64,000 nucleotides of DNA, taken from NCBI GenBank assembly GCA_024277355.1, contig JAJRVL010000004.1, forward strand, positions 264,804-328,803. Direction: 5' to 3'. Positions 1 to 64,000 of this stretch are shown piece by piece. The notes under the pieces were generated by a model. It had not been told where the DNA came from. It saw only the letters and a list, made by a program, of their open reading frames with translations, and did no database searches. This DNA is from an archaeon (GTDB taxonomy: Archaea > Iainarchaeota > Iainarchaeia > Iainarchaeales > 1-14-0-10-31-34). The position numbers and the translations under genes were made by a program. The stretch's first letter is position 1. Each line of letters begins with the position of its first letter.

Positions 1-449
1 TAGGCCATACAATAATCAACTTTAACGGCCCAAAATGTTCCTGTGGAAATAACGGCTGTTTAGAACAATACGTTGGAATAAAACCTTTAATGAAATTAAC
101 TGAAAGAAAAATAGAATTACATAATTCAATACTGAAAAAAATGTGGCCTTTAACTCCAAAAAAAGTTGATTTAGCAGCCAAAAAAAAAGATAAAACTGCA
201 GTTTCAATTTTAAAAGAAACAGGAATTTATTTAGGAATAGGGTTAACAAATATTTTAAATTCATTTAATCCTGACGTAATAATTTTAGGCGGAGGATTAA
301 GCAATTCAGATTTAATGATTAAAACAGCAGTAAAAGAAATGAAGTTAAGAGCATTTAAGAGAACAAGAAACACTAAAATACTTAAAGCAAAATTCAGAAA
401 TAATGCAGGAATTATTGGTGCCGGACTGATTGTATTCAAATCAAATTAA
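1..449 (+). CDS. ROK-family sugar kinase (glucokinase-like), C-terminal part; the 5' end lies outside the window
   Basis: The frame is open from nt 3. Its translation contains CSCGNNGCLEQYVG, the ROK CxCGxxGCxE zinc motif, then a glycine-rich ATP-binding segment (VIILGGGLS, AGIIGAG). It ends at a TAA at 447-449. Confidence 0.7.
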   Translation, partial: GHTIINFNGPKCSCGNNGCLEQYVGIKPLMKLTERKIELHNSILKKMWPLTPKKVDLAAKKKDKTAVSILKETGIYLGIGLTNILNSFNPDVIILGGGLSNSDLMIKTAVKEMKLRAFKRTRNTKILKAKFRNNAGIIGAGLIVFKSN

Positions 450-484
450 AACCTTTCTATGCATTAAATTTAATTAGTGATAAT

Positions 485-1156
485 ATGAATGAAAAACAAA
501 AAGAAAACGCAGCAAAAGAAGCAGTAAAATATATTGAAAAAGGAATGACAATAGGTTTAGGAAGCGGAAGTACAGCAGAATTGTTTGTAAAACTTTTAGC
601 TGAAAAAAATAAAAAAGAAAATTTAGATTTAACCTGTGTTGCAACCTCAAATAAAATTGCAGGATTAGCAATTGATTTAGGATTAAAAGTAATAAGCTTT
701 GATTCAGTTGAAAAAATTGATATTGCAGTTGACGGAGCAGACCAAATAAACGAAAAAAAAGAATTACTTAAAGGAATGGGAGCATATGCTTTCCTGAAAG
801 AAAAAAGAATTGATTATAAAGCAGAAAAATTTATTGTAATTGCAGATGAAAGTAAATTAGTTAAAGAATTAAACGGCGAAATTTTAGTTGAAGTTGAACC
901 AACAGAATTATTTAATATATTAAAAAAATTAAGCGATGATTATGATGCAGAAGCAGTACAGATTTCACAAAAATGTATGCCTTTAGAAACAGAAAACAAA
1001 AATTATGTTATTTCAATGCAATTGCATTCAGAAATAGAAAACGCAAAAAAAATGGAAAAACAAATTGACTCAATTCAAGGAGTAAAAGCAAACGGATTAT
1101 TTACAAGAAATTGCACTATAATTATTGGAACAGAAAAAGAAACAAAAATTTTATAG
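485..1156 (+). CDS. rpiA: ribose-5-phosphate isomerase A
   Basis: 223 aa. Contains the GLGSGST phosphate-binding motif, DGADQ and the conserved lysine region. The length is typical of RpiA. Confidence 0.85.
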   Translation: MNEKQKENAAKEAVKYIEKGMTIGLGSGSTAELFVKLLAEKNKKENLDLTCVATSNKIAGLAIDLGLKVISFDSVEKIDIAVDGADQINEKKELLKGMGAYAFLKEKRIDYKAEKFIVIADESKLVKELNGEILVEVEPTELFNILKKLSDDYDAEAVQISQKCMPLETENKNYVISMQLHSEIENAKKMEKQIDSIQGVKANGLFTRNCTIIIGTEKETKIL

Positions 1157-1183
1157 TAAAACCTTTAAAAAAAAAGGAATGAA

Positions 1184-2062
1184 GTGAAAAAAATGACAAC
1201 TTATTCTGAAGCAGGAGTAAACATAGAAAAAGGAACTGAAACAGTCAAAAGAATAAAAAAACACGTTAAATCTACTTTTAATGAAAATGTATTGCTTGAT
1301 TCAGGTTTATTTGCAGGCGCAATAGACTTAAAAAAAATAAAAAAAATGAATAATCCTGTGTTGCTTTCAAGCATTGACGGAGTAGGAACCAAAACAGTTA
1401 TAGCAGAAAAAATGAATAAATGGGATTCAATTGGACAAGATTTAGTTAATCATTCAGTTAATGACATTTTATGCCATGGAGGAGAACCAATTGCTTTTTT
1501 AGATTATGTTGCTTCTTCTTCAATTAAACCTGAAATAATAGAAGAAATAGTTCAAGGAATGACAGTTGCATGCAAAGAAAATGGAGTTGCATTAATTGGC
1601 GGGGAAACAGCAGAAATGCCTGATGTATACCAAGAAAATGAAATAGACTTAGCAGGAACAATACTTGGAATAGTAGAAAAAGAAAAACTTATTACAGGAA
1701 AAAACATAAAAGAAAAAGATGTACTTATTGCATTGCCTTCAAATGGTTTGCATACAAACGGATATTCTCTTGCAAGAAAAGTAATAGAAAAAACAAAAAT
1801 AAGCCTGAAAGAACAGTTTGTAGTAGAAAAAGAAGATTTAACTATTGGAGGAGAACTCTTAAAAATCCATAAAAGTTATCTGAAAGAAGTAAGTTTTTTA
1901 TTAAAAAAATTTGAATTAAAAGGAATTTCTCATATTACCGGCGGAGGATTAATTGATAATTTGCCAAGAATTTTTCCTGAAGGAATTGGAGCAAAAATAA
2001 ATCCAAACAAAATTAAAATTCCATTTATTTTTGAATGGATTCAAGAAAATGGAGTTATTTAA
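1184..2062 (+). CDS. purM: phosphoribosylformylglycinamidine cyclo-ligase (AIR synthase, PurM). The ORF ends at an in-frame TAA, and the conserved PurM C-terminus continues in the same frame to 2242.
   Basis: Contains YSEAGVNI, DGVGTK and HSVNDILCHGGEP. After TAA at 2060-2062 the same frame reads EEEMFKTFNMGVGMVLIV..., which is the conserved PurM C-terminal block. It ends at TAA 2240-2242. Confidence 0.85.
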   Translation: MKKMTTYSEAGVNIEKGTETVKRIKKHVKSTFNENVLLDSGLFAGAIDLKKIKKMNNPVLLSSIDGVGTKTVIAEKMNKWDSIGQDLVNHSVNDILCHGGEPIAFLDYVASSSIKPEIIEEIVQGMTVACKENGVALIGGETAEMPDVYQENEIDLAGTILGIVEKEKLITGKNIKEKDVLIALPSNGLHTNGYSLARKVIEKTKISLKEQFVVEKEDLTIGGELLKIHKSYLKEVSFLLKKFELKGISHITGGGLIDNLPRIFPEGIGAKINPNKIKIPFIFEWIQENGVI

Positions 2063-2242
2063 GAAGAAGAAATGTTTAAGACATTTAACATGGGAGTTGG
2101 AATGGTTTTAATTGTATCAGAAAAAGATTCAGATAAAATTATTTCAGAACTAAAAAAACAATTTAATTCAAATGCAATTGTAATTGGAGAAACAATTAAA
2201 GGAAAAGGAATTCAATTAGAAAAACCTTTATTTAAAGAATAA
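2063..2242 (+). other. purM: in-frame continuation of purM downstream of the internal TAA (59 codons encoding the conserved PurM C-terminus)
   Basis: It is in the same frame as 1184..2062. Its motif EEMxxTFNMGVGMV matches E. coli PurM (REEMYRTFNCGVGMI). Confidence 0.6.
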
Positions 2243-2306
2243 ATTTTTGCAGGACTATCAAGCAAAACAAAGACAGCACGCGTTACTCGCGGATGCAACT
2301 GCAACA

Positions 2307-2531
2307 TTAAAACATTCCTTTTGCAGATTTCCTTGCTTTTCTCATGCATTTTTTATGCCAGTATTGTCCAGCCCATTTTTTTTCTGAACCAGCTCCGCCA
2401 CATAAAGCACAATCCTGAACATATTTTCCTTCAGGTTCTGCAGTAACTTCTTCTTTTTTTTCTATTTCTTCTTCTTTTTTCTTAAACATATCAGTTAAAC
2501 CCATAAAACCACAGAAAAAGATAAAGAACAA
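2307..2531 (-). CDS. hypothetical small protein with an N-terminal hydrophobic segment and Cys/His-containing C-terminus (possible zinc ribbon)
   Basis: 74-aa ORF. CALCGG...HKKC arrangement. No recognisable family. Confidence 0.35.
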   Translation of the reverse strand: MFFIFFCGFMGLTDMFKKKEEEIEKKEEVTAEPEGKYVQDCALCGGAGSEKKWAGQYWHKKCMRKARKSAKGMF

Positions 2532-2566
2532 AAAATAAATAAAAGAAACGCACTATTAATAACTAA

Positions 2567-4195
2567 ATGAATAAAAAAATAAGTTTAATTTTAGTGTTTT
2601 TTATTTTAATTGGAACAACAACTATTGCAGGAGGAATAATTCTGCCGCCTCCAGTAGACAATCCTTCTCTTATAGCTGAATGGTATCCTATCTGGGATCA
2701 AACTCCTGAAAGAGTAGGACCAGCAACCTTTATCTATTTTAAAGTTAAAACAACCTGCAATAATGGACCATGCGACAATGTAACTGCAACAATTCAGTGC
2801 TGTGAAGGAGACGGCTGTACTAACTATGTGGATATGCCTTATCCTTCAGGAAGCTGCGGCAATTCAGGAATTCTTCAGACATATACTGAAACAATACAAG
2901 ACCTTGGAAGTTTTAGTGGAGATAAATATCCTAAATGGACTCTTCACATAAATTTTCCTGGAGCACAAGGACACATATTTAATTTAAGAATAATTACAAA
3001 AGGATCATTTATTGACACTAATTATCTTTCAGGAATGCAATTAGAAATGGATAATTATCCAGGAATTACTTTAAATTCTCCTTCTACTTCTGAAACAACT
3101 GAAGTTTCAATTGGAGGGCAATTATCAATTAACTGGACAACAACAGATTTAGATAACGATAACATTCTTTCAAGAATTTATTATTATCCTGTAGGAAATC
3201 CTGGAAACACACAAATGATTTATCAAAGTCCATGGCAGGCTCCGGGAACGCATTCAACTAACTGGACTATTCCTGATGTTGACACAGGAAATTATTATTT
3301 ATATGTTAATGCAAATGACAATTATACAAGCACTAATTCAAAAAATGCAACAATAAATATAAATCCTGCTCCTTCAACTCTTTCAGCTTTAATTCTTTCT
3401 CCTTCTGACTTAAATAATTTTTTTATTGGTTCAACAATAAACTTTAAGTCAAATATTAAATGCGGAAATTCTCCTTGCACTGTTAAATGGGATTCAAATA
3501 AAGACTCAGAATGGTATTCAACAGATGAAAATTTTAGTTATTCAGGTTTAAGCATTGGAGACCATAATATTACTTTAACTGTAACTGATTCTATTTCTGA
3601 AACTGCAACTGATTCAGTTAACATAAAAATTAATCCAATTACAGCAGATGTTTTATCTATTTCAGATTTTGAAATAATTAAAGTTGAACCAAATAATAGG
3701 TTTGCAGTAAACGGAAAAATCAGAATAAAAGCAAAAGTAAATTATTACCAAAGCCAATCAATAAGCGGAAAAGCTTTCATAATAATAAGCGATTCAATTA
3801 CACACAAAGCAATTTATGGTCCTGAACCATTTTATTTCAGTTTTACTATTCCTTCATTTGAAGAATATGACTTAAACATTGATTTAAGCAATTATCCTTT
3901 TGTTGAAAGACAAAATTACAAAGTAGAATTTTTAGCTGTAAGCAATCAAGTTGAATCATCAGGAGAATATTTTGTTAATCCAGTTGATTCTGATAGTGCT
4001 TACTGGGATGACGGAGACAGTTATTATATTCCAGATGAACAAATCCCTGAACAAAACAAAGCAAACAATTCAGGTTACCAAATAATAGAATTAGGTCCTG
4101 CAAATTTAGGGGACATAAGCCAACTACCCGAAACAAATCCTGCAATTATTTTATTAATTTTATTTAGTGTGCTGATAATAATTAAAAAAAAATAA
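2567..4195 (+). CDS. secreted cell-surface protein (542 aa) with N-terminal signal or anchor and a C-terminal LPETN-hydrophobic-KKK sorting-signal-like tail
   Basis: N-terminal hydrophobic segment. Cys-rich, Asn/Thr-rich extracellular body. The C-terminus reads QLPETNPAIILLILFSVLIIIKKK. Confidence 0.6.
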   Translation: MNKKISLILVFFILIGTTTIAGGIILPPPVDNPSLIAEWYPIWDQTPERVGPATFIYFKVKTTCNNGPCDNVTATIQCCEGDGCTNYVDMPYPSGSCGNSGILQTYTETIQDLGSFSGDKYPKWTLHINFPGAQGHIFNLRIITKGSFIDTNYLSGMQLEMDNYPGITLNSPSTSETTEVSIGGQLSINWTTTDLDNDNILSRIYYYPVGNPGNTQMIYQSPWQAPGTHSTNWTIPDVDTGNYYLYVNANDNYTSTNSKNATININPAPSTLSALILSPSDLNNFFIGSTINFKSNIKCGNSPCTVKWDSNKDSEWYSTDENFSYSGLSIGDHNITLTVTDSISETATDSVNIKINPITADVLSISDFEIIKVEPNNRFAVNGKIRIKAKVNYYQSQSISGKAFIIISDSITHKAIYGPEPFYFSFTIPSFEEYDLNIDLSNYPFVERQNYKVEFLAVSNQVESSGEYFVNPVDSDSAYWDDGDSYYIPDEQIPEQNKANNSGYQIIELGPANLGDISQLPETNPAIILLILFSVLIIIKKK

Positions 4196-4254
4196 AATAA
4201 AATTAACAAAAAAAACTAAATAAAAAAATAAAAAGAAAAGGAAAAATAATTTCC

Positions 4255-5415
4255 TTATTTATTTTCCATTAATTTTTTTAGAATTGGAGGGGTAGCTAAA
4301 GTTGTAAGCATTATTACTACTACTAAAACAGAATACATTCCATCTCCAATAAAAGCATGAGCTAAACCAAAAGTAGCAAAAATTAAACCTACTTCCCCTC
4401 TTGGAATCATTCCAACTCCAACCGCCATCTTTGAAGCAGGAGTTCCAATTGCACCAAAACCTGCAATAATTTTTCCCACTAAAGCAATTATTAACAAAAC
4501 AATTCCTAAGGGAATTAAATCAATATTAACAGTTGAAATATTTACTGCTACTCCAGCCATAACAAAAAAAATTGGAGTAAAAACATCTCCGATTACTTCA
4601 GTTTTCTTCATTATATGTTCTTTGTGTTCTTCTCTTTCAAGAACCAAACCTGCTGCAAAAGCTCCAACAATTGCAGCTAAACCAATTAATTGAGCTAAAT
4701 AACCTAAAGTTAAAGCAAAAATAACTGAAGTTACAACAAAAGTTCTCTGAACTTTTAATGCACGAATAATTTTTAGGATTGGCTCCTCTAATTTTATTCC
4801 AATTACAACTGTTACTGCTAAAAACAAAAAAGATACAACAATTGTCTGCAATACATTAAAGATTTCAACTGAACCTGTTTCAGCTATTCCAGCTAAAACA
4901 GACAAAATTATTAATCCTAAAATATCATCAATTACTGCAGCTCCAAGAATAATTTTTCCTTCAAGCGAAGTTACTTTTTTCATTTCACTTAAAACACGCA
5001 TTGTTACTCCAACACTAGTTGCAGTCAAAGTCGCAGCAATAAACAAAGCAGCATTAAAATTTAATAATTCAATATAAAGCAGATAAGGCAAAGCCAGCAG
5101 CATTGGAGCAACAACTCCAATTATTGCAACAATTAAAGCAGCTTTACCGCTTTTTAATAATTCATGAATATTAGATTCTAATCCAACTAAAAATAATAAA
5201 ATTATTACTCCTATTTCAGATAAAAACATTAAGATTTCTTCATGGCCAGTAATAAAACCAAATAAACTTGGCCCTAATAAAACTCCAACTAATAATTCTC
5301 CTAAAACTCTTGGCTGTTTTATTTGATCAAACAAATATCCTGCAAGTTTTGCAGAAATTAATATTACAATTAGTTTAAGCATTATTTCAGCTATTACTTC
5401 ACTTCCTCCAGACAA
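4255..5415 (-). CDS. monovalent cation:proton antiporter, CPA2 family (KefB/NapA-like Na+/H+ exchanger)
   Basis: 386 aa with about 11-12 TM helices. Start region LAGYLFDQIKQPRVLGELLVGVLLGPS is typical of the Na_H_Exchanger family. Confidence 0.8.
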   Translation of the reverse strand: MSGGSEVIAEIMLKLIVILISAKLAGYLFDQIKQPRVLGELLVGVLLGPSLFGFITGHEEILMFLSEIGVIILLFLVGLESNIHELLKSGKAALIVAIIGVVAPMLLALPYLLYIELLNFNAALFIAATLTATSVGVTMRVLSEMKKVTSLEGKIILGAAVIDDILGLIILSVLAGIAETGSVEIFNVLQTIVVSFLFLAVTVVIGIKLEEPILKIIRALKVQRTFVVTSVIFALTLGYLAQLIGLAAIVGAFAAGLVLEREEHKEHIMKKTEVIGDVFTPIFFVMAGVAVNISTVNIDLIPLGIVLLIIALVGKIIAGFGAIGTPASKMAVGVGMIPRGEVGLIFATFGLAHAFIGDGMYSVLVVVIMLTTLATPPILKKLMENK

Positions 5416-5635
5416 AAAAATTCCCCCTGATTCAATTCTAAAAGAAAAAAATAATCTCAGAAAACTTTAAAAACTTAATTAAATAAATTCAGAAATTCAA
5501 AAAAAAATATTGTTTTAAAAAAAACATTAAAAAAAATAAGAAATAATTAATTAAAATTTAGTTTAGAAATAACTTTAATTAATGCAACAACAAAAAGAAT
5601 AACTTTAATTACTTATTATTCTTTTTTAATATCAG

Positions 5636-5860
5636 ATGTTTGTCAAGACAATAAAAAAAATATTTAAAACTTTAAAAAAAATAGTTTCTGGTTTAATTAA
5701 TTCACTTCTTCTTTTATTAGTTTATTTCACTGCAGTGGCTTTAACTTCAATTTTTGCAAAAATTCTTGGGAAAAAATTCCTTGAAACAAAAGCAAAAAAA
5801 AGCTACTGGCAGGAAATGAAATTAAACACAAAAAAAGAAGATTATTACAGGCAATTCTGA
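5636..5860 (+). CDS. hypothetical small membrane protein
   Basis: 74 aa with one TM helix and a basic N-terminus. It lies immediately upstream of the methyltransferase gene on the same strand. Confidence 0.3.
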   Translation: MFVKTIKKIFKTLKKIVSGLINSLLLLLVYFTAVALTSIFAKILGKKFLETKAKKSYWQEMKLNTKKEDYYRQF

Positions 5861-5870
5861 GGAAAAAAAA

Positions 5871-6734
5871 ATGAATGCAGGAGAAAAAGTAAAAGAATTT
5901 TATAACAAAACACCTTTTCCTGGTTTTGAATTAAAAAAATTTAACAGCAAAAAAGAACTCAAAATTACTGCTTCTTCTTTTGCTGAAACATTAGACAGAA
6001 GTATCCCTGAAAATGCTTCAGTAATTGATGTAGGAACAGGAACAGGCCAGTTAGCAGGATTACTTTCATTAAGAAGAAAAAAAGTTATGGGAATAGATTT
6101 CTCTGAAAATTCTTTGAATCAAGCAAAAAAACTAAAAGAAAAATTAAAATTAAATTCACTGGAATTAAAAAAAATTGATTTATTAAATGACAAAGAAATT
6201 GAAGCAATAGGAAAATTTGATTATGTTTTATGTTTAGGAGTATTACAGCACACTGCAAATCCATATAAAGGATTTACAAACCTGCTGAAACTACTAAAAC
6301 CTAAAGGATTTATTGCAGTAGGATTATACAACAAGTTTGGAAGAATTCCACTGAAAATAAGAAAAGTTCTGACAAAAACAGTTTTCAAAGACAATGAAAA
6401 AATAAAAAAACATTTTATTTCAATGCAGTTGGATTCACTTAAAGATAAAAAAAAAACTGAAGCATGGTGGCAGGACCAGTATTTTCATCCATTTGAATCA
6501 ACTCATTTTTTAGGAGAAGTTTTAGACTGGTTTAAAAAAAATAAAATAGAATTTTATCAGACAATTCCTTCATTGAATTTTTTTGACGAACAAAAACTGG
6601 AAATTGCAGGAGTATGGAACAAATACAATGAAACAAAACCTTCTTTTTTAAAAAGAAATTTAATTCAGTTAAGCTGGATTTGGAAAACACAAAAAGAAGG
6701 CGGATATTGGATTACTTTCGGGAGAAAAAAATGA
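5871..6734 (+). CDS. class I SAM-dependent methyltransferase
   Basis: Motif I VIDVGTGTGQLAGLL and the post-I acidic residue. ATGA overlap with the downstream carbamoyltransferase start. Confidence 0.75.
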   Translation: MNAGEKVKEFYNKTPFPGFELKKFNSKKELKITASSFAETLDRSIPENASVIDVGTGTGQLAGLLSLRRKKVMGIDFSENSLNQAKKLKEKLKLNSLELKKIDLLNDKEIEAIGKFDYVLCLGVLQHTANPYKGFTNLLKLLKPKGFIAVGLYNKFGRIPLKIRKVLTKTVFKDNEKIKKHFISMQLDSLKDKKKTEAWWQDQYFHPFESTHFLGEVLDWFKKNKIEFYQTIPSLNFFDEQKLEIAGVWNKYNETKPSFLKRNLIQLSWIWKTQKEGGYWITFGRKK

Positions 6735-6934
6735 CTTATATTCTGGGATTAAGCTGCTATTACCATGACTCTTCCGCCTGCCTGCTTAAAAACGGAAAAA
6801 TAATTGCAGCAGCAGAAGAAGAAAGATTTACAAGAAAAAAACACGACAACTCTTTTCCTTTTAATGCAATAACATTCTGCTTAAAAAAAGAAAAAATCAC
6901 AATACAAGAAATAAACTTTATTGCTTTTTATTAA
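6731..6934 (+). CDS. carbamoyltransferase (NodU/CmcH family), N-terminal segment ending at an in-frame TAA
   Basis: MTYILGLSCYYHDSSACLLKNGKIIAAAEEERFTRKKHD is the hallmark N-terminus of NodU-type carbamoyltransferases. TAA at 6932-6934 sits where homologs have FY(E/D)KP. Confidence 0.7.
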   Translation: MTYILGLSCYYHDSSACLLKNGKIIAAAEEERFTRKKHDNSFPFNAITFCLKKEKITIQEINFIAFY

Positions 6935-6997
6935 AAACCTTTAATTAAATACGAAAGAATTCTTTCACAATACATTGAAACTTTTCCTTTAGGTTTT

Positions 6998-8452
6998 GTG
7001 AATTTTATTAAGAATATGCCTTTATGGCTGACAGAAAAATTAAAAGTAAGAGAAACAATCAAAAAAAAACTTAAATTTAAAGGAGACATTTTTTTTATTG
7101 AACACCACTTATCACACGCAGCAAGTGCATTTCTTTGTTCTCCTTTTCAGGAAGCAGCAATACTTACAATTGACGGAGTAGGCGAATGGACTACAACTGC
7201 TTTTGGAACAGGAACAGGAAATAAAATAAATTTAATAAAAGAAATAAGGTTTCCTCATTCAATTGGATTACTTTATTCAACAATTACAGCTTATTTAGGT
7301 TTCAGAGTAAATAATTCTGAATACAAAATAATGGGTTTGTCAGCTTACGGCAACATGAACAAAAAAAGAAATGAATATTATGAAAAACTAAAAAAAATAA
7401 TTGAAATAAAAGAAGACGGAAGCTTTAAACTTGACATGAAATATTTTGTTTTTCATTACGCAGAAAAAATGCCTTCAAGAAAATTATGTGAACTACTTAA
7501 AGGAAAAATAAGAAAACCAAAAGAAAAATTAACTCAAAGACACAAAGACATTGCAGCTGCCTTACAATTAATCACAGAAGAAACAATAATAAAAATTTTA
7601 AATAATGTTTTTGAAAAAACAAAAAAAGAAAATTTAGTTTTAGCAGGAGGAGTAGCATTAAACAGTGTAAGCAATGGAAAAATCTTAAAAAACACAAAAT
7701 TCAAAAACATCTGGATTCAGCCTAATGCTTCAGATGGAGGAGCAAGTTTAGGAGCAGCATTATATGTATTTAATTCAATTTTAAGCAATGCAAGAAATTA
7801 TGAAATGCAGAATGATTTTTTAGGACCTGAATATTCTTCTGAAGAAATCAAAAGCATTCTTGAAAAAAACAAAATAAATTATTTTAAATTCAAAAACGAA
7901 ACAGAACTAATAAAAAAAACTGCAGAATTAATTTATCAAAATAAAGTTGTCGGCTGGTTTCAGGGAAAAATGGAATTTGGGCCAAGAGCTTTAGGAAACA
8001 GAAGCATTATAGCTAACCCATGTAATCCAGAAATGAAAAAAATATTAAATGAAAAAGTTAAACATCGAGAATCATTTAGGCCTTTTGCACCCGCTGTATG
8101 CAAAGAAAATGCAGTACAATTTTTTGAATGCAGTCCCTTACAAAAACCAGCTGAATTTATGTTAATGACTTTTCCAGTTAAAAAAGAATTTGAAAAAAAA
8201 ATTCCTTCCGCGATTCATGTCGATAATACATCAAGAATTCAGGCAATAGACAAAAAAAACAATGAATTGTATTATAATTTAATTAAAGAATTTGAAAAAT
8301 TTTCAGGAATACCCATTTTAATTAACACTTCATTTAATGTTAAAGGAGAACCAATTGTCTGTTCACCTCAGGATGCATTAAATTGTTTCATGAAAACAGA
8401 AATTGATTTTCTTATTTTAGAAAAATACTTAATTGAAAAGAAAAAAAACTAA
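6998..8452 (+). CDS. carbamoyltransferase (NodU/CmcH family), main body. It is in the same frame as 6731..6934 and separated from it only by the TAA.
   Basis: Between the two ORFs the same frame reads KPLIKYERILSQYIETFPLGFVNFIKNMPLWLTEKL, which matches the family consensus FYxKPxxKFERxL...PxWLxxKL. The body then has HHLSHAASAF and a C-terminal carbamoyltransferase domain. Confidence 0.75.
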   Translation: MNFIKNMPLWLTEKLKVRETIKKKLKFKGDIFFIEHHLSHAASAFLCSPFQEAAILTIDGVGEWTTTAFGTGTGNKINLIKEIRFPHSIGLLYSTITAYLGFRVNNSEYKIMGLSAYGNMNKKRNEYYEKLKKIIEIKEDGSFKLDMKYFVFHYAEKMPSRKLCELLKGKIRKPKEKLTQRHKDIAAALQLITEETIIKILNNVFEKTKKENLVLAGGVALNSVSNGKILKNTKFKNIWIQPNASDGGASLGAALYVFNSILSNARNYEMQNDFLGPEYSSEEIKSILEKNKINYFKFKNETELIKKTAELIYQNKVVGWFQGKMEFGPRALGNRSIIANPCNPEMKKILNEKVKHRESFRPFAPAVCKENAVQFFECSPLQKPAEFMLMTFPVKKEFEKKIPSAIHVDNTSRIQAIDKKNNELYYNLIKEFEKFSGIPILINTSFNVKGEPIVCSPQDALNCFMKTEIDFLILEKYLIEKKKN

Positions 8453-8460
8453 GTGAAAAA

Positions 8461-9510
8461 ATGGAAAAAGAAAAATTAAAGGAATTTGGAAAAAATTTTG
8501 CTTTACTTTTAATTACAGTCATTTTATTTCTTTTTTTTCTTGAATTAACTTTAAGGATTTTTCCATGGTTGTTTGGACAGCAGATACAAAATCAATTAAT
8601 TACAAAATTCCATTCAGGAGAAACAGGAATATACAGTTATGATTCAAATATAGGAATGTTACTGCTAAAACCTGGAATTGAAACTGAAGTTTTCAGGAAC
8701 GGGCATTACTGGATTCATAAAACAGACTCAAAAGGATTCAGAAATGAAAAAGAAATTAATCAAGCAGACATTATTCTGCTTGGAGACTCAATAATTTACG
8801 GAACAGGACTAAACTATAAAAAAACTACAGCATACTTCCTGCAAAAAGAAACAGGATTAACAGTATTCAATTTATCAAGAGAAGGTGATTGTTCTTTTGA
8901 ACAAAAATTCCTGTTAAACAAATATGCTCCTGAATTAAAACCAAAACATATTTTTTATTTTTTCTTTGAAAACGATTTATATGACTTAAAAATAAAATTA
9001 ACAAAAAAAGAAATGAATTATTTTATTCAAGAACAGTCAATTGATGATTTTTCTGTTAAAAGAAAAAAAATTACAGGAACAGAAACCGCTAATTTATACA
9101 AAAAGTTAGTTGAATACTCTTTTGTTGCAAGAACAATTCATATTTTAATTCACTTAAAAGAAGACCAAATAAAATTAACAAACAAAATTGCAAACAAAAT
9201 CATTGACACAAACGGAATTGAATGGCAGTACACAGAAAAAGCAATAAAGCAGATGAAAAAATTCTCTGATTCAATCAATTCAGAATTCATTTTAGTTCCA
9301 CTGACAAACGAAAAAAACCAGCAGGAAAAACTAAAACAAATTGCAGAAGAAAATGGAATTCCTTTAATTGAAACAGAAGAATTAATTGGTTATAATCAGA
9401 TTCCTACAATAAAAAAAGAATATGCTTTGGAAAGAGACTGGCATTTAAATGAAAAAGGACATGAAAAACTTGCAGAAATTTTATTGAATTACCTTAAAAA
9501 AAATAAATAA
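8461..9510 (+). CDS. membrane-anchored SGNH/GDSL-like hydrolase family protein
   Basis: N-terminal TM helix. Block I ILLGDSIIYGTGL. Block V-like DWHLNEKGH near the C-terminus. Shares an operon with the methyltransferase and carbamoyltransferase. Confidence 0.5.
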   Translation: MEKEKLKEFGKNFALLLITVILFLFFLELTLRIFPWLFGQQIQNQLITKFHSGETGIYSYDSNIGMLLLKPGIETEVFRNGHYWIHKTDSKGFRNEKEINQADIILLGDSIIYGTGLNYKKTTAYFLQKETGLTVFNLSREGDCSFEQKFLLNKYAPELKPKHIFYFFFENDLYDLKIKLTKKEMNYFIQEQSIDDFSVKRKKITGTETANLYKKLVEYSFVARTIHILIHLKEDQIKLTNKIANKIIDTNGIEWQYTEKAIKQMKKFSDSINSEFILVPLTNEKNQQEKLKQIAEENGIPLIETEELIGYNQIPTIKKEYALERDWHLNEKGHEKLAEILLNYLKKNK

Positions 9511-9554
9511 TCAATTAAGCAATTATTATTAATATAAAAGAACTTTATTTTTTT

Positions 9555-9716
9555 ATGGAAAAAAACAAGCCTTATCTAAAAGAATTATGGGATTTTCTTA
9601 AAGTCAGAAAAAAATGGTGGCTGGCTCCAATAATCATAATGCTGATTTTAGTTGGAATAATAATTATAATAGGAAACAACAGTGTCGTTTCAACTTTTGT
9701 TTATGCCTTGTTTTAG
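9555..9716 (+). CDS. small membrane protein of the family commonly found next to carbamoyltransferases (DUF5989-like)
   Basis: Encodes MEKNKPYLKELWDFLKVRKKWWLAPIIIMLILVGIIIIIGNNSVVSTFVYALF (53 aa). LKELWxFLKxRKKWWLxPII is the signature of the small proteins found alongside NodU-like carbamoyltransferases in bacteria. It is below the 60-aa ORF-track cutoff. Confidence 0.55.
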   Translation: MEKNKPYLKELWDFLKVRKKWWLAPIIIMLILVGIIIIIGNNSVVSTFVYALF

Positions 9717-9872
9717 TTATTCAAGCATCACTAAAGCTAAATAAGAATTATGTTCATGTGAATCAGCAGTAGCAGAAAACTTAATATCAATTATTTTTTT
9801 ATCTTTAATAAATTCATTTACAGCTTCTTCCAATAATTGATAATCATTAAACTCAAAAAGTTTTATTTTCAT
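9717..9872 (-). CDS. small hypothetical protein (51 aa) resembling the Cse60/DUF2758 family
   Basis: Encodes MKIKLFEFNDYQLLEEAVNEFIKDKKIIDIKFSATADSHEHNSYLALVMLE. It ends at TAA. The KLF..E...N.F......I.DIK....S.D......Y.AL pattern matches Cse60-like proteins. Confidence 0.35.
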   Translation of the reverse strand: MKIKLFEFNDYQLLEEAVNEFIKDKKIIDIKFSATADSHEHNSYLALVMLE

Positions 9873-9926
9873 TAAAACACCCTATTAACTGAGTTTTAAT
9901 TAGTATTTAAATGTTTAGAAAAATAA

Positions 9927-9999
9927 TAGCTCCGAGGAGATTCGAACTCCTGTCAACGGGTTCAAAGCCCGTCATCCTTGGCCACTAGACTACGGAGCT
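9927..9999 (-). tRNA. tRNA-Gln (anticodon UUG)
   Basis: Minus-strand cloverleaf: acceptor AGCTCCG/CGGAGCT, anticodon stem ACGGG/CCCGT with loop CTTTGAA, T-arm AGGAG-TTCGAAT-CTCCT, discriminator A. No encoded CCA. Confidence 0.85.
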
Positions 10000-10019
10000 A
10001 GCAAACCGTAGTCTAAATT

Positions 10020-10060
10020 TTGTTCAACCTTTTTTTAAAAGGTTGCTAGACTACGGAGCT
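10020..10060 (-). promoter_or_regulatory. tRNA-Gln 5' leader/promoter region with hairpin CAACCTTTTAAAAAAAGGTTG (TATA-like A/T box) and a duplicated copy of the tRNA 5' 15 nt
   Basis: Seen directly. AGCTCCGTAGTCTAG (tRNA positions 1-15) recurs about 55 nt upstream on the same strand. An inverted copy of TAGACTACGG lies between the two. Confidence 0.35.
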
Positions 10061-10227
10061 ATTAAATTAATTAATAAAATAAAAATAGTCTTATAAATAA
10101 TTTAATTTCAATAAGTTTAAATTGGTTTACTTAAAGTACTTTTTATTACTGTTTGTGTTTACAGTCCGGCTAAATAAAGTTAATAGCAAGTATGCACTCA
10201 AACAGCAAAATATTTTCAAAAGTTTTT

Positions 10228-10372
10228 AGTAAAGCTTTTTTTGAAAAAGGTTTAGTTTGTGTTTGCAAAGCAAACCGTTTTTGATAAAACTTTTTTCTAA
10301 AAAGTTTGTTTTAATAAAACTTTTTCCAAAAAGGATTATGTTTTTGATAAAACTTTTTTCTAAAAAGTTTTT
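10228..10372. repeat. AT-rich palindromic dispersed repeat (family B) upstream of tRNA-Ile. It contains a 30-nt direct duplication (TTTTTGATAAAACTTTTTTCTAAAAAGTTT, two copies).
   Basis: 10228-10305 is about 85% identical to the reverse complement of 27247-27325. It holds multiple CTTTTT-N-AAAAAG hairpins. Confidence 0.6.
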
Positions 10373-10446
10373 GGGAGAGTAGCTTAGTTTGGTGGAGCAT
10401 TCGACTGATAATCGAAAGGTCGAGGGTTCAAATCCCTCCTTTCCCA
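10373..10446 (+). tRNA. tRNA-Ile (anticodon GAU)
   Basis: Acceptor GGGAGAG/CTTTCCC, D-arm GCTT..GAGC, anticodon stem TTCGA/TCGAA with loop CTGATAA, T-arm GAGGG-TTCAAAT-CCCTC, discriminator A. Confidence 0.9.
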
Positions 10447-10449
10447 TTT

Positions 10450-10860
10450 ATGAAAACTTTAACTAAATACATTTATTTTAATACAAAAAACAGAATTGAA
10501 TTTGTTAATATTACTAATCAAATAGAAGAAATTGTTTCTGAAAGCAAAATAAAAGAAGGAATAGTTTTAGTTAATCCAATGCATATTACTGCTTCAGTTT
10601 ACATTAATGACGCAGAATCAGGTTTAATTGAAGATTATAAAGAATGGTTAAAAAAATTGGTTCCAGAAAAAGATTACAAGCATAATTTAACTGGAGAAGA
10701 CAATGCTTTTTCTCATTTAATGAGAACAATAATGGGAAGAGAAGTTACAATAGCAATAACTAATGGAAAACTTGATTTTGGCACCTGGGAACAAATTTAT
10801 TACGCTGAATTTGACGGTCAAAGAAAAAAAAGAGTTTTAGTTAAAGTTTTAGGTGAGTAA
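10450..10860 (+). CDS. YjbQ/UPF0047 family protein (secondary thiamine-phosphate synthase-like)
   Basis: 136 aa. The pattern [15 protein letters not shown]...[10 protein letters not shown]...[40 protein letters not shown] matches the YjbQ family consensus. Confidence 0.8.
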
Positions 10861-11352
10861 TTCAACTATTTTTTTTCCAAACTCTCTTGCAGCTTTTGGT
10901 CCATTTGCAGTAATAATATTTCCTGAAACTTCAATGGAATTCCCTGAAAACAAAGCTCCTTTTTCTGTTAAATTTTCTTTTTCGCTTTCAAATGAAGTAG
11001 CTTTTTTTCCTTCCAATAAACCTGCATTAGCTAAAATTGAAGGCGCAATACAAATTGCCGCAACAACTTTTTGTTTTCTGTTAAATTCTTCAGCTAAATT
11101 CAATACAGTTTGATTGTCAAAATATTCTGCTGCACCGCTTCCGCCAACAAAAATTACTGCATTAAATTCTTCTGAATTAATTTCTTCAATTAATAATTCT
11201 GCTTTTATTGTTCCATTTAATTTTCCTTTGCATTCCCCTTTTTCAGTTGAAGCAACAACAGTTTCAATTCCTGCTTTTTCTAATTCTTCTTTTGGATGAA
11301 ATAATTCTTCATCCCTAAAATTCTGTTTTGCAATAACAAACACAACTTTCAT
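10849..11352 (-). CDS. DJ-1/PfpI family protein (intracellular protease / glyoxalase III-like)
   Basis: 167 aa. Nucleophile elbow AAICIAP within the class I glutamine amidotransferase-like fold. Convergent 12-nt overlap with the YjbQ gene. Confidence 0.8.
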
Positions 11353-11422
11353 ATAAATCCCATATAAAAAATGAAAGAAAAAAAATAAGAATGTTTTTAA
11401 AGAAAGAGAACTTGAATTTATT

Positions 11423-11923
11423 ATGCAGGAAAAAAAAGAATCAGAATATAAAATTGTTTCAGATTACCAAAAACTAGAAAAACAAGTAGAAAAACAAATA
11501 AGAAACGGCAACATAAAACTTCCTTTTGGGGGTTTTTATCAAACAGGTTATTTAGGGCATTCAATAAAAGCAATAGTTAAAGAAGAAAAACTTGTAAGTT
11601 TAATGGTTTATTCAATTAATGAAAAAACATGCGATATTGCATATATTTGGCATAATCCTCGTCTTGCAGTTGAATACAAAAAAACAAACAAAATATCTCC
11701 TTCAAAATTTTTATTAAAATCAATTGCTAAAAAAGGAATTACATCATTTACAACACAATATTTAACAAAAACCGGCAGAAAAATGGTATTAAAATTAATT
11801 AAAGAAAACGTAATAATTGAAAAAGGATTGAAAAGAATAAATCCAAAACCCAAATTCAGGAAATTTCTTAACAAAATGCCAACAGAATATAAATTTAAAT
11901 TAGTAAAACGACATCCCAAATAA
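11423..11923 (+). CDS. hypothetical basic protein
   Basis: 166-aa ORF with a lysine-rich C-terminus. No recognisable motif. The only long ORF across this interval. Confidence 0.4.
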   Translation: MQEKKESEYKIVSDYQKLEKQVEKQIRNGNIKLPFGGFYQTGYLGHSIKAIVKEEKLVSLMVYSINEKTCDIAYIWHNPRLAVEYKKTNKISPSKFLLKSIAKKGITSFTTQYLTKTGRKMVLKLIKENVIIEKGLKRINPKPKFRKFLNKMPTEYKFKLVKRHPK

Positions 11924-11927
11924 AATA

Positions 11928-13292
11928 TTATACCAGTATTGGCCAGACAAAATAAGCCATTAAAGTCAATAAAATTACTCCAATTAAAGCAATAACTATT
12001 CCAGGTTTAGCCATATCAGAAGTTTTAATGTATCCTGAAGAATAAGCTATAGTGCTTGGAGGCGTTCCAATTGGAACAATAAAATCCAAAGAAACACCAA
12101 TTGCAATAACCATTACCGCAAATTCAACTGGAATTCCCAATCCTTGCGCTAAAGGAATAACTAAAGGAATACTGATAGCTGCTGCAGCAGTATTGCTTGC
12201 AACTAAAGTAAAAATTACAGCAAAAACAATTAAAGCAAACAAAATCAGCAATAAAGCTTGTCCAGACAAAAAAGTAAATAAAATATCAGCAAATAATCCA
12301 TCTAATCCAACAGTCTGAATAGCACTTCCAAGAGTTAATCCTCCTCCAAATAAAATCAAAGAACTCCAAGAAACTTTATTTATATCGTTTGTTTCAAGTA
12401 AACCAAAAGAATACAATAAAATAATTGGAATCATTGCAACAACAGAAGTTGAAATTCCATGAATTTTAGTTGTAAGCCACATTAAAACTGTTACTCCAAA
12501 AATAAACAAAACAAGTTTTTGTTTTTGAGTCAAAGGTTTAAAAGAAAAATCTGATTTAATAAAATGAATTTCAGGAGGAAAAAATTTAGTTAAAACAAAC
12601 CACGCAACAGGAAGCAGTAAAATTACCATCGGCAAAGCATAAAACATCCAGTCAGTAAAACCAAAAGAAAAGCCTGCATCATTTAAATAACTTAAAGCCA
12701 TTGCATTAGGAGGAGAACCAATAACAGTTCCAATTCCTCCAATAGTGGCAGAAAAAGCAATACCTAAAACTAATGCTTTACCAAACTTTGAATCCAAAGG
12801 CTTTAATCCATTTGAATTTAATACAACTAAAGCAATTGGAAGCAAAATAGCAGTTGAAGCAGTGTTTGACATCCAAAAAGAAAAAAAAGCAGTTAAACAC
12901 ATTAAACCAAACAAAAATCGTTTAGGTTTATGTCCAACTTTTTTAATTAAATGAAAAGTAATTAATTTATCTAAACCATGTTTCTGTAAACCTAAAGCTA
13001 AAATAAATCCACCTAATAATAACATTATTACTGGATCAAAAAAAGGCGTAAAAACTGTTTTTGGAGTAAAAACTGTTTTGTCATAAAATCCTCCAACTAC
13101 AATTAACAAAAAAGCTGCAATAAAAGCAGTAATATGCAATGGAACTAATTCAGAAAACCATAAAATCATTGCTAAAAATAAAACAGACAAAACAACTTTT
13201 TGCAATGGTTCAATTTGCAGTGGAGAAAACAAAACTGCAAGAAATGCAATAACTGCAAAAACTGCAATAAAAAACCTTATTTTTTGTTTCAT
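11928..13292 (-). CDS. anion permease of the ArsB/NhaD/SLC13 (DASS) superfamily
   Basis: 454 aa, polytopic. Repeated halves with a GTPPN-like re-entrant motif (IGSPPNAMAL). Confidence 0.7.
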   Translation of the reverse strand: MKQKIRFFIAVFAVIAFLAVLFSPLQIEPLQKVVLSVLFLAMILWFSELVPLHITAFIAAFLLIVVGGFYDKTVFTPKTVFTPFFDPVIMLLLGGFILALGLQKHGLDKLITFHLIKKVGHKPKRFLFGLMCLTAFFSFWMSNTASTAILLPIALVVLNSNGLKPLDSKFGKALVLGIAFSATIGGIGTVIGSPPNAMALSYLNDAGFSFGFTDWMFYALPMVILLLPVAWFVLTKFFPPEIHFIKSDFSFKPLTQKQKLVLFIFGVTVLMWLTTKIHGISTSVVAMIPIILLYSFGLLETNDINKVSWSSLILFGGGLTLGSAIQTVGLDGLFADILFTFLSGQALLLILFALIVFAVIFTLVASNTAAAAISIPLVIPLAQGLGIPVEFAVMVIAIGVSLDFIVPIGTPPSTIAYSSGYIKTSDMAKPGIVIALIGVILLTLMAYFVWPILV

Positions 13293-13348
13293 TTAAATAA
13301 GAACAACAGTATCAAATATAAAAGTTAACATTAAGTAATTAATTTCTC

Positions 13349-14257
13349 ATGAAAAAAATTCTGATTGCTTTAGGCGGAAACGCATTAATAAAACAAGGAC
13401 AAACAGGTTATTTTGAAGAACAATTAAAAAACATTAATTCTGCAGCAAAAAAAATAGCTGAATTAACAAAAAAATATCAGGTTGTCTTAACTCATGGAAA
13501 TGGCCCTCAAGTAGGAAACCTTGAAATTCAAATGTCATGCAATGATGAAATCCCAAAAATGCCTTTAGATGTAGAAGATGCAATGACTCAAGGGCAGATC
13601 GGTTATTTTATTCAGAAATCTCTTAGAAATATTCTGCCAAAAAAAGAAATAATTACAATTATCACTGAAATTGAAGTAAACAAAAAAGATAAAGCATTTA
13701 ATAACCCAACAAAACCAATAGGTTCCTTTTATTCAAAAGAAATAATAAAAAAAATGAAAATAAAAAATTTTATTGAAGATTCAGGAAGAGGTTATAGAAA
13801 AATTGTGCCTTCACCTGAACCAAAAAAAATAATTCAATTAAAAACCATAAAAGAATTAATTGAAAAAGGAAAAATTGTTGTTTCCTGCGGAGGCGGAGGA
13901 ATTCCAGTAATAAAACAAGGAAAAAAATACAAAGGAGTTGAAGCAGTAATAGACAAAGATAAAGCTTCTGTTTTGCTTGCAAATTCTTTAAACATAAAAG
14001 AAATAGTTATTTTAACTGATGTTGAGTTTGTTTTTTTGAATTATAAAAAAGAAAATCAAAAAAAATTAAAGAAAATTAAAATAAATGAATTAAAAAAATT
14101 ACTGAAAAAAAATGAGTTTGGTAAAGGTTCAATGAAACCAAAAATTGAAGCATGCATTAATTTCATAGAAAAAGGAGGAAAAAAAGCAGTAATAACTTCA
14201 TTAAATAAATTAATTCCTGCATTAAAAGGAAAAACCGGAACACAAATCACAAAATAA
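13349..14257 (+). CDS. arcC: carbamate kinase
   Basis: Contains ALGGNAL, THGNGPQVG and the C-terminal amino acid kinase fold. 302 aa. Confidence 0.85.
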   Translation: MKKILIALGGNALIKQGQTGYFEEQLKNINSAAKKIAELTKKYQVVLTHGNGPQVGNLEIQMSCNDEIPKMPLDVEDAMTQGQIGYFIQKSLRNILPKKEIITIITEIEVNKKDKAFNNPTKPIGSFYSKEIIKKMKIKNFIEDSGRGYRKIVPSPEPKKIIQLKTIKELIEKGKIVVSCGGGGIPVIKQGKKYKGVEAVIDKDKASVLLANSLNIKEIVILTDVEFVFLNYKKENQKKLKKIKINELKKLLKKNEFGKGSMKPKIEACINFIEKGGKKAVITSLNKLIPALKGKTGTQITK

Positions 14258-14325
14258 AAACTTTTAAAAACTGTATCTTAAAGAAAATACATTATTCAGA
14301 AAGCTTTAAGGGGGTTGTGAGCTTA

Positions 14326-14460
14326 ATGAAAAAATTTGTATGCATTGCATGTTCAAATGAATATGACAATAAACAAGAAGCAGAAGAATGCTGTGGAGAA
14401 GAAGCAGAAGAAGTAAACGATGATGAAATAAATGAAAATCAAACAGAAATATTCGAATAA
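14326..14460 (+). CDS. small acidic Cys-containing protein (44 aa), possible zinc-ribbon protein
   Basis: Encodes MKKFVCIACSNEYDNKQEAEECCGEEAEEVNDDEINENQTEIFE. It is preceded by a strong Shine-Dalgarno-like AAGGGGG 9 nt upstream. Confidence 0.3.
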   Translation: MKKFVCIACSNEYDNKQEAEECCGEEAEEVNDDEINENQTEIFE

Positions 14461-14463
14461 AAA

Positions 14464-14982
14464 TTAAATTTCATTCCAGGCATCAACAAAACTATCAACT
14501 AAAGAATCCACAAAAGAACTCTTATGTTCCACTAACAAAGAAGTAACTTCATTTGGTTTAATTAAATAAAAAAAACTTTCTCTTCCCCTTTTTTCTTTTC
14601 CTATTACTTCTTCTTTAACTAATTGTTCTAAATGCCACGAAGTAGTTGAAGGAGACAACTCAACTTTTCTTGAAATATCAAAATTATTTGCTTTCTTTTT
14701 TTCCAGTAAAAATAAAATTATTTTTCTTGAACTAGGTTTTCTTAAAAAAGCCATTTCTGCTTTTTCTTCTACAACTGATTCTTTAACTGAATAATATCTT
14801 AAAAATTTGCCCTGCCTGAAAACTTTAATTAAATGTCTTTTCGGCAAAAAATCTAAATGATATTGAAGGCTGCCAACTGCAATTCCTGTTCTTCTTTCAA
14901 TTTCTCTGAAATGCAAACCGGGATTTTCTTCAATTAAATCATAAATTTTCCTTCTGGAATCTAAACTTAAAGCATCTTCCAT
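14464..14982 (-). CDS. winged-helix transcriptional regulator with two wHTH-like domains
   Basis: 172 aa. Contains RRKIYDLIEENPGLHFREIERRTGIAVGSLQYHL (ArsR/TrmB-like HTH) and a second FDISRKVELSPSTTSWHLEQL helix-turn-helix. Confidence 0.6.
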   Translation of the reverse strand: MEDALSLDSRRKIYDLIEENPGLHFREIERRTGIAVGSLQYHLDFLPKRHLIKVFRQGKFLRYYSVKESVVEEKAEMAFLRKPSSRKIILFLLEKKKANNFDISRKVELSPSTTSWHLEQLVKEEVIGKEKRGRESFFYLIKPNEVTSLLVEHKSSFVDSLVDSFVDAWNEI

Positions 14983-14994
14983 AATAACTCAAAC

Positions 14995-15378
14995 TTAATT
15001 CCTGTTTTTTGGTTTGAAAAACAATGCAACAAACAAAAACACTAAAATAAATAATTCAAATACATTTTCTGATGCATCAGGAAGAAAAGTTCCAGGACTT
15101 AAAAATAAATCAAGTATTTTTAAAAGCCATTTAAATGCAAATAAAGAAAATGCACCGCCAATTAACAAAAATCTTCTTGACTTAGTTTTAAAATAAGCTT
15201 TAACTGCAATAAAAAACAAAACCAAAGAAAAAATAAAAACAAGAAATTTAGTTATATTATCAAAAGAATAAGCCATTGAAACAACAGGCCTTAATAAATC
15301 CCATGGGCCTTTAGCAAAAGCCAAAGGAATCAAAGAAACAAAAAATAACAAAAAACTTTTTTTCAGCAAACCAATCAC
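14995..15378 (-). CDS. hypothetical membrane protein (4 TM)
   Basis: 127-aa hydrophobic ORF with no competing frame. Confidence 0.4.
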   Translation of the reverse strand: MIGLLKKSFLLFFVSLIPLAFAKGPWDLLRPVVSMAYSFDNITKFLVFIFSLVLFFIAVKAYFKTKSRRFLLIGGAFSLFAFKWLLKILDLFLSPGTFLPDASENVFELFILVFLFVALFFKPKNRN

Positions 15379-15581
15379 CTCAAATAATCTGAAACAAAAC
15401 TATTTTAATAAAAATCAATTAACATTTAAAGCAAAAAATAAAGAAAAATAAAAAAAGAGGGAAAATTCGTGAGGCGAAATTCCCTAAAAGGAGAAATAAA
15501 TGTTTTATTACAAACTAATAGTAATTTTGAGTTTATAAAGGCTTTTTGGTACAATTGTTGCAGAATAATACAATAGTCGAA

Positions 15582-16760
15582 TTAAGCAGTTCTTTTAATA
15601 AAATCCCTTACTTTTCCTGCTGAACCTGATGCATGAAATGCCTCAAAAAACATTACTGCTTCAGAATAAGCTCTTGCTTCCAAAGCTTTTTCAGTATTCT
15701 TATCCAGAGAATAAATTTTATCAAAGAAAATAAATTTGCCTTGATCGTTTTTTGCACCAACCGCAAACTTAATGTATTTTCCTAAAATTTCTATTTCACT
15801 TTTACAGCCTTTTTTTTCTGCTGTTTCTTTGAAATTAGTTAAAGTCCATTCAACTATTTCAGAATATAATTCAGGTTTAGTTGCTTTAATTACTTCATAA
15901 AAAATATTCTGCCATAAAGTTCCTACATTTCCTTTTAAAATTGATTCTGAAGGAAATTTAGTTTTAATTAATTCTCTTGGAGTTCCTGTAATTCCATGCT
16001 GGGCTATCCTTGTATTAAATCCTTCTTTTTTCATTGCTTCAGCTACACTAATAGTCTGTTCAATATCAATTGAAATTTGTTCAATTGGTTTTCCATTTTC
16101 ATCATAAATATTTCCATGAGTTGAACCATTAGCTATTCCAATTACATTAGGAAAAACTCCTCTTTTGTTTAATTCATTAATAAAAGCAACTGCTTCTTCA
16201 GGAGTAGTTAAAACCATTCCTTGTTCATTCTTCTTTCCAATTTCTCCTACTTCAACTTCTAATCCAAATTCTTTTCCATTCATTTTTTCTTTAATATAAT
16301 CAGCTAATTCAACTGTAACTTCAATATTTTTTTGAAGTTCTTCTTCAACTGTTTTACCATTAAAATCAAATAAAAAAGATGCATCCAAAGCAAAAGAAGT
16401 AAATCCAGCTGAAACCTGAGCATCAATTAATTTTTTCATTTCATCAATTTCTTCAGGAGTTCCTTTTTTTATTGTTAAATGATCTGCATGTAAACTCCAT
16501 ATATCAAATGCAACTTCAGAAGCAATTTCTTTGGTTATTTGTGCATAATCTTTTGGTTTTAATCCCGTATAGCCTCCTGATAAATCTGATTCAGATTTAG
16601 CTAATTCCATTATTACAGCTGAATCAGTTTTTTTTGCTGCCTTAAAAATTCCTTTAACTATTCCTTTAGTTATTCTTGTATTACAGGCCATAATAATTGT
16701 TTTATCATTTTTTAATGCATCAAACATTAAATTACCTGAAATTGGATTAAACTTGCTCAT
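15582..16760 (-). CDS. class II aldolase family enzyme (fructose/tagatose-bisphosphate aldolase-like)
   Basis: 392 aa. Contains SLHADHL (the LHxDH zinc ligands), IGIANGSTHGNIY (cf. the GNVHGVY motif of class II FBA) and QHGITGTP. It is adjacent to the FBPase gene. Confidence 0.65.
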   Translation of the reverse strand: MSKFNPISGNLMFDALKNDKTIIMACNTRITKGIVKGIFKAAKKTDSAVIMELAKSESDLSGGYTGLKPKDYAQITKEIASEVAFDIWSLHADHLTIKKGTPEEIDEMKKLIDAQVSAGFTSFALDASFLFDFNGKTVEEELQKNIEVTVELADYIKEKMNGKEFGLEVEVGEIGKKNEQGMVLTTPEEAVAFINELNKRGVFPNVIGIANGSTHGNIYDENGKPIEQISIDIEQTISVAEAMKKEGFNTRIAQHGITGTPRELIKTKFPSESILKGNVGTLWQNIFYEVIKATKPELYSEIVEWTLTNFKETAEKKGCKSEIEILGKYIKFAVGAKNDQGKFIFFDKIYSLDKNTEKALEARAYSEAVMFFEAFHASGSAGKVRDFIKRTA

Positions 16761-16764
16761 TACA

Positions 16765-17655
16765 TCACCTTAACATTTTTTCAGCTAAATTAATTTCTTT
16801 TTTTCCGCCAATATAAATTGGAGTTCTATGAGAAATTTTTTCCGGTTTAATTTCCAAAATTGACTGTTTTCCGTCAGTTGAAGCTCCGCCGGCATACTTT
16901 GCAATAAAAGATAAAGGATTGCATTCAAATAAAAGCCTTAACTTTCCTTCAGGCATTTTTTTTGTTGAAGGATAAGAAAATAATCCGCCATAAGATAAAA
17001 TTTGCTGGAAATCTGCAGTGAAAGAACCGGAAAACCTTGTTTTATAATTTTGTTTTTCAAGTTCTTCAATAAAATCCAAATGTTTTTTTGTCCAGTCAGT
17101 TCTTAACCCTCCTGAACCAAAAATAGTTCCTGATTCAGGAAACTTTAAGTCTTCCACTCTTAAAATAAAATTTCCTTTTGAATCCAAAACAAATTCATGA
17201 ACTCCATCTTTAGCAGAATAAACTAAACTTGTCTGAGGTCCATATAAAATATACATTGCTGCATCCATTTTATTTCCTTTTTCTAATACATTTCCTTCAT
17301 CAAAAATTCCAAGAATAGTTCCAACAGCTAAATTAGTTTTAACACAACTAACTCCATCTAAAGGATCAACTACAACCCCAAATTCTCCTTCAGATTTAAC
17401 TATTTCAATTATTTCTGATTGTTCTTCTGAAGCAACAGTCTTGACTATTTTTGACTGCTCCATTGCATCAAGAATTAAATAATCAGCCCATTTATCTAAT
17501 TCTAATTGGTCTTCACCGTAAACGTTTTGTGAACCGGCTAACTTATTATGTGTAAAAAAACCTTTTTGTATTTCTTTTGATTTTTCTGCTGCATTTAAAA
17601 TAATGCTTTTAATGCCTTCATCAATTCCATTTAAATGTTCTTCAAGAGTAGTCAT
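16765..17655 (-). CDS. fbp: fructose-1,6-bisphosphatase, class 1
   Basis: Contains the metal-binding DPLDGVS and the C-terminal block KLRLLFECNPLSFIAKYAGGASTDG, which is diagnostic of FBPase I. Confidence 0.8.
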   Translation of the reverse strand: MTTLEEHLNGIDEGIKSIILNAAEKSKEIQKGFFTHNKLAGSQNVYGEDQLELDKWADYLILDAMEQSKIVKTVASEEQSEIIEIVKSEGEFGVVVDPLDGVSCVKTNLAVGTILGIFDEGNVLEKGNKMDAAMYILYGPQTSLVYSAKDGVHEFVLDSKGNFILRVEDLKFPESGTIFGSGGLRTDWTKKHLDFIEELEKQNYKTRFSGSFTADFQQILSYGGLFSYPSTKKMPEGKLRLLFECNPLSFIAKYAGGASTDGKQSILEIKPEKISHRTPIYIGGKKEINLAEKMLR

Positions 17656-17764
17656 CTAAAAAAAAATGAAAGGAAACTTATTTAAGCAATTGTTATTTTT
17701 TCATAATTTTTATGAAAAACAGTTATAAATTAAATTAAAAAGTGTTCTATGTTAAAATAAAATT

Positions 17765-18325
17765 ATGCGCGGAAGAAATCCAGTCAGAAGAAATCAAGGA
17801 ACACATGCTTCAAAATTTCATGGACAAAAAAAGAAAACACCTTTTTTCAGAAAACTAGTGCAAAAAAAAGTTACAAAAGAAATAATGCAGAAAATTTACG
17901 GAATAGAAGCAAGAGAACAGCATTTAATTGAAAGAAGAGACGAAATACTTCATAAAACAAAAGGAATTCCTGCAATTTCAATTGGAAGATTTAGATTAAC
18001 TCCAAGTGCAAAAAACCCAAGAGAACACCAGCAAATATTATTTGAACTTCAGAATGGAGCAATGCCAAGAAAAATACTTCAGTTTTCTGAAATAAGAGAA
18101 TTAGCAAAAAGAAATCCAGTGCAATTTGGACAATTGTTTGATTTAGTTTACAAATATTTCACTGGAGAAATAACCAAAAAAGAAATAGATTCATTAACTA
18201 AATTTTTAAAGCATGCAATAGAAAAAGGAAAAACTACTGACCAAAAAATGGCAAGAGTAATTCAATTAAAAAAAAGAAGAGAAGAAGAAATAGATTTTAT
18301 CCAGTCTTATCACAAAGCAGCTTAA
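17765..18325 (+). CDS. hypothetical basic protein
   Basis: 186-aa ORF with an Arg/Lys-rich N-terminus. No recognised family. Confidence 0.4.
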   Translation: MRGRNPVRRNQGTHASKFHGQKKKTPFFRKLVQKKVTKEIMQKIYGIEAREQHLIERRDEILHKTKGIPAISIGRFRLTPSAKNPREHQQILFELQNGAMPRKILQFSEIRELAKRNPVQFGQLFDLVYKYFTGEITKKEIDSLTKFLKHAIEKGKTTDQKMARVIQLKKRREEEIDFIQSYHKAA

Positions 18326-19623
18326 GGATAACTTCTATTCAGTGTTCTAGGGAAAGGAATTGTATCTTTAATTGAATCTAATTTGCAAATCCATCTTAAT
18401 AATCTTTCAATACCGATTCCAAAACCTGAATGAGGAACACTTCCATATTTTCTTAAATCCAGATACCATTGATAGTTTTCCAAAGGAATTTTTTCTTTCT
18501 TTAATTTTTTAAGCATGTTTTCATTTATGTCTTCTCTTTGTCCGCCGGTACATAATTCTCCATAACCTTCAGGCCCTATTAAATCAAAACTATAACATTT
18601 TTTTGAGTCAGGCATTTCTTTTGCATAAAAAGCTTTTATTTTTGTAGGATAACCATAAATAAAAAAAGGAATTTTTTCATCCTGAGACAAAATTTTTTCT
18701 TCTTTAATGCTTAAATCAATTCCCCAAGGAATTTTCTTTTTGTATTTTTTTTCAAGTATTTCTAATGCTTCATCATAAGACATTTTTGCAAAAGGAGTTC
18801 TTATTGCCTTTAAGTCAGCTAAATCTCTTCCTAAAACTTTTAATTCTTCAGGGTTTTCTTCAGCTATTTTTTGACAAACAAAAGAAACCATTTTTTCTAT
18901 TTCATGCATTTGGTCATCCATGTTCATCCATGCACATTCTCCTTCTAAATGCCAGTATTCTGTTAAATGCCTTGCAGTTTTTGATTTTTCTGCCCTAAAA
19001 GAAGGAGTTAAACCAAAAACTTTTCCTAAAGCAAAAATCATTACTTCTAAATACATTTGTCCTGATTGAGAAAGATATCTTTCTTTACCAAAATATTTTA
19101 ATGGAAATAAAGTTGTTCCTCCTTCACAGGCATTAGGAGTAATCATTGCGGGACTGCATTCAAAATAATTTTCTTTTTTGTAAAATTCTCTTACAGCATA
19201 CATCAAAGTAGAACGGATTTTCATTATTGCCTGCATTTTACTGCTTCGCATCCATAAATGCCTTACATCCAATAAGAATTCTTCACTTAAATCTTTTTGT
19301 ATTGGAAAATTAATGCTTTCTCCTATTAATTTTAATTCTTCAGCCATTAATTCAAATCCAGAAGGAGCTCTTGAATCTTCCTTTAATTTTCCGGTTAATT
19401 CAACTGAAGCTTCAATGCTTTGTTTGCTTAATTTTTCAAATTCTTTTTTATCAATTTTTTCTGGTTCAATAATGCATTGAATTTCTCCTGTTTCATCTCT
19501 TAATAAAAGAAAAATTTTTTCTTTTAAATCTCTTTTTCTTTTAATCCATCCTCTGACTGAAACAAGTCCTTTTTTTTCAAAAGCTTTTTTTATTGAAATA
19601 AATTCTTTTTCCATTAATATCAC
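18322..19623 (-). CDS. asnS: asparaginyl-tRNA synthetase (class IIb, archaeal/eukaryotic type)
   Basis: N-terminal OB fold. Motif 2 FRAEKSKTARHLTEYWHLEGE, motif 3 GFGIGIERLLRW and the AsnRS-typical C-terminus IPFPRT. Confidence 0.8.
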   Translation of the reverse strand: MILMEKEFISIKKAFEKKGLVSVRGWIKRKRDLKEKIFLLLRDETGEIQCIIEPEKIDKKEFEKLSKQSIEASVELTGKLKEDSRAPSGFELMAEELKLIGESINFPIQKDLSEEFLLDVRHLWMRSSKMQAIMKIRSTLMYAVREFYKKENYFECSPAMITPNACEGGTTLFPLKYFGKERYLSQSGQMYLEVMIFALGKVFGLTPSFRAEKSKTARHLTEYWHLEGECAWMNMDDQMHEIEKMVSFVCQKIAEENPEELKVLGRDLADLKAIRTPFAKMSYDEALEILEKKYKKKIPWGIDLSIKEEKILSQDEKIPFFIYGYPTKIKAFYAKEMPDSKKCYSFDLIGPEGYGELCTGGQREDINENMLKKLKKEKIPLENYQWYLDLRKYGSVPHSGFGIGIERLLRWICKLDSIKDTIPFPRTLNRSYP

Positions 19624-19665
19624 TTCATTAATTTTTGTTAGGTTAAAAATTTAAACTAATTTTAA

Positions 19666-19831
19666 CGCCCTAGAAAGGATTTGAACCTTTGACCTTCCGG
19701 TATCTGCTTTCACATAGGTGGAATAAGGCACGGCATAAAGCCGTGCTAGCGCTACTTTATGTAGCGCACACGCGTCAACCGAGTGAGCGGTTGTTTAACA
19801 GCCGGATGCTCTACCACTAAGCTACCAGAGC
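19666..19831 (-). tRNA. tRNA-Asn (anticodon GUU) with a 94-nt intron (19701..19794) after the anticodon loop
   Basis: Exon 1 is GCTCTGGTAGCTTAGTGGTAGAGCATCCGGCTGTTAA and exon 2 is CCGGAAGGTCAAAGGTTCAAATCCTTTCTAGGGCG. The anticodon stem TCCGG/CCGGA re-forms only after removal of the intervening GC-hairpin-rich segment. Confidence 0.8.
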
Positions 19832-19841
19832 AAAAAAAAAT

Positions 19842-20561
19842 TCAGAAAACTATTTTTTGTCCGGGAATTCTTGGAAACAAAGTAACGTCTTTTATGTGTT
19901 GTTTTCCACTTAAAAACCTTACAAGCCTTTCAACCCCAAAACCTCCTCCAGCAGTAGGCTTTAACATTCCTTTTTCTGCAACAGAAAGATAAGAATCAAA
20001 TGCTTTTAAGTCAGTTTTTCTTTCAAGCATTTTTTTCTTTATTGTCATAAATTCAAATTCTCTTTCTCCGCCAGATAAAGCTTCACCAAACCCTTCAGGA
20101 TAAACTAAATCATAGTTAATGTGTTTTCCTGTTATTTCATCCTGTTTGTCATAAAATTCACGGTAATAATCTGTAATCCAAAAAGGGAATTTTTCTTTTT
20201 CTGAAACAATTGCTTCAAAATCTTCTCCAAATTTTTCTTTTAATTTAACTGAATCAAAAACCTTGAAAGGTTCTTTCAAAAAAGGAATTTCTCTTTTTAA
20301 TTCACTTAATTCTTTTTCACATTCAGTTTTAACAAAAGAAAAAACATAAGTAAACAATTCTTCAGTAAAATCCATGAATTGTCTTGAAGAAGTTTCCTTT
20401 AATTCAATGTCAACCTGTGAAAATTCAATTAAATGTCTTTTGCTTTCAGATAAAGATTCTTTTTCTAATCTTACGTTAGGAGAAACAATATAAATTCCTT
20501 TAGCAAAGTCAGCCATTAAAACTAACTGTTTATGCAAAATCATGCTTTTAGTTAATTCCAA
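19842..20561 (-). CDS. AsnRS-like catalytic core without anticodon-binding domain, interpreted as archaeal-type asparagine synthetase A (AsnA-like). This is the C-terminal part of a frameshifted gene.
   Basis: Contains HLIEFSQVDIE (motif 2 region) and GGGFGVERLVRFL...LFPR (motif 3). The ORF-track start is a TTG, not an ATG, and the frame stays open upstream to a TGA. Confidence 0.6.
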   Translation of the reverse strand: MELTKSMILHKQLVLMADFAKGIYIVSPNVRLEKESLSESKRHLIEFSQVDIELKETSSRQFMDFTEELFTYVFSFVKTECEKELSELKREIPFLKEPFKVFDSVKLKEKFGEDFEAIVSEKEKFPFWITDYYREFYDKQDEITGKHINYDLVYPEGFGEALSGGEREFEFMTIKKKMLERKTDLKAFDSYLSVAEKGMLKPTAGGGFGVERLVRFLSGKQHIKDVTLFPRIPGQKIVF

Positions 20562-20569
20562 TTTCTGCC

Positions 20570-20785
20570 CTAAATATCAATTGAAGAATCATAAACTGAA
20601 TGACTTAAAGGATCAGTTAAAGGAGAAAGCATCACAGGCATTAAATGCAATACTTTTTTTGAATACATAAAAGTATCAATAGCCTTTAATGCAGCTGACT
20701 GGATTTTCAGAATATGCTTTAATTCTGGTTTCATTAAATGCTGGATTGTTTTTTCCATTTTTATCACCTGAAATAAATGCACCAA
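20570..20785 (-). CDS. N-terminal fragment (71 aa) of the same AsnA-like gene, in a different frame
   Basis: Its motif-1-like segment HLMPVMLSPLTDPLSHSVYDSSIDI precedes the catalytic core. The two ORFs are 8 nt apart. One extra T in the TTT run near 20571-20576 would fuse them. Confidence 0.5.
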   Translation of the reverse strand: MVHLFQVIKMEKTIQHLMKPELKHILKIQSAALKAIDTFMYSKKVLHLMPVMLSPLTDPLSHSVYDSSIDI

Positions 20786-20873
20786 AAGAACTATTTAAAT
20801 AAAATCCAAAAAAAAAGGGAAAAATTACAAAAAACACAACAATTTAAATGGTTTATGGAACATATGTTTCAAA

Positions 20874-21308
20874 ATGGAAGATAAAAGCGAACAAATACTT
20901 GAGTTTTTAAGGAATAACAGCAAGCTTTCTTTAAGACAAATAGCCAAAAAAGCAGGAATTCCATTAACTACCGCCCATAACAGAATAAAAAAAATGCAGA
21001 AAGAAGGAGTAATAAAAAATTATTCTGTTGAAGTGGATTACTCTAAATTAGGGTTAAGTTTATGCGCTTATATTATGGCTTCAGTTAAATATGATGCAAT
21101 GCATAAATCACAGCAGGAAATTGCAAAAAAAATTTTAAAATTAAGTTTTGTCAAATCAGTGGATATTATTACCGGTGGATTTGATTTATTAATTAAAGTA
21201 AGAGCAAAAAATATTTCTCAGTTAAACAAATTAATTACAAAAGAATTAAGAAATGTCGAAGGAATAGACAAAACCACTACCATGATTGTATTAGAAGAAA
21301 TAAATTAA
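20874..21308 (+). CDS. Lrp/AsnC family transcriptional regulator
   Basis: 144 aa. N-terminal HTH LSLRQIAKKAGIPLTTAHNRIKKM and a C-terminal RAM domain. It is divergent from the asnA-like gene, as in the classical asnC-asnA arrangement. Confidence 0.8.
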   Translation: MEDKSEQILEFLRNNSKLSLRQIAKKAGIPLTTAHNRIKKMQKEGVIKNYSVEVDYSKLGLSLCAYIMASVKYDAMHKSQQEIAKKILKLSFVKSVDIITGGFDLLIKVRAKNISQLNKLITKELRNVEGIDKTTTMIVLEEIN

Positions 21309-21312
21309 ATTT

Positions 21313-22293
21313 TTATTTTTTTAATTTAATGTTTAATTCATCTAATTGTTTTTCTGAAACTTTACTTGGAGCTTCTTCTAATAAACCCATTGCATTTTTG
21401 TTTTTTGGAAAAGCAATTACTTCTCGAATTGAATTACTTTCAGTTAAAATCATTATTAATCTATCTAATCCAATTGCAAAACCTCCATGAGGAGGAGCAC
21501 CATACTGAAATGCTTCCAATAAAAAACCAAATTTTTGTTTTGCCTGCTTTTCATTTATTCCCAAAAAATCAAATATTTTTTGCTGGGTTTTAGGATTATG
21601 AATTCTAATTGATCCTGAACCTAATTCAGTTCCATTTAAAACTAAATCATAAGAACGGCTTCTGATTGATAATAAATCTTTTTTATTTTTTGATTCAAGT
21701 TTTTTTTCATCTTCTTTGTTAAACTGAGTAAAAGGATGATGACATGGAACAATTTCTTTTTCGTCATTTAATTCAAATAAAGGAAAATCCGTAACCCACA
21801 AAAAAGAATTCTTTAATTTTGTTTCTTTTCTTGTATCAGGTTTATCTGTTTTGTATTTTTCCATTGCTTTACTATAAGTTATTCTTGGAAAAGGAATTTT
21901 TAAGTCTTCATTTAATGCATTTTTAAAAACAAACTGCATTGTTTTTTCAAGCAAAGAATAAACATCTTCTTCTTCAACAAAACTCATTTCCAAATCCAAT
22001 TGAGTAAATTCAGGCTGCCTGTCTCCTCTTAAATCTTCATCCCTGAAACATCTTGCAATCTGAAAGTATTTGTCAAAACCTGAAACCATTAATAACTGCT
22101 TGTATAATTGAGGACTTTGAGGCAAAGCAAAAAAACTTCCATTAAATTTTCTGCTTGGAACTAAATAATCTCTTGCACCTTCAGGAGTGCTTTTAGATAA
22201 AATTGGAGTTTCAATTTCCAAAAAATCCTGCGAATCAAAAAAATCTCTCATTGATTTAATTATTTTATGTCTTAATAACAAATTATTAAACAT
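21313..22293 (-). CDS. aspS: aspartyl-tRNA synthetase catalytic domain (bacterial-type, no GAD insertion). This is the C-terminal part of a frameshifted gene.
   Basis: Contains [48 protein letters not shown] and AFPK. Confidence 0.8.
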
Positions 22294-22694
22294 TTTTTTC
22301 TTCTTAAATCTAAATACCTGTATTTTAATCTTGTATCTTCATTTGCTTTTACTTCATCTTCTATTGCAAAAGGAATTGGTTCAGCTGAATTTAATACTTC
22401 AATACTTTCAGCACTAACTTCAATTGTTCCTGTTTCAATTTTTGGATTAGAATCAGGTCTTTTTTTTACTGTTCCTTTAATTCTTAAAACAAATTCATTT
22501 AACAAAGAAGAAACTATTTCATCAGTTTTTTTGTCTTTTCTTGAAATAAAAATCTGAGTTAAACCAGTTTTATCCCTTAAATCAATAAAAGCAAATTTTT
22601 TTTGGGCACGAATTGAATTAATCCATCCTTCTAACACTACTTTTTTTCCTGTGTCTTTTTCTCTTAATTCACCGCAAAAATGAGTTCGATTCAT
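22272..22694 (-). CDS. aspS: aspartyl-tRNA synthetase N-terminal anticodon-binding OB-fold domain, in a different frame from the catalytic domain
   Basis: It ends ...[13 protein letters not shown], then runs into a spurious tail. The downstream ORF starts [19 protein letters not shown]. The join falls exactly at an A7/T7 homopolymer (plus-strand T run 22293-22299). With 8 rather than 7 bases the reading is the consensus [13 protein letters not shown]... Confidence 0.75.
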
Positions 22695-22763
22695 TTAACC
22701 ACTTTTTAAATTATATTAAAGTTTTATTTTAAAATGAATTGTTTCTGCATAATTTCCTTATTT

Positions 22764-23939
22764 TTAATTCATTATACCTGGATATTTTTTTATATAATAA
22801 TCCAACGCTAAAGGAAAAGCCACTGTAGTTAAAATTGTAACTAAAATAATTGCAGTGTAAAGTTCCTGAGGAAAACCAATGTCTTGCTTTAATACAATTG
22901 CAAGAATAACTAATTCAATAAAACCCCTTGAATTCATTCCCCAACCAACTAAAGTTAACTGCCTAAAATTAAGTTTACTAAACGGCTTAACAATTAAAGC
23001 TCCAAGCATTTTTCCTGTAAAAGCAATAAACAAAACTCCAATAATTATTAAAGGATTAATAACTAAATTCAATAAGTTTGCATTTAATCCAATATGTAAA
23101 TGAAAAAAAGGAATAATCAAAGCAAAAGTTACAACCTTTAAATGATTTTCAATTGCATGCTCTACTTTTTCTGACTTAATTGCTTTCTTTAAAAGAAAAC
23201 CTGCAACTAACGCTCCTGCAATAGTTCCTAAAGACAAAACTGAAGCCAAAAAAGCAATTCCTAAAGCAATTAATACAGCTAAAGTAAAATAACCATCTTC
23301 ACTTTCCTGCTTAAATAAACTAAAAAACCTTGGAAGAAGTTTTAATGCAATAAAAACTGCAACAAAAAAACCAATTATTTCAAAAGGAATTAAAGCTAAA
23401 TCAGTTCCAGTTTGGTTTCCAACAAACAAAAGAATTACAGATAAAAAAATTAATTCAAAAAAATCATCTACTGCTCCAGCCAAAAGCATTATTTCTCCTA
23501 ATCTTGTTTTAATTACATTTTTCTGCATTAAAACAATTGATTTTGTTGCTTCAGAAGTAACAGATAAAGCTGCTCCTGCAATAAAAGCAAAAAGCAATGA
23601 ATTCCAGATTAAAAAAACAAAAATAAACCCTAAAATAAAAGGAATTAAAACAGAGAAAAAAGAAATAATCAAAACATCTTTAGAACATTCCTTTATTTTT
23701 TTTAAGTCAACTTCCAGTCCAGTTAAAATTAACAGAAAAATTACTCCTAATTCAGATAAAACTAAAATCATTGAATTGCTTTCTAAAGGAATCAAACCAG
23801 TAAAAAAAGGCAGACCTAAAACTAATCCAGCAACAATTTGCCCAATACTTCTAGGCAAATGAAACCTGAAAAAAATTTCTCCAAAAACAAATGCAGCTAA
23901 AATTACTACAAAAAATAAAAGCAAATTTGGTTCAACCAT
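22764..23939 (-). CDS. monovalent cation:proton antiporter, CPA2 family (second copy in the window)
   Basis: 391 aa, polytopic. Na_H_Exchanger-type N-terminus GEIFFRFHLPRSIGQIVAGLVLG. Confidence 0.75.
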   Translation of the reverse strand: MVEPNLLLFFVVILAAFVFGEIFFRFHLPRSIGQIVAGLVLGLPFFTGLIPLESNSMILVLSELGVIFLLILTGLEVDLKKIKECSKDVLIISFFSVLIPFILGFIFVFLIWNSLLFAFIAGAALSVTSEATKSIVLMQKNVIKTRLGEIMLLAGAVDDFFELIFLSVILLFVGNQTGTDLALIPFEIIGFFVAVFIALKLLPRFFSLFKQESEDGYFTLAVLIALGIAFLASVLSLGTIAGALVAGFLLKKAIKSEKVEHAIENHLKVVTFALIIPFFHLHIGLNANLLNLVINPLIIIGVLFIAFTGKMLGALIVKPFSKLNFRQLTLVGWGMNSRGFIELVILAIVLKQDIGFPQELYTAIILVTILTTVAFPLALDYYIKKYPGIMN

Positions 23940-23988
23940 TTAATTACCTTTAATGAATACAGCAAAGGCATAAATAACTCTTTCGTTA

Positions 23989-24972
23989 TCAAAAATCAAG
24001 TAAATTGCTTTGGCCTTTTTCATCTAAAGGCCTTGCATTAATTCCAAGCTTTCTTCTAATAGAAGACGCTAACTCTTTTGCAAAACCATGATTAGTTAAA
24101 ACATTTTTTGGATTAGATTTTTCAACATATTCAAGCAGTTGATTAAAATCTGCATGATCAGATAAAGGAAAAGCCTTAAAACCAAAATTTCCTTTCCAGC
24201 CGGAAGCAAAAACAGGAGAAATTTTTCTTCCTGAAGAAATTTCTAATGCTTTAATTAAATCAGGTTTAATTAAATGAGGAGGCAGAATCAAAACATTAAA
24301 TTCTTTTAAGTTATGATCAAGCAATTCAAATTTGCCTAAATCAACTCCATTTTTTTTGTAAACATTATTTGGCTTTAAAATTGATTCATGAATTAAAGGA
24401 ATTTCATTTAAGAATTCATTTGAAATTTTAGTTAATTCCTGTGCTTTGCCAATCGAATAACCTCCTAAAATCAGCAATTTGTTTTCTTTTAATTCATATT
24501 TTGCATATTTTTCTAATTCTTCATAAATTTTATTTCTTTCAGGGAAAACAAAATCAGGTAAACCAAAAGTTGATTCAATAACTAAAGTTTCTGCTTCAAG
24601 GATTTTTGCACCCTTAAATAAAACTGAATCACTTAACTTGAAATCAGAAGTAAAAACTATCTCCCCTGAATTAACCTGAATTTGTGAACTTCCAAGAATA
24701 TGCCCTGAAGAAAAAAAAGAAAATTCATTTCCTTCAACTGAAAACTTTTTTTTAAATGGAATCTCTTTTGCATTAAATTCTTTTTTTTCTCTTACTTTAA
24801 TTAATTCATTTGTTTCTGAAGTTAAAAAAAAAGTTTTTTCTTTTGATTTACATACTTTTGCATGATCTGAATGAGCATGAGTTATAATGCAGTTATTCTT
24901 TTTAGGAGAAGAACTGGGATCAATTAAGATTTCTTCAAACAAAATACCCTTAGAATGCTTTATTTTCACCAT
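23989..24972 (-). CDS. metallo-beta-lactamase fold hydrolase
   Basis: Contains the CIITHAHSDH zinc-binding motif near the N-terminus. 327 aa. Confidence 0.6.
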   Translation of the reverse strand: MVKIKHSKGILFEEILIDPSSSPKKNNCIITHAHSDHAKVCKSKEKTFFLTSETNELIKVREKKEFNAKEIPFKKKFSVEGNEFSFFSSGHILGSSQIQVNSGEIVFTSDFKLSDSVLFKGAKILEAETLVIESTFGLPDFVFPERNKIYEELEKYAKYELKENKLLILGGYSIGKAQELTKISNEFLNEIPLIHESILKPNNVYKKNGVDLGKFELLDHNLKEFNVLILPPHLIKPDLIKALEISSGRKISPVFASGWKGNFGFKAFPLSDHADFNQLLEYVEKSNPKNVLTNHGFAKELASSIRRKLGINARPLDEKGQSNLLDF

Positions 24973-25035
24973 AAAAAAAGAAAAAAGAAATAAAAATATA
25001 AACCAGAAGCCTCTAATAAATAAAAAGGGACTAAA

Positions 25036-26142
25036 ATGGAAAGAATACTTGACACTTTAATGATTAAACTGAATGAACTTCACGAAATGATTACAGGAAA
25101 TGAATGGAAACATTATTCAAGAAAAAGTTTTGTTCATGCATTAAATCAAAGCATTGCAAGATTAGAAGAAACCGTTGAAATAATAGAAGAATTACATAAA
25201 AGAATTGAATCTGAACCTTCAGTTGATTCCCCTGATTTAACGCCGTTAATTAAAAGTTATAATAAAACATTAATTTCACTTAGAAGAAATGTTATTTTAG
25301 AAGAAGCAAAAAAAGAAGTGCCTTTTGACTTAAAAGATAAAACTGAAGTACCAGAATTATATGCTTTTATTGGACAAAAAATAATGTCTTTACTTTTAAA
25401 AACAAGATTTGTGCTTGAAAGAGTTCATTTGCACGCAGTAAGAGAAAGAGTTACACCAGAACAGGAAAAAGCTACAGCTAAAAACATTTTATCTTTGCTT
25501 CAGACAAAAGAAAAAGAATTTGAAGAACTAAAAGAAAAATACGAAAAATTAAGGCATAAAAGTTTAAGTATCCCAACAGGAGAAAAAAATATTGCAGAAA
25601 CAGAAAAAGAATTCAATTCATTAATAAGAAAAATTGAAACTGAAACCGAATTAATTGAAAACCACTTTACTTACTTCAGAAAAAAAATGGAGTCAATTAA
25701 TTCAGAGTTTAATTCTTTAAGGCTGAAAAGCAAAGTAATTGAAAATCTTGCAAACGAAACATCAGAAAAAGGAAGCGAATTAATTTCAATTCTAAAAACA
25801 GAAAGAGATAATGCAAAACAAATGTTAATGGAAATTGAATCAGAATCCCTTTCATTAAGAGGAATGTATTCAAAAGAATTACTGAAATTAAATGAAAGCA
25901 AAATTCAGGCAAAAAAAGAAATAGAAAAAGAATTAAGAGAAAAAATGTTAATGGAAAAAGATGCAATCAAAGAAAAAAGCAAGTTATTAGAACAATTTGA
26001 ACAAATAATTGACGACAGAAATAAAAGAATAAATGAATTAGAAAAAGAATTAGGATACAAAAAAGCAAAAAAAATGTTAGATGACGCTTTAAAGCCAAAA
26101 AAGAAATCTAAAAAAAAAGAAAAAATAAACAAAAAAAACTAA
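25036..26142 (+). CDS. coiled-coil protein with a lysine-rich C-terminus (hypothetical)
   Basis: 368 aa. Heptad-rich and E/K-rich throughout. No enzymatic motif. Confidence 0.5.
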   Translation: MERILDTLMIKLNELHEMITGNEWKHYSRKSFVHALNQSIARLEETVEIIEELHKRIESEPSVDSPDLTPLIKSYNKTLISLRRNVILEEAKKEVPFDLKDKTEVPELYAFIGQKIMSLLLKTRFVLERVHLHAVRERVTPEQEKATAKNILSLLQTKEKEFEELKEKYEKLRHKSLSIPTGEKNIAETEKEFNSLIRKIETETELIENHFTYFRKKMESINSEFNSLRLKSKVIENLANETSEKGSELISILKTERDNAKQMLMEIESESLSLRGMYSKELLKLNESKIQAKKEIEKELREKMLMEKDAIKEKSKLLEQFEQIIDDRNKRINELEKELGYKKAKKMLDDALKPKKKSKKKEKINKKN

Positions 26143-26233
26143 TTAAAAGAAAAATAAACAAAAATAATTAAAAAAACAGAAAAACTAATTAAATAAAAAA
26201 TCAAAAAAATAGAATTTAATTAAAATTATTTTT

Positions 26234-26659
26234 TTATTTTACTTCAATCCAGAACCAAATTGAATAAGGTTCTTCTTCGTTTTCCTTAAAAACTTCAATT
26301 AAAACTTTTTCTTTTCCGTCAGTTAATTCATTAAAAATAATTTCCACTTCAATTCTGTTTTTTTGTTTGTCTTCAAGAATAAAAGAATCAGATAAAAATT
26401 CTTCTCCTTTAACTGAAATAACATAAGAATAATTCACTGCTTTTCCTTCTCTGTTATCTATTTCAAATTCAATTGGAATTTTTTCTCCTATAACCGCAGA
26501 ATTAACTATTTTATCTGGAATTAAATAAACCTGAGTAAAAGTTTCAGGTTTAACATTTAAATAAGAATAAACTAACAAAAGCCCTAAAACTACAATTAAA
26601 ACTATCACTAAGCCTTTAAACAAAAAACTATCCATTTTTTCTTCTGGAATCATATTCAT
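26234..26659 (-). CDS. hypothetical membrane-anchored protein (single N-terminal TM, extracytoplasmic beta-rich domain)
   Basis: 141-aa ORF with a TM helix at residues about 15-35. Confidence 0.45.
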   Translation of the reverse strand: MNMIPEEKMDSFLFKGLVIVLIVVLGLLLVYSYLNVKPETFTQVYLIPDKIVNSAVIGEKIPIEFEIDNREGKAVNYSYVISVKGEEFLSDSFILEDKQKNRIEVEIIFNELTDGKEKVLIEVFKENEEEPYSIWFWIEVK

Positions 26660-26753
26660 AATAATAAATCAAATAGTATTTAATTGTTTTTAAATTTGTT
26701 TTTCATTAAAACAGAAAACAATAAATACCTGAAAGATTAATAGTATTCCTATT

Positions 26754-27110
26754 ATGGCTCAAATAATAAATTTCTTTATTCATATAATTACATTTCTCTT
26801 TATTTTAATTCCTTTATTTCTCCTGTATAGAATTAAATCCAAAGAATACTCAAAATTAATAGGAATAAAATCAAAAAATAAATTAATTAAATCCCTTAAT
26901 CTTATTGTATTAGGATTTATTCCAATTGCATTAATTCATTTATTTGAAGCACTTTCAGTTTACGGAATTAATATACTTCCTCATGAAACCACTTTGTTTC
27001 ATATGACTGCAGAACACCTTGCATTAATAATTGCATTTATTTCCATCAGCTTTTTTCTGCTTAAATTTGAACAGACTTTAACTGAATTAAAAGATGCTTT
27101 ATGCAAATAA
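26754..27110 (+). CDS. hypothetical membrane protein (3-4 TM)
   Basis: 118-aa hydrophobic ORF. Confidence 0.4.
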   Translation: MAQIINFFIHIITFLFILIPLFLLYRIKSKEYSKLIGIKSKNKLIKSLNLIVLGFIPIALIHLFEALSVYGINILPHETTLFHMTAEHLALIIAFISISFFLLKFEQTLTELKDALCK

Positions 27111-27190
27111 ACTTTTAGAAAAAAAAGCTTTATCAAAACAACTGTTTCGGCAGTTGAGTGCGATGCGCTATCTTTGATAGCGTTGCAATG
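27111..27190. repeat. structured GC-rich element, family A copy 1 (candidate ncRNA or intron-like element)
   Basis: AACTTTTAGAAAAAAAAGCTTTATCAAAACAACTGTTTCGGCAGTTGAGTGCGATGCGCTATCTTTGATAGCGTTGCAATGAAC. Its head is about 90% identical to 49187-49235. It contains the hairpins CAACTG-TTTCGG-CAGTTG and GCGCTATC-TTT-GATAGCG. Confidence 0.6.
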
Positions 27191-27360
27191 AACTTTTCCA
27201 AAAAAAGCTTTACCAAAAACTTAAATTTTCTGTATTCCGTCACACAAACCTTTTTAGAAAAAAGGTTTATCAAAAATTAGTTTGCAAACACAAACTAAAC
27301 CTTTTTGGAAAAAAGCTTTACCAAAAACTTAAATCTTTTGTATTCCGTCACACATAGGGA
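27191..27360. repeat. composite AT-rich repeat: two ~55-nt direct repeats (27193-27247 and 27300-27356) flanking an inverted copy of the family B element seen at 10228-10305
   Basis: The direct repeat is CTTTT(C/T)(C/G)(A/G)AAAAAAGCTTTACCAAAAACTTAAAT(T/C)TT(C/T)TGTATTCCGTCACACA. The centre aligns to the reverse complement of 10228-10305. Confidence 0.6.
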
Positions 27361-27538
27361 AAGCTTTGCATCCCCAAAAAGAACCAAATTTTCCTTTTCT
27401 AATAGTCATTTCAAGTTTACAGTTAGGACACTTTGGAGACTTAACTGAAACTTTTGAATGCCTTGAACAAACAGGAATATCATTTGAATTAAGTTTGGTT
27501 GCAAAAGAACCACATTTAGCACATTTCATAAAAATCAA
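27329..27538 (-). CDS. stand-alone topoisomerase-type C4 zinc-ribbon protein
   Basis: Encodes CAKCGS...CSRH...CPNCKLEMTIRKGKFGSFWGCKAFPMC. This matches the zf-C4_Topoisom pattern CPxCG...R.G..G.F.GCS.YP.C. Confidence 0.6.
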   Translation of the reverse strand: MIFMKCAKCGSFATKLNSNDIPVCSRHSKVSVKSPKCPNCKLEMTIRKGKFGSFWGCKAFPMCDGIQKI

Positions 27539-27566
27539 AAATAAAAAAAGAAGAAAAATAATTTAA

Positions 27567-27638
27567 AGCCCTTGGAGGGAATCGCACCCCCAACCTCCAC
27601 TTTACGAAAGTGATGCACTACTATTATGCTACAAGGGC
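27567..27638 (-). tRNA. tRNA-Thr (anticodon CGU)
   Basis: Minus-strand cloverleaf: acceptor GCCCTTG/CAAGGGC, anticodon stem TCACT/AGTGG with loop TTCGTAA, T-arm GGGGG-TGCGATT-CCCTC, discriminator U. Confidence 0.85.
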
Positions 27639-27726
27639 AGCAACTTTTTCAAAAGTTGCATCAAAATGCACGACTTCACTTTTGTTCAGTCCTGCTTTCA
27701 TAAAAAAAATAGTGCAGAAGAACTAA

Positions 27727-29220
27727 TTAAAGTTCCTTAAACGTCGTTTTGCCTACTGAAAGCTTCCATAATAATTCAGCTAAATTTTTAATTGGAATTC
27801 TTTTTTGTTCAGTTGAATCTCTTTCTCTAATAGTAATAGTTTCATCTTTTACTGAATCAAAATCAACTGTTAAAGCAAAAGGAATTCCAATTTCATCTAT
27901 TCTTGCATAACGTTTTCCAATTGAACCTTTAACATCAAAAAAAACCGGAAGTTTATGTGCTAATAATTCATTAAAAATTTCTTTTGCTTTTTCACCTAAA
28001 CCTTCTTTTTTAACTAAAGGAAAAACTCCTGCAACAAAAGGAGCAATCTTTGGACTTAAAGAAAGAAACAATCTTTTTTCTTCTTTTTTTGTTTCTTCTC
28101 TTAAAGCTAACTCCAATAAAACATAAAGTGTTCTGTCTACTCCTGCAGAAATTTCCCATACATGAGGAATAAATTCAGTTTCTTCTTTTACTTTAAGGTT
28201 TTTTGAAGAAACTTTTGAATGATTTTTTAAGTCATAATCAGTCCGGTAATTATTTGCAACTAATTCAATCCATCCAAGAGAAGTTTCAACTTCAAAATCC
28301 CAGCCTTCTTTAGCATAAAAAGCTCGTTCTTCTTTACCTACTTCCCTAAACCTTAATTTATCTCTTGGAATCCCTAAATTTTCATAAAACAACTGTAATC
28401 TTGATAAATAATAAGCAATTAATTTTCCTGAAACAATTTTTTTTGAAACTAAATCCTTTGCTTTGATTTCTTCAGTTGATTTCTTTCCTTCTAATAAAAC
28501 CCTTAACTTAAAGTTTTCTATTTCTTCAAAGTTTTCTGTTTCATTTATTTTATTTGGATTAAAAAAAACTTCAATTTCCATTTGAGTTATTTCCCTGATT
28601 CTTAAAATTGAATTTCTTGGCGCAATTTCATTTCTAAAACATTTTCCTGTTTGAGCTATACCTAAAGGAAGGTTTTTTCTCATTGTTTTATAAATTCTGT
28701 CAAAATCCAAAAAAATATTCTGGCAGGTTTCAGGCCTCAAATACCCTTTAAGTTTTCCTGTTCCTCCAATATCTGTTCCCATCATTAAATTAAATTTTTT
28801 TGTTTTGCCTAAAATTCCTTTGCATTTAGGGCAGACAACTTTGTTTTCTTTAATTAATTCATCAAATCGTTCAATTGGAGTTCCTTCAGTTAACTCAAAT
28901 TCTTTTCCTAATAAAGAATCAGCTCGATGAAGTGAATGACATTTATTGCATTGAACTAAAGGATCATTAAAATTATTTAAATGACCTGACGCAACAAAAA
29001 CTTTTTCCGGAAGAATTTGACAGCCGTCAATTTCAACAAAACCTTCTTTTTCAACTAAATCTTTTCTCCAGGATTCAATTATTCGGTTTTTTATTGCAGT
29101 TCCATAAGCTCCATAATCCCAAAAACCACTGAATGAATCTCCATAAATTTCAGCTGAAGGAAAAAAAATGCTTCTCCTTAAAGATAAATCCATTAACACT
29201 TCAGATTTTTTTTGTACCAT
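27727..29220 (-). CDS. glyS: glycyl-tRNA synthetase (archaeal/eukaryotic dimeric type)
   Basis: N-terminal YGDSFSGFWDYGAYG, class II motifs and a C-terminal anticodon-binding domain. 497 aa. Confidence 0.85.
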   Translation of the reverse strand: MVQKKSEVLMDLSLRRSIFFPSAEIYGDSFSGFWDYGAYGTAIKNRIIESWRKDLVEKEGFVEIDGCQILPEKVFVASGHLNNFNDPLVQCNKCHSLHRADSLLGKEFELTEGTPIERFDELIKENKVVCPKCKGILGKTKKFNLMMGTDIGGTGKLKGYLRPETCQNIFLDFDRIYKTMRKNLPLGIAQTGKCFRNEIAPRNSILRIREITQMEIEVFFNPNKINETENFEEIENFKLRVLLEGKKSTEEIKAKDLVSKKIVSGKLIAYYLSRLQLFYENLGIPRDKLRFREVGKEERAFYAKEGWDFEVETSLGWIELVANNYRTDYDLKNHSKVSSKNLKVKEETEFIPHVWEISAGVDRTLYVLLELALREETKKEEKRLFLSLSPKIAPFVAGVFPLVKKEGLGEKAKEIFNELLAHKLPVFFDVKGSIGKRYARIDEIGIPFALTVDFDSVKDETITIRERDSTEQKRIPIKNLAELLWKLSVGKTTFKEL

Positions 29221-29279
29221 AATACCAAATAGTCGGTAATTCTTTATAAATAATTTGCGATAAAAGCTTTATAGAGAAC

Positions 29280-30074
29280 ATGGATAAAACTAAATTAAAG
29301 CAAAGATTAACTCAAAAAACCAAAGAAAGAGTAGCAGAAGCTTTTACAGGAAAAGATATTCACATAATTAAAGCTGTTTCTTTAATTGATGAATTAGACA
29401 AAATGGTTAATTTAATTTCAGAAAACGCAAGAGAATGGTATTCAACTCATTTTCCTGAATTAAATTCTTTAATTGAAGATAACGAAACTTTTTTAGAATT
29501 AATTAAAATAGGAAACAGAAAAAATTTCACAGAAAAAAAAGTTTTAGAAGTTTATAAAAATACAGATAAAATAAAAAAAATAATTGAAAAATCAAAAGAT
29601 TCAATGGGTTCAATAATAGAAGAAGAAACATTAAATCAAATTAAAGGTTTAGCAGAAAAAGGATTAGCAATAAAAAAAGAAAGAAATGAACTAACAAAAT
29701 TCATTGAAAAAGAAATGAAAATTTTGCTTCCAAACTTCACTGAATTAGCTGAACCATTAATTGGAGCAAGAATGTTAGCTAAAGCAAGTTCAATAAAAAA
29801 ATTAGCTTTAATGCCTTCATCTACAATTCAATTATTAGGTGCAGAAAAAGCTTTATTTAATCATATTAAATCAGGAGCAAAACCACCAAAATATGGATTT
29901 ATTTTCGGGCATCCAATGCTAAAACAAGTTAAAAGAAATTTTCAGGGAAAATTTGCAAGAAGTTTAGCAGGAAAATTAAGTATTGCAGTAAGACAAGATT
30001 ACTTTAAAGGAAAAAAAAACGTAAAAGAACTCAAAATAGATTTAGAAAAAAGAATAAAAGAATTGAATAAATAA
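29280..30074 (+). CDS. Nop5 (Nop56/58-like) box C/D snoRNP protein, short form lacking the N-terminal domain
   Basis: Nop domain: LIGARMLAKASSIKKLALMPSSTIQLLGAEKALF...KPPKYGFIFGHP...GKFARSLAGKLSIAVRQDYF. It lies immediately upstream of fibrillarin, the canonical gene pair. Confidence 0.8.
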   Translation: MDKTKLKQRLTQKTKERVAEAFTGKDIHIIKAVSLIDELDKMVNLISENAREWYSTHFPELNSLIEDNETFLELIKIGNRKNFTEKKVLEVYKNTDKIKKIIEKSKDSMGSIIEEETLNQIKGLAEKGLAIKKERNELTKFIEKEMKILLPNFTELAEPLIGARMLAKASSIKKLALMPSSTIQLLGAEKALFNHIKSGAKPPKYGFIFGHPMLKQVKRNFQGKFARSLAGKLSIAVRQDYFKGKKNVKELKIDLEKRIKELNK

Positions 30075-30173
30075 AAAAAAATAAAACAAGGAAATAAAAT
30101 TAAAAACAAAAAAAGAAAAATAAATAAAATAAAAATGAATTAAAATAAAAAAAATAATTAAAGAGAATTTTTT

Positions 30174-30836
30174 ATGAAATTAAATAAGATTGCAGACGGA
30201 ATTTATTCTGATGGAAGAAAAAATTACACTGAAAACTTAGTTAAAGGAAAAAAAGTTTACGGTGAAAGATTAATTTCATTTAAAGGAAAAGAATTCAGAG
30301 AATGGAATCCTTTCAGATCAAAATTAGGCGCAGGACTAAAAAAAGGAATTTTTCCTCCAATAAAAAACGGTTCAAATATTCTTTATTTAGGTGCAGCAGA
30401 AGGAACAACAATATCCCATTTATCAGATATCATAAAAGAAAACGGTTTAATTATTGGAATTGATGTTAGTGCCAGAGTAATGCATAAATTAGTTGAATTA
30501 AGCGAAGAAAGAAGCAATTTAATTCCTTACTTAGAAGATGCAAATAATACAGAAGAAACAAAAAAAGAATTAAAAGAAATAAAATTTGATTTTTTGTTTC
30601 AGGATGTTTCACAAAAAAACCAGACAGAAATTTTTTTAAATAATGCAAAAACTTTTTTAGAAAAAGGAAAGCCAGCAATAATTTCAATTAAAGCAAGAAG
30701 TATTTCACAAAAAAATTCAAAAAAAATTCTAGAAGAAGAAAAAAGAAAACTAGAAAAAGAATTTATTGTTAAAAAAGCTGTTTTTTTGGAACCATTTCAA
30801 AAAGAACACTTGCTTGTTTACTGTGAAAAAAAATAA
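30174..30836 (+). CDS. flpA: fibrillarin-like rRNA/tRNA 2'-O-methyltransferase
   Basis: Contains RSKLGAG, ILYLGAAEGTTISHLSDII and IGIDVSARVMHKLVEL. 220 aa. Confidence 0.9.
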   Translation: MKLNKIADGIYSDGRKNYTENLVKGKKVYGERLISFKGKEFREWNPFRSKLGAGLKKGIFPPIKNGSNILYLGAAEGTTISHLSDIIKENGLIIGIDVSARVMHKLVELSEERSNLIPYLEDANNTEETKKELKEIKFDFLFQDVSQKNQTEIFLNNAKTFLEKGKPAIISIKARSISQKNSKKILEEEKRKLEKEFIVKKAVFLEPFQKEHLLVYCEKK

Positions 30837-30837
30837 A

Positions 30838-31431
30838 TTAAGCCAGACTAAAAGCCTTAATAATTCTCTGCAAAGCAGTTAAATTAGAAAGAACAGCAAA
30901 CAAAACCAAAAAATAAACTACATATTGAAAAGAAAAAATTCCACTCAAAAGAGTCAGGAATAAAATCAATAATCTTTCAGGTCTTTCAAGTAAACCGCCT
31001 TTTAATTCTTTTTCTAAAAACAATTTTTCTTTTGCAGCAGCCTTAGAATAAGTAGTCATCATTGTTCCAAATAAAGCCAATAAAATCCAGACTTTTGCTT
31101 CAACAAAAAAGAAAGGCAAAGAAACAAAAAACAACCCAAACAAAACAATAAAATCAGTATAACGGTCAGTTATTGTATCCAAATAAGCCCCTTTGTTTGA
31201 TGTTTTGCCTTGTACTCTTGCTACAGCACCATCAATTAAATCAACTAACGCCGTCAATACAAAAAAAATTAAAGCAAACAAAAAGTTTTCCTGCAATAAA
31301 AAATAAAAAGTTAAAACAGCAGGAATTAAAGCAGACAAAGTCCATTGATTAGGAGTAAAAGGCAATTTACCAAAAAGTAATCCTGCTTTAAGAGAAATAA
31401 AATTAAATTTTTCTCTGTTCTCTGAAATCAT
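30838..31431 (-). CDS. CDP-alcohol phosphatidyltransferase (archaetidylinositol-phosphate synthase-like)
   Basis: Signature DLIDGAVARVQGKTSNKGAYLDTITDRYTD, that is D-G-x2-A-R-x8-G-x3-D-x3-D. 197 aa, polytopic. Adjacent to the MIPS gene. Confidence 0.75.
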   Translation of the reverse strand: MISENREKFNFISLKAGLLFGKLPFTPNQWTLSALIPAVLTFYFLLQENFLFALIFFVLTALVDLIDGAVARVQGKTSNKGAYLDTITDRYTDFIVLFGLFFVSLPFFFVEAKVWILLALFGTMMTTYSKAAAKEKLFLEKELKGGLLERPERLLILFLTLLSGIFSFQYVVYFLVLFAVLSNLTALQRIIKAFSLA

Positions 31432-31433
31432 AA

Positions 31434-32537
31434 TTACCTGTCTCTTTTACCTTTAATAAATTCTTCAACCATTGTCTTGCAGACTGAATCAGAAAACTGA
31501 TGCAAAGGATGCTTCATAAAATAAGAAGAACAAGAAGTTAATTCTCCTCCAATTCCTCTGTCTCTTGCTAATTTTATAGCACGCAAAGCATCAATTGTTA
31601 TTCCTGCTGAATTAGGTGAATCCATTACACTTAATCTCATTTCTAATTCCAAAGGAATATCCCCAAATTTTCTTCCTTCCATTCTAATAAAACAAACTTT
31701 ATTGTCTTTCTGCCATGGAACATAATCACTTGGACCAATATGAATATTATCTGCATCTAATTTCTGAGGCAGTTGAGATTGAACTGATTCAGTCTTGGAA
31801 ATTTTTTTGCTTTTCAGCCTTTTTCTTTCAAGCATATTCAAAAAATCTGTATTTCCTCCAGTGTTTAACTGATAAGTTCTGTCTAATTTTACTCCTCTGT
31901 CAGAAAACAATTTAGTTAAAACTCTATGAGTAATTGTTGCTCCAACCTGACTTTTAATGTCATCTCCAACAATAGGAAGTCCTTTATCTCTAAATTTTTT
32001 TTCCCATTCAGGATTAGAAGCAATAAAAACAGGCATACAATTAACCATTCCTACTCCTGCATCCAAACAAGCCTGAGCATAATATTTTGTTGCTTCTTCA
32101 GAACCAACAGGCATAAAATTAATTAAAACATCAGCTTTAACTTCCTTTAAAACTTTTACAACATCAACTGCATTTTCATCTGAAACAACAAATCTTTTGC
32201 TTTCATCATAATTTTCCATATGCGAAGCAAAACCATCTAATACAGGGCCTTTTTGTACAATCACATTTTGTTCCGGAACATCTTTCTGGAAAACTGTAGT
32301 ACAATTAGGTTTTTCAAAAATTGCCTGACTTAAATCTTTTCCAACTTTTCTTTTATCAATATCAAATGCCGCAACAAACTTAATGTCTTTAATTGAATAA
32401 CCTGCAAACACATTATGCATTAAACCAGGAATTAATTCATCTGAATTCTTAACTGAATTATAATAATAAACTCCCTGAACTAAAGAACTCGCACAGTTCC
32501 CCACTCCTGAAATTGCAACTCTGATTTCTTTTTCCAT
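31434..32537 (-). CDS. myo-inositol-1-phosphate synthase
   Basis: NAD-binding [14 protein letters not shown] and the conserved C-terminal MIPS blocks. 367 aa. Confidence 0.8.
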
Positions 32538-32626
32538 TAAACCACCTATTTTACAACCATAAACGTTTTACTATCATAAAATATACTGCTTTTTGTATTT
32601 TAAATCTTTTCTTTCTCCTTAATAAC

Positions 32627-32938
32627 ATGGATTCTCCTGAAATCAAAAGACTAAAAGAAAAAACAGGAATAGAAATTTTATGGATTTATATTTTAGCTTT
32701 ACTAAAAAAAGAATCCTGCCACCCTTATTTGTTAAGAAAAAAAATTTCAGAAGAATTTAATTTTCTGCCAGGAAACGTAACAGTTTATGTTGTAATGTAC
32801 AAATTGAAATCAAGAGGCTATGTTAATTCAAAAAAAAATAAAAACAAAGTAATTTATTCAATAACAAAAAAAGGAAATGAACTATTAAAAGAAGCAGAAA
32901 AAATAATTAATACAAAAACAAAAAAAATATTTAAATAA
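32627..32938 (+). CDS. PadR-family winged-helix transcriptional regulator
   Basis: 103 aa. LWIYILALL...HPYLLRKKISEEF...VTVYVVMYKLKSRGYV matches the PadR N-terminal domain. Confidence 0.6.
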   Translation: MDSPEIKRLKEKTGIEILWIYILALLKKESCHPYLLRKKISEEFNFLPGNVTVYVVMYKLKSRGYVNSKKNKNKVIYSITKKGNELLKEAEKIINTKTKKIFK

Positions 32939-33081
32939 ACTTTTTTTTCAACTTTTTAGTTGATTTTTGTTGAACTTCAGTTATATTAATTCCTAAAAGA
33001 AATTTTCTTCAGGCTGTGGAAAGTCTGAGAGAGTCTGCTTTCTTTTGAATTCAGGCTTTCTCTTTTCTAAAGGGAAAAAAA

Positions 33082-33348
33082 ATGAATTTATTTGATGCTG
33101 CATGTTTTAAAGCAAAAAAAAGAAGAAGATATTATTCAGAAAAACATTCAAAAGTTTTTTCTAATATTCTAAGGTTTGAAGAAATTTATTTAGATGAATT
33201 AAGCGAATTAATGAATTTAAGCCAAAAAGAAACAAAAGAAATATTAAATAAATTAATTGAAAGAAAACTAATAAAACAAAAAAACTACAAATATTGTTTA
33301 ATTGAACCATTTGAATCAGCTAATTCTTTTTTATTCAATAAAAACTGA
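33082..33348 (+). CDS. small putative winged-helix DNA-binding protein
   Basis: 88 aa. LSELMNLSQKETKEILNKLIERKLIK resembles a MarR/TrmB recognition helix. Confidence 0.35.
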   Translation: MNLFDAACFKAKKRRRYYSEKHSKVFSNILRFEEIYLDELSELMNLSQKETKEILNKLIERKLIKQKNYKYCLIEPFESANSFLFNKN

Positions 33349-33405
33349 TTTCTTTAAACCAAAAACAATAAATACAATTAAAAGCTATTAATTAATGATA
33401 ATAAT

Positions 33406-36201
33406 ATGAAAATAAAAATATTGATTATACTTATTTTTAGTTTAATTATATTAAGTAATTTATCCTGGGGAAACACAACAATTTGGGTTCCCTCTGAAGA
33501 AGATACATATCATTTTAATCAAATAATACTTGCAGGAGAAGACTTTAATTTATACTTAAAACAAAATTTTTATCACTCAGACCCAAGCGACGCATATTCT
33601 TGGGGAGGCTATTCAAACGGAAACTGGAATATTAATACTGATTGTAGCGGAGGAGAAGACGCAAATTTATTTAGAGCTCCACCAGAAGCAGGATGCACCT
33701 TAAAAGAATATACTGCAACAAACAATTATCTATTCCAAGCAGGCAAGCCAGAAGAAAGCACCCATGAAACTATAATGACATTAAATTGTGCGCCTGGAAA
33801 TTACACTATTCCAACCAAATACAGTTTAAAATATTTAACAAGAGATTATTGCAGCAACTATAATCTTAGCGAACCAACATTTACATTTAGAGTATTACCT
33901 GCAATAAATATGCCTCCATTTTATGATTATAATTTATTCTGGTCTAAATCCGGAACAACAAAAAGACAGTATATTCATGCACAAGATATAAACGAACAAT
34001 CAGATGGAAATTATTTTATTAAAAGCTTTGAAGTAAAAGTTGCAGATGAATGCACAATTATCGACGGAGGAGCAAAAGATAAAACAAAACAAAACGAGAT
34101 TGGAAGCTTGCAGATAACAACTTATTCAAACCAGCATTCAAAGTTTACAGTACCTTACGGCATAACAACAAGTTTTCAGGATGGATTAAATAGTTATAAT
34201 GACACAGACGATACAGGATATATAGGAATAAGAAACGGAGTTAATGATAATGGAAGCAGCACAACAACTACTTATGCAAACATGCATTATTCTTTTCCAA
34301 TTCATGCCGGATTAATATTCAAAAACATTTTTGGAGAACAAGCAAACCAAATTAAACTTAATTCAGATATTATTTCAGCATTTTTAGTTCTTGATATAAA
34401 TAACGCAACTGATGGCTATGGAGATTTTAATTTAGCTTTATATCCTGTAACAGACCCAAATGGAAACGGACTGCCTGACTTTGATCATACAGCTTTAGAT
34501 AAATGGAATAATAGAAAAACAAGTGTTCCATGGAACACTCCTGGAGGAGATTATTCAACAGCAAATTCTGCATTTCAATTTATTCCGCAAGGAAGTGACG
34601 GAACTAAATTTACATTTAATGTAACTCAAGCAGTACAGCAATGGACTGACTTAAACAATAATCAAGGATGGATAATGAAATTAGTTTCTAAAGTACCTGA
34701 TATAAATTATGGATATAATTTAAGAATTAATACTTCAGAAAACGCTATTATTAATGACAGACCAAAACTAATAATTACATGGTGGAATCCTTCAATTCCA
34801 TTAAATCCCGATTTAAATAATTTAAATTTATATGTTGATGTTCAATGCAGTCAAAGAGGCTTCAGGGACTTTAATGTAAGCATAACAGACTTTGATGATA
34901 ATTCAATTGACTTAAATACTTCAATTTTAGATTTAAATGCTTATAGAACAGATGCAGGAGATTTTAATGCAAACAATGGTCCTCCAGGAGTAAATTTAGA
35001 AGGAAGCCCCTATTTTGCAGGAAGCTTTGGAATAGTTAAAGTAAATGCTTACGGAGTAATAGATTATGAAACAGACACAAATCATTTTATTGTTGATGGA
35101 ACTCCAAACTGGAAAATATGCACGCCAAGCGAAGGAATCTCTTGTTTTTTGCCTGACGGAGGCGATAAAAACTGTTATTTTGTTGACTCTATTCAAGGAA
35201 ATGACACTAACACAATTTACACCGAAGATTATAATTCAATTTTAGGAGGAGAAACAGCAGGAGGAGTAATTCAAAAAATTCACGAAGAAAAATTTGTTAT
35301 CTGCAGTACTCCAGGCCCAAGAAAAATAATTTATTATCTTAGTTCTTCTGCCGACTCAAAAACATATTTAGATATAGCAGACATTTATTTTTTAGATATT
35401 AAATCTGAATTAAAAAACCCTTATTATGCAATAGCAGATTATAATACTCAAATAAATGGTTTAGGAATAGATAATGATTCTATAGTAAACATCCAGGAAT
35501 CAGTTTGGTATGCTTATGATGAAGACTGCGGACCAAAAGGAAGCATAAATACTTGGGAATTAGATAATCAAACAACAGTCTTTCTTCCTCCTGATTCAAA
35601 TGGTTCAGATACAAATACAACAGGAACAATTAACTGCACTACAACAGGAAAAAAAGCAATTAATTTAGTAGTAATTGCAGATAAAGAATTTTATTCAGGA
35701 TCAGGATTAAATATTTACATAAGAGGAGACACTTTTGTTAATGTAATAATTCCTGATTCATTAAGAATGGAATCATTTGAAATAGCACCATCAAAAGTCA
35801 AAAAAGGAAACACCACAGAATTCATAGTAGTAGTTAAAAGCAAAGTAGAAGGAATGGACTTAAATATTGAAGTTGTATTTGATGTATTTGATGAAACAGG
35901 AGTTTTTATTGAATCAATTACAGTTCCAGGAATGGCTTTAGCTCAAGGGCAAACACAAATTAAAACTACTTATAATACTTCAGCATTAAACGAAAAAACT
36001 TCTTACAGAGTAACTGCAAAAGCATTTCTTTTATCAGGCTCTGGGCCAATACAAGACAAACAGCCAATAAATGACTTAGAAGAAAGATATTTCTGGGTAT
36101 TAGAAGAAAACAATAAACTTGAAACTCTGCCTGAAACAAATTATCTTTCAATAATAATATTATTAATTTCAGTAACTTTAATTCTAACAAAAAAAGATTA
36201 A
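33406..36201 (+). CDS. giant secreted cell-surface protein (931 aa) with signal peptide and a C-terminal LPETN-hydrophobic-KKD tail
   Basis: N-terminal hydrophobic signal with WGNTT. Asn/Thr/Gly/Asp-rich beta-rich body with many N-x-T/S sequons. The C-terminus reads ETLPETNYLSIIILLISVTLILTKKD. Confidence 0.6.
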   Translation: MKIKILIILIFSLIILSNLSWGNTTIWVPSEEDTYHFNQIILAGEDFNLYLKQNFYHSDPSDAYSWGGYSNGNWNINTDCSGGEDANLFRAPPEAGCTLKEYTATNNYLFQAGKPEESTHETIMTLNCAPGNYTIPTKYSLKYLTRDYCSNYNLSEPTFTFRVLPAINMPPFYDYNLFWSKSGTTKRQYIHAQDINEQSDGNYFIKSFEVKVADECTIIDGGAKDKTKQNEIGSLQITTYSNQHSKFTVPYGITTSFQDGLNSYNDTDDTGYIGIRNGVNDNGSSTTTTYANMHYSFPIHAGLIFKNIFGEQANQIKLNSDIISAFLVLDINNATDGYGDFNLALYPVTDPNGNGLPDFDHTALDKWNNRKTSVPWNTPGGDYSTANSAFQFIPQGSDGTKFTFNVTQAVQQWTDLNNNQGWIMKLVSKVPDINYGYNLRINTSENAIINDRPKLIITWWNPSIPLNPDLNNLNLYVDVQCSQRGFRDFNVSITDFDDNSIDLNTSILDLNAYRTDAGDFNANNGPPGVNLEGSPYFAGSFGIVKVNAYGVIDYETDTNHFIVDGTPNWKICTPSEGISCFLPDGGDKNCYFVDSIQGNDTNTIYTEDYNSILGGETAGGVIQKIHEEKFVICSTPGPRKIIYYLSSSADSKTYLDIADIYFLDIKSELKNPYYAIADYNTQINGLGIDNDSIVNIQESVWYAYDEDCGPKGSINTWELDNQTTVFLPPDSNGSDTNTTGTINCTTTGKKAINLVVIADKEFYSGSGLNIYIRGDTFVNVIIPDSLRMESFEIAPSKVKKGNTTEFIVVVKSKVEGMDLNIEVVFDVFDETGVFIESITVPGMALAQGQTQIKTTYNTSALNEKTSYRVTAKAFLLSGSGPIQDKQPINDLEERYFWVLEENNKLETLPETNYLSIIILLISVTLILTKKD

Positions 36202-36202
36202 T

Positions 36203-36760
36203 ATGAAAAAAGAATACAGAAGACAATTTTTACATTTCTTTTTCGGAAGCACCATAATAATCTTAATTGGATTAATTGGAACAAAAAATTTTATTGCATT
36301 TAATTTACTAATTTTAATTACAGGTTATATTTTAGCACTAAAAATAAAAAAAGGACTAAAACTTCCAATAATAAAAGAATTCATTGATTATACAGAAAGA
36401 GAAACAGAAAAAGAACTCCCGGGAAAAGGCGCAATAACTTTTTTTATAGGAACATTAATTACATCAGTTTTATTTTACAACAATATTTTCATAGTTATTG
36501 GAGGAGTTATTACCTTAGTTTTTGGAGACAGCATTTCAAATATTGCAGGAAAAACAATAGGCAAAATAAAAATACAAGACAAAACATTAGAAGGAAGTTT
36601 TGCAGGAATAATAATTTCATTTATTTATTTATCAATTTTATTTCCTTTTTCCACTGCATTAATTGCAGCAGTAATCGGAATGACAATGGAATACCTTCCA
36701 ATAGAAGACAATTACACTATTCCAATTGCAACAGGAACAATATTAATGCTTTTAATTTAA
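36203..36760 (+). CDS. CTP-transferase family 1 membrane protein (CDP-archaeol synthase CarS-like / dolichol kinase-like)
   Basis: 185 aa, 5 TM. The C-terminal block FGDSISNIAGKTIGKIKI...KTLEGSFAGIIIS matches the CdsA/CarS/dolichol-kinase signature FGDSxAxxxGxxxGKxK...KTxEGSxAG. Its start is 2 nt after the stop of the giant surface protein gene. Confidence 0.5.
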   Translation: MKKEYRRQFLHFFFGSTIIILIGLIGTKNFIAFNLLILITGYILALKIKKGLKLPIIKEFIDYTERETEKELPGKGAITFFIGTLITSVLFYNNIFIVIGGVITLVFGDSISNIAGKTIGKIKIQDKTLEGSFAGIIISFIYLSILFPFSTALIAAVIGMTMEYLPIEDNYTIPIATGTILMLLI

Positions 36761-36797
36761 AGAAAACTTAATAAGGATTATCTAATAAATTTAATTC

Positions 36798-37193
36798 ATG
36801 AATTCAATTAAAACAATTTTAGTTTTTCTAATTTTAGCAGTAATTTTTTCAGGATGTGTGCAGACAAACACAACAACAAACCAAAATAATTCAGACACTA
36901 CAAATAAATCAATGCAAAAAGAAATGAATGAAATGATGAACGAAATGCATGGATTTAATATAAAAGAAATAGCAAAACATAATTCAGAAAAAGACTGCTG
37001 GCTGTTAATTAATGGAAAAGTTTATGATGTAACCGGCTTTGAAGAAACTCACAGCGGAGGAAAAGCAATTCTTGAAGGATGCGGAAAAGATGCAACAGCA
37101 TTATTTGAATCAAGACCAATGGGTTCAGGAACACCTCATTCAGACAACGCAAGAGAATTACTTTCAGAATTTTATATTGGAAACTTAAATTAA
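36798..37193 (+). CDS. lipoprotein with cytochrome b5-like heme-binding domain
   Basis: Lipobox-like VIFSGC. C-terminal NSEKDCWLLINGKVYDVTGFEETHSGGKAIL...ATALFE matches the cyt-b5 fold with the HPGG-type heme ligand motif (THSGG here). Confidence 0.65.
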   Translation: MNSIKTILVFLILAVIFSGCVQTNTTTNQNNSDTTNKSMQKEMNEMMNEMHGFNIKEIAKHNSEKDCWLLINGKVYDVTGFEETHSGGKAILEGCGKDATALFESRPMGSGTPHSDNARELLSEFYIGNLN

Positions 37194-37898
37194 ATATTTC
37201 AAATAAACAAAATAAGCCAAAACAAAATACAATAAAATTAAAAAATAACCAATTAAAGCCCCTAAACCAGAAAAATTCTTTTTTTTTCTTTCAATAATAA
37301 ACCAGTAAAGTTCTCCAGTCAAAGCAAAAAAAGAAACAATTAACAAAAAATAACCGGCTAAATTCATTAAAGCAAAAGGATTAACCAGCAAAAAATGTCC
37401 AATTAAAGCCCAAAAAGAAAAATAAACTAATCTTTGAATTTTTTTCCAGTTAACGCCTAATTTTGCTACAGCAAAATCAGTTGAAATTAAACTTAACAAA
37501 ACTAAAATTCCTAAAGAAAAATACCCAAAAATTAAAGGATTAAAAAAAGGATTAAAAGAATAAAAAATCAAAGAAATATCAAAATTAAAAATAATATTTA
37601 AGACCAGCAAAAAATGAATTAATCCAAATAAAGTTCCTGTAACCCCTAAACTTCTTCTTACAGTCCAATATTTCAATAAAGCAGGTTTAAACTTGAAAAC
37701 AGAACTTGAAAGTAAAGACAAAGCAATAAAAGTTGCTCCACTAAAAGCAAAACTTCGAATTAAAGCATAATTAAATGAAGTAAAAGAAATAAAATAAAAC
37801 TGATAAAAAAATTCAGTTAACCAAAACAAAACCGAAACAAAAACAAAAATTAAAACAAACTTCCAGTTCCTTATTGTGCCTTCAAACAATTTAACCAT
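37185..37898 (-). CDS. polytopic membrane protein resembling the ferric-reductase-like / MsrQ-type heme b-binding transmembrane domain
   Basis: 237 aa, about 6 TM. Conserved His in TM helices (GLIHFLLVL, LIGHFLLV). Convergent tail overlap with the cyt b5-like gene. Confidence 0.4.
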   Translation of the reverse strand: MVKLFEGTIRNWKFVLIFVFVSVLFWLTEFFYQFYFISFTSFNYALIRSFAFSGATFIALSLLSSSVFKFKPALLKYWTVRRSLGVTGTLFGLIHFLLVLNIIFNFDISLIFYSFNPFFNPLIFGYFSLGILVLLSLISTDFAVAKLGVNWKKIQRLVYFSFWALIGHFLLVNPFALMNLAGYFLLIVSFFALTGELYWFIIERKKKNFSGLGALIGYFLILLYFVLAYFVYLKYLI

Positions 37899-37953
37899 GA
37901 AAACAAAAGAAAATAACTTAATTTAAGTTTTTCTTATTCTAATTAATACAAAA

Positions 37954-38174
37954 GGGCCCATAGTCTAGTGGATAGGACAGCAGCCTCCTAAACTTTTTTC
38001 GCAAAAAAGTTTAATCAAAAAAGCAAACTTTTCTGCGAAAAGTTTGTATACAAAAAATAATTTTGTTGCAACTTTAGGGAGAGGCAGTGCGACTTTACGT
38101 CGCACATTTTGGCAACTTGCCTTTTCTTAAAAGGCAGAAAGCTGCGGACCCGAGTTCGACTCTCGGTGGGCCCG
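37954..38174 (+). tRNA. tRNA-Arg (anticodon CCU) with a ~149-nt intron after the anticodon loop
   Basis: Exon 1 is GGGCCCATAGTCTAGTGGATAGGACAGCAGCCTCCTAA. Exon 2 is (A)GCTGCGGACCCGAGTTCGACTCTCGGTGGGCCCG. The anticodon stem GCAGC/GCTGC re-forms after removal of 37991/2..38139/40. Confidence 0.8.
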
Positions 38175-38280
38175 TAAAAAGAATTTGTTTTCAAATGACA
38201 GCAATCAAAAATCACTAGCAAGATACTAACAACAGGAATAGCAATAGCTAAAAAAAAATTGTAAAAATAAAAAAACAGCT

Positions 38281-38766
38281 TTATTTTTTGTTTAAGTTAA
38301 GTTTTGTAATAAAGCCACCGACTACACCAGCTATTGCACCTAATACTGCAAACAAAATAATATAAAAAACCAGACTACTTATCAGGCTGCCTACATCAAA
38401 TTGATATGCTGTATTTCCAATTAAAGTATCTGCTTGATATACTTGATAAATTTCTGAGCTAATTGAATATATTACTGCAATAATAACGCCAAGGATAGCT
38501 CCAATCTTTGCTGTGTCAATTAGTTTACCATTGGCTTTTGATATAACATATCCAGACCAGATTACAAGCAAGATTACAATCACTGCTAACACATTATCAA
38601 CAACAGCCTTGTTATCCCAAAAAGAAACTGCTATAACATCAGATTCTGAATATTGGTTAAATCCAAGCATAAAAGGCAGAATTGATAAAGCAACTGCAAT
38701 AACTACAACAACAACACAAGCAATCACTGGCAATTTTGCTGAACTAAAAAGTTTTGACAATTCCAA
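38281..38766 (-). CDS. hypothetical membrane protein (4 TM)
   Basis: 161-aa hydrophobic ORF. Confidence 0.4.
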   Translation of the reverse strand: MELSKLFSSAKLPVIACVVVVVIAVALSILPFMLGFNQYSESDVIAVSFWDNKAVVDNVLAVIVILLVIWSGYVISKANGKLIDTAKIGAILGVIIAVIYSISSEIYQVYQADTLIGNTAYQFDVGSLISSLVFYIILFAVLGAIAGVVGGFITKLNLNKK

Positions 38767-38957
38767 CTTATCACCGTTTAATATAAATAAAAGGAAGTAT
38801 AAAAACTTTTTGGAAAAAAAACTTAAGTAAAACTAAAACTTTTAATTTACAGCAGTTATAAGCAAAATAAACCAAATAGACATTTGTCGAAAAAACAAGG
38901 GTTTTTAAATGACAATTGACGTAAAGGCTTTTTAAGTGTTTTTTTCTCATTTAATGC

Positions 38958-39659
38958 ATGGATAAACTTTCTTCTATTATGGCTGGCGAAATCTGCTTAA
39001 GCAAAGATCCAGGCGGATCAATGAAAAAATGGAGAGAAATTTTTGGTGTTTCTCAAACAGAATTAGCTGACTACTTAAAAGTAAGCCCTTCAACTATATC
39101 TGATTATGAAGGAGGCAGAAGAGAAAGCCCAGGAATAGGAATAGTAAAAAGATTAGTTAATGCATTAATTTTAATTGACGAAAAAAGAGGCGGAAAAGTA
39201 AAAAAACAATTAGAAAAAGATTTTACTCCGCCAAAAGAAGTTTTTGGAACAAGAGAATTTTATTCTTCAATTAAAGGATTATTATTTCTTAAAAAAATTA
39301 ACGGAAAAGTTGTAGCTAACCCAAGCAAATTAAAAGAAATAGTAATTTATGGTTATACTTTAATTGATTCATTAAAAGTTATTCTAAATATTCCTGTTCA
39401 CGAATACATGCAGTTATACGGAAAGACACCTGAAAGAGCATTAATTTTTCAGTCAGTAGAAAACGGAAGAAGCCCAATGATTGCAGTGAAAATAGGAAGG
39501 TTTTCAACTGACATGAAACCATCAATAATAGTGCTGCATGGAGTAAAAAATGTTGATCCTTTAGCAATAAAAATAGCTGAAAGCGAAAAAATTCCTTTAA
39601 TTATTTCAGATAAACCAATAGAAAAAATCATTGATTCATTAAAAGAATTTGAAGTTTAA
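38958..39659 (+). CDS. XRE-family HTH transcriptional regulator with a C-terminal domain of unknown function (DRTGG-like)
   Basis: N-terminal FGVSQTELADYLKVSPSTISDYEGGRR is a classic XRE HTH. 233 aa. Confidence 0.55.
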   Translation: MDKLSSIMAGEICLSKDPGGSMKKWREIFGVSQTELADYLKVSPSTISDYEGGRRESPGIGIVKRLVNALILIDEKRGGKVKKQLEKDFTPPKEVFGTREFYSSIKGLLFLKKINGKVVANPSKLKEIVIYGYTLIDSLKVILNIPVHEYMQLYGKTPERALIFQSVENGRSPMIAVKIGRFSTDMKPSIIVLHGVKNVDPLAIKIAESEKIPLIISDKPIEKIIDSLKEFEV

Positions 39660-40354
39660 AATCTTACACAATAGGTATATCTTCTTTTTTCTTTTCCTGA
39701 TTTATCGACTCCAACAACAGAAAAAGAACGGATTACTTTTGAATTATATTTTTTTGCAAGTTTTTCTGAAGAAATTTTTGCTGAACGATTAGAACTTAAA
39801 ACTAAATCAAATCCTTTTCTGTTTTTTATTGTTTTAACTACTCTGGACAAAGGATCTTTTTTATTCATTTCAGAAATCAATAACTTAAATTCATTCATAA
39901 CTTTTTCTTGTTTTTCATTTTTTTCTTCAAATCTTGCCTGAATTGTTGCTTCAAAAAAATCAGAAGAAATTTTCATGCATGAATCACAAGTCCCTGAAGC
40001 AAACTGAAGTTTAATTACTCCTCTTAAACTTAAAAGATTATTTTCAATTAATCCTTTTACTTCAAGCAATGCATTAAAGTTTTTTTCATCTATTTCTTCT
40101 AATTCAATTTCAATATCCTGAACTTCAAAATCTTTTGATTTAACTTTTGATTTAACAAAATCAAGTAATTCCATTGAATCAAATTCAACCCAATGCCTTT
40201 GCACTTTAATTTTATTGCATTTTCTGCAGAACTCAAACTGAAGTTTATCAGGCAAAATAAGCAGTTTATTATCCTGTAAAAAACAGTTTTCACAGAAACC
40301 TTTAATGAATATTCCTTCTTTTTTTCCGCATTTTGGACAAAATCTAAAACTCAT
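39656..40354 (-). CDS. Nmd3-family ribosomal large-subunit biogenesis/export factor homolog
   Basis: N-terminal zinc clusters CPKCG...CENC...CRKC, then the Nmd3 core with SDFFEATIQARF. 232 aa. Confidence 0.65.
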   Translation of the reverse strand: MSFRFCPKCGKKEGIFIKGFCENCFLQDNKLLILPDKLQFEFCRKCNKIKVQRHWVEFDSMELLDFVKSKVKSKDFEVQDIEIELEEIDEKNFNALLEVKGLIENNLLSLRGVIKLQFASGTCDSCMKISSDFFEATIQARFEEKNEKQEKVMNEFKLLISEMNKKDPLSRVVKTIKNRKGFDLVLSSNRSAKISSEKLAKKYNSKVIRSFSVVGVDKSGKEKRRYTYCVRF

Positions 40355-40360
40355 AAAATA

Positions 40361-41155
40361 TCATTCCTTAAAATACAACAAAGGATTTAACACCATTGAA
40401 TAAGTTGCTAAAACCGCAGTAATAATTCTTAATACAGCAAAAACAATTAAAGCTAAAATGCTTATTAATTCAGTTTCAGCAAAAGAAACAATAAAAGCAG
40501 AAATTAAACTTAAAATCAAAGCAATAAAAGTCCCAAAAGATGCTTCTTTAATATTTTTAAAAGACTTTTTTACTGCATTAAAAACAGAACTTAAACCTTT
40601 TTTTTCTATTGCTGCAACAGGATAAATAAAATAAAACAAAACTGTAACAATAAAAACTGCAATTAAAATAACTAAACCTGAAAGAACAGAAAAAAACAAG
40701 TTATTCTGAACAAAAGAAAAAGAAAAAAAAGTTATAAAAGGAACAAGAATAATCATTGAAAGAATAAAAGCAAAAAGCACTGGAACAACAATTTTAGTGA
40801 AATTTTTTAGTACTTCTTTAATTGAAACTGAAACTGAAATACTTTTTTTATTTAAATAATTTTGTATCATTAAAGGATAAGCTGAATTAATAACTGAATC
40901 AAACACAAAAAAAATAAAAGACAAAACAAGCAAAAAAACTGCTTCAGGAAAAATTTTATTTAACAAAAAAGTTTTTTCTTCTAAAGAAGAAAGCAAATTA
41001 ATTACCTGCATTTTTTTTAATAAATTCATAGCAAATAAAAGCATTAAACCCCAGACTAATGCAAGGAAAATTTTAGGAAAAAAAAGTTTTGGTTGTTTTT
41101 TTAAAACAATAAATGAATTTTTTAAAACTTCAATTAAAGAACTCATTTTAATCAA
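40361..41155 (-). CDS. hypothetical polytopic membrane protein
   Basis: 264 aa, 6-7 TM, no motifs. 8-nt overlap with the downstream MBL ribonuclease gene. Confidence 0.4.
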   Translation of the reverse strand: MIKMSSLIEVLKNSFIVLKKQPKLFFPKIFLALVWGLMLLFAMNLLKKMQVINLLSSLEEKTFLLNKIFPEAVFLLVLSFIFFVFDSVINSAYPLMIQNYLNKKSISVSVSIKEVLKNFTKIVVPVLFAFILSMIILVPFITFFSFSFVQNNLFFSVLSGLVILIAVFIVTVLFYFIYPVAAIEKKGLSSVFNAVKKSFKNIKEASFGTFIALILSLISAFIVSFAETELISILALIVFAVLRIITAVLATYSMVLNPLLYFKE

Positions 41156-42422
41156 GTTTTATTTCCTGTCCTAATTTTGGCGCAACAGAATTAAAGCCTT
41201 CATTTTTCAGTCTTTTCTGGAAAACTTTTATTACTTTTTCATCTCCATGAACACAAATAATTTTTTCAGGGTTAGTTAATTTAGCTAATTCAATTAATTC
41301 ATCCTGTGAAGCATGAGCAGAAAAATCAAATTGTTTTACTTGATTTCTTACTTTAACTATTTCTCCATCTAAATCCACTATTCCTTTTTCCATTAAAGTT
41401 CTTCCATTAGTTCCTTCAACTTGATATCCAGTTAAAAAAATCTTTGATTTAGGGTCTTTATATAATTTTTTTAAATACCACATTACTGGACCTCCCTGAA
41501 GCATTCCAGCTGAAGTTACAATAACACAAGGCTTTTTTAAAACTGGATTTCTTCTTCCTTTTTTAATCCAGTTAGCTGAATGCAAGGCTTTTCCTAACAT
41601 TTTTGGGTTCTTTAAATGTTCAGGGAATTCAAGGGTTGTTCTTGCAACTCTTTGCCCCATTCCATCATAAAAAATATCTGCAGTAACTTTGTTTTCATAT
41701 AAAATATCAATTAATTCCTGACTTCTTCCAACAGCAAAAGCAGGAACAATTGCATGCCCGCCTTTATTTAGTGTTTCTTTTACTTCATCAACAAAAGATT
41801 TTTCTAATTCTTTTCTGTTTCCATGATTTCTGTCACCATAAGTTGACTCAATAATCAATACATCAGTTTTACCTATTTTTTTGTCTGCTCCCTTAAACAT
41901 TCTTGTATCTTCTATTTTAAAGTCTCCTGAATAAACTACATCTTTTTTTTCTGATTCAACTTTAATCATTGAAGAACCCAAAATATGCCCTGCATCAAAT
42001 AATTCAATTGAAGTGCTTTCAGATAAATTAACTTTTTTTCTGTAAGGCAAAGTAAAAGTAGATCTTTCTGTACTTCCTATATCTGCAGCAGAAAAATGAG
42101 GAGTTACCCCTTCAATTCTGGCTATTTTTAATGAATCAGCCCACAAAATCTGGCTTAATTCCAAAGTAGGCAGAGTCATATAAACAAAAGAATTTGACTG
42201 AGAAAATAATTCAGGTACAGCTCCAGAATGATCTAAATGAGCATGAGAAATAACTATTGCATCTAAATTTGTTTTTACAGGCAAAGGATATTCTATTTCA
42301 TCGCTTCCTAATTTTATTCCTCTGTCTAAAAGAATTTTTTCTCCTACATCCAACAAAAAAGAACTTCTTCCAACTTCATTTGATGCACCTAAAGCAGTTA
42401 ATTTACTCATAACAAAACACAA
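41148..42422 (-). CDS. beta-CASP family metallo-beta-lactamase ribonuclease (aCPSF/RNase J-like)
   Basis: HAHLDHSG motif II. Conserved D and H of motifs III and IV and of the beta-CASP A-C motifs. 424 aa. Confidence 0.7.
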   Translation of the reverse strand: MCFVMSKLTALGASNEVGRSSFLLDVGEKILLDRGIKLGSDEIEYPLPVKTNLDAIVISHAHLDHSGAVPELFSQSNSFVYMTLPTLELSQILWADSLKIARIEGVTPHFSAADIGSTERSTFTLPYRKKVNLSESTSIELFDAGHILGSSMIKVESEKKDVVYSGDFKIEDTRMFKGADKKIGKTDVLIIESTYGDRNHGNRKELEKSFVDEVKETLNKGGHAIVPAFAVGRSQELIDILYENKVTADIFYDGMGQRVARTTLEFPEHLKNPKMLGKALHSANWIKKGRRNPVLKKPCVIVTSAGMLQGGPVMWYLKKLYKDPKSKIFLTGYQVEGTNGRTLMEKGIVDLDGEIVKVRNQVKQFDFSAHASQDELIELAKLTNPEKIICVHGDEKVIKVFQKRLKNEGFNSVAPKLGQEIKLD

Positions 42423-42465
42423 AAATTATCCTTAAATAAAAATAATGGTTTAAGTTTAAAAAAGA

Positions 42466-43143
42466 GTGTTTTGCACAAAATTTAAATTAATTAAAACGCT
42501 TAATAATTGCATGGATTTTATTGAATCAAAAAAATTACTTGAAAAATACAAAATAAAGTTTGTTAAAGGAAAATTAATTAAAAACAAAACAGAATTAATT
42601 AATGCCTCAAAAAAAATTGGTTATCCTATTGCATTAAAAATTATTTCAAAACAAATTTCCCATAAAAGTGATGTTGGAGGAATAGCAGTAAATATCCAGA
42701 ACGAAAAACAGGCAATAGAAAAATATAATTTAATTATGAAAAATGTAAAGAAAAAAATGCCAAAAGCAATAATACAGGGAATTTTTGTGCAAAAATTTAT
42801 TTTAGGAAAACAAATTATTATTGGCGGAAAATATGACAGGCAGTTTGGCCCTACAATATTATTTGGTTTAGGGGGAATATTTGTTGAATTAATGAAAGAT
42901 GTTTCATTAAGAATCTGTCCAATTACAAGAGATGACGCAAAACAAATGATTCAAGAAATAAAAGGTTACGCCATACTAAAAGGAACAAGAGGCGAAAAAG
43001 GAATTAATTTAAAAGAATTAGAAAATGTTTTAATAAAAGTAAATGATTTAATGATGAAAGAAAAAATAAAAGAATTAGACATTAATCCTTTAATCGCAGA
43101 CGAAAAAGAAGTAATTGCAGTTGATGCAAGAGTGATTGAATGA
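42466..43143 (+). CDS. ATP-grasp domain protein (acyl-CoA synthetase NDP-forming beta-subunit-like)
   Basis: 225 aa. SKKLLEKYKIKFVKGKL...IGYPIALKIIS...HKSDVGGIAVNI resembles the ATP-grasp of ADP-forming acetyl-CoA synthetase / succinyl-CoA synthetase beta. Confidence 0.5.
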   Translation: MFCTKFKLIKTLNNCMDFIESKKLLEKYKIKFVKGKLIKNKTELINASKKIGYPIALKIISKQISHKSDVGGIAVNIQNEKQAIEKYNLIMKNVKKKMPKAIIQGIFVQKFILGKQIIIGGKYDRQFGPTILFGLGGIFVELMKDVSLRICPITRDDAKQMIQEIKGYAILKGTRGEKGINLKELENVLIKVNDLMMKEKIKELDINPLIADEKEVIAVDARVIE

Positions 43144-43388
43144 AAATTGAAATTGATTCTCCTGCAAAAATTAATTTAACTTTAGACATCATCAAAAAAA
43201 GAAAAGATAATTATCATGAATTAGAAATGATAATGCAGGAATTAGAATTAAAAGACAAAATTGAATTAAAAGAAATAAAAGAAAACACAATAAAAATTAA
43301 ATCTAATTCAAAACAAATTCCATTAAATGAAAAAAACCTTGTATGGAAAGCAGCAAAAAAATCAAAAAAAACAAAAAAATTGAAATAG
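43140..43388 (+). CDS. ispE: 4-diphosphocytidyl-2-C-methyl-D-erythritol kinase (IspE), N-terminal part of a frameshifted gene
   Basis: Contains SPAKINLTLDI...DNYHELEMI...NLVWKAAKK, the IspE N-terminal signature. It ends inside an A-rich tract. Confidence 0.7.
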   Translation: MKIEIDSPAKINLTLDIIKKRKDNYHELEMIMQELELKDKIELKEIKENTIKIKSNSKQIPLNEKNLVWKAAKKSKKTKKLK

Positions 43389-43990
43389 GAATAGAAATTT
43401 TTATTGACAAAAAGATTCCTGTTGCAGGAGGATTAGGCGGAGGAAGTTCTAATGCAGCAGCAGTAATTAAAGGATTAAACCAGTTATGGAATTTAAAAAT
43501 GGAAAAAAAAGAAATGCAAGACATTGCAGAAGAAATCGGAATGGATGTAGCATTCTTTTTGCAAGGAAAAACTGCTTTTGCTTCAGGTAGAGGAGAACAA
43601 ATCAAGCAAATAAATTCTTTTCCTAAAACAAGAATTTTAATCTGCAATCCTGGAATTCCAGTTTCAACAAGAAACGCTTATTCAAATATAAACTATGAAA
43701 AATCAGGCAAAATTTTAGCTTCACAAAAAATGAAACAAGCAATAGAACAAAAAAAAGAAATAAAAGAATTAACTGAATTAATTCACAATGACTTTGAATT
43801 TTCTGTTTTAAATTCTTTTCCTGAAATAAAAAAACTAAAAGAAGAAATGAAAGAAAATTCTTTTAATGTTTTAATGAGCGGTTCTGGAAGCACGGTTTTT
43901 TGTTTTCCTAAAACAGAAAAAGATTCAAAAGAATTAGCAGAAAAATTAAAACAAAAATATCCGGTTGTAATTGAAACATTTAGTGTTTAA
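43343..43990 (+). CDS. ispE: IspE C-terminal part (GHMP kinase ATP-binding and C-terminal domains), in a different frame from the N-terminal part
   Basis: Contains IEIGIEIFIDKKIPVAGGLGGGSSNAAAVIKGLNQLW, EIGMDVAFFL and SGSGSTVFCF. The frame switch lies in the runs A7/A8/A7 at about 43355-43385. Confidence 0.75.
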   Translation: MESSKKIKKNKKIEIGIEIFIDKKIPVAGGLGGGSSNAAAVIKGLNQLWNLKMEKKEMQDIAEEIGMDVAFFLQGKTAFASGRGEQIKQINSFPKTRILICNPGIPVSTRNAYSNINYEKSGKILASQKMKQAIEQKKEIKELTELIHNDFEFSVLNSFPEIKKLKEEMKENSFNVLMSGSGSTVFCFPKTEKDSKELAEKLKQKYPVVIETFSV

Positions 43991-43995
43991 GTTTT

Positions 43996-44253
43996 TTATT
44001 TGTATATTTTATCATGATGAGCATAATCTTCTAACACAACAGTTTTTCCTTTAATAGAATAAACCAATACAAAACTTTTCAGAATATGAACTCTTCTTTT
44101 ATTCTGTAATGGCTTTCTTAAAGGCTTAAATGTGAAAGGATTTTCAAGAATTTGTCTTATTTTATTTTTCACTGCTTTTTCATGCAAAGAATCTTTTTTT
44201 GCTATTTTTTCAAATATTTTATCAACATGCTTTTTTACTTCTAATTTATACAA
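43996..44253 (-). CDS. RelE/ParE-family type II toxin
   Basis: 85 aa. KIRQILENPFTFKPLRKPLQNKRRVHILKSFVLVYSIKGKTVVLEDYAHHDKIY matches the RelE/ParE fold consensus (NP...GK.L.G.....R.RIG.YR..Y....v.il.igHR). Confidence 0.65.
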   Translation of the reverse strand: MYKLEVKKHVDKIFEKIAKKDSLHEKAVKNKIRQILENPFTFKPLRKPLQNKRRVHILKSFVLVYSIKGKTVVLEDYAHHDKIYK

Positions 44254-44259
44254 TTAAAA

Positions 44260-44502
44260 TCATCTCTTGCGAAGCTTTTCAAAATATTCATCAAGACTTT
44301 TAACCTTAATTGTTTTTTCCTTCTCAATCATTTTCATTTTCTCAATATAATCAGTTCTTAATTCTGGTTCAAGCAATTCTTTTTCATATTCTTCAGCCAT
44401 TTTATTTATTGCCTGGCTTTTATCCTTTAAATCATACTTTGCTTTAACCAGATTTATAACATGATTAGCTTCTTTATTTATTTTCACAATCGCAGTCGGC
44501 AC
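44260..44502 (-). CDS. putative cognate antitoxin
   Basis: 80-aa ORF immediately upstream of the toxin on the same strand with a 6-nt gap. This is the classic antitoxin-first bicistron. Confidence 0.45.
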   Translation of the reverse strand: MPTAIVKINKEANHVINLVKAKYDLKDKSQAINKMAEEYEKELLEPELRTDYIEKMKMIEKEKTIKVKSLDEYFEKLRKR

Positions 44503-44613
44503 ATTATCACCATATTAATACCATATTAACATGATATTAACAAAGCATTAAAAGTCTTTACTTAAAGTAATTTGAAAGAAAATAAAAAGCTTTAGTTACG
44601 TCAATTGCAGAAA

Positions 44614-45849
44614 TTATTTGCTGTAATGCCCTTCAACATATTCTTCAATTAACTTAATGAATTCTTCAGTTAATTGTTTTGCGTTTCCTTTTAAAACTTT
44701 AATTTGTTTGCCGTCAGCAAAAACAGGAGCTGCAGGAGTTTCACCTGAACCAGGCAAACTTAAACCAATATTTGCGTTTTTGCTTTCTCCTGGACCATTA
44801 ACAATACAGCCCATTACTGCAACTTCCATTTTTTCTACTCCTTTAACTCCTTTTTTCTTCCATTCAGGAGTTTTTTTCTGTAAAAATTTTTCTACTTGTT
44901 CGGCTATTTCCTGAAATACAGTACTAGTAGTTCTTCCGCATCCAGGACAAGAAGTTATTTCAGGAGTAAAAAACCTTAAACTTAAAGACTGTAAAATTTG
45001 CTTGCAGATTTTTACTTCTTCTGTTCTGCTTGTGCCTGGAGTAGGAGTTAAAGAAGTTCTGATTGTATCTCCGATTCCTTTTTGTAATAAAACACTTAAT
45101 CCGGCAGTTGAATGAATCGCTCCCTTTAATCCTTGTCCTGCTTCAGTTACCCCTAAATGCAATGCATTATCACATCTTTCAGCAAGCAAAGAATAAGCTT
45201 TAATCATATCCTGAACTCTTGAACTTTTAGTTGAAATTACAATTTTTTTATTTTCTAAACCTAATTCAACTGCTTTGTTTTTGCTTTCAATTGCACTTGT
45301 AACTAAAGCATCAATTAAAACATCAGTATTAGCTTTTGAATAATTATTTTTTGCGTTTTCATCCATTAATCTTGCTAAAACATTTTGGTCTAATGAACCC
45401 CAATTAACTCCAATTCTAACTGGTTTATCATTATCAACTGCAACTTTAACCATTGCTTCAAAATTTGAGTCATGGCTTTCTCCAAAACCTACATTGCCTG
45501 GATTAATTCTGTATTTATCTAATGCCTGAGCACAATCAGGAAATTTAGTTAACAATAAATGACCGTTATAATGAAAGTCTCCAATTAAAGGAACTTCATA
45601 ATTTTCATCTAACAATGCTTTTTTAATTAAAGGAACTGCTTTTGCTCCTGCATCATCTTTTACAGTAAACCTGACTAATTCACTTCCTGCATCAGCTAAC
45701 TCTTTTATTTGATTAACAGTAGCTTTAACATCTTCAGTTGGAGTATTAGTCATTGATTGAATTACAACAGGATTATCTCCTCCAATAATTATGTTTCCAA
45801 CTTTAACTGCAATACTTTTTCTTCTCATTAAAAAACTAAATAAGAACAA
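44614..45849 (-). CDS. ispG: 4-hydroxy-3-methylbut-2-enyl diphosphate synthase (IspG/GcpE)
   Basis: 411 aa. TIM-barrel N-terminal domain. C-terminal 4Fe-4S cysteines CPGCGRT and VAVMGCIVNGPGE. Confidence 0.85.
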   Translation of the reverse strand: MFLFSFLMRRKSIAVKVGNIIIGGDNPVVIQSMTNTPTEDVKATVNQIKELADAGSELVRFTVKDDAGAKAVPLIKKALLDENYEVPLIGDFHYNGHLLLTKFPDCAQALDKYRINPGNVGFGESHDSNFEAMVKVAVDNDKPVRIGVNWGSLDQNVLARLMDENAKNNYSKANTDVLIDALVTSAIESKNKAVELGLENKKIVISTKSSRVQDMIKAYSLLAERCDNALHLGVTEAGQGLKGAIHSTAGLSVLLQKGIGDTIRTSLTPTPGTSRTEEVKICKQILQSLSLRFFTPEITSCPGCGRTTSTVFQEIAEQVEKFLQKKTPEWKKKGVKGVEKMEVAVMGCIVNGPGESKNANIGLSLPGSGETPAAPVFADGKQIKVLKGNAKQLTEEFIKLIEEYVEGHYSK

Positions 45850-45928
45850 ATATTTAAAGAAATTGTATTAAAGAACACCTGAAAAGATTTAAGGAATATT
45901 AATAAATTTTACTCTCTTTTTTTATTTC

Positions 45929-46783
45929 ATGCATATTCCTGATGGATTTTTATCAATTGAAATTTCACTTTTATTCTGGATAATTTCTTTTATTGTTGTT
46001 TCATTTTCTTTTAAAAAATTAAAAAAGAATTCAAAAAAAATTATTTTATTTGGTTTAGCAGGAGCAGTAATTTTTCTTGCACAAATGTTTAATTTTCCTG
46101 TTTTAGGAGGCACATCAGGACATTTAATTTTAGGAGGACTGCTTGCATTACTTTTAGGATTTGATTCAGCAGTAATCATAATGGCTTCAGTTTTGTTTAT
46201 TCAGTCAGCAGTATTCCATGACGGCGGAATTTTTTCATTAGGGGCAAATGTTTTCAATATGGCGATTATTTCTCCTTTTGCTGCAGTAAAAACAAAACAA
46301 TTAATAAAAAATAATTTTTCTGTTTTAATTGCAGGAATACTTTCAGTTTTAACTGCTGTATTTCTTGTTTCATTGCAGTTGTTTTTTTCAGGAACAACAG
46401 AATTAATGCCTGTATTAAATTCAATGCTTTTAGTTCATTTAGTAATTGGATTAATTGAAGGAATTTTTTCTTTTTGTGTTTATTATATTTTAATTAACAA
46501 AAATATTTCATTAAAAATTAATCCAAAAAAAATAATTCTTGCTTCAATAATTATTGGATTAATTATTGTGCCTTTTGCTTCTGCTCTGCCTGATGGATTA
46601 GAAAAAACAGCAGAAAAACTTGAATTTAATGAACTTGCATTAAATTCAATGACTCCAATAACAGTAATGGCAGACTATTTGTTTCCAGGAATAGAAAATG
46701 AATTAATTGCAGTTTCTTTAGCCGGCTTTTTTGGTTCAGTAATAGTTTTTTCATTAATTTTTATTTTAATGAAACCAAAATGA
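45929..46783 (+). CDS. cbiM: ECF/cobalt transporter substrate component CbiM with C-terminal PDGLE domain
   Basis: The invariant N-terminus MHIPDGFL. 6-7 TM. C-terminal ALPDGLEKTAEKLEF (PDGLE motif). Confidence 0.8.
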   Translation: MHIPDGFLSIEISLLFWIISFIVVSFSFKKLKKNSKKIILFGLAGAVIFLAQMFNFPVLGGTSGHLILGGLLALLLGFDSAVIIMASVLFIQSAVFHDGGIFSLGANVFNMAIISPFAAVKTKQLIKNNFSVLIAGILSVLTAVFLVSLQLFFSGTTELMPVLNSMLLVHLVIGLIEGIFSFCVYYILINKNISLKINPKKIILASIIIGLIIVPFASALPDGLEKTAEKLEFNELALNSMTPITVMADYLFPGIENELIAVSLAGFFGSVIVFSLIFILMKPK

Positions 46784-47574
46784 TTTTTTATATGCAAAAA
46801 AACAAAACAATACTACTCTTATTTCTTTTAATTTTTTTATCTGCATGCATACAAAATAATAATTCATTTAACTGCGAAAACGGAAAAACTTATTTTGTTT
46901 CAAGAATAATAGATGGAGATACAATTGAAGCAGAAAACAAAAAAATAAGATTAAATGGAATTAATACTCCTGAAAAAAAAGAAGCCTGTTTTAATAAAGC
47001 AAAAGAATTCTTAGAAAAAGAAATTTTAGAAAAAAAAGTTTTAATTAAAGAAAAAGGAACAGACAAATACGGAAGAATTATAGGAAGTGTTTGTGTTAAC
47101 GGAAAATCAGTAAACAAAGAATTAATTAAACAAGGCTTAGCCCATTATGCTTTTACTGAATCAGAAGAATTAAAAAAAATACAGGAAAAAGCAATAAAAG
47201 AAAACAAAGGATGCTTATGGAAAAAAGGAACAGACAAATACATTCAGGAAAAATGCATTAAATTAAAAAAACTTGAATTTAATCAGAAAAACTTTAACGG
47301 AGAGTTTGTTGAATTTTCAAATGACTGCAATTATTCAATTGACTTAAATGGATTTTATTTAAAAGATGAAGCAACACACTTGTATTTTTTTCCTGCAATA
47401 GAACTGAAAGGAAAATCTTTTGTAAGAGTTTTCTCTGAAAAAGGAATTAATTCAGGAAACGAATTATATTGGGGAAAAGGAAACATCTGGAATAATGATT
47501 CAGACCAGTTATTTTTAAGAAATGAAAAAGGATTTTTAATTGTTTATTTTGAATACAACAATACTTTAAATTAA
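46780..47574 (+). CDS. secreted lipoprotein nuclease: staphylococcal-nuclease (SNase) domain fused to a C-terminal lamin-tail-like domain
   Basis: Lipobox FLSAC. SNase blocks VSRIIDGDTIE...RLNGINTPE...DKYGRIIGSV...GKSVNKELIKQGLA. C-terminal roughly 100-aa beta-domain FVEFSNDCNYSIDLNGFYLKDE...FFP...SFVRVFSEKG matches lamin-tail domain patterns. Confidence 0.65.
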   Translation: MIFYMQKNKTILLLFLLIFLSACIQNNNSFNCENGKTYFVSRIIDGDTIEAENKKIRLNGINTPEKKEACFNKAKEFLEKEILEKKVLIKEKGTDKYGRIIGSVCVNGKSVNKELIKQGLAHYAFTESEELKKIQEKAIKENKGCLWKKGTDKYIQEKCIKLKKLEFNQKNFNGEFVEFSNDCNYSIDLNGFYLKDEATHLYFFPAIELKGKSFVRVFSEKGINSGNELYWGKGNIWNNDSDQLFLRNEKGFLIVYFEYNNTLN

Positions 47575-47595
47575 ATTTCCTTTACTATTTTAATA

Positions 47596-48339
47596 ATGCA
47601 GTTAATTTATATTTTTGGAAGCGTTATATTAGTAAGTTTAATTTCTTTAATTGGAGTATTTACTTTAGGATTAAATAAAGAATTCTTAAGCAAAATACTG
47701 CTTTATTTAGTTAGTTTTTCTGCAGGTTCATTATTTGGAGGAACATTTATTCACTTACTTCCTGAAGCAGTGGAAGAATATGGTTTTGGAACAGAAATAT
47801 CAGTTTTTCTTTTATCCGGAATAGTTGTATTTTTTGTTATAGAAAAAACAATTCACTGGCACCACTGCCACGGCTATCCTTCTGGAAAATGCGAACACAA
47901 AAGTTTTACTTATATGAATTTAATTGGAGATGGAATACACAACTTTATTGACGGAATGGTAATAGCAGGAAGTTATCTGGCAAACACAACACTAGGAATA
48001 ACAACAACAATAGCAGTACTATTGCACGAAATCCCTCAGGAAATAGGCGATTATGCAGTATTAATTCACGGAGGATTCAGCAAAAAAAAAGCATTATTAA
48101 TGAATTTTCTTTCAGCTTTAACTTCAATACTTGGAGCAGCAACAATAATATTTATTTCAACAACAACAGAAAACATTCTGGCAATACTTCTTCCATTTAC
48201 TGCAGGAAGCTTTATTTACATTGCAGGCTCAGATTTAATTCCAGAATTACACAAAGAATATGAATTAAAAAAATCAATCGGATTATTAATTTCATTTATT
48301 GCAGGAATAACAATAATGTTTTTGCTGACTTTTATATAA
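47596..48339 (+). CDS. ZIP-family metal cation transporter (ZupT-like)
   Basis: HEIPQEIGDYAVL signature (HExPxExGD), a His-rich loop HWHHCHGYPSGKCEH and 8 TM. Confidence 0.75.
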   Translation: MQLIYIFGSVILVSLISLIGVFTLGLNKEFLSKILLYLVSFSAGSLFGGTFIHLLPEAVEEYGFGTEISVFLLSGIVVFFVIEKTIHWHHCHGYPSGKCEHKSFTYMNLIGDGIHNFIDGMVIAGSYLANTTLGITTTIAVLLHEIPQEIGDYAVLIHGGFSKKKALLMNFLSALTSILGAATIIFISTTTENILAILLPFTAGSFIYIAGSDLIPELHKEYELKKSIGLLISFIAGITIMFLLTFI

Positions 48340-48360
48340 TAAAAAGGTTTAAAAAGACTA

Positions 48361-48630
48361 TTGTACATTTGTACACTTATGCAAGTGTTTAAATCTCTTT
48401 CATGCGATTCAAAAGTAAAAATCCTTGAACTTTTGTTAAAAGACAATCACGACTGCAGTAATTCCCTTTCAAAAAAAATTAAGTTGGATCCTTCAACTGT
48501 TTCTAGACATTTAAAGGAATTAACTAATGCAGGATTAATTAAAATGCAGAAAAAAGGAAAAAGCATTGAATGTGTTGTCTTAAACAAAAAAAAAGTTTCA
48601 TTGCTTTTAAAGACTGCAAGAGAGATATAA
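48361..48630 (+). CDS. ArsR/SmtB-family metalloregulatory wHTH repressor
   Basis: 89 aa. KILELLLKDNHDCSNSLSKKIKLDPSTVSRHLKELTNAGLI has a Cys pair in helix 3 and the STVSxHLxxLxxAGL recognition helix. Confidence 0.6.
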   Translation: MYICTLMQVFKSLSCDSKVKILELLLKDNHDCSNSLSKKIKLDPSTVSRHLKELTNAGLIKMQKKGKSIECVVLNKKKVSLLLKTAREI

Positions 48631-48633
48631 ATA

Positions 48634-48885
48634 ATGCAAAATGAGGCAAATAAAATGAGTGTAATAATTTATTCAACACAAACATGCCCTTATTGTAACA
48701 TGGCTAAAGCTTACTTTAAGGAAAAAGGAGTCGAATTCACAGAATACGACGTAGGACAAGACCAAGAAAAAGCAAAAGAAATGATTGAAAAATCAGGACA
48801 GCAAGGTGTACCAGTAATTGACATTAACGGAACAATCATCACAGGCTTTGATAAAACAAAAATTGATGAAGCATTAGGGCAATAA
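48634..48885 (+). CDS. glutaredoxin
   Basis: CPYC active site in IIYSTQTCPYCNMAKAYF. Thioredoxin fold. C-terminal GVPVIDINGTII. The true start may be the internal Met at 48655. Confidence 0.75.
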   Translation: MQNEANKMSVIIYSTQTCPYCNMAKAYFKEKGVEFTEYDVGQDQEKAKEMIEKSGQQGVPVIDINGTIITGFDKTKIDEALGQ

Positions 48886-48949
48886 AAAGCCTTAATTCTT
48901 ATTCTTTTTTAAACATTTTCTGAAACTTTTCTTTAATACAAAAAATGTT

Positions 48950-48962
48950 TTGTTTATTTATG
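48950..48962 (+). promoter_or_regulatory. candidate TATA box (TTTATTTA) about 20-27 nt upstream of the tRNA-Asp 5' end
   Basis: Position and A/T composition fit an archaeal TATA at about -26. Weak evidence in an AT-rich genome. Confidence 0.25.
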
Positions 48963-48979
48963 CATTCAAAACAGTTTTT

Positions 48980-49179
48980 GCCCTGGTCGTCTAGTGGTTA
49001 GGATACAGCCCTGTCAATCCACCCTTTCTTTTTAGAAAAAAGAAAGTGTAAGTTGCCTAAAAAAAACTTGTTTGAAATAAAACGGTTTTTTCTTTTTGGA
49101 CAACTTGTACTTTTTCTTTTTTCCAAAAAAGAAAAAGGACAGAAAGGCTGTGACTCGGGTTCAAGTCCCGGCCAGGGCG
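48980..49179 (+). tRNA. tRNA-Asp (anticodon GUC) with a ~128-nt intron (about 49018..49145)
   Basis: Exon 1 is GCCCTGGTCGTCTAGTGGTTAGGATACAGCCCTGTCAA and exon 2 is GGCTGTGACTCGGGTTCAAGTCCCGGCCAGGGCG. The anticodon stem CAGCC/GGCTG re-forms after intron removal. Confidence 0.8.
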
Positions 49180-49186
49180 TAAAACT

Positions 49187-49320
49187 TTTAAAAAAAAGTT
49201 TTATCAAAACAACTGTTTCGGCAGTTGAGTGCGATATGCTATCTTACGATAGCAGTGCTTGGAATTCGCGGTTGCGTCCGCGAGCAACGCGTGCTATCTA
49301 AAGATAGCACTGCAATAAAC
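49187..49320. repeat. structured GC-rich element, family A copy 2, immediately 3' of tRNA-Asp
   Basis: AAACTTTTAAAAAAAAGTTTTATCAAAACAACTGTTTCGGCAGTTGAGTGCGAT is shared with 27111-27165. It is followed by the hairpins GCTATC-TTAC-GATAGC, CGCGGTTGCG..CGCGAGCAACGCG and GTGCTATC-TAAA-GATAGCAC, then TGCAATAAAC (cf. TGCAATGAAC in copy 1). Confidence 0.6.
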
Positions 49321-49424
49321 TCTCACTATTTAGACAAAAAATCACGCCAACAATAAATTAATAAAAAGTTTATATGCGAATATTATGTTCATTCTGATTT
49401 TACAGAATTGACTAAGGGATTAAA

Positions 49425-50666
49425 ATGCAGTTTTTAGATGAATTCAAAAAAGGTTTAATGTGGGGCATGCTTACAAGTGTAGACTTGTTTGAATGTAATC
49501 CAAAAAAAATTCGTTCAAAACAAGACATTAAAGAATATGTTAAACAATTATGCAAAAAAATTGACATGAAAACTTTTGGAGAAACAATTGTAGTAAGATT
49601 TGGTAAAGACAAAAGAGTTCAAGGTTACTCAATGACGCAATTAATTGAAACTTCTTTAATCAGCGGTCATTTTGCTGAAAACACTAATTCAGCTTACTTG
49701 GATATTTTCAGCTGTAAATATTATAATGCAGAAGAAGTAGAAGATTTCTCTAAAAAATTTTTTGAAGCAAAAAAATCAGAGTCAAATATTACTTTCAGAA
49801 AAATGCCTGAAGCAGCAAAAAATAAATTACTTGACATTCCTAATTCAAAAAACTGGTTTTTTGAATCAATTGAATTTAATCAGGGAAGAGCTTTAGCATT
49901 AAAAGCCAAACAATTATATTCAACTCAAAGTTCTTTTCAAAAAATAGAAGTATATAATACTAATTCTTTTGGAAAAATGCTTGTATTAGACGGAGCAATA
50001 CAATTAACTCAAGCAGATGAATTTGCTTATCACGAAATGATAGTGCACCCTGCATTAAATACTCATCCTAAAACAGAAAAAGTTTTAATTATTGGCGGAG
50101 CAGACGGCGGAACAGCAAGAGAAACAGCAAAACACAAAACAATAAAAGAAATTCATTTATGTGATTTAGATAAAAAAGTTGTTTTAACATCAAAAAAATT
50201 CCTGCCTTTTACTGCAGCAGGATTAAAAGATAAAAGATTAAGTGTTTTTCATAAAGATGGATTTAAGTTTTTAAAAGAAAAAGAAAATTATTATGATGTA
50301 ATAATAATTGATTCAACTGATCCAATTGGAGTCGGAAAAATATTATTTAGTTCAAAGTTTTTTAAACTTGTATTTAATTCATTAAAAAAAGACGGAATAA
50401 TGGTTAATCAATTTCAAAGCATGTTTTATGAAAAAAAATTAATTAAAGAAATAACAAAAACAATAAAGAAAATTTTCCCTAAATTCTGGTATTATTATAC
50501 TTTAGTTCCTTCATATCCTTCTGGAACAATAGGTTTTGGTTTTGCAAGCAAAAAACATTCTCCTTTAAATCCAAAAAATAAAAACATTAAGGACTTGAAG
50601 TATTATAATTTAGAAATCCATAAAGCAAGTTTTGTTTTGCCTAAATTTATGGAAAAAATAGTTTAA
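49425..50666 (+). CDS. speE: fusion protein: S-adenosylmethionine decarboxylase proenzyme (SpeH/SpeD-like, pyruvoyl-dependent) fused to spermidine synthase (SpeE)
   Basis: N-terminal ~120 aa has the small AdoMetDC pattern (..LIETSLISGHFAENTNSAYLDIFSCKYY; cf. ESHISIHTWPE...DVFTCG). The C-terminal domain has FQKIEVY, VLDGAIQLTQADEFAYHEM, IIGGADGG and IIIDSTDPIGVG of aminopropyltransferases. Confidence 0.7.
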   Translation: MQFLDEFKKGLMWGMLTSVDLFECNPKKIRSKQDIKEYVKQLCKKIDMKTFGETIVVRFGKDKRVQGYSMTQLIETSLISGHFAENTNSAYLDIFSCKYYNAEEVEDFSKKFFEAKKSESNITFRKMPEAAKNKLLDIPNSKNWFFESIEFNQGRALALKAKQLYSTQSSFQKIEVYNTNSFGKMLVLDGAIQLTQADEFAYHEMIVHPALNTHPKTEKVLIIGGADGGTARETAKHKTIKEIHLCDLDKKVVLTSKKFLPFTAAGLKDKRLSVFHKDGFKFLKEKENYYDVIIIDSTDPIGVGKILFSSKFFKLVFNSLKKDGIMVNQFQSMFYEKKLIKEITKTIKKIFPKFWYYYTLVPSYPSGTIGFGFASKKHSPLNPKNKNIKDLKYYNLEIHKASFVLPKFMEKIV

Positions 50667-51787
50667 TATAATTTCATTGAAGAATCAAGCCAACCTGAAT
50701 GGTTGTCTGCTTTTCTTCTAAAAATAGTTCCTAATAATTCAGGGTTTCTTGCCTGATGCTGTTTAAAATAAATATAACCTTTAGACAACCCTAAAATTTC
50801 AATTTTTCCTCTTTTATGAGACATCATATACTTGAATCTTTTGCTGTGTCCATTCATTTTCTTTTTTGCTTCTTCAACTATTTTACATCCTTCAGCAATA
50901 GATAATTCAAATTCATGTTTTACTCTTTTAACCGGACGGCATTGGAAAACATAATAAGGATTTACTCCAACTGAAACAAGTTTATTCATTAATTCTGCTA
51001 AAACATCAGGATTATCATTTACTCCTTTAAGCAGTACAGTCTGATTATTTACAATTACTTTTGATCCAAGCAATGCATCAATTGCCTGAATTGATTTAGA
51101 AGTTAATTCTCTTGGATGATTAAAATGAGTTACAATATAAAGTCTTTTTCTTTTGAATGAATGTTTTGAAAATAATTTCAGTAAATTTTTATCCTGACTT
51201 ATTCTGTCAGGAAAAACCACTGGAACTCTGCTTCCAATTCTAATAAAATCTAAATGATCTATATCTGCAAGCCCATCTAAAAATTGCTTTAAAACTTTTG
51301 TCGGCAAAGTTAAAGGATCTCCACCTGAAATTAAAACATTATTAATTTCATTGTGTTTTTCAATGTAATTTATTGCTTCATCAAATCTCTTTAACACTTC
51401 TGAATCAGACAACCCAACTAATCTTTTCCTGAAACAAAAACGACAGTAAGCAGCACACCTGTTAGTTGAAAGCATTAAAGCAGTCTGAGAATATTTATGC
51501 TGTAATCCTACGCTTTTAGTATTTTCTTTTTCTCCGCTTGTATCATAAGTTCCTAAAGGATTTAATTCTTCTTTTGAAGGAACAACAAGTCTTCTAATTG
51601 GATCTTTTTTGTCTTCTTTGTTAATTAAAGATAAATAATATTTAGTTATACTCATTGGATGCATTTCAATTGCTTTTTTTATTGCTTTTTCTTCCATTGG
51701 AGTTAAATGAATATATTTTTTTAATTCAGAAACAGTAGTAATATTTTCTTTTAATTTATTTCTCCAATACATTAAACAAAACTCCAA
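50663..51787 (-). CDS. KamA-family radical SAM protein (lysine 2,3-aminomutase-like)
   Basis: CAAYCRFCFR radical-SAM cluster motif in the KamA arrangement. 374 aa. Confidence 0.75.
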   Translation of the reverse strand: MEFCLMYWRNKLKENITTVSELKKYIHLTPMEEKAIKKAIEMHPMSITKYYLSLINKEDKKDPIRRLVVPSKEELNPLGTYDTSGEKENTKSVGLQHKYSQTALMLSTNRCAAYCRFCFRKRLVGLSDSEVLKRFDEAINYIEKHNEINNVLISGGDPLTLPTKVLKQFLDGLADIDHLDFIRIGSRVPVVFPDRISQDKNLLKLFSKHSFKRKRLYIVTHFNHPRELTSKSIQAIDALLGSKVIVNNQTVLLKGVNDNPDVLAELMNKLVSVGVNPYYVFQCRPVKRVKHEFELSIAEGCKIVEEAKKKMNGHSKRFKYMMSHKRGKIEILGLSKGYIYFKQHQARNPELLGTIFRRKADNHSGWLDSSMKLY

Positions 51788-51860
51788 TACTTAAAATTAA
51801 AAATAAAAACTCACTTAAGGGTTACTATTAGTATAAAAAAAATAAAAAAAGATTAATTAA

Positions 51861-52469
51861 TTATTTTTCTTCTTTTTTTTCGGTTTTCTTTGATTTTTCT
51901 TTAGTTTCTTTTTCTTTTTTTTCTTCTTTGATTTCTTTTTTTGTTTCTGTTTTAGTTTCTTTTGCTGATTCAACTGGTTTTGTTTTTGAGTTTTCTTCTG
52001 TTTTTTTTGATTCATGTTTCTTTTCAGTTTTATTATGTTTTCTTTTTTGTTTTTTTGGTTTTGATTCAGTAAACTCAACTAAAACTGCATTAATTGTTCC
52101 ATGCTGTCCTGGTCTTGAAACAACTTTAGCGTGCTTTTTTCCGTTTAATTCAACTTCAATTATTGCACCTTTAGTAATAATATTTCTTCTTGCATACTGC
52201 CTGTTAGCATTATTTTCAGCAATTGTAAGAATTTTTGCTTTAGAAGTTTTTTTTGTTGAAAGGTCAGTTATATTTGCATGAATTGCATATCTAACCTGCC
52301 TTTTTGCAGTACTTCCTCTTCCATTTACTTCAACTCTTTCTTCTTTTTCTGATAATCTTGTCTGTGAAAAAAGATTTCCTTTCCAAGCTAATTTTTTTGT
52401 ACTTCTTCTGGAAGTTCTTCTTCTTCCTCCGCTGACTTTTCTGTCAGACTTCATATGCCATTGAACCAT
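51861..52469 (-). CDS. rps8e: ribosomal protein S8e with a long Lys/Glu-rich C-terminal extension
   Basis: N-terminus MVQWHMKSDRKVSGGRRRTSRRSTKK is typical of S8e. The last ~75 residues are low-complexity KE/KT-rich. Confidence 0.75.
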   Translation of the reverse strand: MVQWHMKSDRKVSGGRRRTSRRSTKKLAWKGNLFSQTRLSEKEERVEVNGRGSTAKRQVRYAIHANITDLSTKKTSKAKILTIAENNANRQYARRNIITKGAIIEVELNGKKHAKVVSRPGQHGTINAVLVEFTESKPKKQKRKHNKTEKKHESKKTEENSKTKPVESAKETKTETKKEIKEEKKEKETKEKSKKTEKKEEK

Positions 52470-52550
52470 TTTTTTACACCTATAATAATTTTAACAGCCC
52501 TTTAAACAGGGCAGTATTTTTAAAGCTTTAAATCCATATAATTTACTGCC

Positions 52551-53051
52551 ATGATCTACAAAAAAAATAAACTTTTTTGTTCAATAAAAACAGGCAAAGT
52601 AAAAATAAATTCTATTGCTAAAAGTATAAAAAGTATTATGTTAAAGGAAAAAAGCCTTTTTGTGCTGTTTAACCTTAATTCTACTCCTTCAATAAGCCAT
52701 ATTATTTTCTGCATTAATTCAATTCCTGAAAAATTCACTGCAATAGACTTTTTAATTAAATTAACAGGAGAAAAACAACTTTCTTTAATTAGAAAAAAAA
52801 CTGAATTAAACAAAACTAAAAATGCTTGTTTAATTGTATTTGAATCAAATAAAATTAAAGCTAAAAAAATTTCTGAAAAAATAAGCAAAGAAATTGGATT
52901 AAAAGAAAACAAAGAAATTTCATCTGAAAAAAGACTTAAAGAATTAATTAAAAAAGAAAAATTAAATAAAAAAATACTTAATGGATTTGGCGAAGACTTT
53001 TATTCTTCTGTGAACAATTTTTTTATTGAAAAAAGTGCTGTGGTTAAATGA
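52551..53051 (+). CDS. hypothetical protein
   Basis: 166-aa ORF. ATGA overlap with the downstream oligosaccharyltransferase-like gene suggests co-transcription. Confidence 0.4.
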   Translation: MIYKKNKLFCSIKTGKVKINSIAKSIKSIMLKEKSLFVLFNLNSTPSISHIIFCINSIPEKFTAIDFLIKLTGEKQLSLIRKKTELNKTKNACLIVFESNKIKAKKISEKISKEIGLKENKEISSEKRLKELIKKEKLNKKILNGFGEDFYSSVNNFFIEKSAVVK

Positions 53052-54478
53052 AAAAAGTTTCTGCCGAAGGCAATTTTGATAAAACTTTGAAAAAAGTTTT
53101 TGTTGTTTTATTGTTAATTGTTTTTCTTGGTTTTTTGTTAAGAGTTCCGGATTTTGTTTTTGATTCTTTTGGAGAACCAGATAACTATTTTCATTTAAGA
53201 ATGATAAAAAAAGTAGTTGAAGAAAAAAGTGTTCCTGAATTTGATGAATTGTCAATGCAAGGCAGATATTATTCTTATGCGCCTTTATACCATGTAATTT
53301 TTGCGGAATTATATTTGTTTTCAGAATTAGATTTTGAGTTTTTGCTTCATTTGTTTCCAATATTATACGGTTTAATGGGAATTTTTTTAGTTTTTGTTTT
53401 TGCAAGAAAAATTTTTAATGAAAAAATAGGATTATATTCAGCGTTTTTTTTGTCTACAATGATGTATCATATGATTAGAACTTCAGGTAATTCAAGACCT
53501 GACGGATTAGCCTTGCTTTTAATTCCTGCAGTACTTTATTTAATTTACACTAAAAAATACAAAATAGCTTTTTTGCTTGGAATTACACAAATGATACTGC
53601 ATCCGCTTTCTTCATTTAATTTAATTCTTTTTTTATTAGTGTGGATTGTAATTGCTAAAACTAAAAAAATAGAAATTGCAGTAAAAAAAATTTTATTAAT
53701 AATTGAAGGCATGCTTTTAGTTTTTCTTTTATGGCTTAATTCTCTGCCTTATCATTATTCAGAGTATGTTTCAAAAGTTTCATTTGAATCAAGTGAAATG
53801 GCTAAATCAACTTTATTTACCCAATTAACTTTAATGCTTTATTCATGGGTTTTTATTTTAATTGCATTATTCAAAACAGAAAAAAAGAATTATTTTTTGA
53901 TTGTGTGGTTTATGTTTGAATTATTTTACGGAGTGTTTGGAACAAGATTAGGAATTTTTGTTTCTTTTCCTGCAGCAATCCTTGCAGGGCAAGGTTTTTC
54001 AATTATAATAGAAAAAGTAAAACCTTATGCAAAGATTTTTTTTGTTTTAATTTTATTTATGGGTTTAATGATTTATATTCCAAATGTACAGTTTCCTGGA
54101 AAAAGTTTAAGTTCCACAGAAAAAAATGCAATGAAATGGTTAAACGAATTCACAGAAAAAGACATTAATATTCTTTCTTCCTGGGACAGAGGACATCCTT
54201 TAGCTGAAATAACAAAAAGAAAAGTAGTAATTGACGGTTACTTTGAGTTTGCACCTCAATTAAATGAAAGAAATAATTCCATAAAAGAAATCAGTTCAAC
54301 TTCAGATTGTAATAAAATTAAAACTGAAGCAGAAAAATTTAATTCAAATTACTTTTTTGTTTTTAATACAGCAATAAAATCAAAAACATACAAAAATGGT
54401 TTGCTTGAAGCAGAATGCGATTTTATGAATTATATTTTTGACAGTGATTCATCTAAAATAATTCAATTTACTAATTAA
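53048..54478 (+). CDS. STT3/AglB-family oligosaccharyltransferase-like membrane protein (short form)
   Basis: About 13 TM. The first external loop FGEPDNYFHLRMIKKVVEE resembles the AglB/STT3 DxD...YYHxR region. The C-terminal SSWDRGHPL resembles the WWDYG motif. 476 aa. Confidence 0.5.
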   Translation: MKKVSAEGNFDKTLKKVFVVLLLIVFLGFLLRVPDFVFDSFGEPDNYFHLRMIKKVVEEKSVPEFDELSMQGRYYSYAPLYHVIFAELYLFSELDFEFLLHLFPILYGLMGIFLVFVFARKIFNEKIGLYSAFFLSTMMYHMIRTSGNSRPDGLALLLIPAVLYLIYTKKYKIAFLLGITQMILHPLSSFNLILFLLVWIVIAKTKKIEIAVKKILLIIEGMLLVFLLWLNSLPYHYSEYVSKVSFESSEMAKSTLFTQLTLMLYSWVFILIALFKTEKKNYFLIVWFMFELFYGVFGTRLGIFVSFPAAILAGQGFSIIIEKVKPYAKIFFVLILFMGLMIYIPNVQFPGKSLSSTEKNAMKWLNEFTEKDINILSSWDRGHPLAEITKRKVVIDGYFEFAPQLNERNNSIKEISSTSDCNKIKTEAEKFNSNYFFVFNTAIKSKTYKNGLLEAECDFMNYIFDSDSSKIIQFTN

Positions 54479-54486
54479 GTGATTTA

Positions 54487-55032
54487 ATGACAGAATACCT
54501 TGATGTAATAAATAAAAACAATGAAATAACAGGAAAAAAAACAAGAAAAGAAATTCATGAAAAAGGATTAATGCATAAATCTGTTCATGTCTGGATTTTA
54601 AATGAAAAAAAAGAAGTTTTATGCAATTTAAGAAACAAAAATAAAGATTTGTTTGCTGGTTTATGGGATGCTGTTTTCGGCGAACACTTAAAAACAGGAG
54701 AAAATTTTGAAACAGCAGCAGTAAGAGGCATAAAAGAAGAATTAGGAATTAAAACAAATAAAAAAAATTTAATTGAATTAGGAATAAATAAAGAAAAACA
54801 AAAAGATTCAGAAAAAAATTTATTTAATAATGAATTCCAGAAAATTTTTTTATTTAAAACCACAAAAAAAATAAATGAATTAAAATTTCAAAAAACTGAA
54901 ATAGAAAAAATAAAATTCATTGAAATAAATAAATTAAAAGAAATTTTAAAACAAGAAAAAATGAATTTTATTCCTAAAAATAAATATTATTTGAAAATAA
55001 TCAAAAAAATAAAAACAGAGTACAATTTATAA
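54487..55032 (+). CDS. NUDIX hydrolase
   Basis: Nudix box GEHLKTGENFETAAVRGIKEELGI (GX5EX7REUXEEXGU). Confidence 0.7.
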   Translation: MTEYLDVINKNNEITGKKTRKEIHEKGLMHKSVHVWILNEKKEVLCNLRNKNKDLFAGLWDAVFGEHLKTGENFETAAVRGIKEELGIKTNKKNLIELGINKEKQKDSEKNLFNNEFQKIFLFKTTKKINELKFQKTEIEKIKFIEINKLKEILKQEKMNFIPKNKYYLKIIKKIKTEYNL

Positions 55033-55076
55033 TAGTTTTTTACTTATTATTAATAACTTTTGCAGAAGGGGGATAA

Positions 55077-56138
55077 ATGAAATCTTTAATGGAAGACGTA
55101 TTAAATTCAAATAACCAGACTAAAACTGGATCAAACGAAGAATTTTTAGCTCCAAGAATAATGGTAATTGGAGCAGGCGGAGCAGGATGCAACACTGTAA
55201 ACAGAATTTCAAATATTGGAGCAGCAGGCGCTCAATTAGTTGCAGTTAACACAGACAAACAGCATTTGTCTATAATCAATGATGAATTAACTAAAATTTT
55301 AATTGGAAAAAGTGTAACAAGAGGATTAGGAGCAGGCGGATACCCTGAAATAGGAAGAAAATCTGCTGAAATTTCACGTAAAGCATTAGAAGAAGTTTTA
55401 AGCAATGTAGACATGCTTTTTATTTCTGCTGGAATGGGCGGAGGAACAGGAACAGGTTCAGCACCAGTAATAGCAGAAATAGCAAAACAACAAGGCGCAA
55501 TAGTAATTTCAATTGTAACTTATCCTTTTGCATTAGAAAAAGCCAGACTACTTAAAGCAGAAGACGGATTACAGCAATTAAATGCAGTCAGCGATACTTT
55601 AGTTGTAATTGACAACAACAGATTAGTTGAATTAGTGCCTAATTTACCAATACAAGATGCATTTAAAGTAGCAGACGAAGTAACAGCAAGAACAGTAAGA
55701 GGAATAACAGAAACAATAACCCAACCTTCATTAATTAACTTAGATTTCGCTGACATTAAAAGTGTTATGGGCAATAAAGGATTAAGTGTAATTGCAGTAG
55801 GAGAATCAAAATCAAACAACAAAGTAGAAGAAGTAGTACAAGAAACACTAAAAAATTCTTTATTAGATGTTGATATTTCTGGTGCAACAGGAGCATTAAT
55901 TCATATTACCGGAGGCCCAGAATTAACTTTAGGAGAAGCAAATCAAGTAGGCGAATTACTAACTGAAAGAATTGACCCTAAAGCAACAGTCATCTGGGGT
56001 TCAAGAGTTGACCCAACATTTGAAAACAAAATAGAAGTAATCTCAATTTTTACAGGGTTATCAGAAAAAGAAGTTAAAGGAATGAAAATTCAAAACCAAA
56101 AAAAAGACAAACAAGGATTAAATTTAGGTTTTATATAA
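55077..56138 (+). CDS. ftsZ: cell division GTPase FtsZ
   Basis: IGAGGAGCN, the tubulin signature [21 protein letters not shown], and the T7 loop. Confidence 0.9.
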
Positions 56139-56227
56139 AACAAACTTTTTCGGAAAAAGTTTAATAAAAACAATCTTCTAAAAAAAAAGGTTGAATAAAA
56201 ACTTTTATCAGCTTTTTCCAAAAAGTT

Positions 56228-56593
56228 TTAATTTTCAATTTTAATTGTTATTTGTTCGTCTTTGCTTTCTAAAACATAATTATAGTCTTCAAAGTGTTCT
56301 GAAACATTTAATAAAGCAGTATAATTTCCTGTTTCAACAACTTTTGAAGGAAAAATTTCATAAGAAAATTTTCTTGTTTGCCCCTGCATTAATTTTTGTG
56401 CGATTCTTTTTCTTACAATTCTGTTTAATCCAGCTTTATCTAATCCTAACTGAGGAGGCAGTTCCAAAGAAAAAGAAACAAGCTTTGGTTTAATTCCATT
56501 ATTTGAAATAGTAAAACTTAATTCAATTGGTTCACGATTTTTTAATTTCATTCTAAAAGGAAATAAACTTGTTTTAACATTTAATCCAGCCAT
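56228..56593 (-). CDS. hypothetical protein
   Basis: 121-aa ORF with no motif. Confidence 0.35.
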   Translation of the reverse strand: MAGLNVKTSLFPFRMKLKNREPIELSFTISNNGIKPKLVSFSLELPPQLGLDKAGLNRIVRKRIAQKLMQGQTRKFSYEIFPSKVVETGNYTALLNVSEHFEDYNYVLESKDEQITIKIEN

Positions 56594-56651
56594 TATCTCA
56601 CCCTTAACAAATATAGTATATTTATGCTAAAAAAAGTTAATAAATAGAATA

Positions 56652-57227
56652 GTGCTAAATTTTAATATGCCTCCTAAAAAAAAAGCTTTTTTAATTTCAG
56701 GATTGTGCGGTTCAGGAAAAACAACTTTATCACAAGCTATTACTAAAAAATTTAACGGGCATCACATAACATTTACAACAAAACTGGCGGGTAAAAAAAG
56801 CGGAAGAGGTTCTGTAGCAAAAGCCATAAAACGTTATTTAAAACTTAGAAACAAAGTAAAAACTGAAGCAGTTGCAGACAGCTATCAAGATTTCATAAAA
56901 AGCGGGAAAACTTCTCTTGTATTAGACGGAATAATAAGTCCAACAGAAATAAATGAACTAAGAAAAATTGATTCAACTATAGAAATTAACACAATTTTTA
57001 TTTCAGCACAAAAAAAAAGAAGAGTTTCATTAGTTCAATTAAGACATCCTAACAAAGGAGGCGGAACAAAATTAAGAAGTTTTCTTTGGGTAAAATTTAT
57101 GGATTTATTGCATAACCGGCTTTTAGGAGTTGACTTAGAAAGTTTAAAAAAACAAAGTAATATAACTATAGAAAACAATGGAACTAAAACTGATTTAATC
57201 AGAAAAGCAACTGAAAAAATTAAATAA
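56652..57227 (+). CDS. P-loop NTPase (small nucleotide kinase-like)
   Basis: Walker A GLCGSGKTT at the N-terminus. 191 aa. Confidence 0.45.
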   Translation: MLNFNMPPKKKAFLISGLCGSGKTTLSQAITKKFNGHHITFTTKLAGKKSGRGSVAKAIKRYLKLRNKVKTEAVADSYQDFIKSGKTSLVLDGIISPTEINELRKIDSTIEINTIFISAQKKRRVSLVQLRHPNKGGGTKLRSFLWVKFMDLLHNRLLGVDLESLKKQSNITIENNGTKTDLIRKATEKIK

Positions 57228-57231
57228 TAAA

Positions 57232-59502
57232 CTAGTCTTCTTTATATTCAGCGTCAATTAATTTTCTTATTTCTTTAGCTTTTTTTTCGCCGATTTTATC
57301 TGTTTTCATTAATTTTTTTTCATCAGCATTAAATATTTTTTTAACTGAACCAAATTTTTTCAGTAAATTTTTAGCTAAAGTTGGGCCGATTAAAGGCAGA
57401 GATTCAACTACAAACTGCTGTAATTCAGGAACAGACAATCCTTTTCTTCCCACTCTTAAACGAATTTCTTTTGCTTTACCTATTTGTTCCCGTTTAGCAA
57501 TCAAATGAAGATAAGAAACAGTTTCTTTAACTGAATCAGAAAACAAAATTGGAACCTGATAATCCAATAAAATTGAACTTAAAGCGCCTTTAACTGCATT
57601 TTCATGAATATTTCTTAAAGTAAATAATTCTTGTTTGTTTCCTTCAACAATCATTAAAGGTTTCTTGCAGTTAGCAGACAAATCAATTAACTGAGAAAAT
57701 AATCTTCCATCTAACATTGAACTTAAAAAATCTTCAACAGTTTTTCTTTCAACGATTACTTCATCACTTAAAACATAATCTCCTATTTCTAATTGTTTTA
57801 CTTTAACTGAAACATTTTCATACTGACTTAATTCTCTTACAGCATTTGATGCTTGTTCTCTTGAATCAACAAAAATTAAAATTAAATCTTTGTTGCCTGA
57901 AAAAGAATTCAAAGTTGTCTGAGAATCCATTTTTCTTGAATTATTTTCTTTGCTTAAATCTGAATTCATTGACTTCATTTTATTCAAAACAGATTTCATT
58001 TTTTTTTCTTTTGCCATGCTGCTCCAGTAAAAAGCTTCATCTCTTGTAGCTTTAGCCATTAAAATAATTGTTTTTCCTTTAGATACTCTTCCTGTTCTTC
58101 CTCTTCTTTGAATAGTTCTTATTTCAGATGGAACAGGCTCAAAAAATACAACTAAATCAACTTCAGGAATATCAATTCCTTCTTCTGCAACCGAAGTGCA
58201 GATTAAAGCATTATATTTTCCTTCCCTTAAATCCTGTATAGTTTGAATTTGCTGTTTTTGATTCATTCCTTTGTCATTTTGTTTTGAAGCCTGCCCAATA
58301 AATTTTTTTGCTTTAATTTCAGGAAAAACATTTAATTGTTTTTCAAGAAAAGAAGCTGATTCACGATAATGATTAAAAACTAAAACTTTACTTGCAGGAT
58401 TTTCATTAAACTGTTTTTTTAATAAATTAATTAACTCTAAAAGTTTTGGGTGTTCAACTTTTTTTTCTTGTAACTTTTTTGCTAAAGAAATTGCTTTTAA
58501 AACAGATTTATCTGATAAAATAGATTTTGCAGCTTTAGTTTTCTGGTCTTTTTCTAATCTAAAAAAATAATCATTCAAAGAATTAATGCCTTGTGTTTCT
58601 AATAATAATTCTGCATGCGAAACTTTCAGTAAAGCTGCAAGTCTTGAAATTGCAGTAAACAAAGCAGGTTTTTTTTCTGGATCAGAAGCAATAGCTTTTC
58701 TTATTTTTGACTGCATTTCAAGCAAATCAATTTTTCTTATATATTGGACTGAAATACTTTTAGCAAAACCAAATTTTTTTAAAAAAACTAATTGTTCTTT
58801 CATGAAATTTCTAAGCAAAGCTTTAATTTCCAGAAATTCAGGAGGCAGATTAACTTTAATCCATTCAACTTCAATTTCATTTACATAAGGCATTACATCT
58901 AAATCTTTTTCTGATTTAATTTCAATGTTTTTAATAAATAAATTCCTGCATACATCATCAATTCTTTCTTTTTTTCCGCCTGGAGAAGCAGTTAACCCTA
59001 AAATTAAACCTTTAGGATTTTGTTTCAGGTAATTTAATGCCAAAAAAACATAACTGTAATCTCCTACAGCTTTATGTGCTTCATCAAAAACAATCAAAGA
59101 AATTTCCTTGAAAGAAATTTTTCCCTGCAGTAAATCATTTTCAATTGACTGAGGAGTAGCAGAAATAATTCTTGAATTCTCCCATAAAGGAATTCTTTTA
59201 ACTGAAGGAATTGAACCAGTCATTAAAGAAATTTGGTTTTCAGGCAAATTCAAAAATTTAATAAAAGAATTATAATGCTGTACAGCTAAAGGTTTAGTTG
59301 GAGAAAACATTAAAATTTTTTTTTCAGGTTGTTTTTCTAACAAAAAAGCTGAAACCATTGAAGCTACAATAGTTTTACCTAAAGCAGTCGGCGCTACTAC
59401 TAATGAATTTCCTTTCTCTAAAACTCTTGCAGTTAAAACTTCCTGATAAATTCTTGATTCAATTGAGTTTTCTTTAATTAAAGGATGCTTTACAAAACCC
59501 AT
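57232..59502 (-). CDS. hef: Hef (helicase-associated endonuclease for fork-structured DNA; XPF/FANCM homolog)
   Basis: N-terminal SF2 helicase (APTALGKT Walker A, DEAH box, TASPG, QRRGRTGR). C-terminal ERCC4 nuclease (FVDSREQ...ERK..D) and tandem HhH (LPLIGPTLAKNLLKKFGSV). Confidence 0.8.
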   Translation of the reverse strand: MGFVKHPLIKENSIESRIYQEVLTARVLEKGNSLVVAPTALGKTIVASMVSAFLLEKQPEKKILMFSPTKPLAVQHYNSFIKFLNLPENQISLMTGSIPSVKRIPLWENSRIISATPQSIENDLLQGKISFKEISLIVFDEAHKAVGDYSYVFLALNYLKQNPKGLILGLTASPGGKKERIDDVCRNLFIKNIEIKSEKDLDVMPYVNEIEVEWIKVNLPPEFLEIKALLRNFMKEQLVFLKKFGFAKSISVQYIRKIDLLEMQSKIRKAIASDPEKKPALFTAISRLAALLKVSHAELLLETQGINSLNDYFFRLEKDQKTKAAKSILSDKSVLKAISLAKKLQEKKVEHPKLLELINLLKKQFNENPASKVLVFNHYRESASFLEKQLNVFPEIKAKKFIGQASKQNDKGMNQKQQIQTIQDLREGKYNALICTSVAEEGIDIPEVDLVVFFEPVPSEIRTIQRRGRTGRVSKGKTIILMAKATRDEAFYWSSMAKEKKMKSVLNKMKSMNSDLSKENNSRKMDSQTTLNSFSGNKDLILIFVDSREQASNAVRELSQYENVSVKVKQLEIGDYVLSDEVIVERKTVEDFLSSMLDGRLFSQLIDLSANCKKPLMIVEGNKQELFTLRNIHENAVKGALSSILLDYQVPILFSDSVKETVSYLHLIAKREQIGKAKEIRLRVGRKGLSVPELQQFVVESLPLIGPTLAKNLLKKFGSVKKIFNADEKKLMKTDKIGEKKAKEIRKLIDAEYKED

Positions 59503-59672
59503 ACAAAAAAAAACAAGGAATTACATTAAAAACTAATCCAACTAAACTGCCGGTGAACTAAATTCAGCTAAAACAACAGAAAAAAGCTTTGAATTCAAAA
59601 AAAACCTTAAAAAAAGGATAAATTTTTAAATAAAGCAACCTTATTGTTTATTGACTAAAAGGAGGCGTTTTA

Positions 59673-59876
59673 ATGACTGAATTGCCTTTAGCAGCATTAG
59701 ATAGAATAATAAGAAAAAGTTCAGGTTTAAGAGTAAGCGAAAGTGCTTCAAAAGAATTAGGTTTATTTTTAGAAACAGAAGGAGAAAAAATTTCAAGAAC
59801 TGCAGCAGAATTCGCAAAACATGCAGGAAGAAAAACAATTATTGATGCAGACATAAAATTAGCAGTAAAAAAATAA
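59673..59876 (+). CDS. archaeal histone (HMf family)
   Basis: 67 aa. Histone fold with AEFAKHAGRKTIIDADIKLAVK. Strong SD-like AAGGAGGCG 8 nt upstream. Confidence 0.8.
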   Translation: MTELPLAALDRIIRKSSGLRVSESASKELGLFLETEGEKISRTAAEFAKHAGRKTIIDADIKLAVKK

Positions 59877-59918
59877 TCACAGAATTTCCTTTAATTTTTT
59901 TAAAGCAATTTCCTGTAC

Positions 59919-60455
59919 TTATTTTTCACTTAAATTTTCTGTGTCAATAATTAAATTAAATTTTTCAAGTTCTTCTCCTAAAGTAAATCCATATAATTTT
60001 TTGTAAATTTCAGCTGTTTTTTCTTCTTTTGATTTAATTGCTTTAAGTATTTCTTCAAAAGTTCTGCAGTTTCTTTTAGTAATTCTTTTTGCTCTTGTTT
60101 CAAGTGAAGCATTAAGCCAGATTTTAAATCCTTTTTTGCTTAAATAACCCATAGTCCATGAATCCATTACAATATTTCCTTGTTCAATAAATTCAAGTAA
60201 TTTTTTATCTAATATTTTATCAAATTCTGATTGTTCAAGTCTTTTTTCAATTAATTTTCTTCCTTTACTGCTTTCCCATAAACCTTTATTTCCAATGTTA
60301 TTTTCTTCAGTTAAATGAGTATTATTATTTTCAATTATTTCTTTTAACAAAGCAGAAGTATGAATACATTTTAAATTGAATTCTTCTGCAATTTTATCAA
60401 CTAAATTGCTTTTTCCTGAACCACTTAAACCAGAAACAATCACAACTTTATTCAT
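59919..60455 (-). CDS. P-loop nucleotide kinase (archaeal cytidylate kinase-like)
   Basis: Walker A SGLSGSGKSN at the N-terminus. 178 aa. Resembles archaeal Cmk / adenylate-kinase-like enzymes. Confidence 0.5.
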   Translation of the reverse strand: MNKVVIVSGLSGSGKSNLVDKIAEEFNLKCIHTSALLKEIIENNNTHLTEENNIGNKGLWESSKGRKLIEKRLEQSEFDKILDKKLLEFIEQGNIVMDSWTMGYLSKKGFKIWLNASLETRAKRITKRNCRTFEEILKAIKSKEEKTAEIYKKLYGFTLGEELEKFNLIIDTENLSEK

Positions 60456-60508
60456 ACAAAAAAAGGGTTTGTATTTGTATTTAAACTTTAGCTTTCAAAG
60501 AGTTTTTA

Positions 60509-61258
60509 ATGGACTCAAAAGAAAAATACAAAAAATTAGTTAAAAAAACAAAAGAATTCTTTGAAAAACAAAGGTTTCATAAAGCAGTAATTGGTTTAAG
60601 CGGAGGAATTGATTCCTCTTTAACTGCAAAAATTGTTTCTGACGCAATAGGCAAAGAAAATGTAATTGGAATAATAATGCCTGAAAAAACTAACAGTCCT
60701 GAAAGCAAAGAATATGCATTAAATTTAGCTGAACAAATAGGAATTAAAACAGTTGAAGTAAACATAAATGAATTTTTCAAGCCTTTTTATAAAATGCTTC
60801 CATGGGAACAAAACCGTGCATCAAAAACAAACTTAAAGCCAAGAATACGAATGATTGTATTATACAATTACGCAAACAAAAATAATGCTTTAGTAGTAGG
60901 AACATCCAATAAATCAGAATTAATGTTAGGTTATTTTACTAAACACGGAGACGGAGCAACAGATTTCACTCCAATCGCAGACTTATATAAAACAGAAGTG
61001 TTTGAAATAAGCAAAATAGCAGAAATTCCAGAAAAAATAATTCAAAGAAAACCTTCAGCTGAATTAGAAGAAAATCAATTTGATGAAGATGAATTAGGTT
61101 TAAGTTATAAAGAAATAGATGAAATTTTAATCAACGTAGAAAAAGGAAAACAAGAAAAAGAATTAATCGAAATGTTTGGAGAAAAAACAAAAAAAATAAT
61201 TGAAAGAATGGAATTAAACAAACATAAAACCTGCATGATAGAAAAAATTGAATTTTAA
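60509..61258 (+). CDS. nadE: NH3-dependent NAD+ synthetase
   Basis: PP-loop GLSGGIDSS. C-terminal NadE blocks (GTSNKSELMLGYFTKHGDGA). Confidence 0.85.
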   Translation: MDSKEKYKKLVKKTKEFFEKQRFHKAVIGLSGGIDSSLTAKIVSDAIGKENVIGIIMPEKTNSPESKEYALNLAEQIGIKTVEVNINEFFKPFYKMLPWEQNRASKTNLKPRIRMIVLYNYANKNNALVVGTSNKSELMLGYFTKHGDGATDFTPIADLYKTEVFEISKIAEIPEKIIQRKPSAELEENQFDEDELGLSYKEIDEILINVEKGKQEKELIEMFGEKTKKIIERMELNKHKTCMIEKIEF

Positions 61259-61298
61259 CTGAAAAAACTATAAAAAAAATAATTAAAAAAATTAATTT

Positions 61299-62132
61299 AT
61301 GATTTTTATGTTAAGCAAAGAAATGAAACAAAAATTAATTTCTTTTGTAAAAGAAGACATCTCAAAAAAAGACATAACAACAGAATTAATTACAGAAAAA
61401 AAAGTTAACGCAGTAATTAAATTAAAAGAAAACTCAGTAATTTCAGGTTTAGAAGAAGCAGGATTTTTGTTTAATTATTTTGGAATTAAAACAAAAATTT
61501 ATGCAAAAAACGGAAAAAAATATTCAAAAGGAAAAATTTTAATTAAACTTTATGGAAGCAATAAAAAAATTCTTTCAACTGAAAGAACTGCATTAAATAT
61601 TTTAAGCAGAATGTCAGGAATAGCAGTAATTTCATTTAAAGCACAAAAAATCGCAGGGAAAAACTGTAAAATAATGTTAACAAGAAAAACATCTCCAGGA
61701 TTAAATGAATTTGACAAAAAAGCAGGAAAAGAAGCAGGCGTTTTATCTCATAGAAAAAATTTAAATGCTGCTTTTTTAATTAAAGAAAATCACTTAAAAT
61801 TTAATTCAATTACAGAATTAATTAAAAAAGCAAAACAAACAAACAAAAATAAAAAAAATAAAAAAATCATTGAAGTTGAAGTAAAAAATTTCAAAGAAAT
61901 CAGGGAAGCCGTTCAGGCAAAACCAGATGTAATATTATTAGACAATTTTTCAGTTAAAAATGCAAAAAAAGCAATAAAAGAAATCAAAAAAACAAAAATT
62001 AAAATTGAATTATCAGGAAACATTAATTTTTCAAATTTAAAGAATTATGCAGAATTAAAGCCTGATTTTATTTCAATGGGTTTTTTGACGCATTCAGTTA
62101 AAGGAATAAATTTAACTTTACTTTTAATTTAA
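61299..62132 (+). CDS. nadC: nicotinate-nucleotide pyrophosphorylase (carboxylating), NadC family
   Basis: Contains TERTALNILSRMSGIA and TRKTSPGLNEFDKKAG..GVLSHRKNLNAAFLIKENH, which are QPRTase signatures. Confidence 0.7.
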   Translation: MIFMLSKEMKQKLISFVKEDISKKDITTELITEKKVNAVIKLKENSVISGLEEAGFLFNYFGIKTKIYAKNGKKYSKGKILIKLYGSNKKILSTERTALNILSRMSGIAVISFKAQKIAGKNCKIMLTRKTSPGLNEFDKKAGKEAGVLSHRKNLNAAFLIKENHLKFNSITELIKKAKQTNKNKKNKKIIEVEVKNFKEIREAVQAKPDVILLDNFSVKNAKKAIKEIKKTKIKIELSGNINFSNLKNYAELKPDFISMGFLTHSVKGINLTLLLI

Positions 62133-62140
62133 TTTTTAAA

Positions 62141-62716
62141 GTGAAACAAATGAAAATAGGTTTATTTGGAGGGTCATTTGATCCAGTGCATTTTGGGCAT
62201 TTAATTTCAGCCAAACAAATAATAGACAAAAAAATATGCGATGAAATCTGGTTTATTCCCTGTTTTCAGAATCCACTCAAAAAAAAACCAACTAAAGCAG
62301 AACACAGAAAAAAAATGATTGAAATAGCAATAAAAAATGAAAAACAAATTAAATTAAATGAAACTGAATTAAATCAAAAAAAAACCACTTATACTATTGA
62401 CACTATTAAGAAACTCAAAAAAGAATTTCCTGAACATGAATTTTATTTTGTTATTGGAAGCAAAGTATTAAAAGAAATAAATGAATGGAAAGATTATTTG
62501 GAACTGCTTAAAGAAGTAAAATTAATTGTTCTGCCTAATCCTTTCACTGAAATTCCTGAAGAAATAAAAAAATTTAATCCAATTGAATTAAATTCAACTT
62601 TAAGCAGTAATATTTCTTCTACTTTAATCAGAAAAAAAATAAAAGAAAACAAAAATGTTTTAAGTTTACTTCCAGAAACTGTTTTTGATTATATAAAAGA
62701 AAATAAATTATATTAA
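62141..62716 (+). CDS. nadD: nicotinate-nucleotide adenylyltransferase
   Basis: Contains GLFGGSFDPVHFGHL (the (H/T)xGH nucleotidyltransferase motif) and the TTYTIDTI region. Confidence 0.8.
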   Translation: MKQMKIGLFGGSFDPVHFGHLISAKQIIDKKICDEIWFIPCFQNPLKKKPTKAEHRKKMIEIAIKNEKQIKLNETELNQKKTTYTIDTIKKLKKEFPEHEFYFVIGSKVLKEINEWKDYLELLKEVKLIVLPNPFTEIPEEIKKFNPIELNSTLSSNISSTLIRKKIKENKNVLSLLPETVFDYIKENKLY

Positions 62717-62757
62717 TAACATAAATTTATTAAGTTGAAATAAACATATTTAATTAA

Positions 62758-63258
62758 ATGAAACCAAAAAAAAATATATCACTGCATAAAACAGCGATTT
62801 TTAGTTTGTTAAAAAAAGCACCAGGTATTTCTACGCATTATGCATTAGAAATATTAAGCAAAAACGGAAAAAAAACAAATAAATGGACTTTTAAAAGAGC
62901 CAAAAACAAATTTTTTAAACAAGGACATCAGTTTGGAGAACACAGTGTTCTTGGAAGCAGAGACACTAAAATAGCTAAAAGACTTCATAAAGGAGATTCA
63001 CCAACTAAAGTTGCTAAAGATTTGCAGATTTCAAGAAGCACAGTATATAAGATTAGCGACATAATGGAACAATATGGAATTCCTGCTTCTTATTCAGCAC
63101 GAAAAACAATTTTAAAAAAAGAAATTAAAGAAATATATGCTAAAAACCCTAAGATTTCTATTAAAAAAGTATTTGAAGAATTAAAGAAAAAACATAAAGA
63201 ACTAAAAATATACACTGTTTCAAGAATAATAAGCCAGCAAAAAAACAAAAAAAAATAA
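62758..63258 (+). CDS. HTH-domain protein resembling the N-terminal DNA-binding part of IS630/Tc1-type transposases, with no catalytic DDE domain
   Basis: Two HTH-like segments (IAKRLHKGDSPTKVAKDLQISRSTVYKI and IKKVFEELKKKHKELKIYTVSRIIS). 166 aa. Confidence 0.4.
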   Translation: MKPKKNISLHKTAIFSLLKKAPGISTHYALEILSKNGKKTNKWTFKRAKNKFFKQGHQFGEHSVLGSRDTKIAKRLHKGDSPTKVAKDLQISRSTVYKISDIMEQYGIPASYSARKTILKKEIKEIYAKNPKISIKKVFEELKKKHKELKIYTVSRIISQQKNKKK

Positions 63259-63270
63259 ATTTATTAAATA

Positions 63271-63582
63271 ATGCTGATTAAAATGAATTTCAATGAAAAA
63301 GTCTGGAAGAAAATTAAACTAATTCCTAAAGGAAAAATTTCAACTTATAAAGAAATAGCTAAAGCAATTGGAAACAAAAATTCAGCAAGAGCAATAGGAA
63401 ATGCCTGCAATAAAAATCCTTTTGCTCCAAAAGTTCCCTGTCACCGAGTAATTAAATCAAACGGAAGTTTAGGCGGATTTGCATTTGGAACAAAACAAAA
63501 AATTTCTTTATTAAAAAACGAAGGAATTGAAATAAAAAAAGAAAAAATAATTGATTTTAAAGAAAAATTATTTAAGTTTTAG
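63271..63582 (+). CDS. ogt: methylated-DNA-protein-cysteine methyltransferase (MGMT/Ogt) DNA-binding and active-site domain
   Basis: Active-site PCHRVI and upstream HTH ISTYKEIAKAIGNKNSARAIGNACNKNP. 103 aa, so C-terminal domain only. Confidence 0.75.
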   Translation: MLIKMNFNEKVWKKIKLIPKGKISTYKEIAKAIGNKNSARAIGNACNKNPFAPKVPCHRVIKSNGSLGGFAFGTKQKISLLKNEGIEIKKEKIIDFKEKLFKF

Positions 63583-64000
63583 TTATAACTTGAATCTTTT
63601 TCTTTCTTCTTTTGTTTCTTCCCTTAAATAATTAATAAATTCATCTCTAAAATTAGAGATATCTAATACTTTGCCTGTTTCTAAAAAAGAAGTTATGTTT
63701 TTAATGAAAACATTACTGCCAATAATATCAGGCAAAATAACAAAATCAACTTTTTTTTCATAAAATTCCAATGCATCTCTTTTAGTTTTTGCTCTGGTAA
63801 AAATTGAAATTTTAGGGTTAATTCTTTTTGCTTTATCAACTAAATATAATGAATGCATTACTTCAGGAATAGCAATAACCAATAAAACAGCTTTAGATAA
63901 ATTAACTTTATTCCACACTTCATCATTTTCAATGTTTCCGCAGACAGAATTAAGTCCTAAATTAATTTGATTAAAAATTACATCCGGATCATGATCAATT
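63583..64000 (-). CDS. TrkA-N/RCK-domain (NAD-binding) protein; the N-terminus lies beyond the window end
   Basis: The frame is open to nt 64000. VLLVIAIPEVMHSLYLVDKAKRINPKISIFTRAKTKRDALEFYEKKVDFVILPD matches TrkA-N Rossmann-domain blocks. Confidence 0.55.
   Translation of the reverse strand, partial: IDHDPDVIFNQINLGLNSVCGNIENDEVWNKVNLSKAVLLVIAIPEVMHSLYLVDKAKRINPKISIFTRAKTKRDALEFYEKKVDFVILPDIIGSNVFIKNITSFLETGKVLDISNFRDEFINYLREETKEERKRFKL

Follow-up and report, generated by a model that had tools for sequence, protein, structure and literature searches.

Bacterial-type ispE and ispG genes in a DPANN archaeal genome, with a frameshift in ispE and a candidate toxin-antitoxin cassette between the two genes

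Bacterial MEP genes in DPANN archaea are not a new phenomenon, and genes of this kind have already been described (PMC6107057; PMC8204110; PMC8421398; PMC12892359). They were reported as bacterial MEP/DOXP genes in Woesearchaeales (Castelle & Banfield 2018, cited in PMC8204110 and PMC8421398), in which a MEP clade of 52 genomes is recognised (PMC8204110). According to PMC12892359, the pathway had formerly been detected in Woesearchaeales only and is complete in the Micrarchaeota orders Norongarragalinales, Zaosheniarchaeales, and Micrarchaeales; the paper gives no report for Iainarchaeota. Likewise, no report of MEP genes in Iainarchaeota was found in the literature, where such genes are published for Woesearchaeales and Micrarchaeota.

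The 64-kb window, which is the whole stretch of DNA that was analysed, comes from a low-GC DPANN archaeon, most likely of Iainarchaeales, family 1-14-0-10-31-34, given its synteny with two classified genomes. As the original prediction had stated, the context is archaeal, with genes for fibrillarin, aNOP56, S8e, Hef, and an archaetidylinositol-phosphate-synthase-like protein, a histone gene (59679-59873), and a tRNA (19666-19831) for which the 166-nt match implies an intron. Two relatives, L006 and L007, are placed in GTDB Iainarchaeales f__1-14-0-10-31-34 in the genome tables of PMC8204110 and PMC12892359; the assignment of the window by way of these two is based on synteny and 60-89% protein identity, and not on a marker-gene tree. 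Eight relatives (L001-L007 and L089) have the gene order HTH-NMD3-TM-betaCASP-ATPgrasp-ispE-(slot)-ispG-...-SNase-ZIP-HTH5-Grx, and the gene order around ispE and ispG is common to nine independent assemblies of relatives, from NCBI, ENA, JGI, and Logan. Upstream of ispE, on the plus strand, is an ATP-grasp_5 gene (42466..43143; Pfam PF13549, 3.6e-70) like that for the beta subunit of ADP-forming acyl-CoA synthetase. Its stop overlaps the start of ispE by 4 nt (ATGA), and the adjacency is kept in all relatives. On the other side, ispG is tail-to-tail with ispE.

The ispG gene (HMBPP synthase, GcpE; 44614..45828, minus strand) is intact. Its open reading frame extends over 44614-45849, in which the ATG at 45828 is the likely start, giving a protein of 404 aa that is matched exactly over its 404 aa by an NCBI protein (P0001). 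The product is a full-length equivalog match to NCBIfam NF001540 (451 bits, cut-off 345) and also matches TIGR00612 (391 bits, cut-off 280) and Pfam GcpE PF04551 (386 bits, 1.4e-115). The solved IspG 4s38 aligns over residues 1-402 with 495 bits, and the motifs CPGCGRT and MGCIVNGPGE align identically. These motifs (tsCpgCgrt and mgCivngpgE), in the C-terminal domain, presumably provide the three Cys and one Glu that we take to be the ligands of the [4Fe-4S] cluster. With scores above both curated cut-offs and cluster motifs aligned to 4s38, ispG is confirmed as a gene predicted to encode a full-length, bacterial-type HMBPP synthase.

In contrast to the intact ispG, the gene for CDP-ME kinase, ispE (43140..43990, plus strand), is interrupted and matches TIGR00154 in two pieces. 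The 5' piece (43140-43388; 82 aa, frame 0) covers profile positions 1-76, and the 3' piece (ORF 43343-43990; 215 aa, frame -1, stop codon 43988-43990) covers positions 77-272; in the source annotation, the gene caller has split ispE into the same 82-aa and 215-aa products. Alignment to relatives places a 1-nt deletion in an A7 homopolymer (43355..43361, plus strand). Here the closest relative, L092, has GCAGC-A8-TC and the window has GCAGC-A7-TC, and alignment to four relatives also supports this site. The IspE of L092 (P0248) is uninterrupted at 283 aa and ispE is whole in all nine relatives (282-287 aa); the window has no single uninterrupted frame. When one A is restored, the 283-aa IspE scores 249 bits on TIGR00154 (cut-off 138.7), against 73-80 bits for homoserine kinase and 36-48 bits for mevalonate kinase among the sister GHMP kinase models. 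It aligns with the solved 2v2q over residues 3-268 (127 bits), with no gap over the junction. Based on alignment to the solved IspE structures 2v2q and 3pyd, the protein reads ...IPVAGGLGGGSSNA..., SPAKINL, and GMDVAFFL, and the positions of the GGLGGGSS ATP loop, the SPAKINL Lys, and the GMDVAFF Asp are kept relative to 2v2q. We take the key residues of IspE to be GHMP motif II (PxGxGLGGGSS), the catalytic Lys of SPAKINL, and the Asp of the GxD..FF motif. The original prediction was therefore right that ispE is a genuine orthologue, in that the repaired product passes TIGR00154, but it overlooked that the gene is not one open reading frame. Both genes are supported as genuine MEP orthologues within a genuinely archaeal genome, and not divergent paralogues.

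The absent A of ispE is, by a small degree, more readily attributed to a homopolymer under-call in the assembly than to a real mutation. Between the window and L092, dN/dS is 0.17 for ispE (0.21 for the part beyond the break), with the same result for the C-terminus of ispG, and comparison with the relatives shows neither a lesion in ispE beyond the single frameshift nor extra divergence. A bacterial-type aspS gene in the window has likewise lost 1 nt from a 7-nt homopolymer. Because L092 has the A8 tract and an intact 283-aa product, because of the dN/dS of 0.17 and the absence of further lesions, and because aspS has a loss of the same type, the frameshift appears to be either recent or artefactual. 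If it is real, ispE would be a genuine, very recent pseudogene in a strain whose MEP route has been, or is being, lost and which relies on its host or on another pathway, a reading that is somewhat less probable and still a serious contender. The frameshift is present in the deposited sequence, where the gene is split, DPANN genomes are reductive, and three window genes besides ispE are disrupted, one of them by a true nonsense codon. A carbamoyltransferase gene carries an in-frame TAA, which a homopolymer error would not produce and which points to a degree of true gene decay. However, the lone lesion, the dN/dS of 0.17, and the lack of excess divergence argue against a pseudogene, the same type of lesion has hit an aminoacyl-tRNA synthetase gene, the neighbouring ispG is intact, and all three frameshifts in the window are 1-nt losses, which are also typical of base-calling errors.

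Of the other MEP genes for which the original prediction had proposed a search, dxs, ispD, ispF, and ispH were not found near this pair. Archaeal seeds for Dxs, IspD, IspF, and IspH gave no tblastn match in the 64-kb window, where no IPK, IDI2, or polyprenyl synthase gene was detected either. With a Micrarchaeota-like IspH seed, neither the 526,574-bp source contig nor the contigs of the relatives yielded a protein match, and in eight relatives there are no other MEP genes within ±10 kb. It is therefore an assumption that this genome encodes the whole MEP pathway. It is unlikely that ispE and ispG are instead an orphan pair, which would lack the other MEP enzymes and have a different role, for example with salvaged intermediates alongside a mevalonate pathway. 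Besides the absences just given, this would agree with published descriptions of Iainarchaeota/Diapherotrites as mevalonate-pathway users, with mevalonate-pathway genes reported for Iainarchaeota, and with L090, an unrelated, archaeal-looking contig in which ispG is beside IPK-like and IDI2-like genes. Yet IspE catalyses step 4 and IspG step 6 of the MEP pathway and IspF acts between them, so that the pair alone would make no pathway. Furthermore, both proteins pass equivalog cut-offs, with intact catalytic residues and purifying selection, and absence from 64 kb of a genome of ~1 Mb means little. Complete clusters occur in other DPANN lineages: the Micrarchaeota-like L088 has dxs-ispE-ispG-x-ispD-ispF-ispH::Nudix-Nudix-polyprenyl synthase. 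Two further DPANN contigs, L087 and L091, each have ispG and ispH; the genes adjoin in L087, and in L091 a single unrelated gene lies between them.

It is improbable that the break in ispE is bypassed during expression, by a -1 slip of the ribosome on A_AAA_AAA or by slippage of RNA polymerase on the A-tract, to give full-length IspE. In frame 0 the run is GC(A AAA AAA)TC, and a -1 slip there would give exactly the 283-aa product; the canonical slippery heptamer is X_XXY_YYZ. However, this feature is not conserved: ispE is in frame in all nine relatives and, in most of them, non-homopolymeric at this point, and no stimulatory structure was found in the 89 nt downstream (z = -0.43). Such heptamers are also commonplace, with 132 A7 runs and 87 A8 runs in the window. 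As a candidate programmed -1 frameshift site it was rejected, since the heptamer is there with no structure downstream, and the frameshift is absent in all relatives.

Turning to origin, the nearest relatives of IspG outside DPANN are from Melainabacteria/Obscuribacterales, Methylococcales, and Deltaproteobacteria (57-65% identity), and those of IspE are mostly from Firmicutes (41-47% identity). Because the nearest non-DPANN relatives of both proteins are bacterial, an ultimate origin by horizontal transfer from bacteria, as originally proposed, is supported by these comparisons. The transfer is probably old and the genes appear to have been inherited vertically since, because they have diverged as their neighbours have, have native GC3 and codon usage, and share a conserved order. 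Between the window and the relatives, identity is 73% for IspE and 78% for IspG, compared with 62-87% for the flanking archaeal genes, and for every gene the identity between window and relatives, divided by that among the relatives themselves, falls in the range 0.98-1.05. The proposed check of composition gave GC3 values of 0.148 for ispE and 0.146 for ispG, matching the 0.151±0.026 of the genome (z -0.1 and -0.2), and a codon-distance z of -0.7 for ispE and ispG, indicating typical codon usage. In the phylogeny of IspG that had also been proposed, the family forms its own clade with 100% NJ bootstrap; the deep branching has low support, with the known archaeal sequences together in only 54% of NJ bootstraps.

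Between the two genes, the predicted toxin-antitoxin pair was found, with both members above Pfam cut-offs. The putative toxin (43996..44253, minus strand; 85 aa) is a YafQ-like member of the RelE/ParE superfamily and matches ParE_toxin PF05016 (32.5 bits, cut-off 23), being below the cut-offs of TIGR02385 (25.1 vs 27.9 bits) and TIGR00053 (57 vs 87). The DUF2683 antitoxin candidate (44260..44502, minus strand; 80 aa; PF10884, 32.2 bits, cut-off 27) lies upstream, with 6 nt between its end and the start of the toxin gene, and has a GC3 of 0.247, against 0.151±0.026 for the genome (z = 3.8). PADLOC gave no defence-system match. Directly upstream of the antitoxin start is a tandem repeat (44503..44542, minus strand; 11 bp x 3.6 copies, TRF score 52), which may be the promoter/operator of the cassette. 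When the junction is compared with L092, a 7-bp direct repeat, TTATTTG, is seen at either end, the left copy (43996..44002) overlapping the toxin stop and the right copy (44614..44620) overlapping the ispG stop. The copies are 618 bp apart, and there are 23 occurrences of the heptanucleotide in the whole window. L092, which has 90% nucleotide identity to the window, has no cassette and its ispE and ispG stops are 4 nt apart. Elsewhere the slot contains HicAB (L001, L002, L004, and L005) or a HicB remnant (L007), or is empty (L003, L006, and L089). Annotated RelE/ParE toxins on three methanogen plasmids share 38-44% identity with the toxin across 81-99% of its length; the toxin has plasmid homologues on methanogen plasmids only, and one of these is beside a DUF2683 gene (NC_015632.1).

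The DUF2683-RelE/ParE pair therefore seems to be a recent insertion unrelated to ispE and ispG. As it is absent in L092, occupies a variable slot, and has homologues of archaeal type, it is uninformative on the origin of the two genes, and the original argument that it marks a mobile origin for them fails. It is very improbable that all three form one mobile or accessory island newly acquired from bacteria, in spite of the bacterial-type genes, the module between them, and the atypical GC3 of the antitoxin. The cassette is missing in the nearest relative, with other modules or nothing in others, whereas ispE and ispG have native composition, neighbour-like divergence, and synteny with archaeal core genes family-wide. 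Ten genes over 41148-48339 were scanned and no integrase or transposase was among them. As a recently transferred island, ispE and ispG were thus rejected, being native in composition, present in all relatives, and without mobility genes over that interval; only the 618-bp cassette has the features of a recent island. Lastly, a bacterial contaminant or a chimeric join in a metagenome-assembled genome might be suspected from the bacterial type of the genes and from a source that is apparently a metagenome assembly. As an explanation of the region this is barely credible, given that nine independent assemblies show the same junctions to archaeal genes on either side and that composition is uniform across the region.

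Taken as a whole, an old transfer of bacterial MEP genes with vertical inheritance since, a recent insertion of the cassette, and an A missing from ispE is a highly probable account of the locus. An ancestor would long ago have taken up bacterial-type MEP genes. Of these, ispE and ispG would then have been passed on by vertical descent, kept tail-to-tail as a fixed pair within an archaeal housekeeping block. IspE would phosphorylate CDP-methylerythritol with ATP, and IspG, by means of its [4Fe-4S] cluster, would form HMBPP by reduction of methylerythritol cyclodiphosphate; along with enzymes whose genes lie elsewhere, the two may supply IPP/DMAPP for archaeal isoprenoid lipid synthesis. Two recent, lineage-specific events could have followed. 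In the first, the 618-bp cassette of archaeal type would have entered the spacer of a few nucleotides between the stops, generating the 7-bp duplication. In the second, one A would have gone from the A8 tract of ispE.

Compared with the described systems, the locus most resembles those of DPANN archaea with bacterial-type MEP genes. Woesearchaeales likewise have bacterial-type ispE, ispG, and other MEP genes in small DPANN genomes, where they are read as bacterial acquisitions; IspG of Woesearchaeota is 61-65% and woesearchaeal IspE 41% identical to the proteins of the window. However, the MEP genes of Woesearchaeota are reported as co-located, whereas here ispE and ispG alone are adjacent, and the host appears to belong to Iainarchaeales. 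Micrarchaeota are a further DPANN phylum in which MEP genes were gained by horizontal transfer, and the Micrarchaeota-like L088 has 62% identity in IspG and 41% in IspE, with a different gene order and orientation. The solved bacterial enzymes, which we take to be from Thermus thermophilus (IspG 4s38/2y0f) and Aquifex aeolicus (IspE 2v2q), align with those of the window over their full length, with the CPGC...GC..GE cluster motifs kept; they differ in that the window host is archaeal and its deposited ispE is frameshifted.

For the cassette, the closest likeness is to the DUF2683-RelE/ParE modules of methanogen plasmids (NC_015632.1, Methanothermococcus okinawensis), which likewise have a small antitoxin gene upstream of the toxin gene. 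The module of the window differs in being chromosomal and between two convergent biosynthetic genes, and its toxicity and neutralisation are putative. The HicAB modules of the sister genomes have the same slot and orientation, downstream of and co-directional with ispG, but are of an unrelated toxin-antitoxin family. The presence of such unlike modules at one junction indicates repeated independent insertion or replacement, and not a single inherited element.

The minus-strand ORF at 44614-45849 (probable start ATG at 45828, 404 aa) encodes IspG, the HMBPP synthase of the bacterial MEP route, and passes both curated IspG equivalog models, with profile search scores of 451 bits on NF001540 (cut-off 345) and 391 bits on TIGR00612 (cut-off 280). 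Aligned with solved IspG (4s38/2y0f), the product matches end-to-end at 495 bits, and the CPGCGRT and MGCIVNGPGE motifs are identical. The ispE gene, for the CDP-ME kinase, is in two pieces: the first 82 codons (43140-43388) cover IspE model positions 1-76, and the 3′ piece (43343-43990, 215 aa), in another frame, covers positions 77-272. The original prediction that both genes are present therefore stands for ispG, which is intact, but not for ispE as one gene, a 1-nt frameshift having been overlooked.

Alignment with four relatives places a single 1-nt gap in the A-rich stretch after GCAGC, where the window has an A7 run (43355-43361). The closest relative, a 1,199-bp Logan contig (L092) with 90 % nucleotide and 91 % amino acid identity to the window, reads GCAGC-A8-TC here and encodes an intact IspE of 283 aa. 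Putting one A back into the window sequence yields an IspE of 283 aa, which reaches 249 bits on TIGR00154 (cut-off 138.7), aligns with solved IspE without a gap at the junction, and keeps the positions of the GGLGGGSS loop, SPAKINL, and GMDVAFF. The dN/dS between the window and L092 is 0.17 for ispE (0.21 for its part 3′ of the break), a value equal to that of the ispG C-terminus, and the repaired IspE is as close to eight relatives as these are among themselves (ratio 1.006); the lesion is therefore young or not real. Together, the profile scores, alignments, and substitution rates show ispE and ispG to be orthologues of the MEP enzymes, as predicted, with intact catalytic motifs and both under purifying selection.

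The missing A is, on balance, probably a homopolymer under-call. This is favoured over a real mutation because all three frameshifts in the window are 1-nt losses, one of these is in the gene of an aminoacyl-tRNA synthetase, and at 526,574 bp the source contig is of unusual length. Besides ispE, three window genes are disrupted. The bacterial-type aspartyl-tRNA synthetase gene aspS (21313-22694, minus strand) falls into ORFs of 140 and 326 aa where a 7-nt homopolymer near 22293-22299 has lost 1 nt, a lesion of the same kind as that in ispE, and an asnA-like gene for archaeal-type asparagine synthetase A (19842-20785, minus strand) is likewise in two ORFs, of 71 and 239 aa, through a 1-nt deletion near 20562-20572. 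An asnS gene at 18322-19623 is intact. The third, a NodU-like carbamoyltransferase gene (6680-8452, plus strand), has an in-frame TAA at 6932-6934 (…IAFY*KPLIKYERIL…) that is due to substitution, not a homopolymer indel. This nonsense codon hints at some real gene decay, and a real, recent mutation in ispE is a serious possibility, if not the expected one. The product would also be restored by programmed -1 slippage at the in-frame heptamer A_AAA_AAA, but this reading is rejected, the site being kept in no relative and having no structure downstream (z = -0.43). Before a pathway is counted as present or lost, homopolymer frameshifts in very AT-rich assemblies need checking at read level.

The archaeal context of the two genes is as originally described. 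Window genes of archaeal kind include those for fibrillarin, aNOP56, S8e, Hef, an archaetidylinositol-phosphate-synthase-like enzyme, and histone, and the length of a 166-nt tRNA match (19666-19831, minus strand; Rfam 53.7 bits, no report from ARAGORN) implies an intron of roughly 90 nt. The gene order HTH-NMD3-membrane protein-beta-CASP-ATP-grasp-ispE-[slot]-ispG-...-SNase-ZIP-HTH-glutaredoxin, in which the slot is the site between the convergent ispE and ispG stops, is the same in the window and in eight relatives' loci from NCBI, ENA, JGI, and Logan. Two of these, L006 and L007, are assigned to Iainarchaeales, family 1-14-0-10-31-34, in published genome tables (PMC8204110, PMC12892359). Identity to the relatives is 73 % for IspE and 78 % for IspG, within the 62-87 % spanned by the archaeal flanking genes. 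GC3 is 0.148 for ispE and 0.146 for ispG against a window background of 0.151±0.026, and codon usage also matches. Because of this shared gene order, flanking-gene-like divergence, and native composition, ispE and ispG are resident genes, inherited vertically since before the diversification of family 1-14-0-10-31-34, and a recent acquisition is not supported. Contamination or a chimeric join is ruled out, because independent assemblies repeat the same locus.

Within this neighbourhood, the ATP-grasp_5 gene (ACD beta subunit-like, 42466-43143, plus strand) shares 4 nt (ATGA) with the start of ispE. The same overlap is present in L001, L002, L004, and L005; in the remaining relatives the genes are adjacent, separated by a small gap or overlapping to another extent. 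The arrangement is suggestive of a conserved operon of two genes, without an obvious functional link. In two relatives, purD (GARS) is long, encoding 788 aa in L001 (17452-19818) and 782 aa in L004 (19567-21218) with a faint LAGLIDADG match, which suggests an intein; the L089 version has 433 aa. The ZIP transporter gene of L001 is in two pieces.

A toxin-antitoxin pair does lie between ispE and ispG, as predicted: a RelE/ParE-superfamily toxin gene (43996-44253, 85 aa) and a DUF2683 antitoxin candidate gene (44260-44502, 80 aa), both on the minus strand with ispG. In L092 the ispE and ispG stops are 4 nt apart, without the cassette, and the window has 618 bp inserted exactly at this empty site. 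The cassette is bounded by a TTATTTG direct repeat (43996-44002 and 44614-44620), a 7-mer with only 23 copies in the 64 kb. Directly upstream of the antitoxin start is an 11-bp tandem repeat (44503-44542, 3.6 copies, plus-strand consensus ATTAACACCAT), a candidate for the operator or promoter of the cassette. GC3 of the antitoxin gene is outlying (z = 3.8). Among 72,556 plasmids, the toxin matches only three methanogen plasmids, where it is annotated as RelE/ParE toxin, and on one of the three the match adjoins a DUF2683 protein. No similarity was found between the cassette and phage records, PADLOC gave no defence hit on it, and neither the window nor the relatives' loci that were fetched hold another copy. 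Because the site is empty in L092, the antitoxin GC3 is outlying, and the toxin matches only methanogen plasmids, the cassette is a recently arrived module of archaeal type. It is uninformative on where ispE and ispG came from.

Among the other relatives, the slot has no insert in L003, L006, and L089, contains HicB-HicA in L001/L002 and L004/L005, and contains a HicB gene and a remnant in L007. The pair had been taken as a sign of mobile origin, a claim not supported by the slot without the cassette in L092 and HicAB or nothing in other relatives; a toxin-antitoxin pair beside foreign-looking genes is no evidence for the mobility of those genes. Instead, the ispE/ispG junction seems to have taken up insertions more than once, and is as such a clean natural case of toxin-antitoxin cassettes landing repeatedly in one intergenic site.

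The bacterial origin of ispE and ispG, also predicted, is clear. The closest IspG homologues (71-83 % identity) are from DPANN metagenome assemblies, and beyond the family the best matches are DPANN and bacteria mixed, at 61-65 % for sequences labelled Woesearchaeota, Nanoarchaeota, or Micrarchaeota and 57-65 % for Deltaproteobacteria, Melainabacteria/Obscuribacterales, and Methylococcales. For IspE, no relative was found between 71 % and 47 % identity; the next matches are mostly Firmicutes, with one Woesearchaeota sequence at 41 %. In the neighbour-joining tree of IspG (100 bootstraps), the family forms a clade with 100 % support, which is sister to sequences of the type in L088 and L090, two contigs of other lineages, with 23 %. 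All known-archaeal IspG are grouped without labelled bacteria at only 54 %. The tree thus recovers the family; it singles out no donor and is compatible with a single transfer into DPANN or with several.

IspE and IspG catalyse non-consecutive MEP steps. Because as such they make no sense alone, and because other DPANN contigs have full MEP clusters, they would be expected to act in a complete pathway supplying IPP/DMAPP for archaeal lipids. The Micrarchaeota-like contig L088 (JGI 3300035688) has dxs-ispE-ispG-x-ispD-ispF-ispH::Nudix-Nudix-polyprenyl synthase at 7077-15680, adjoining Hef/ERCC4 and ribosomal protein S2, with dxr absent within ±10 kb; a Nudix domain is fused to its IspH, and a second Nudix gene is next. 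In two further DPANN contigs, ispG adjoins ispH (L087) or is separated from it by one unrelated gene (L091). Against this, no further MEP or mevalonate gene was found in the 64-kb window by a search that covered dxs, ispD, ispF, ispH, IPK, IDI2, and polyprenyl synthase, and an IspH search seeded with the L088 LYTB domain matched nothing on the source contig or on those of the relatives. Two groups of AT-rich archaeal IspH (P0149, leading to L091, and P0152, leading to L093) are rejected as the family's own IspH since they belong to other lineages: an ispG copy of its own is present in L091 in a different gene context, and GC is 37-38 % in L091 and L093 against 28-34 % in family 1-14-0-10-31-34.

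Nothing else in the window was recognised as an isoprenoid gene. The ORF at 36203-36757, considered as one, has no family match. A Nudix protein (54487-55032, plus strand), about 9 kb from ispG, scores best on models of type 1 IPP isomerase, yet falls well short of their thresholds (65.6 bits, threshold 127). In L090 (Logan SRR33452767, 1123-5706), ispG is followed by a 220-aa gene, an amino-acid-kinase-family gene resembling isopentenyl phosphate kinase, a Nudix gene, and an FMN_dh gene resembling IDI type 2, a cluster that mixes MEP-type and mevalonate-type steps. At 30838-32537 on the minus strand of the window, the myo-inositol-1-phosphate synthase gene adjoins a CDP-alcohol phosphatidyltransferase gene, the product of which best matches archaetidylinositol phosphate synthase (score 137 bits, cut-off 180 not reached). 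The pair is a pointer to a pathway for polar-lipid head groups, which would require an isoprenoid (or acyl) CDP-lipid substrate. A tentative and rather doubtful reading is that family 1-14-0-10-31-34 is a third DPANN lineage using the MEP route or, more unusually, has the ispE/ispG pair alone together with mevalonate genes; either way, toxin-antitoxin cassettes of unrelated families (HicAB, DUF2683-RelE/ParE) would land again and again in the tail-to-tail ispE/ispG junction of a few nucleotides, duplicating a short stretch of the target.

The use of either the MEP or the mevalonate route belongs to the bacterial/archaeal 'lipid divide', and every archaeal lineage running the bacterial route shows how freely this divide was crossed. 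In DPANN, the route also bears on lipid synthesis of their own versus uptake from the host. MEP genes have been reported in 'a few DPANN archaea' (PMC6107057), in 52 Woesearchaeota genomes that form a monophyletic clade and in which they are co-located (PMC8204110), in Woesearchaeota subgroups F and J (PMC8421398), and as a complete pathway in the Micrarchaeota orders Norongarragalinales, Zaosheniarchaeales, and Micrarchaeales (PMC12892359). Iainarchaeota/Diapherotrites are described in the papers searched as mevalonate-gene carriers, which also speaks against a complete MEP pathway here, and no paper reporting MEP genes from Iainarchaeota came up in the literature search. Because MEP genes in DPANN archaea are already established, the finding in the window is of no new kind; it adds at most Iainarchaeales to the DPANN lineages listed with MEP genes, the Woesearchaeales and Micrarchaeota.
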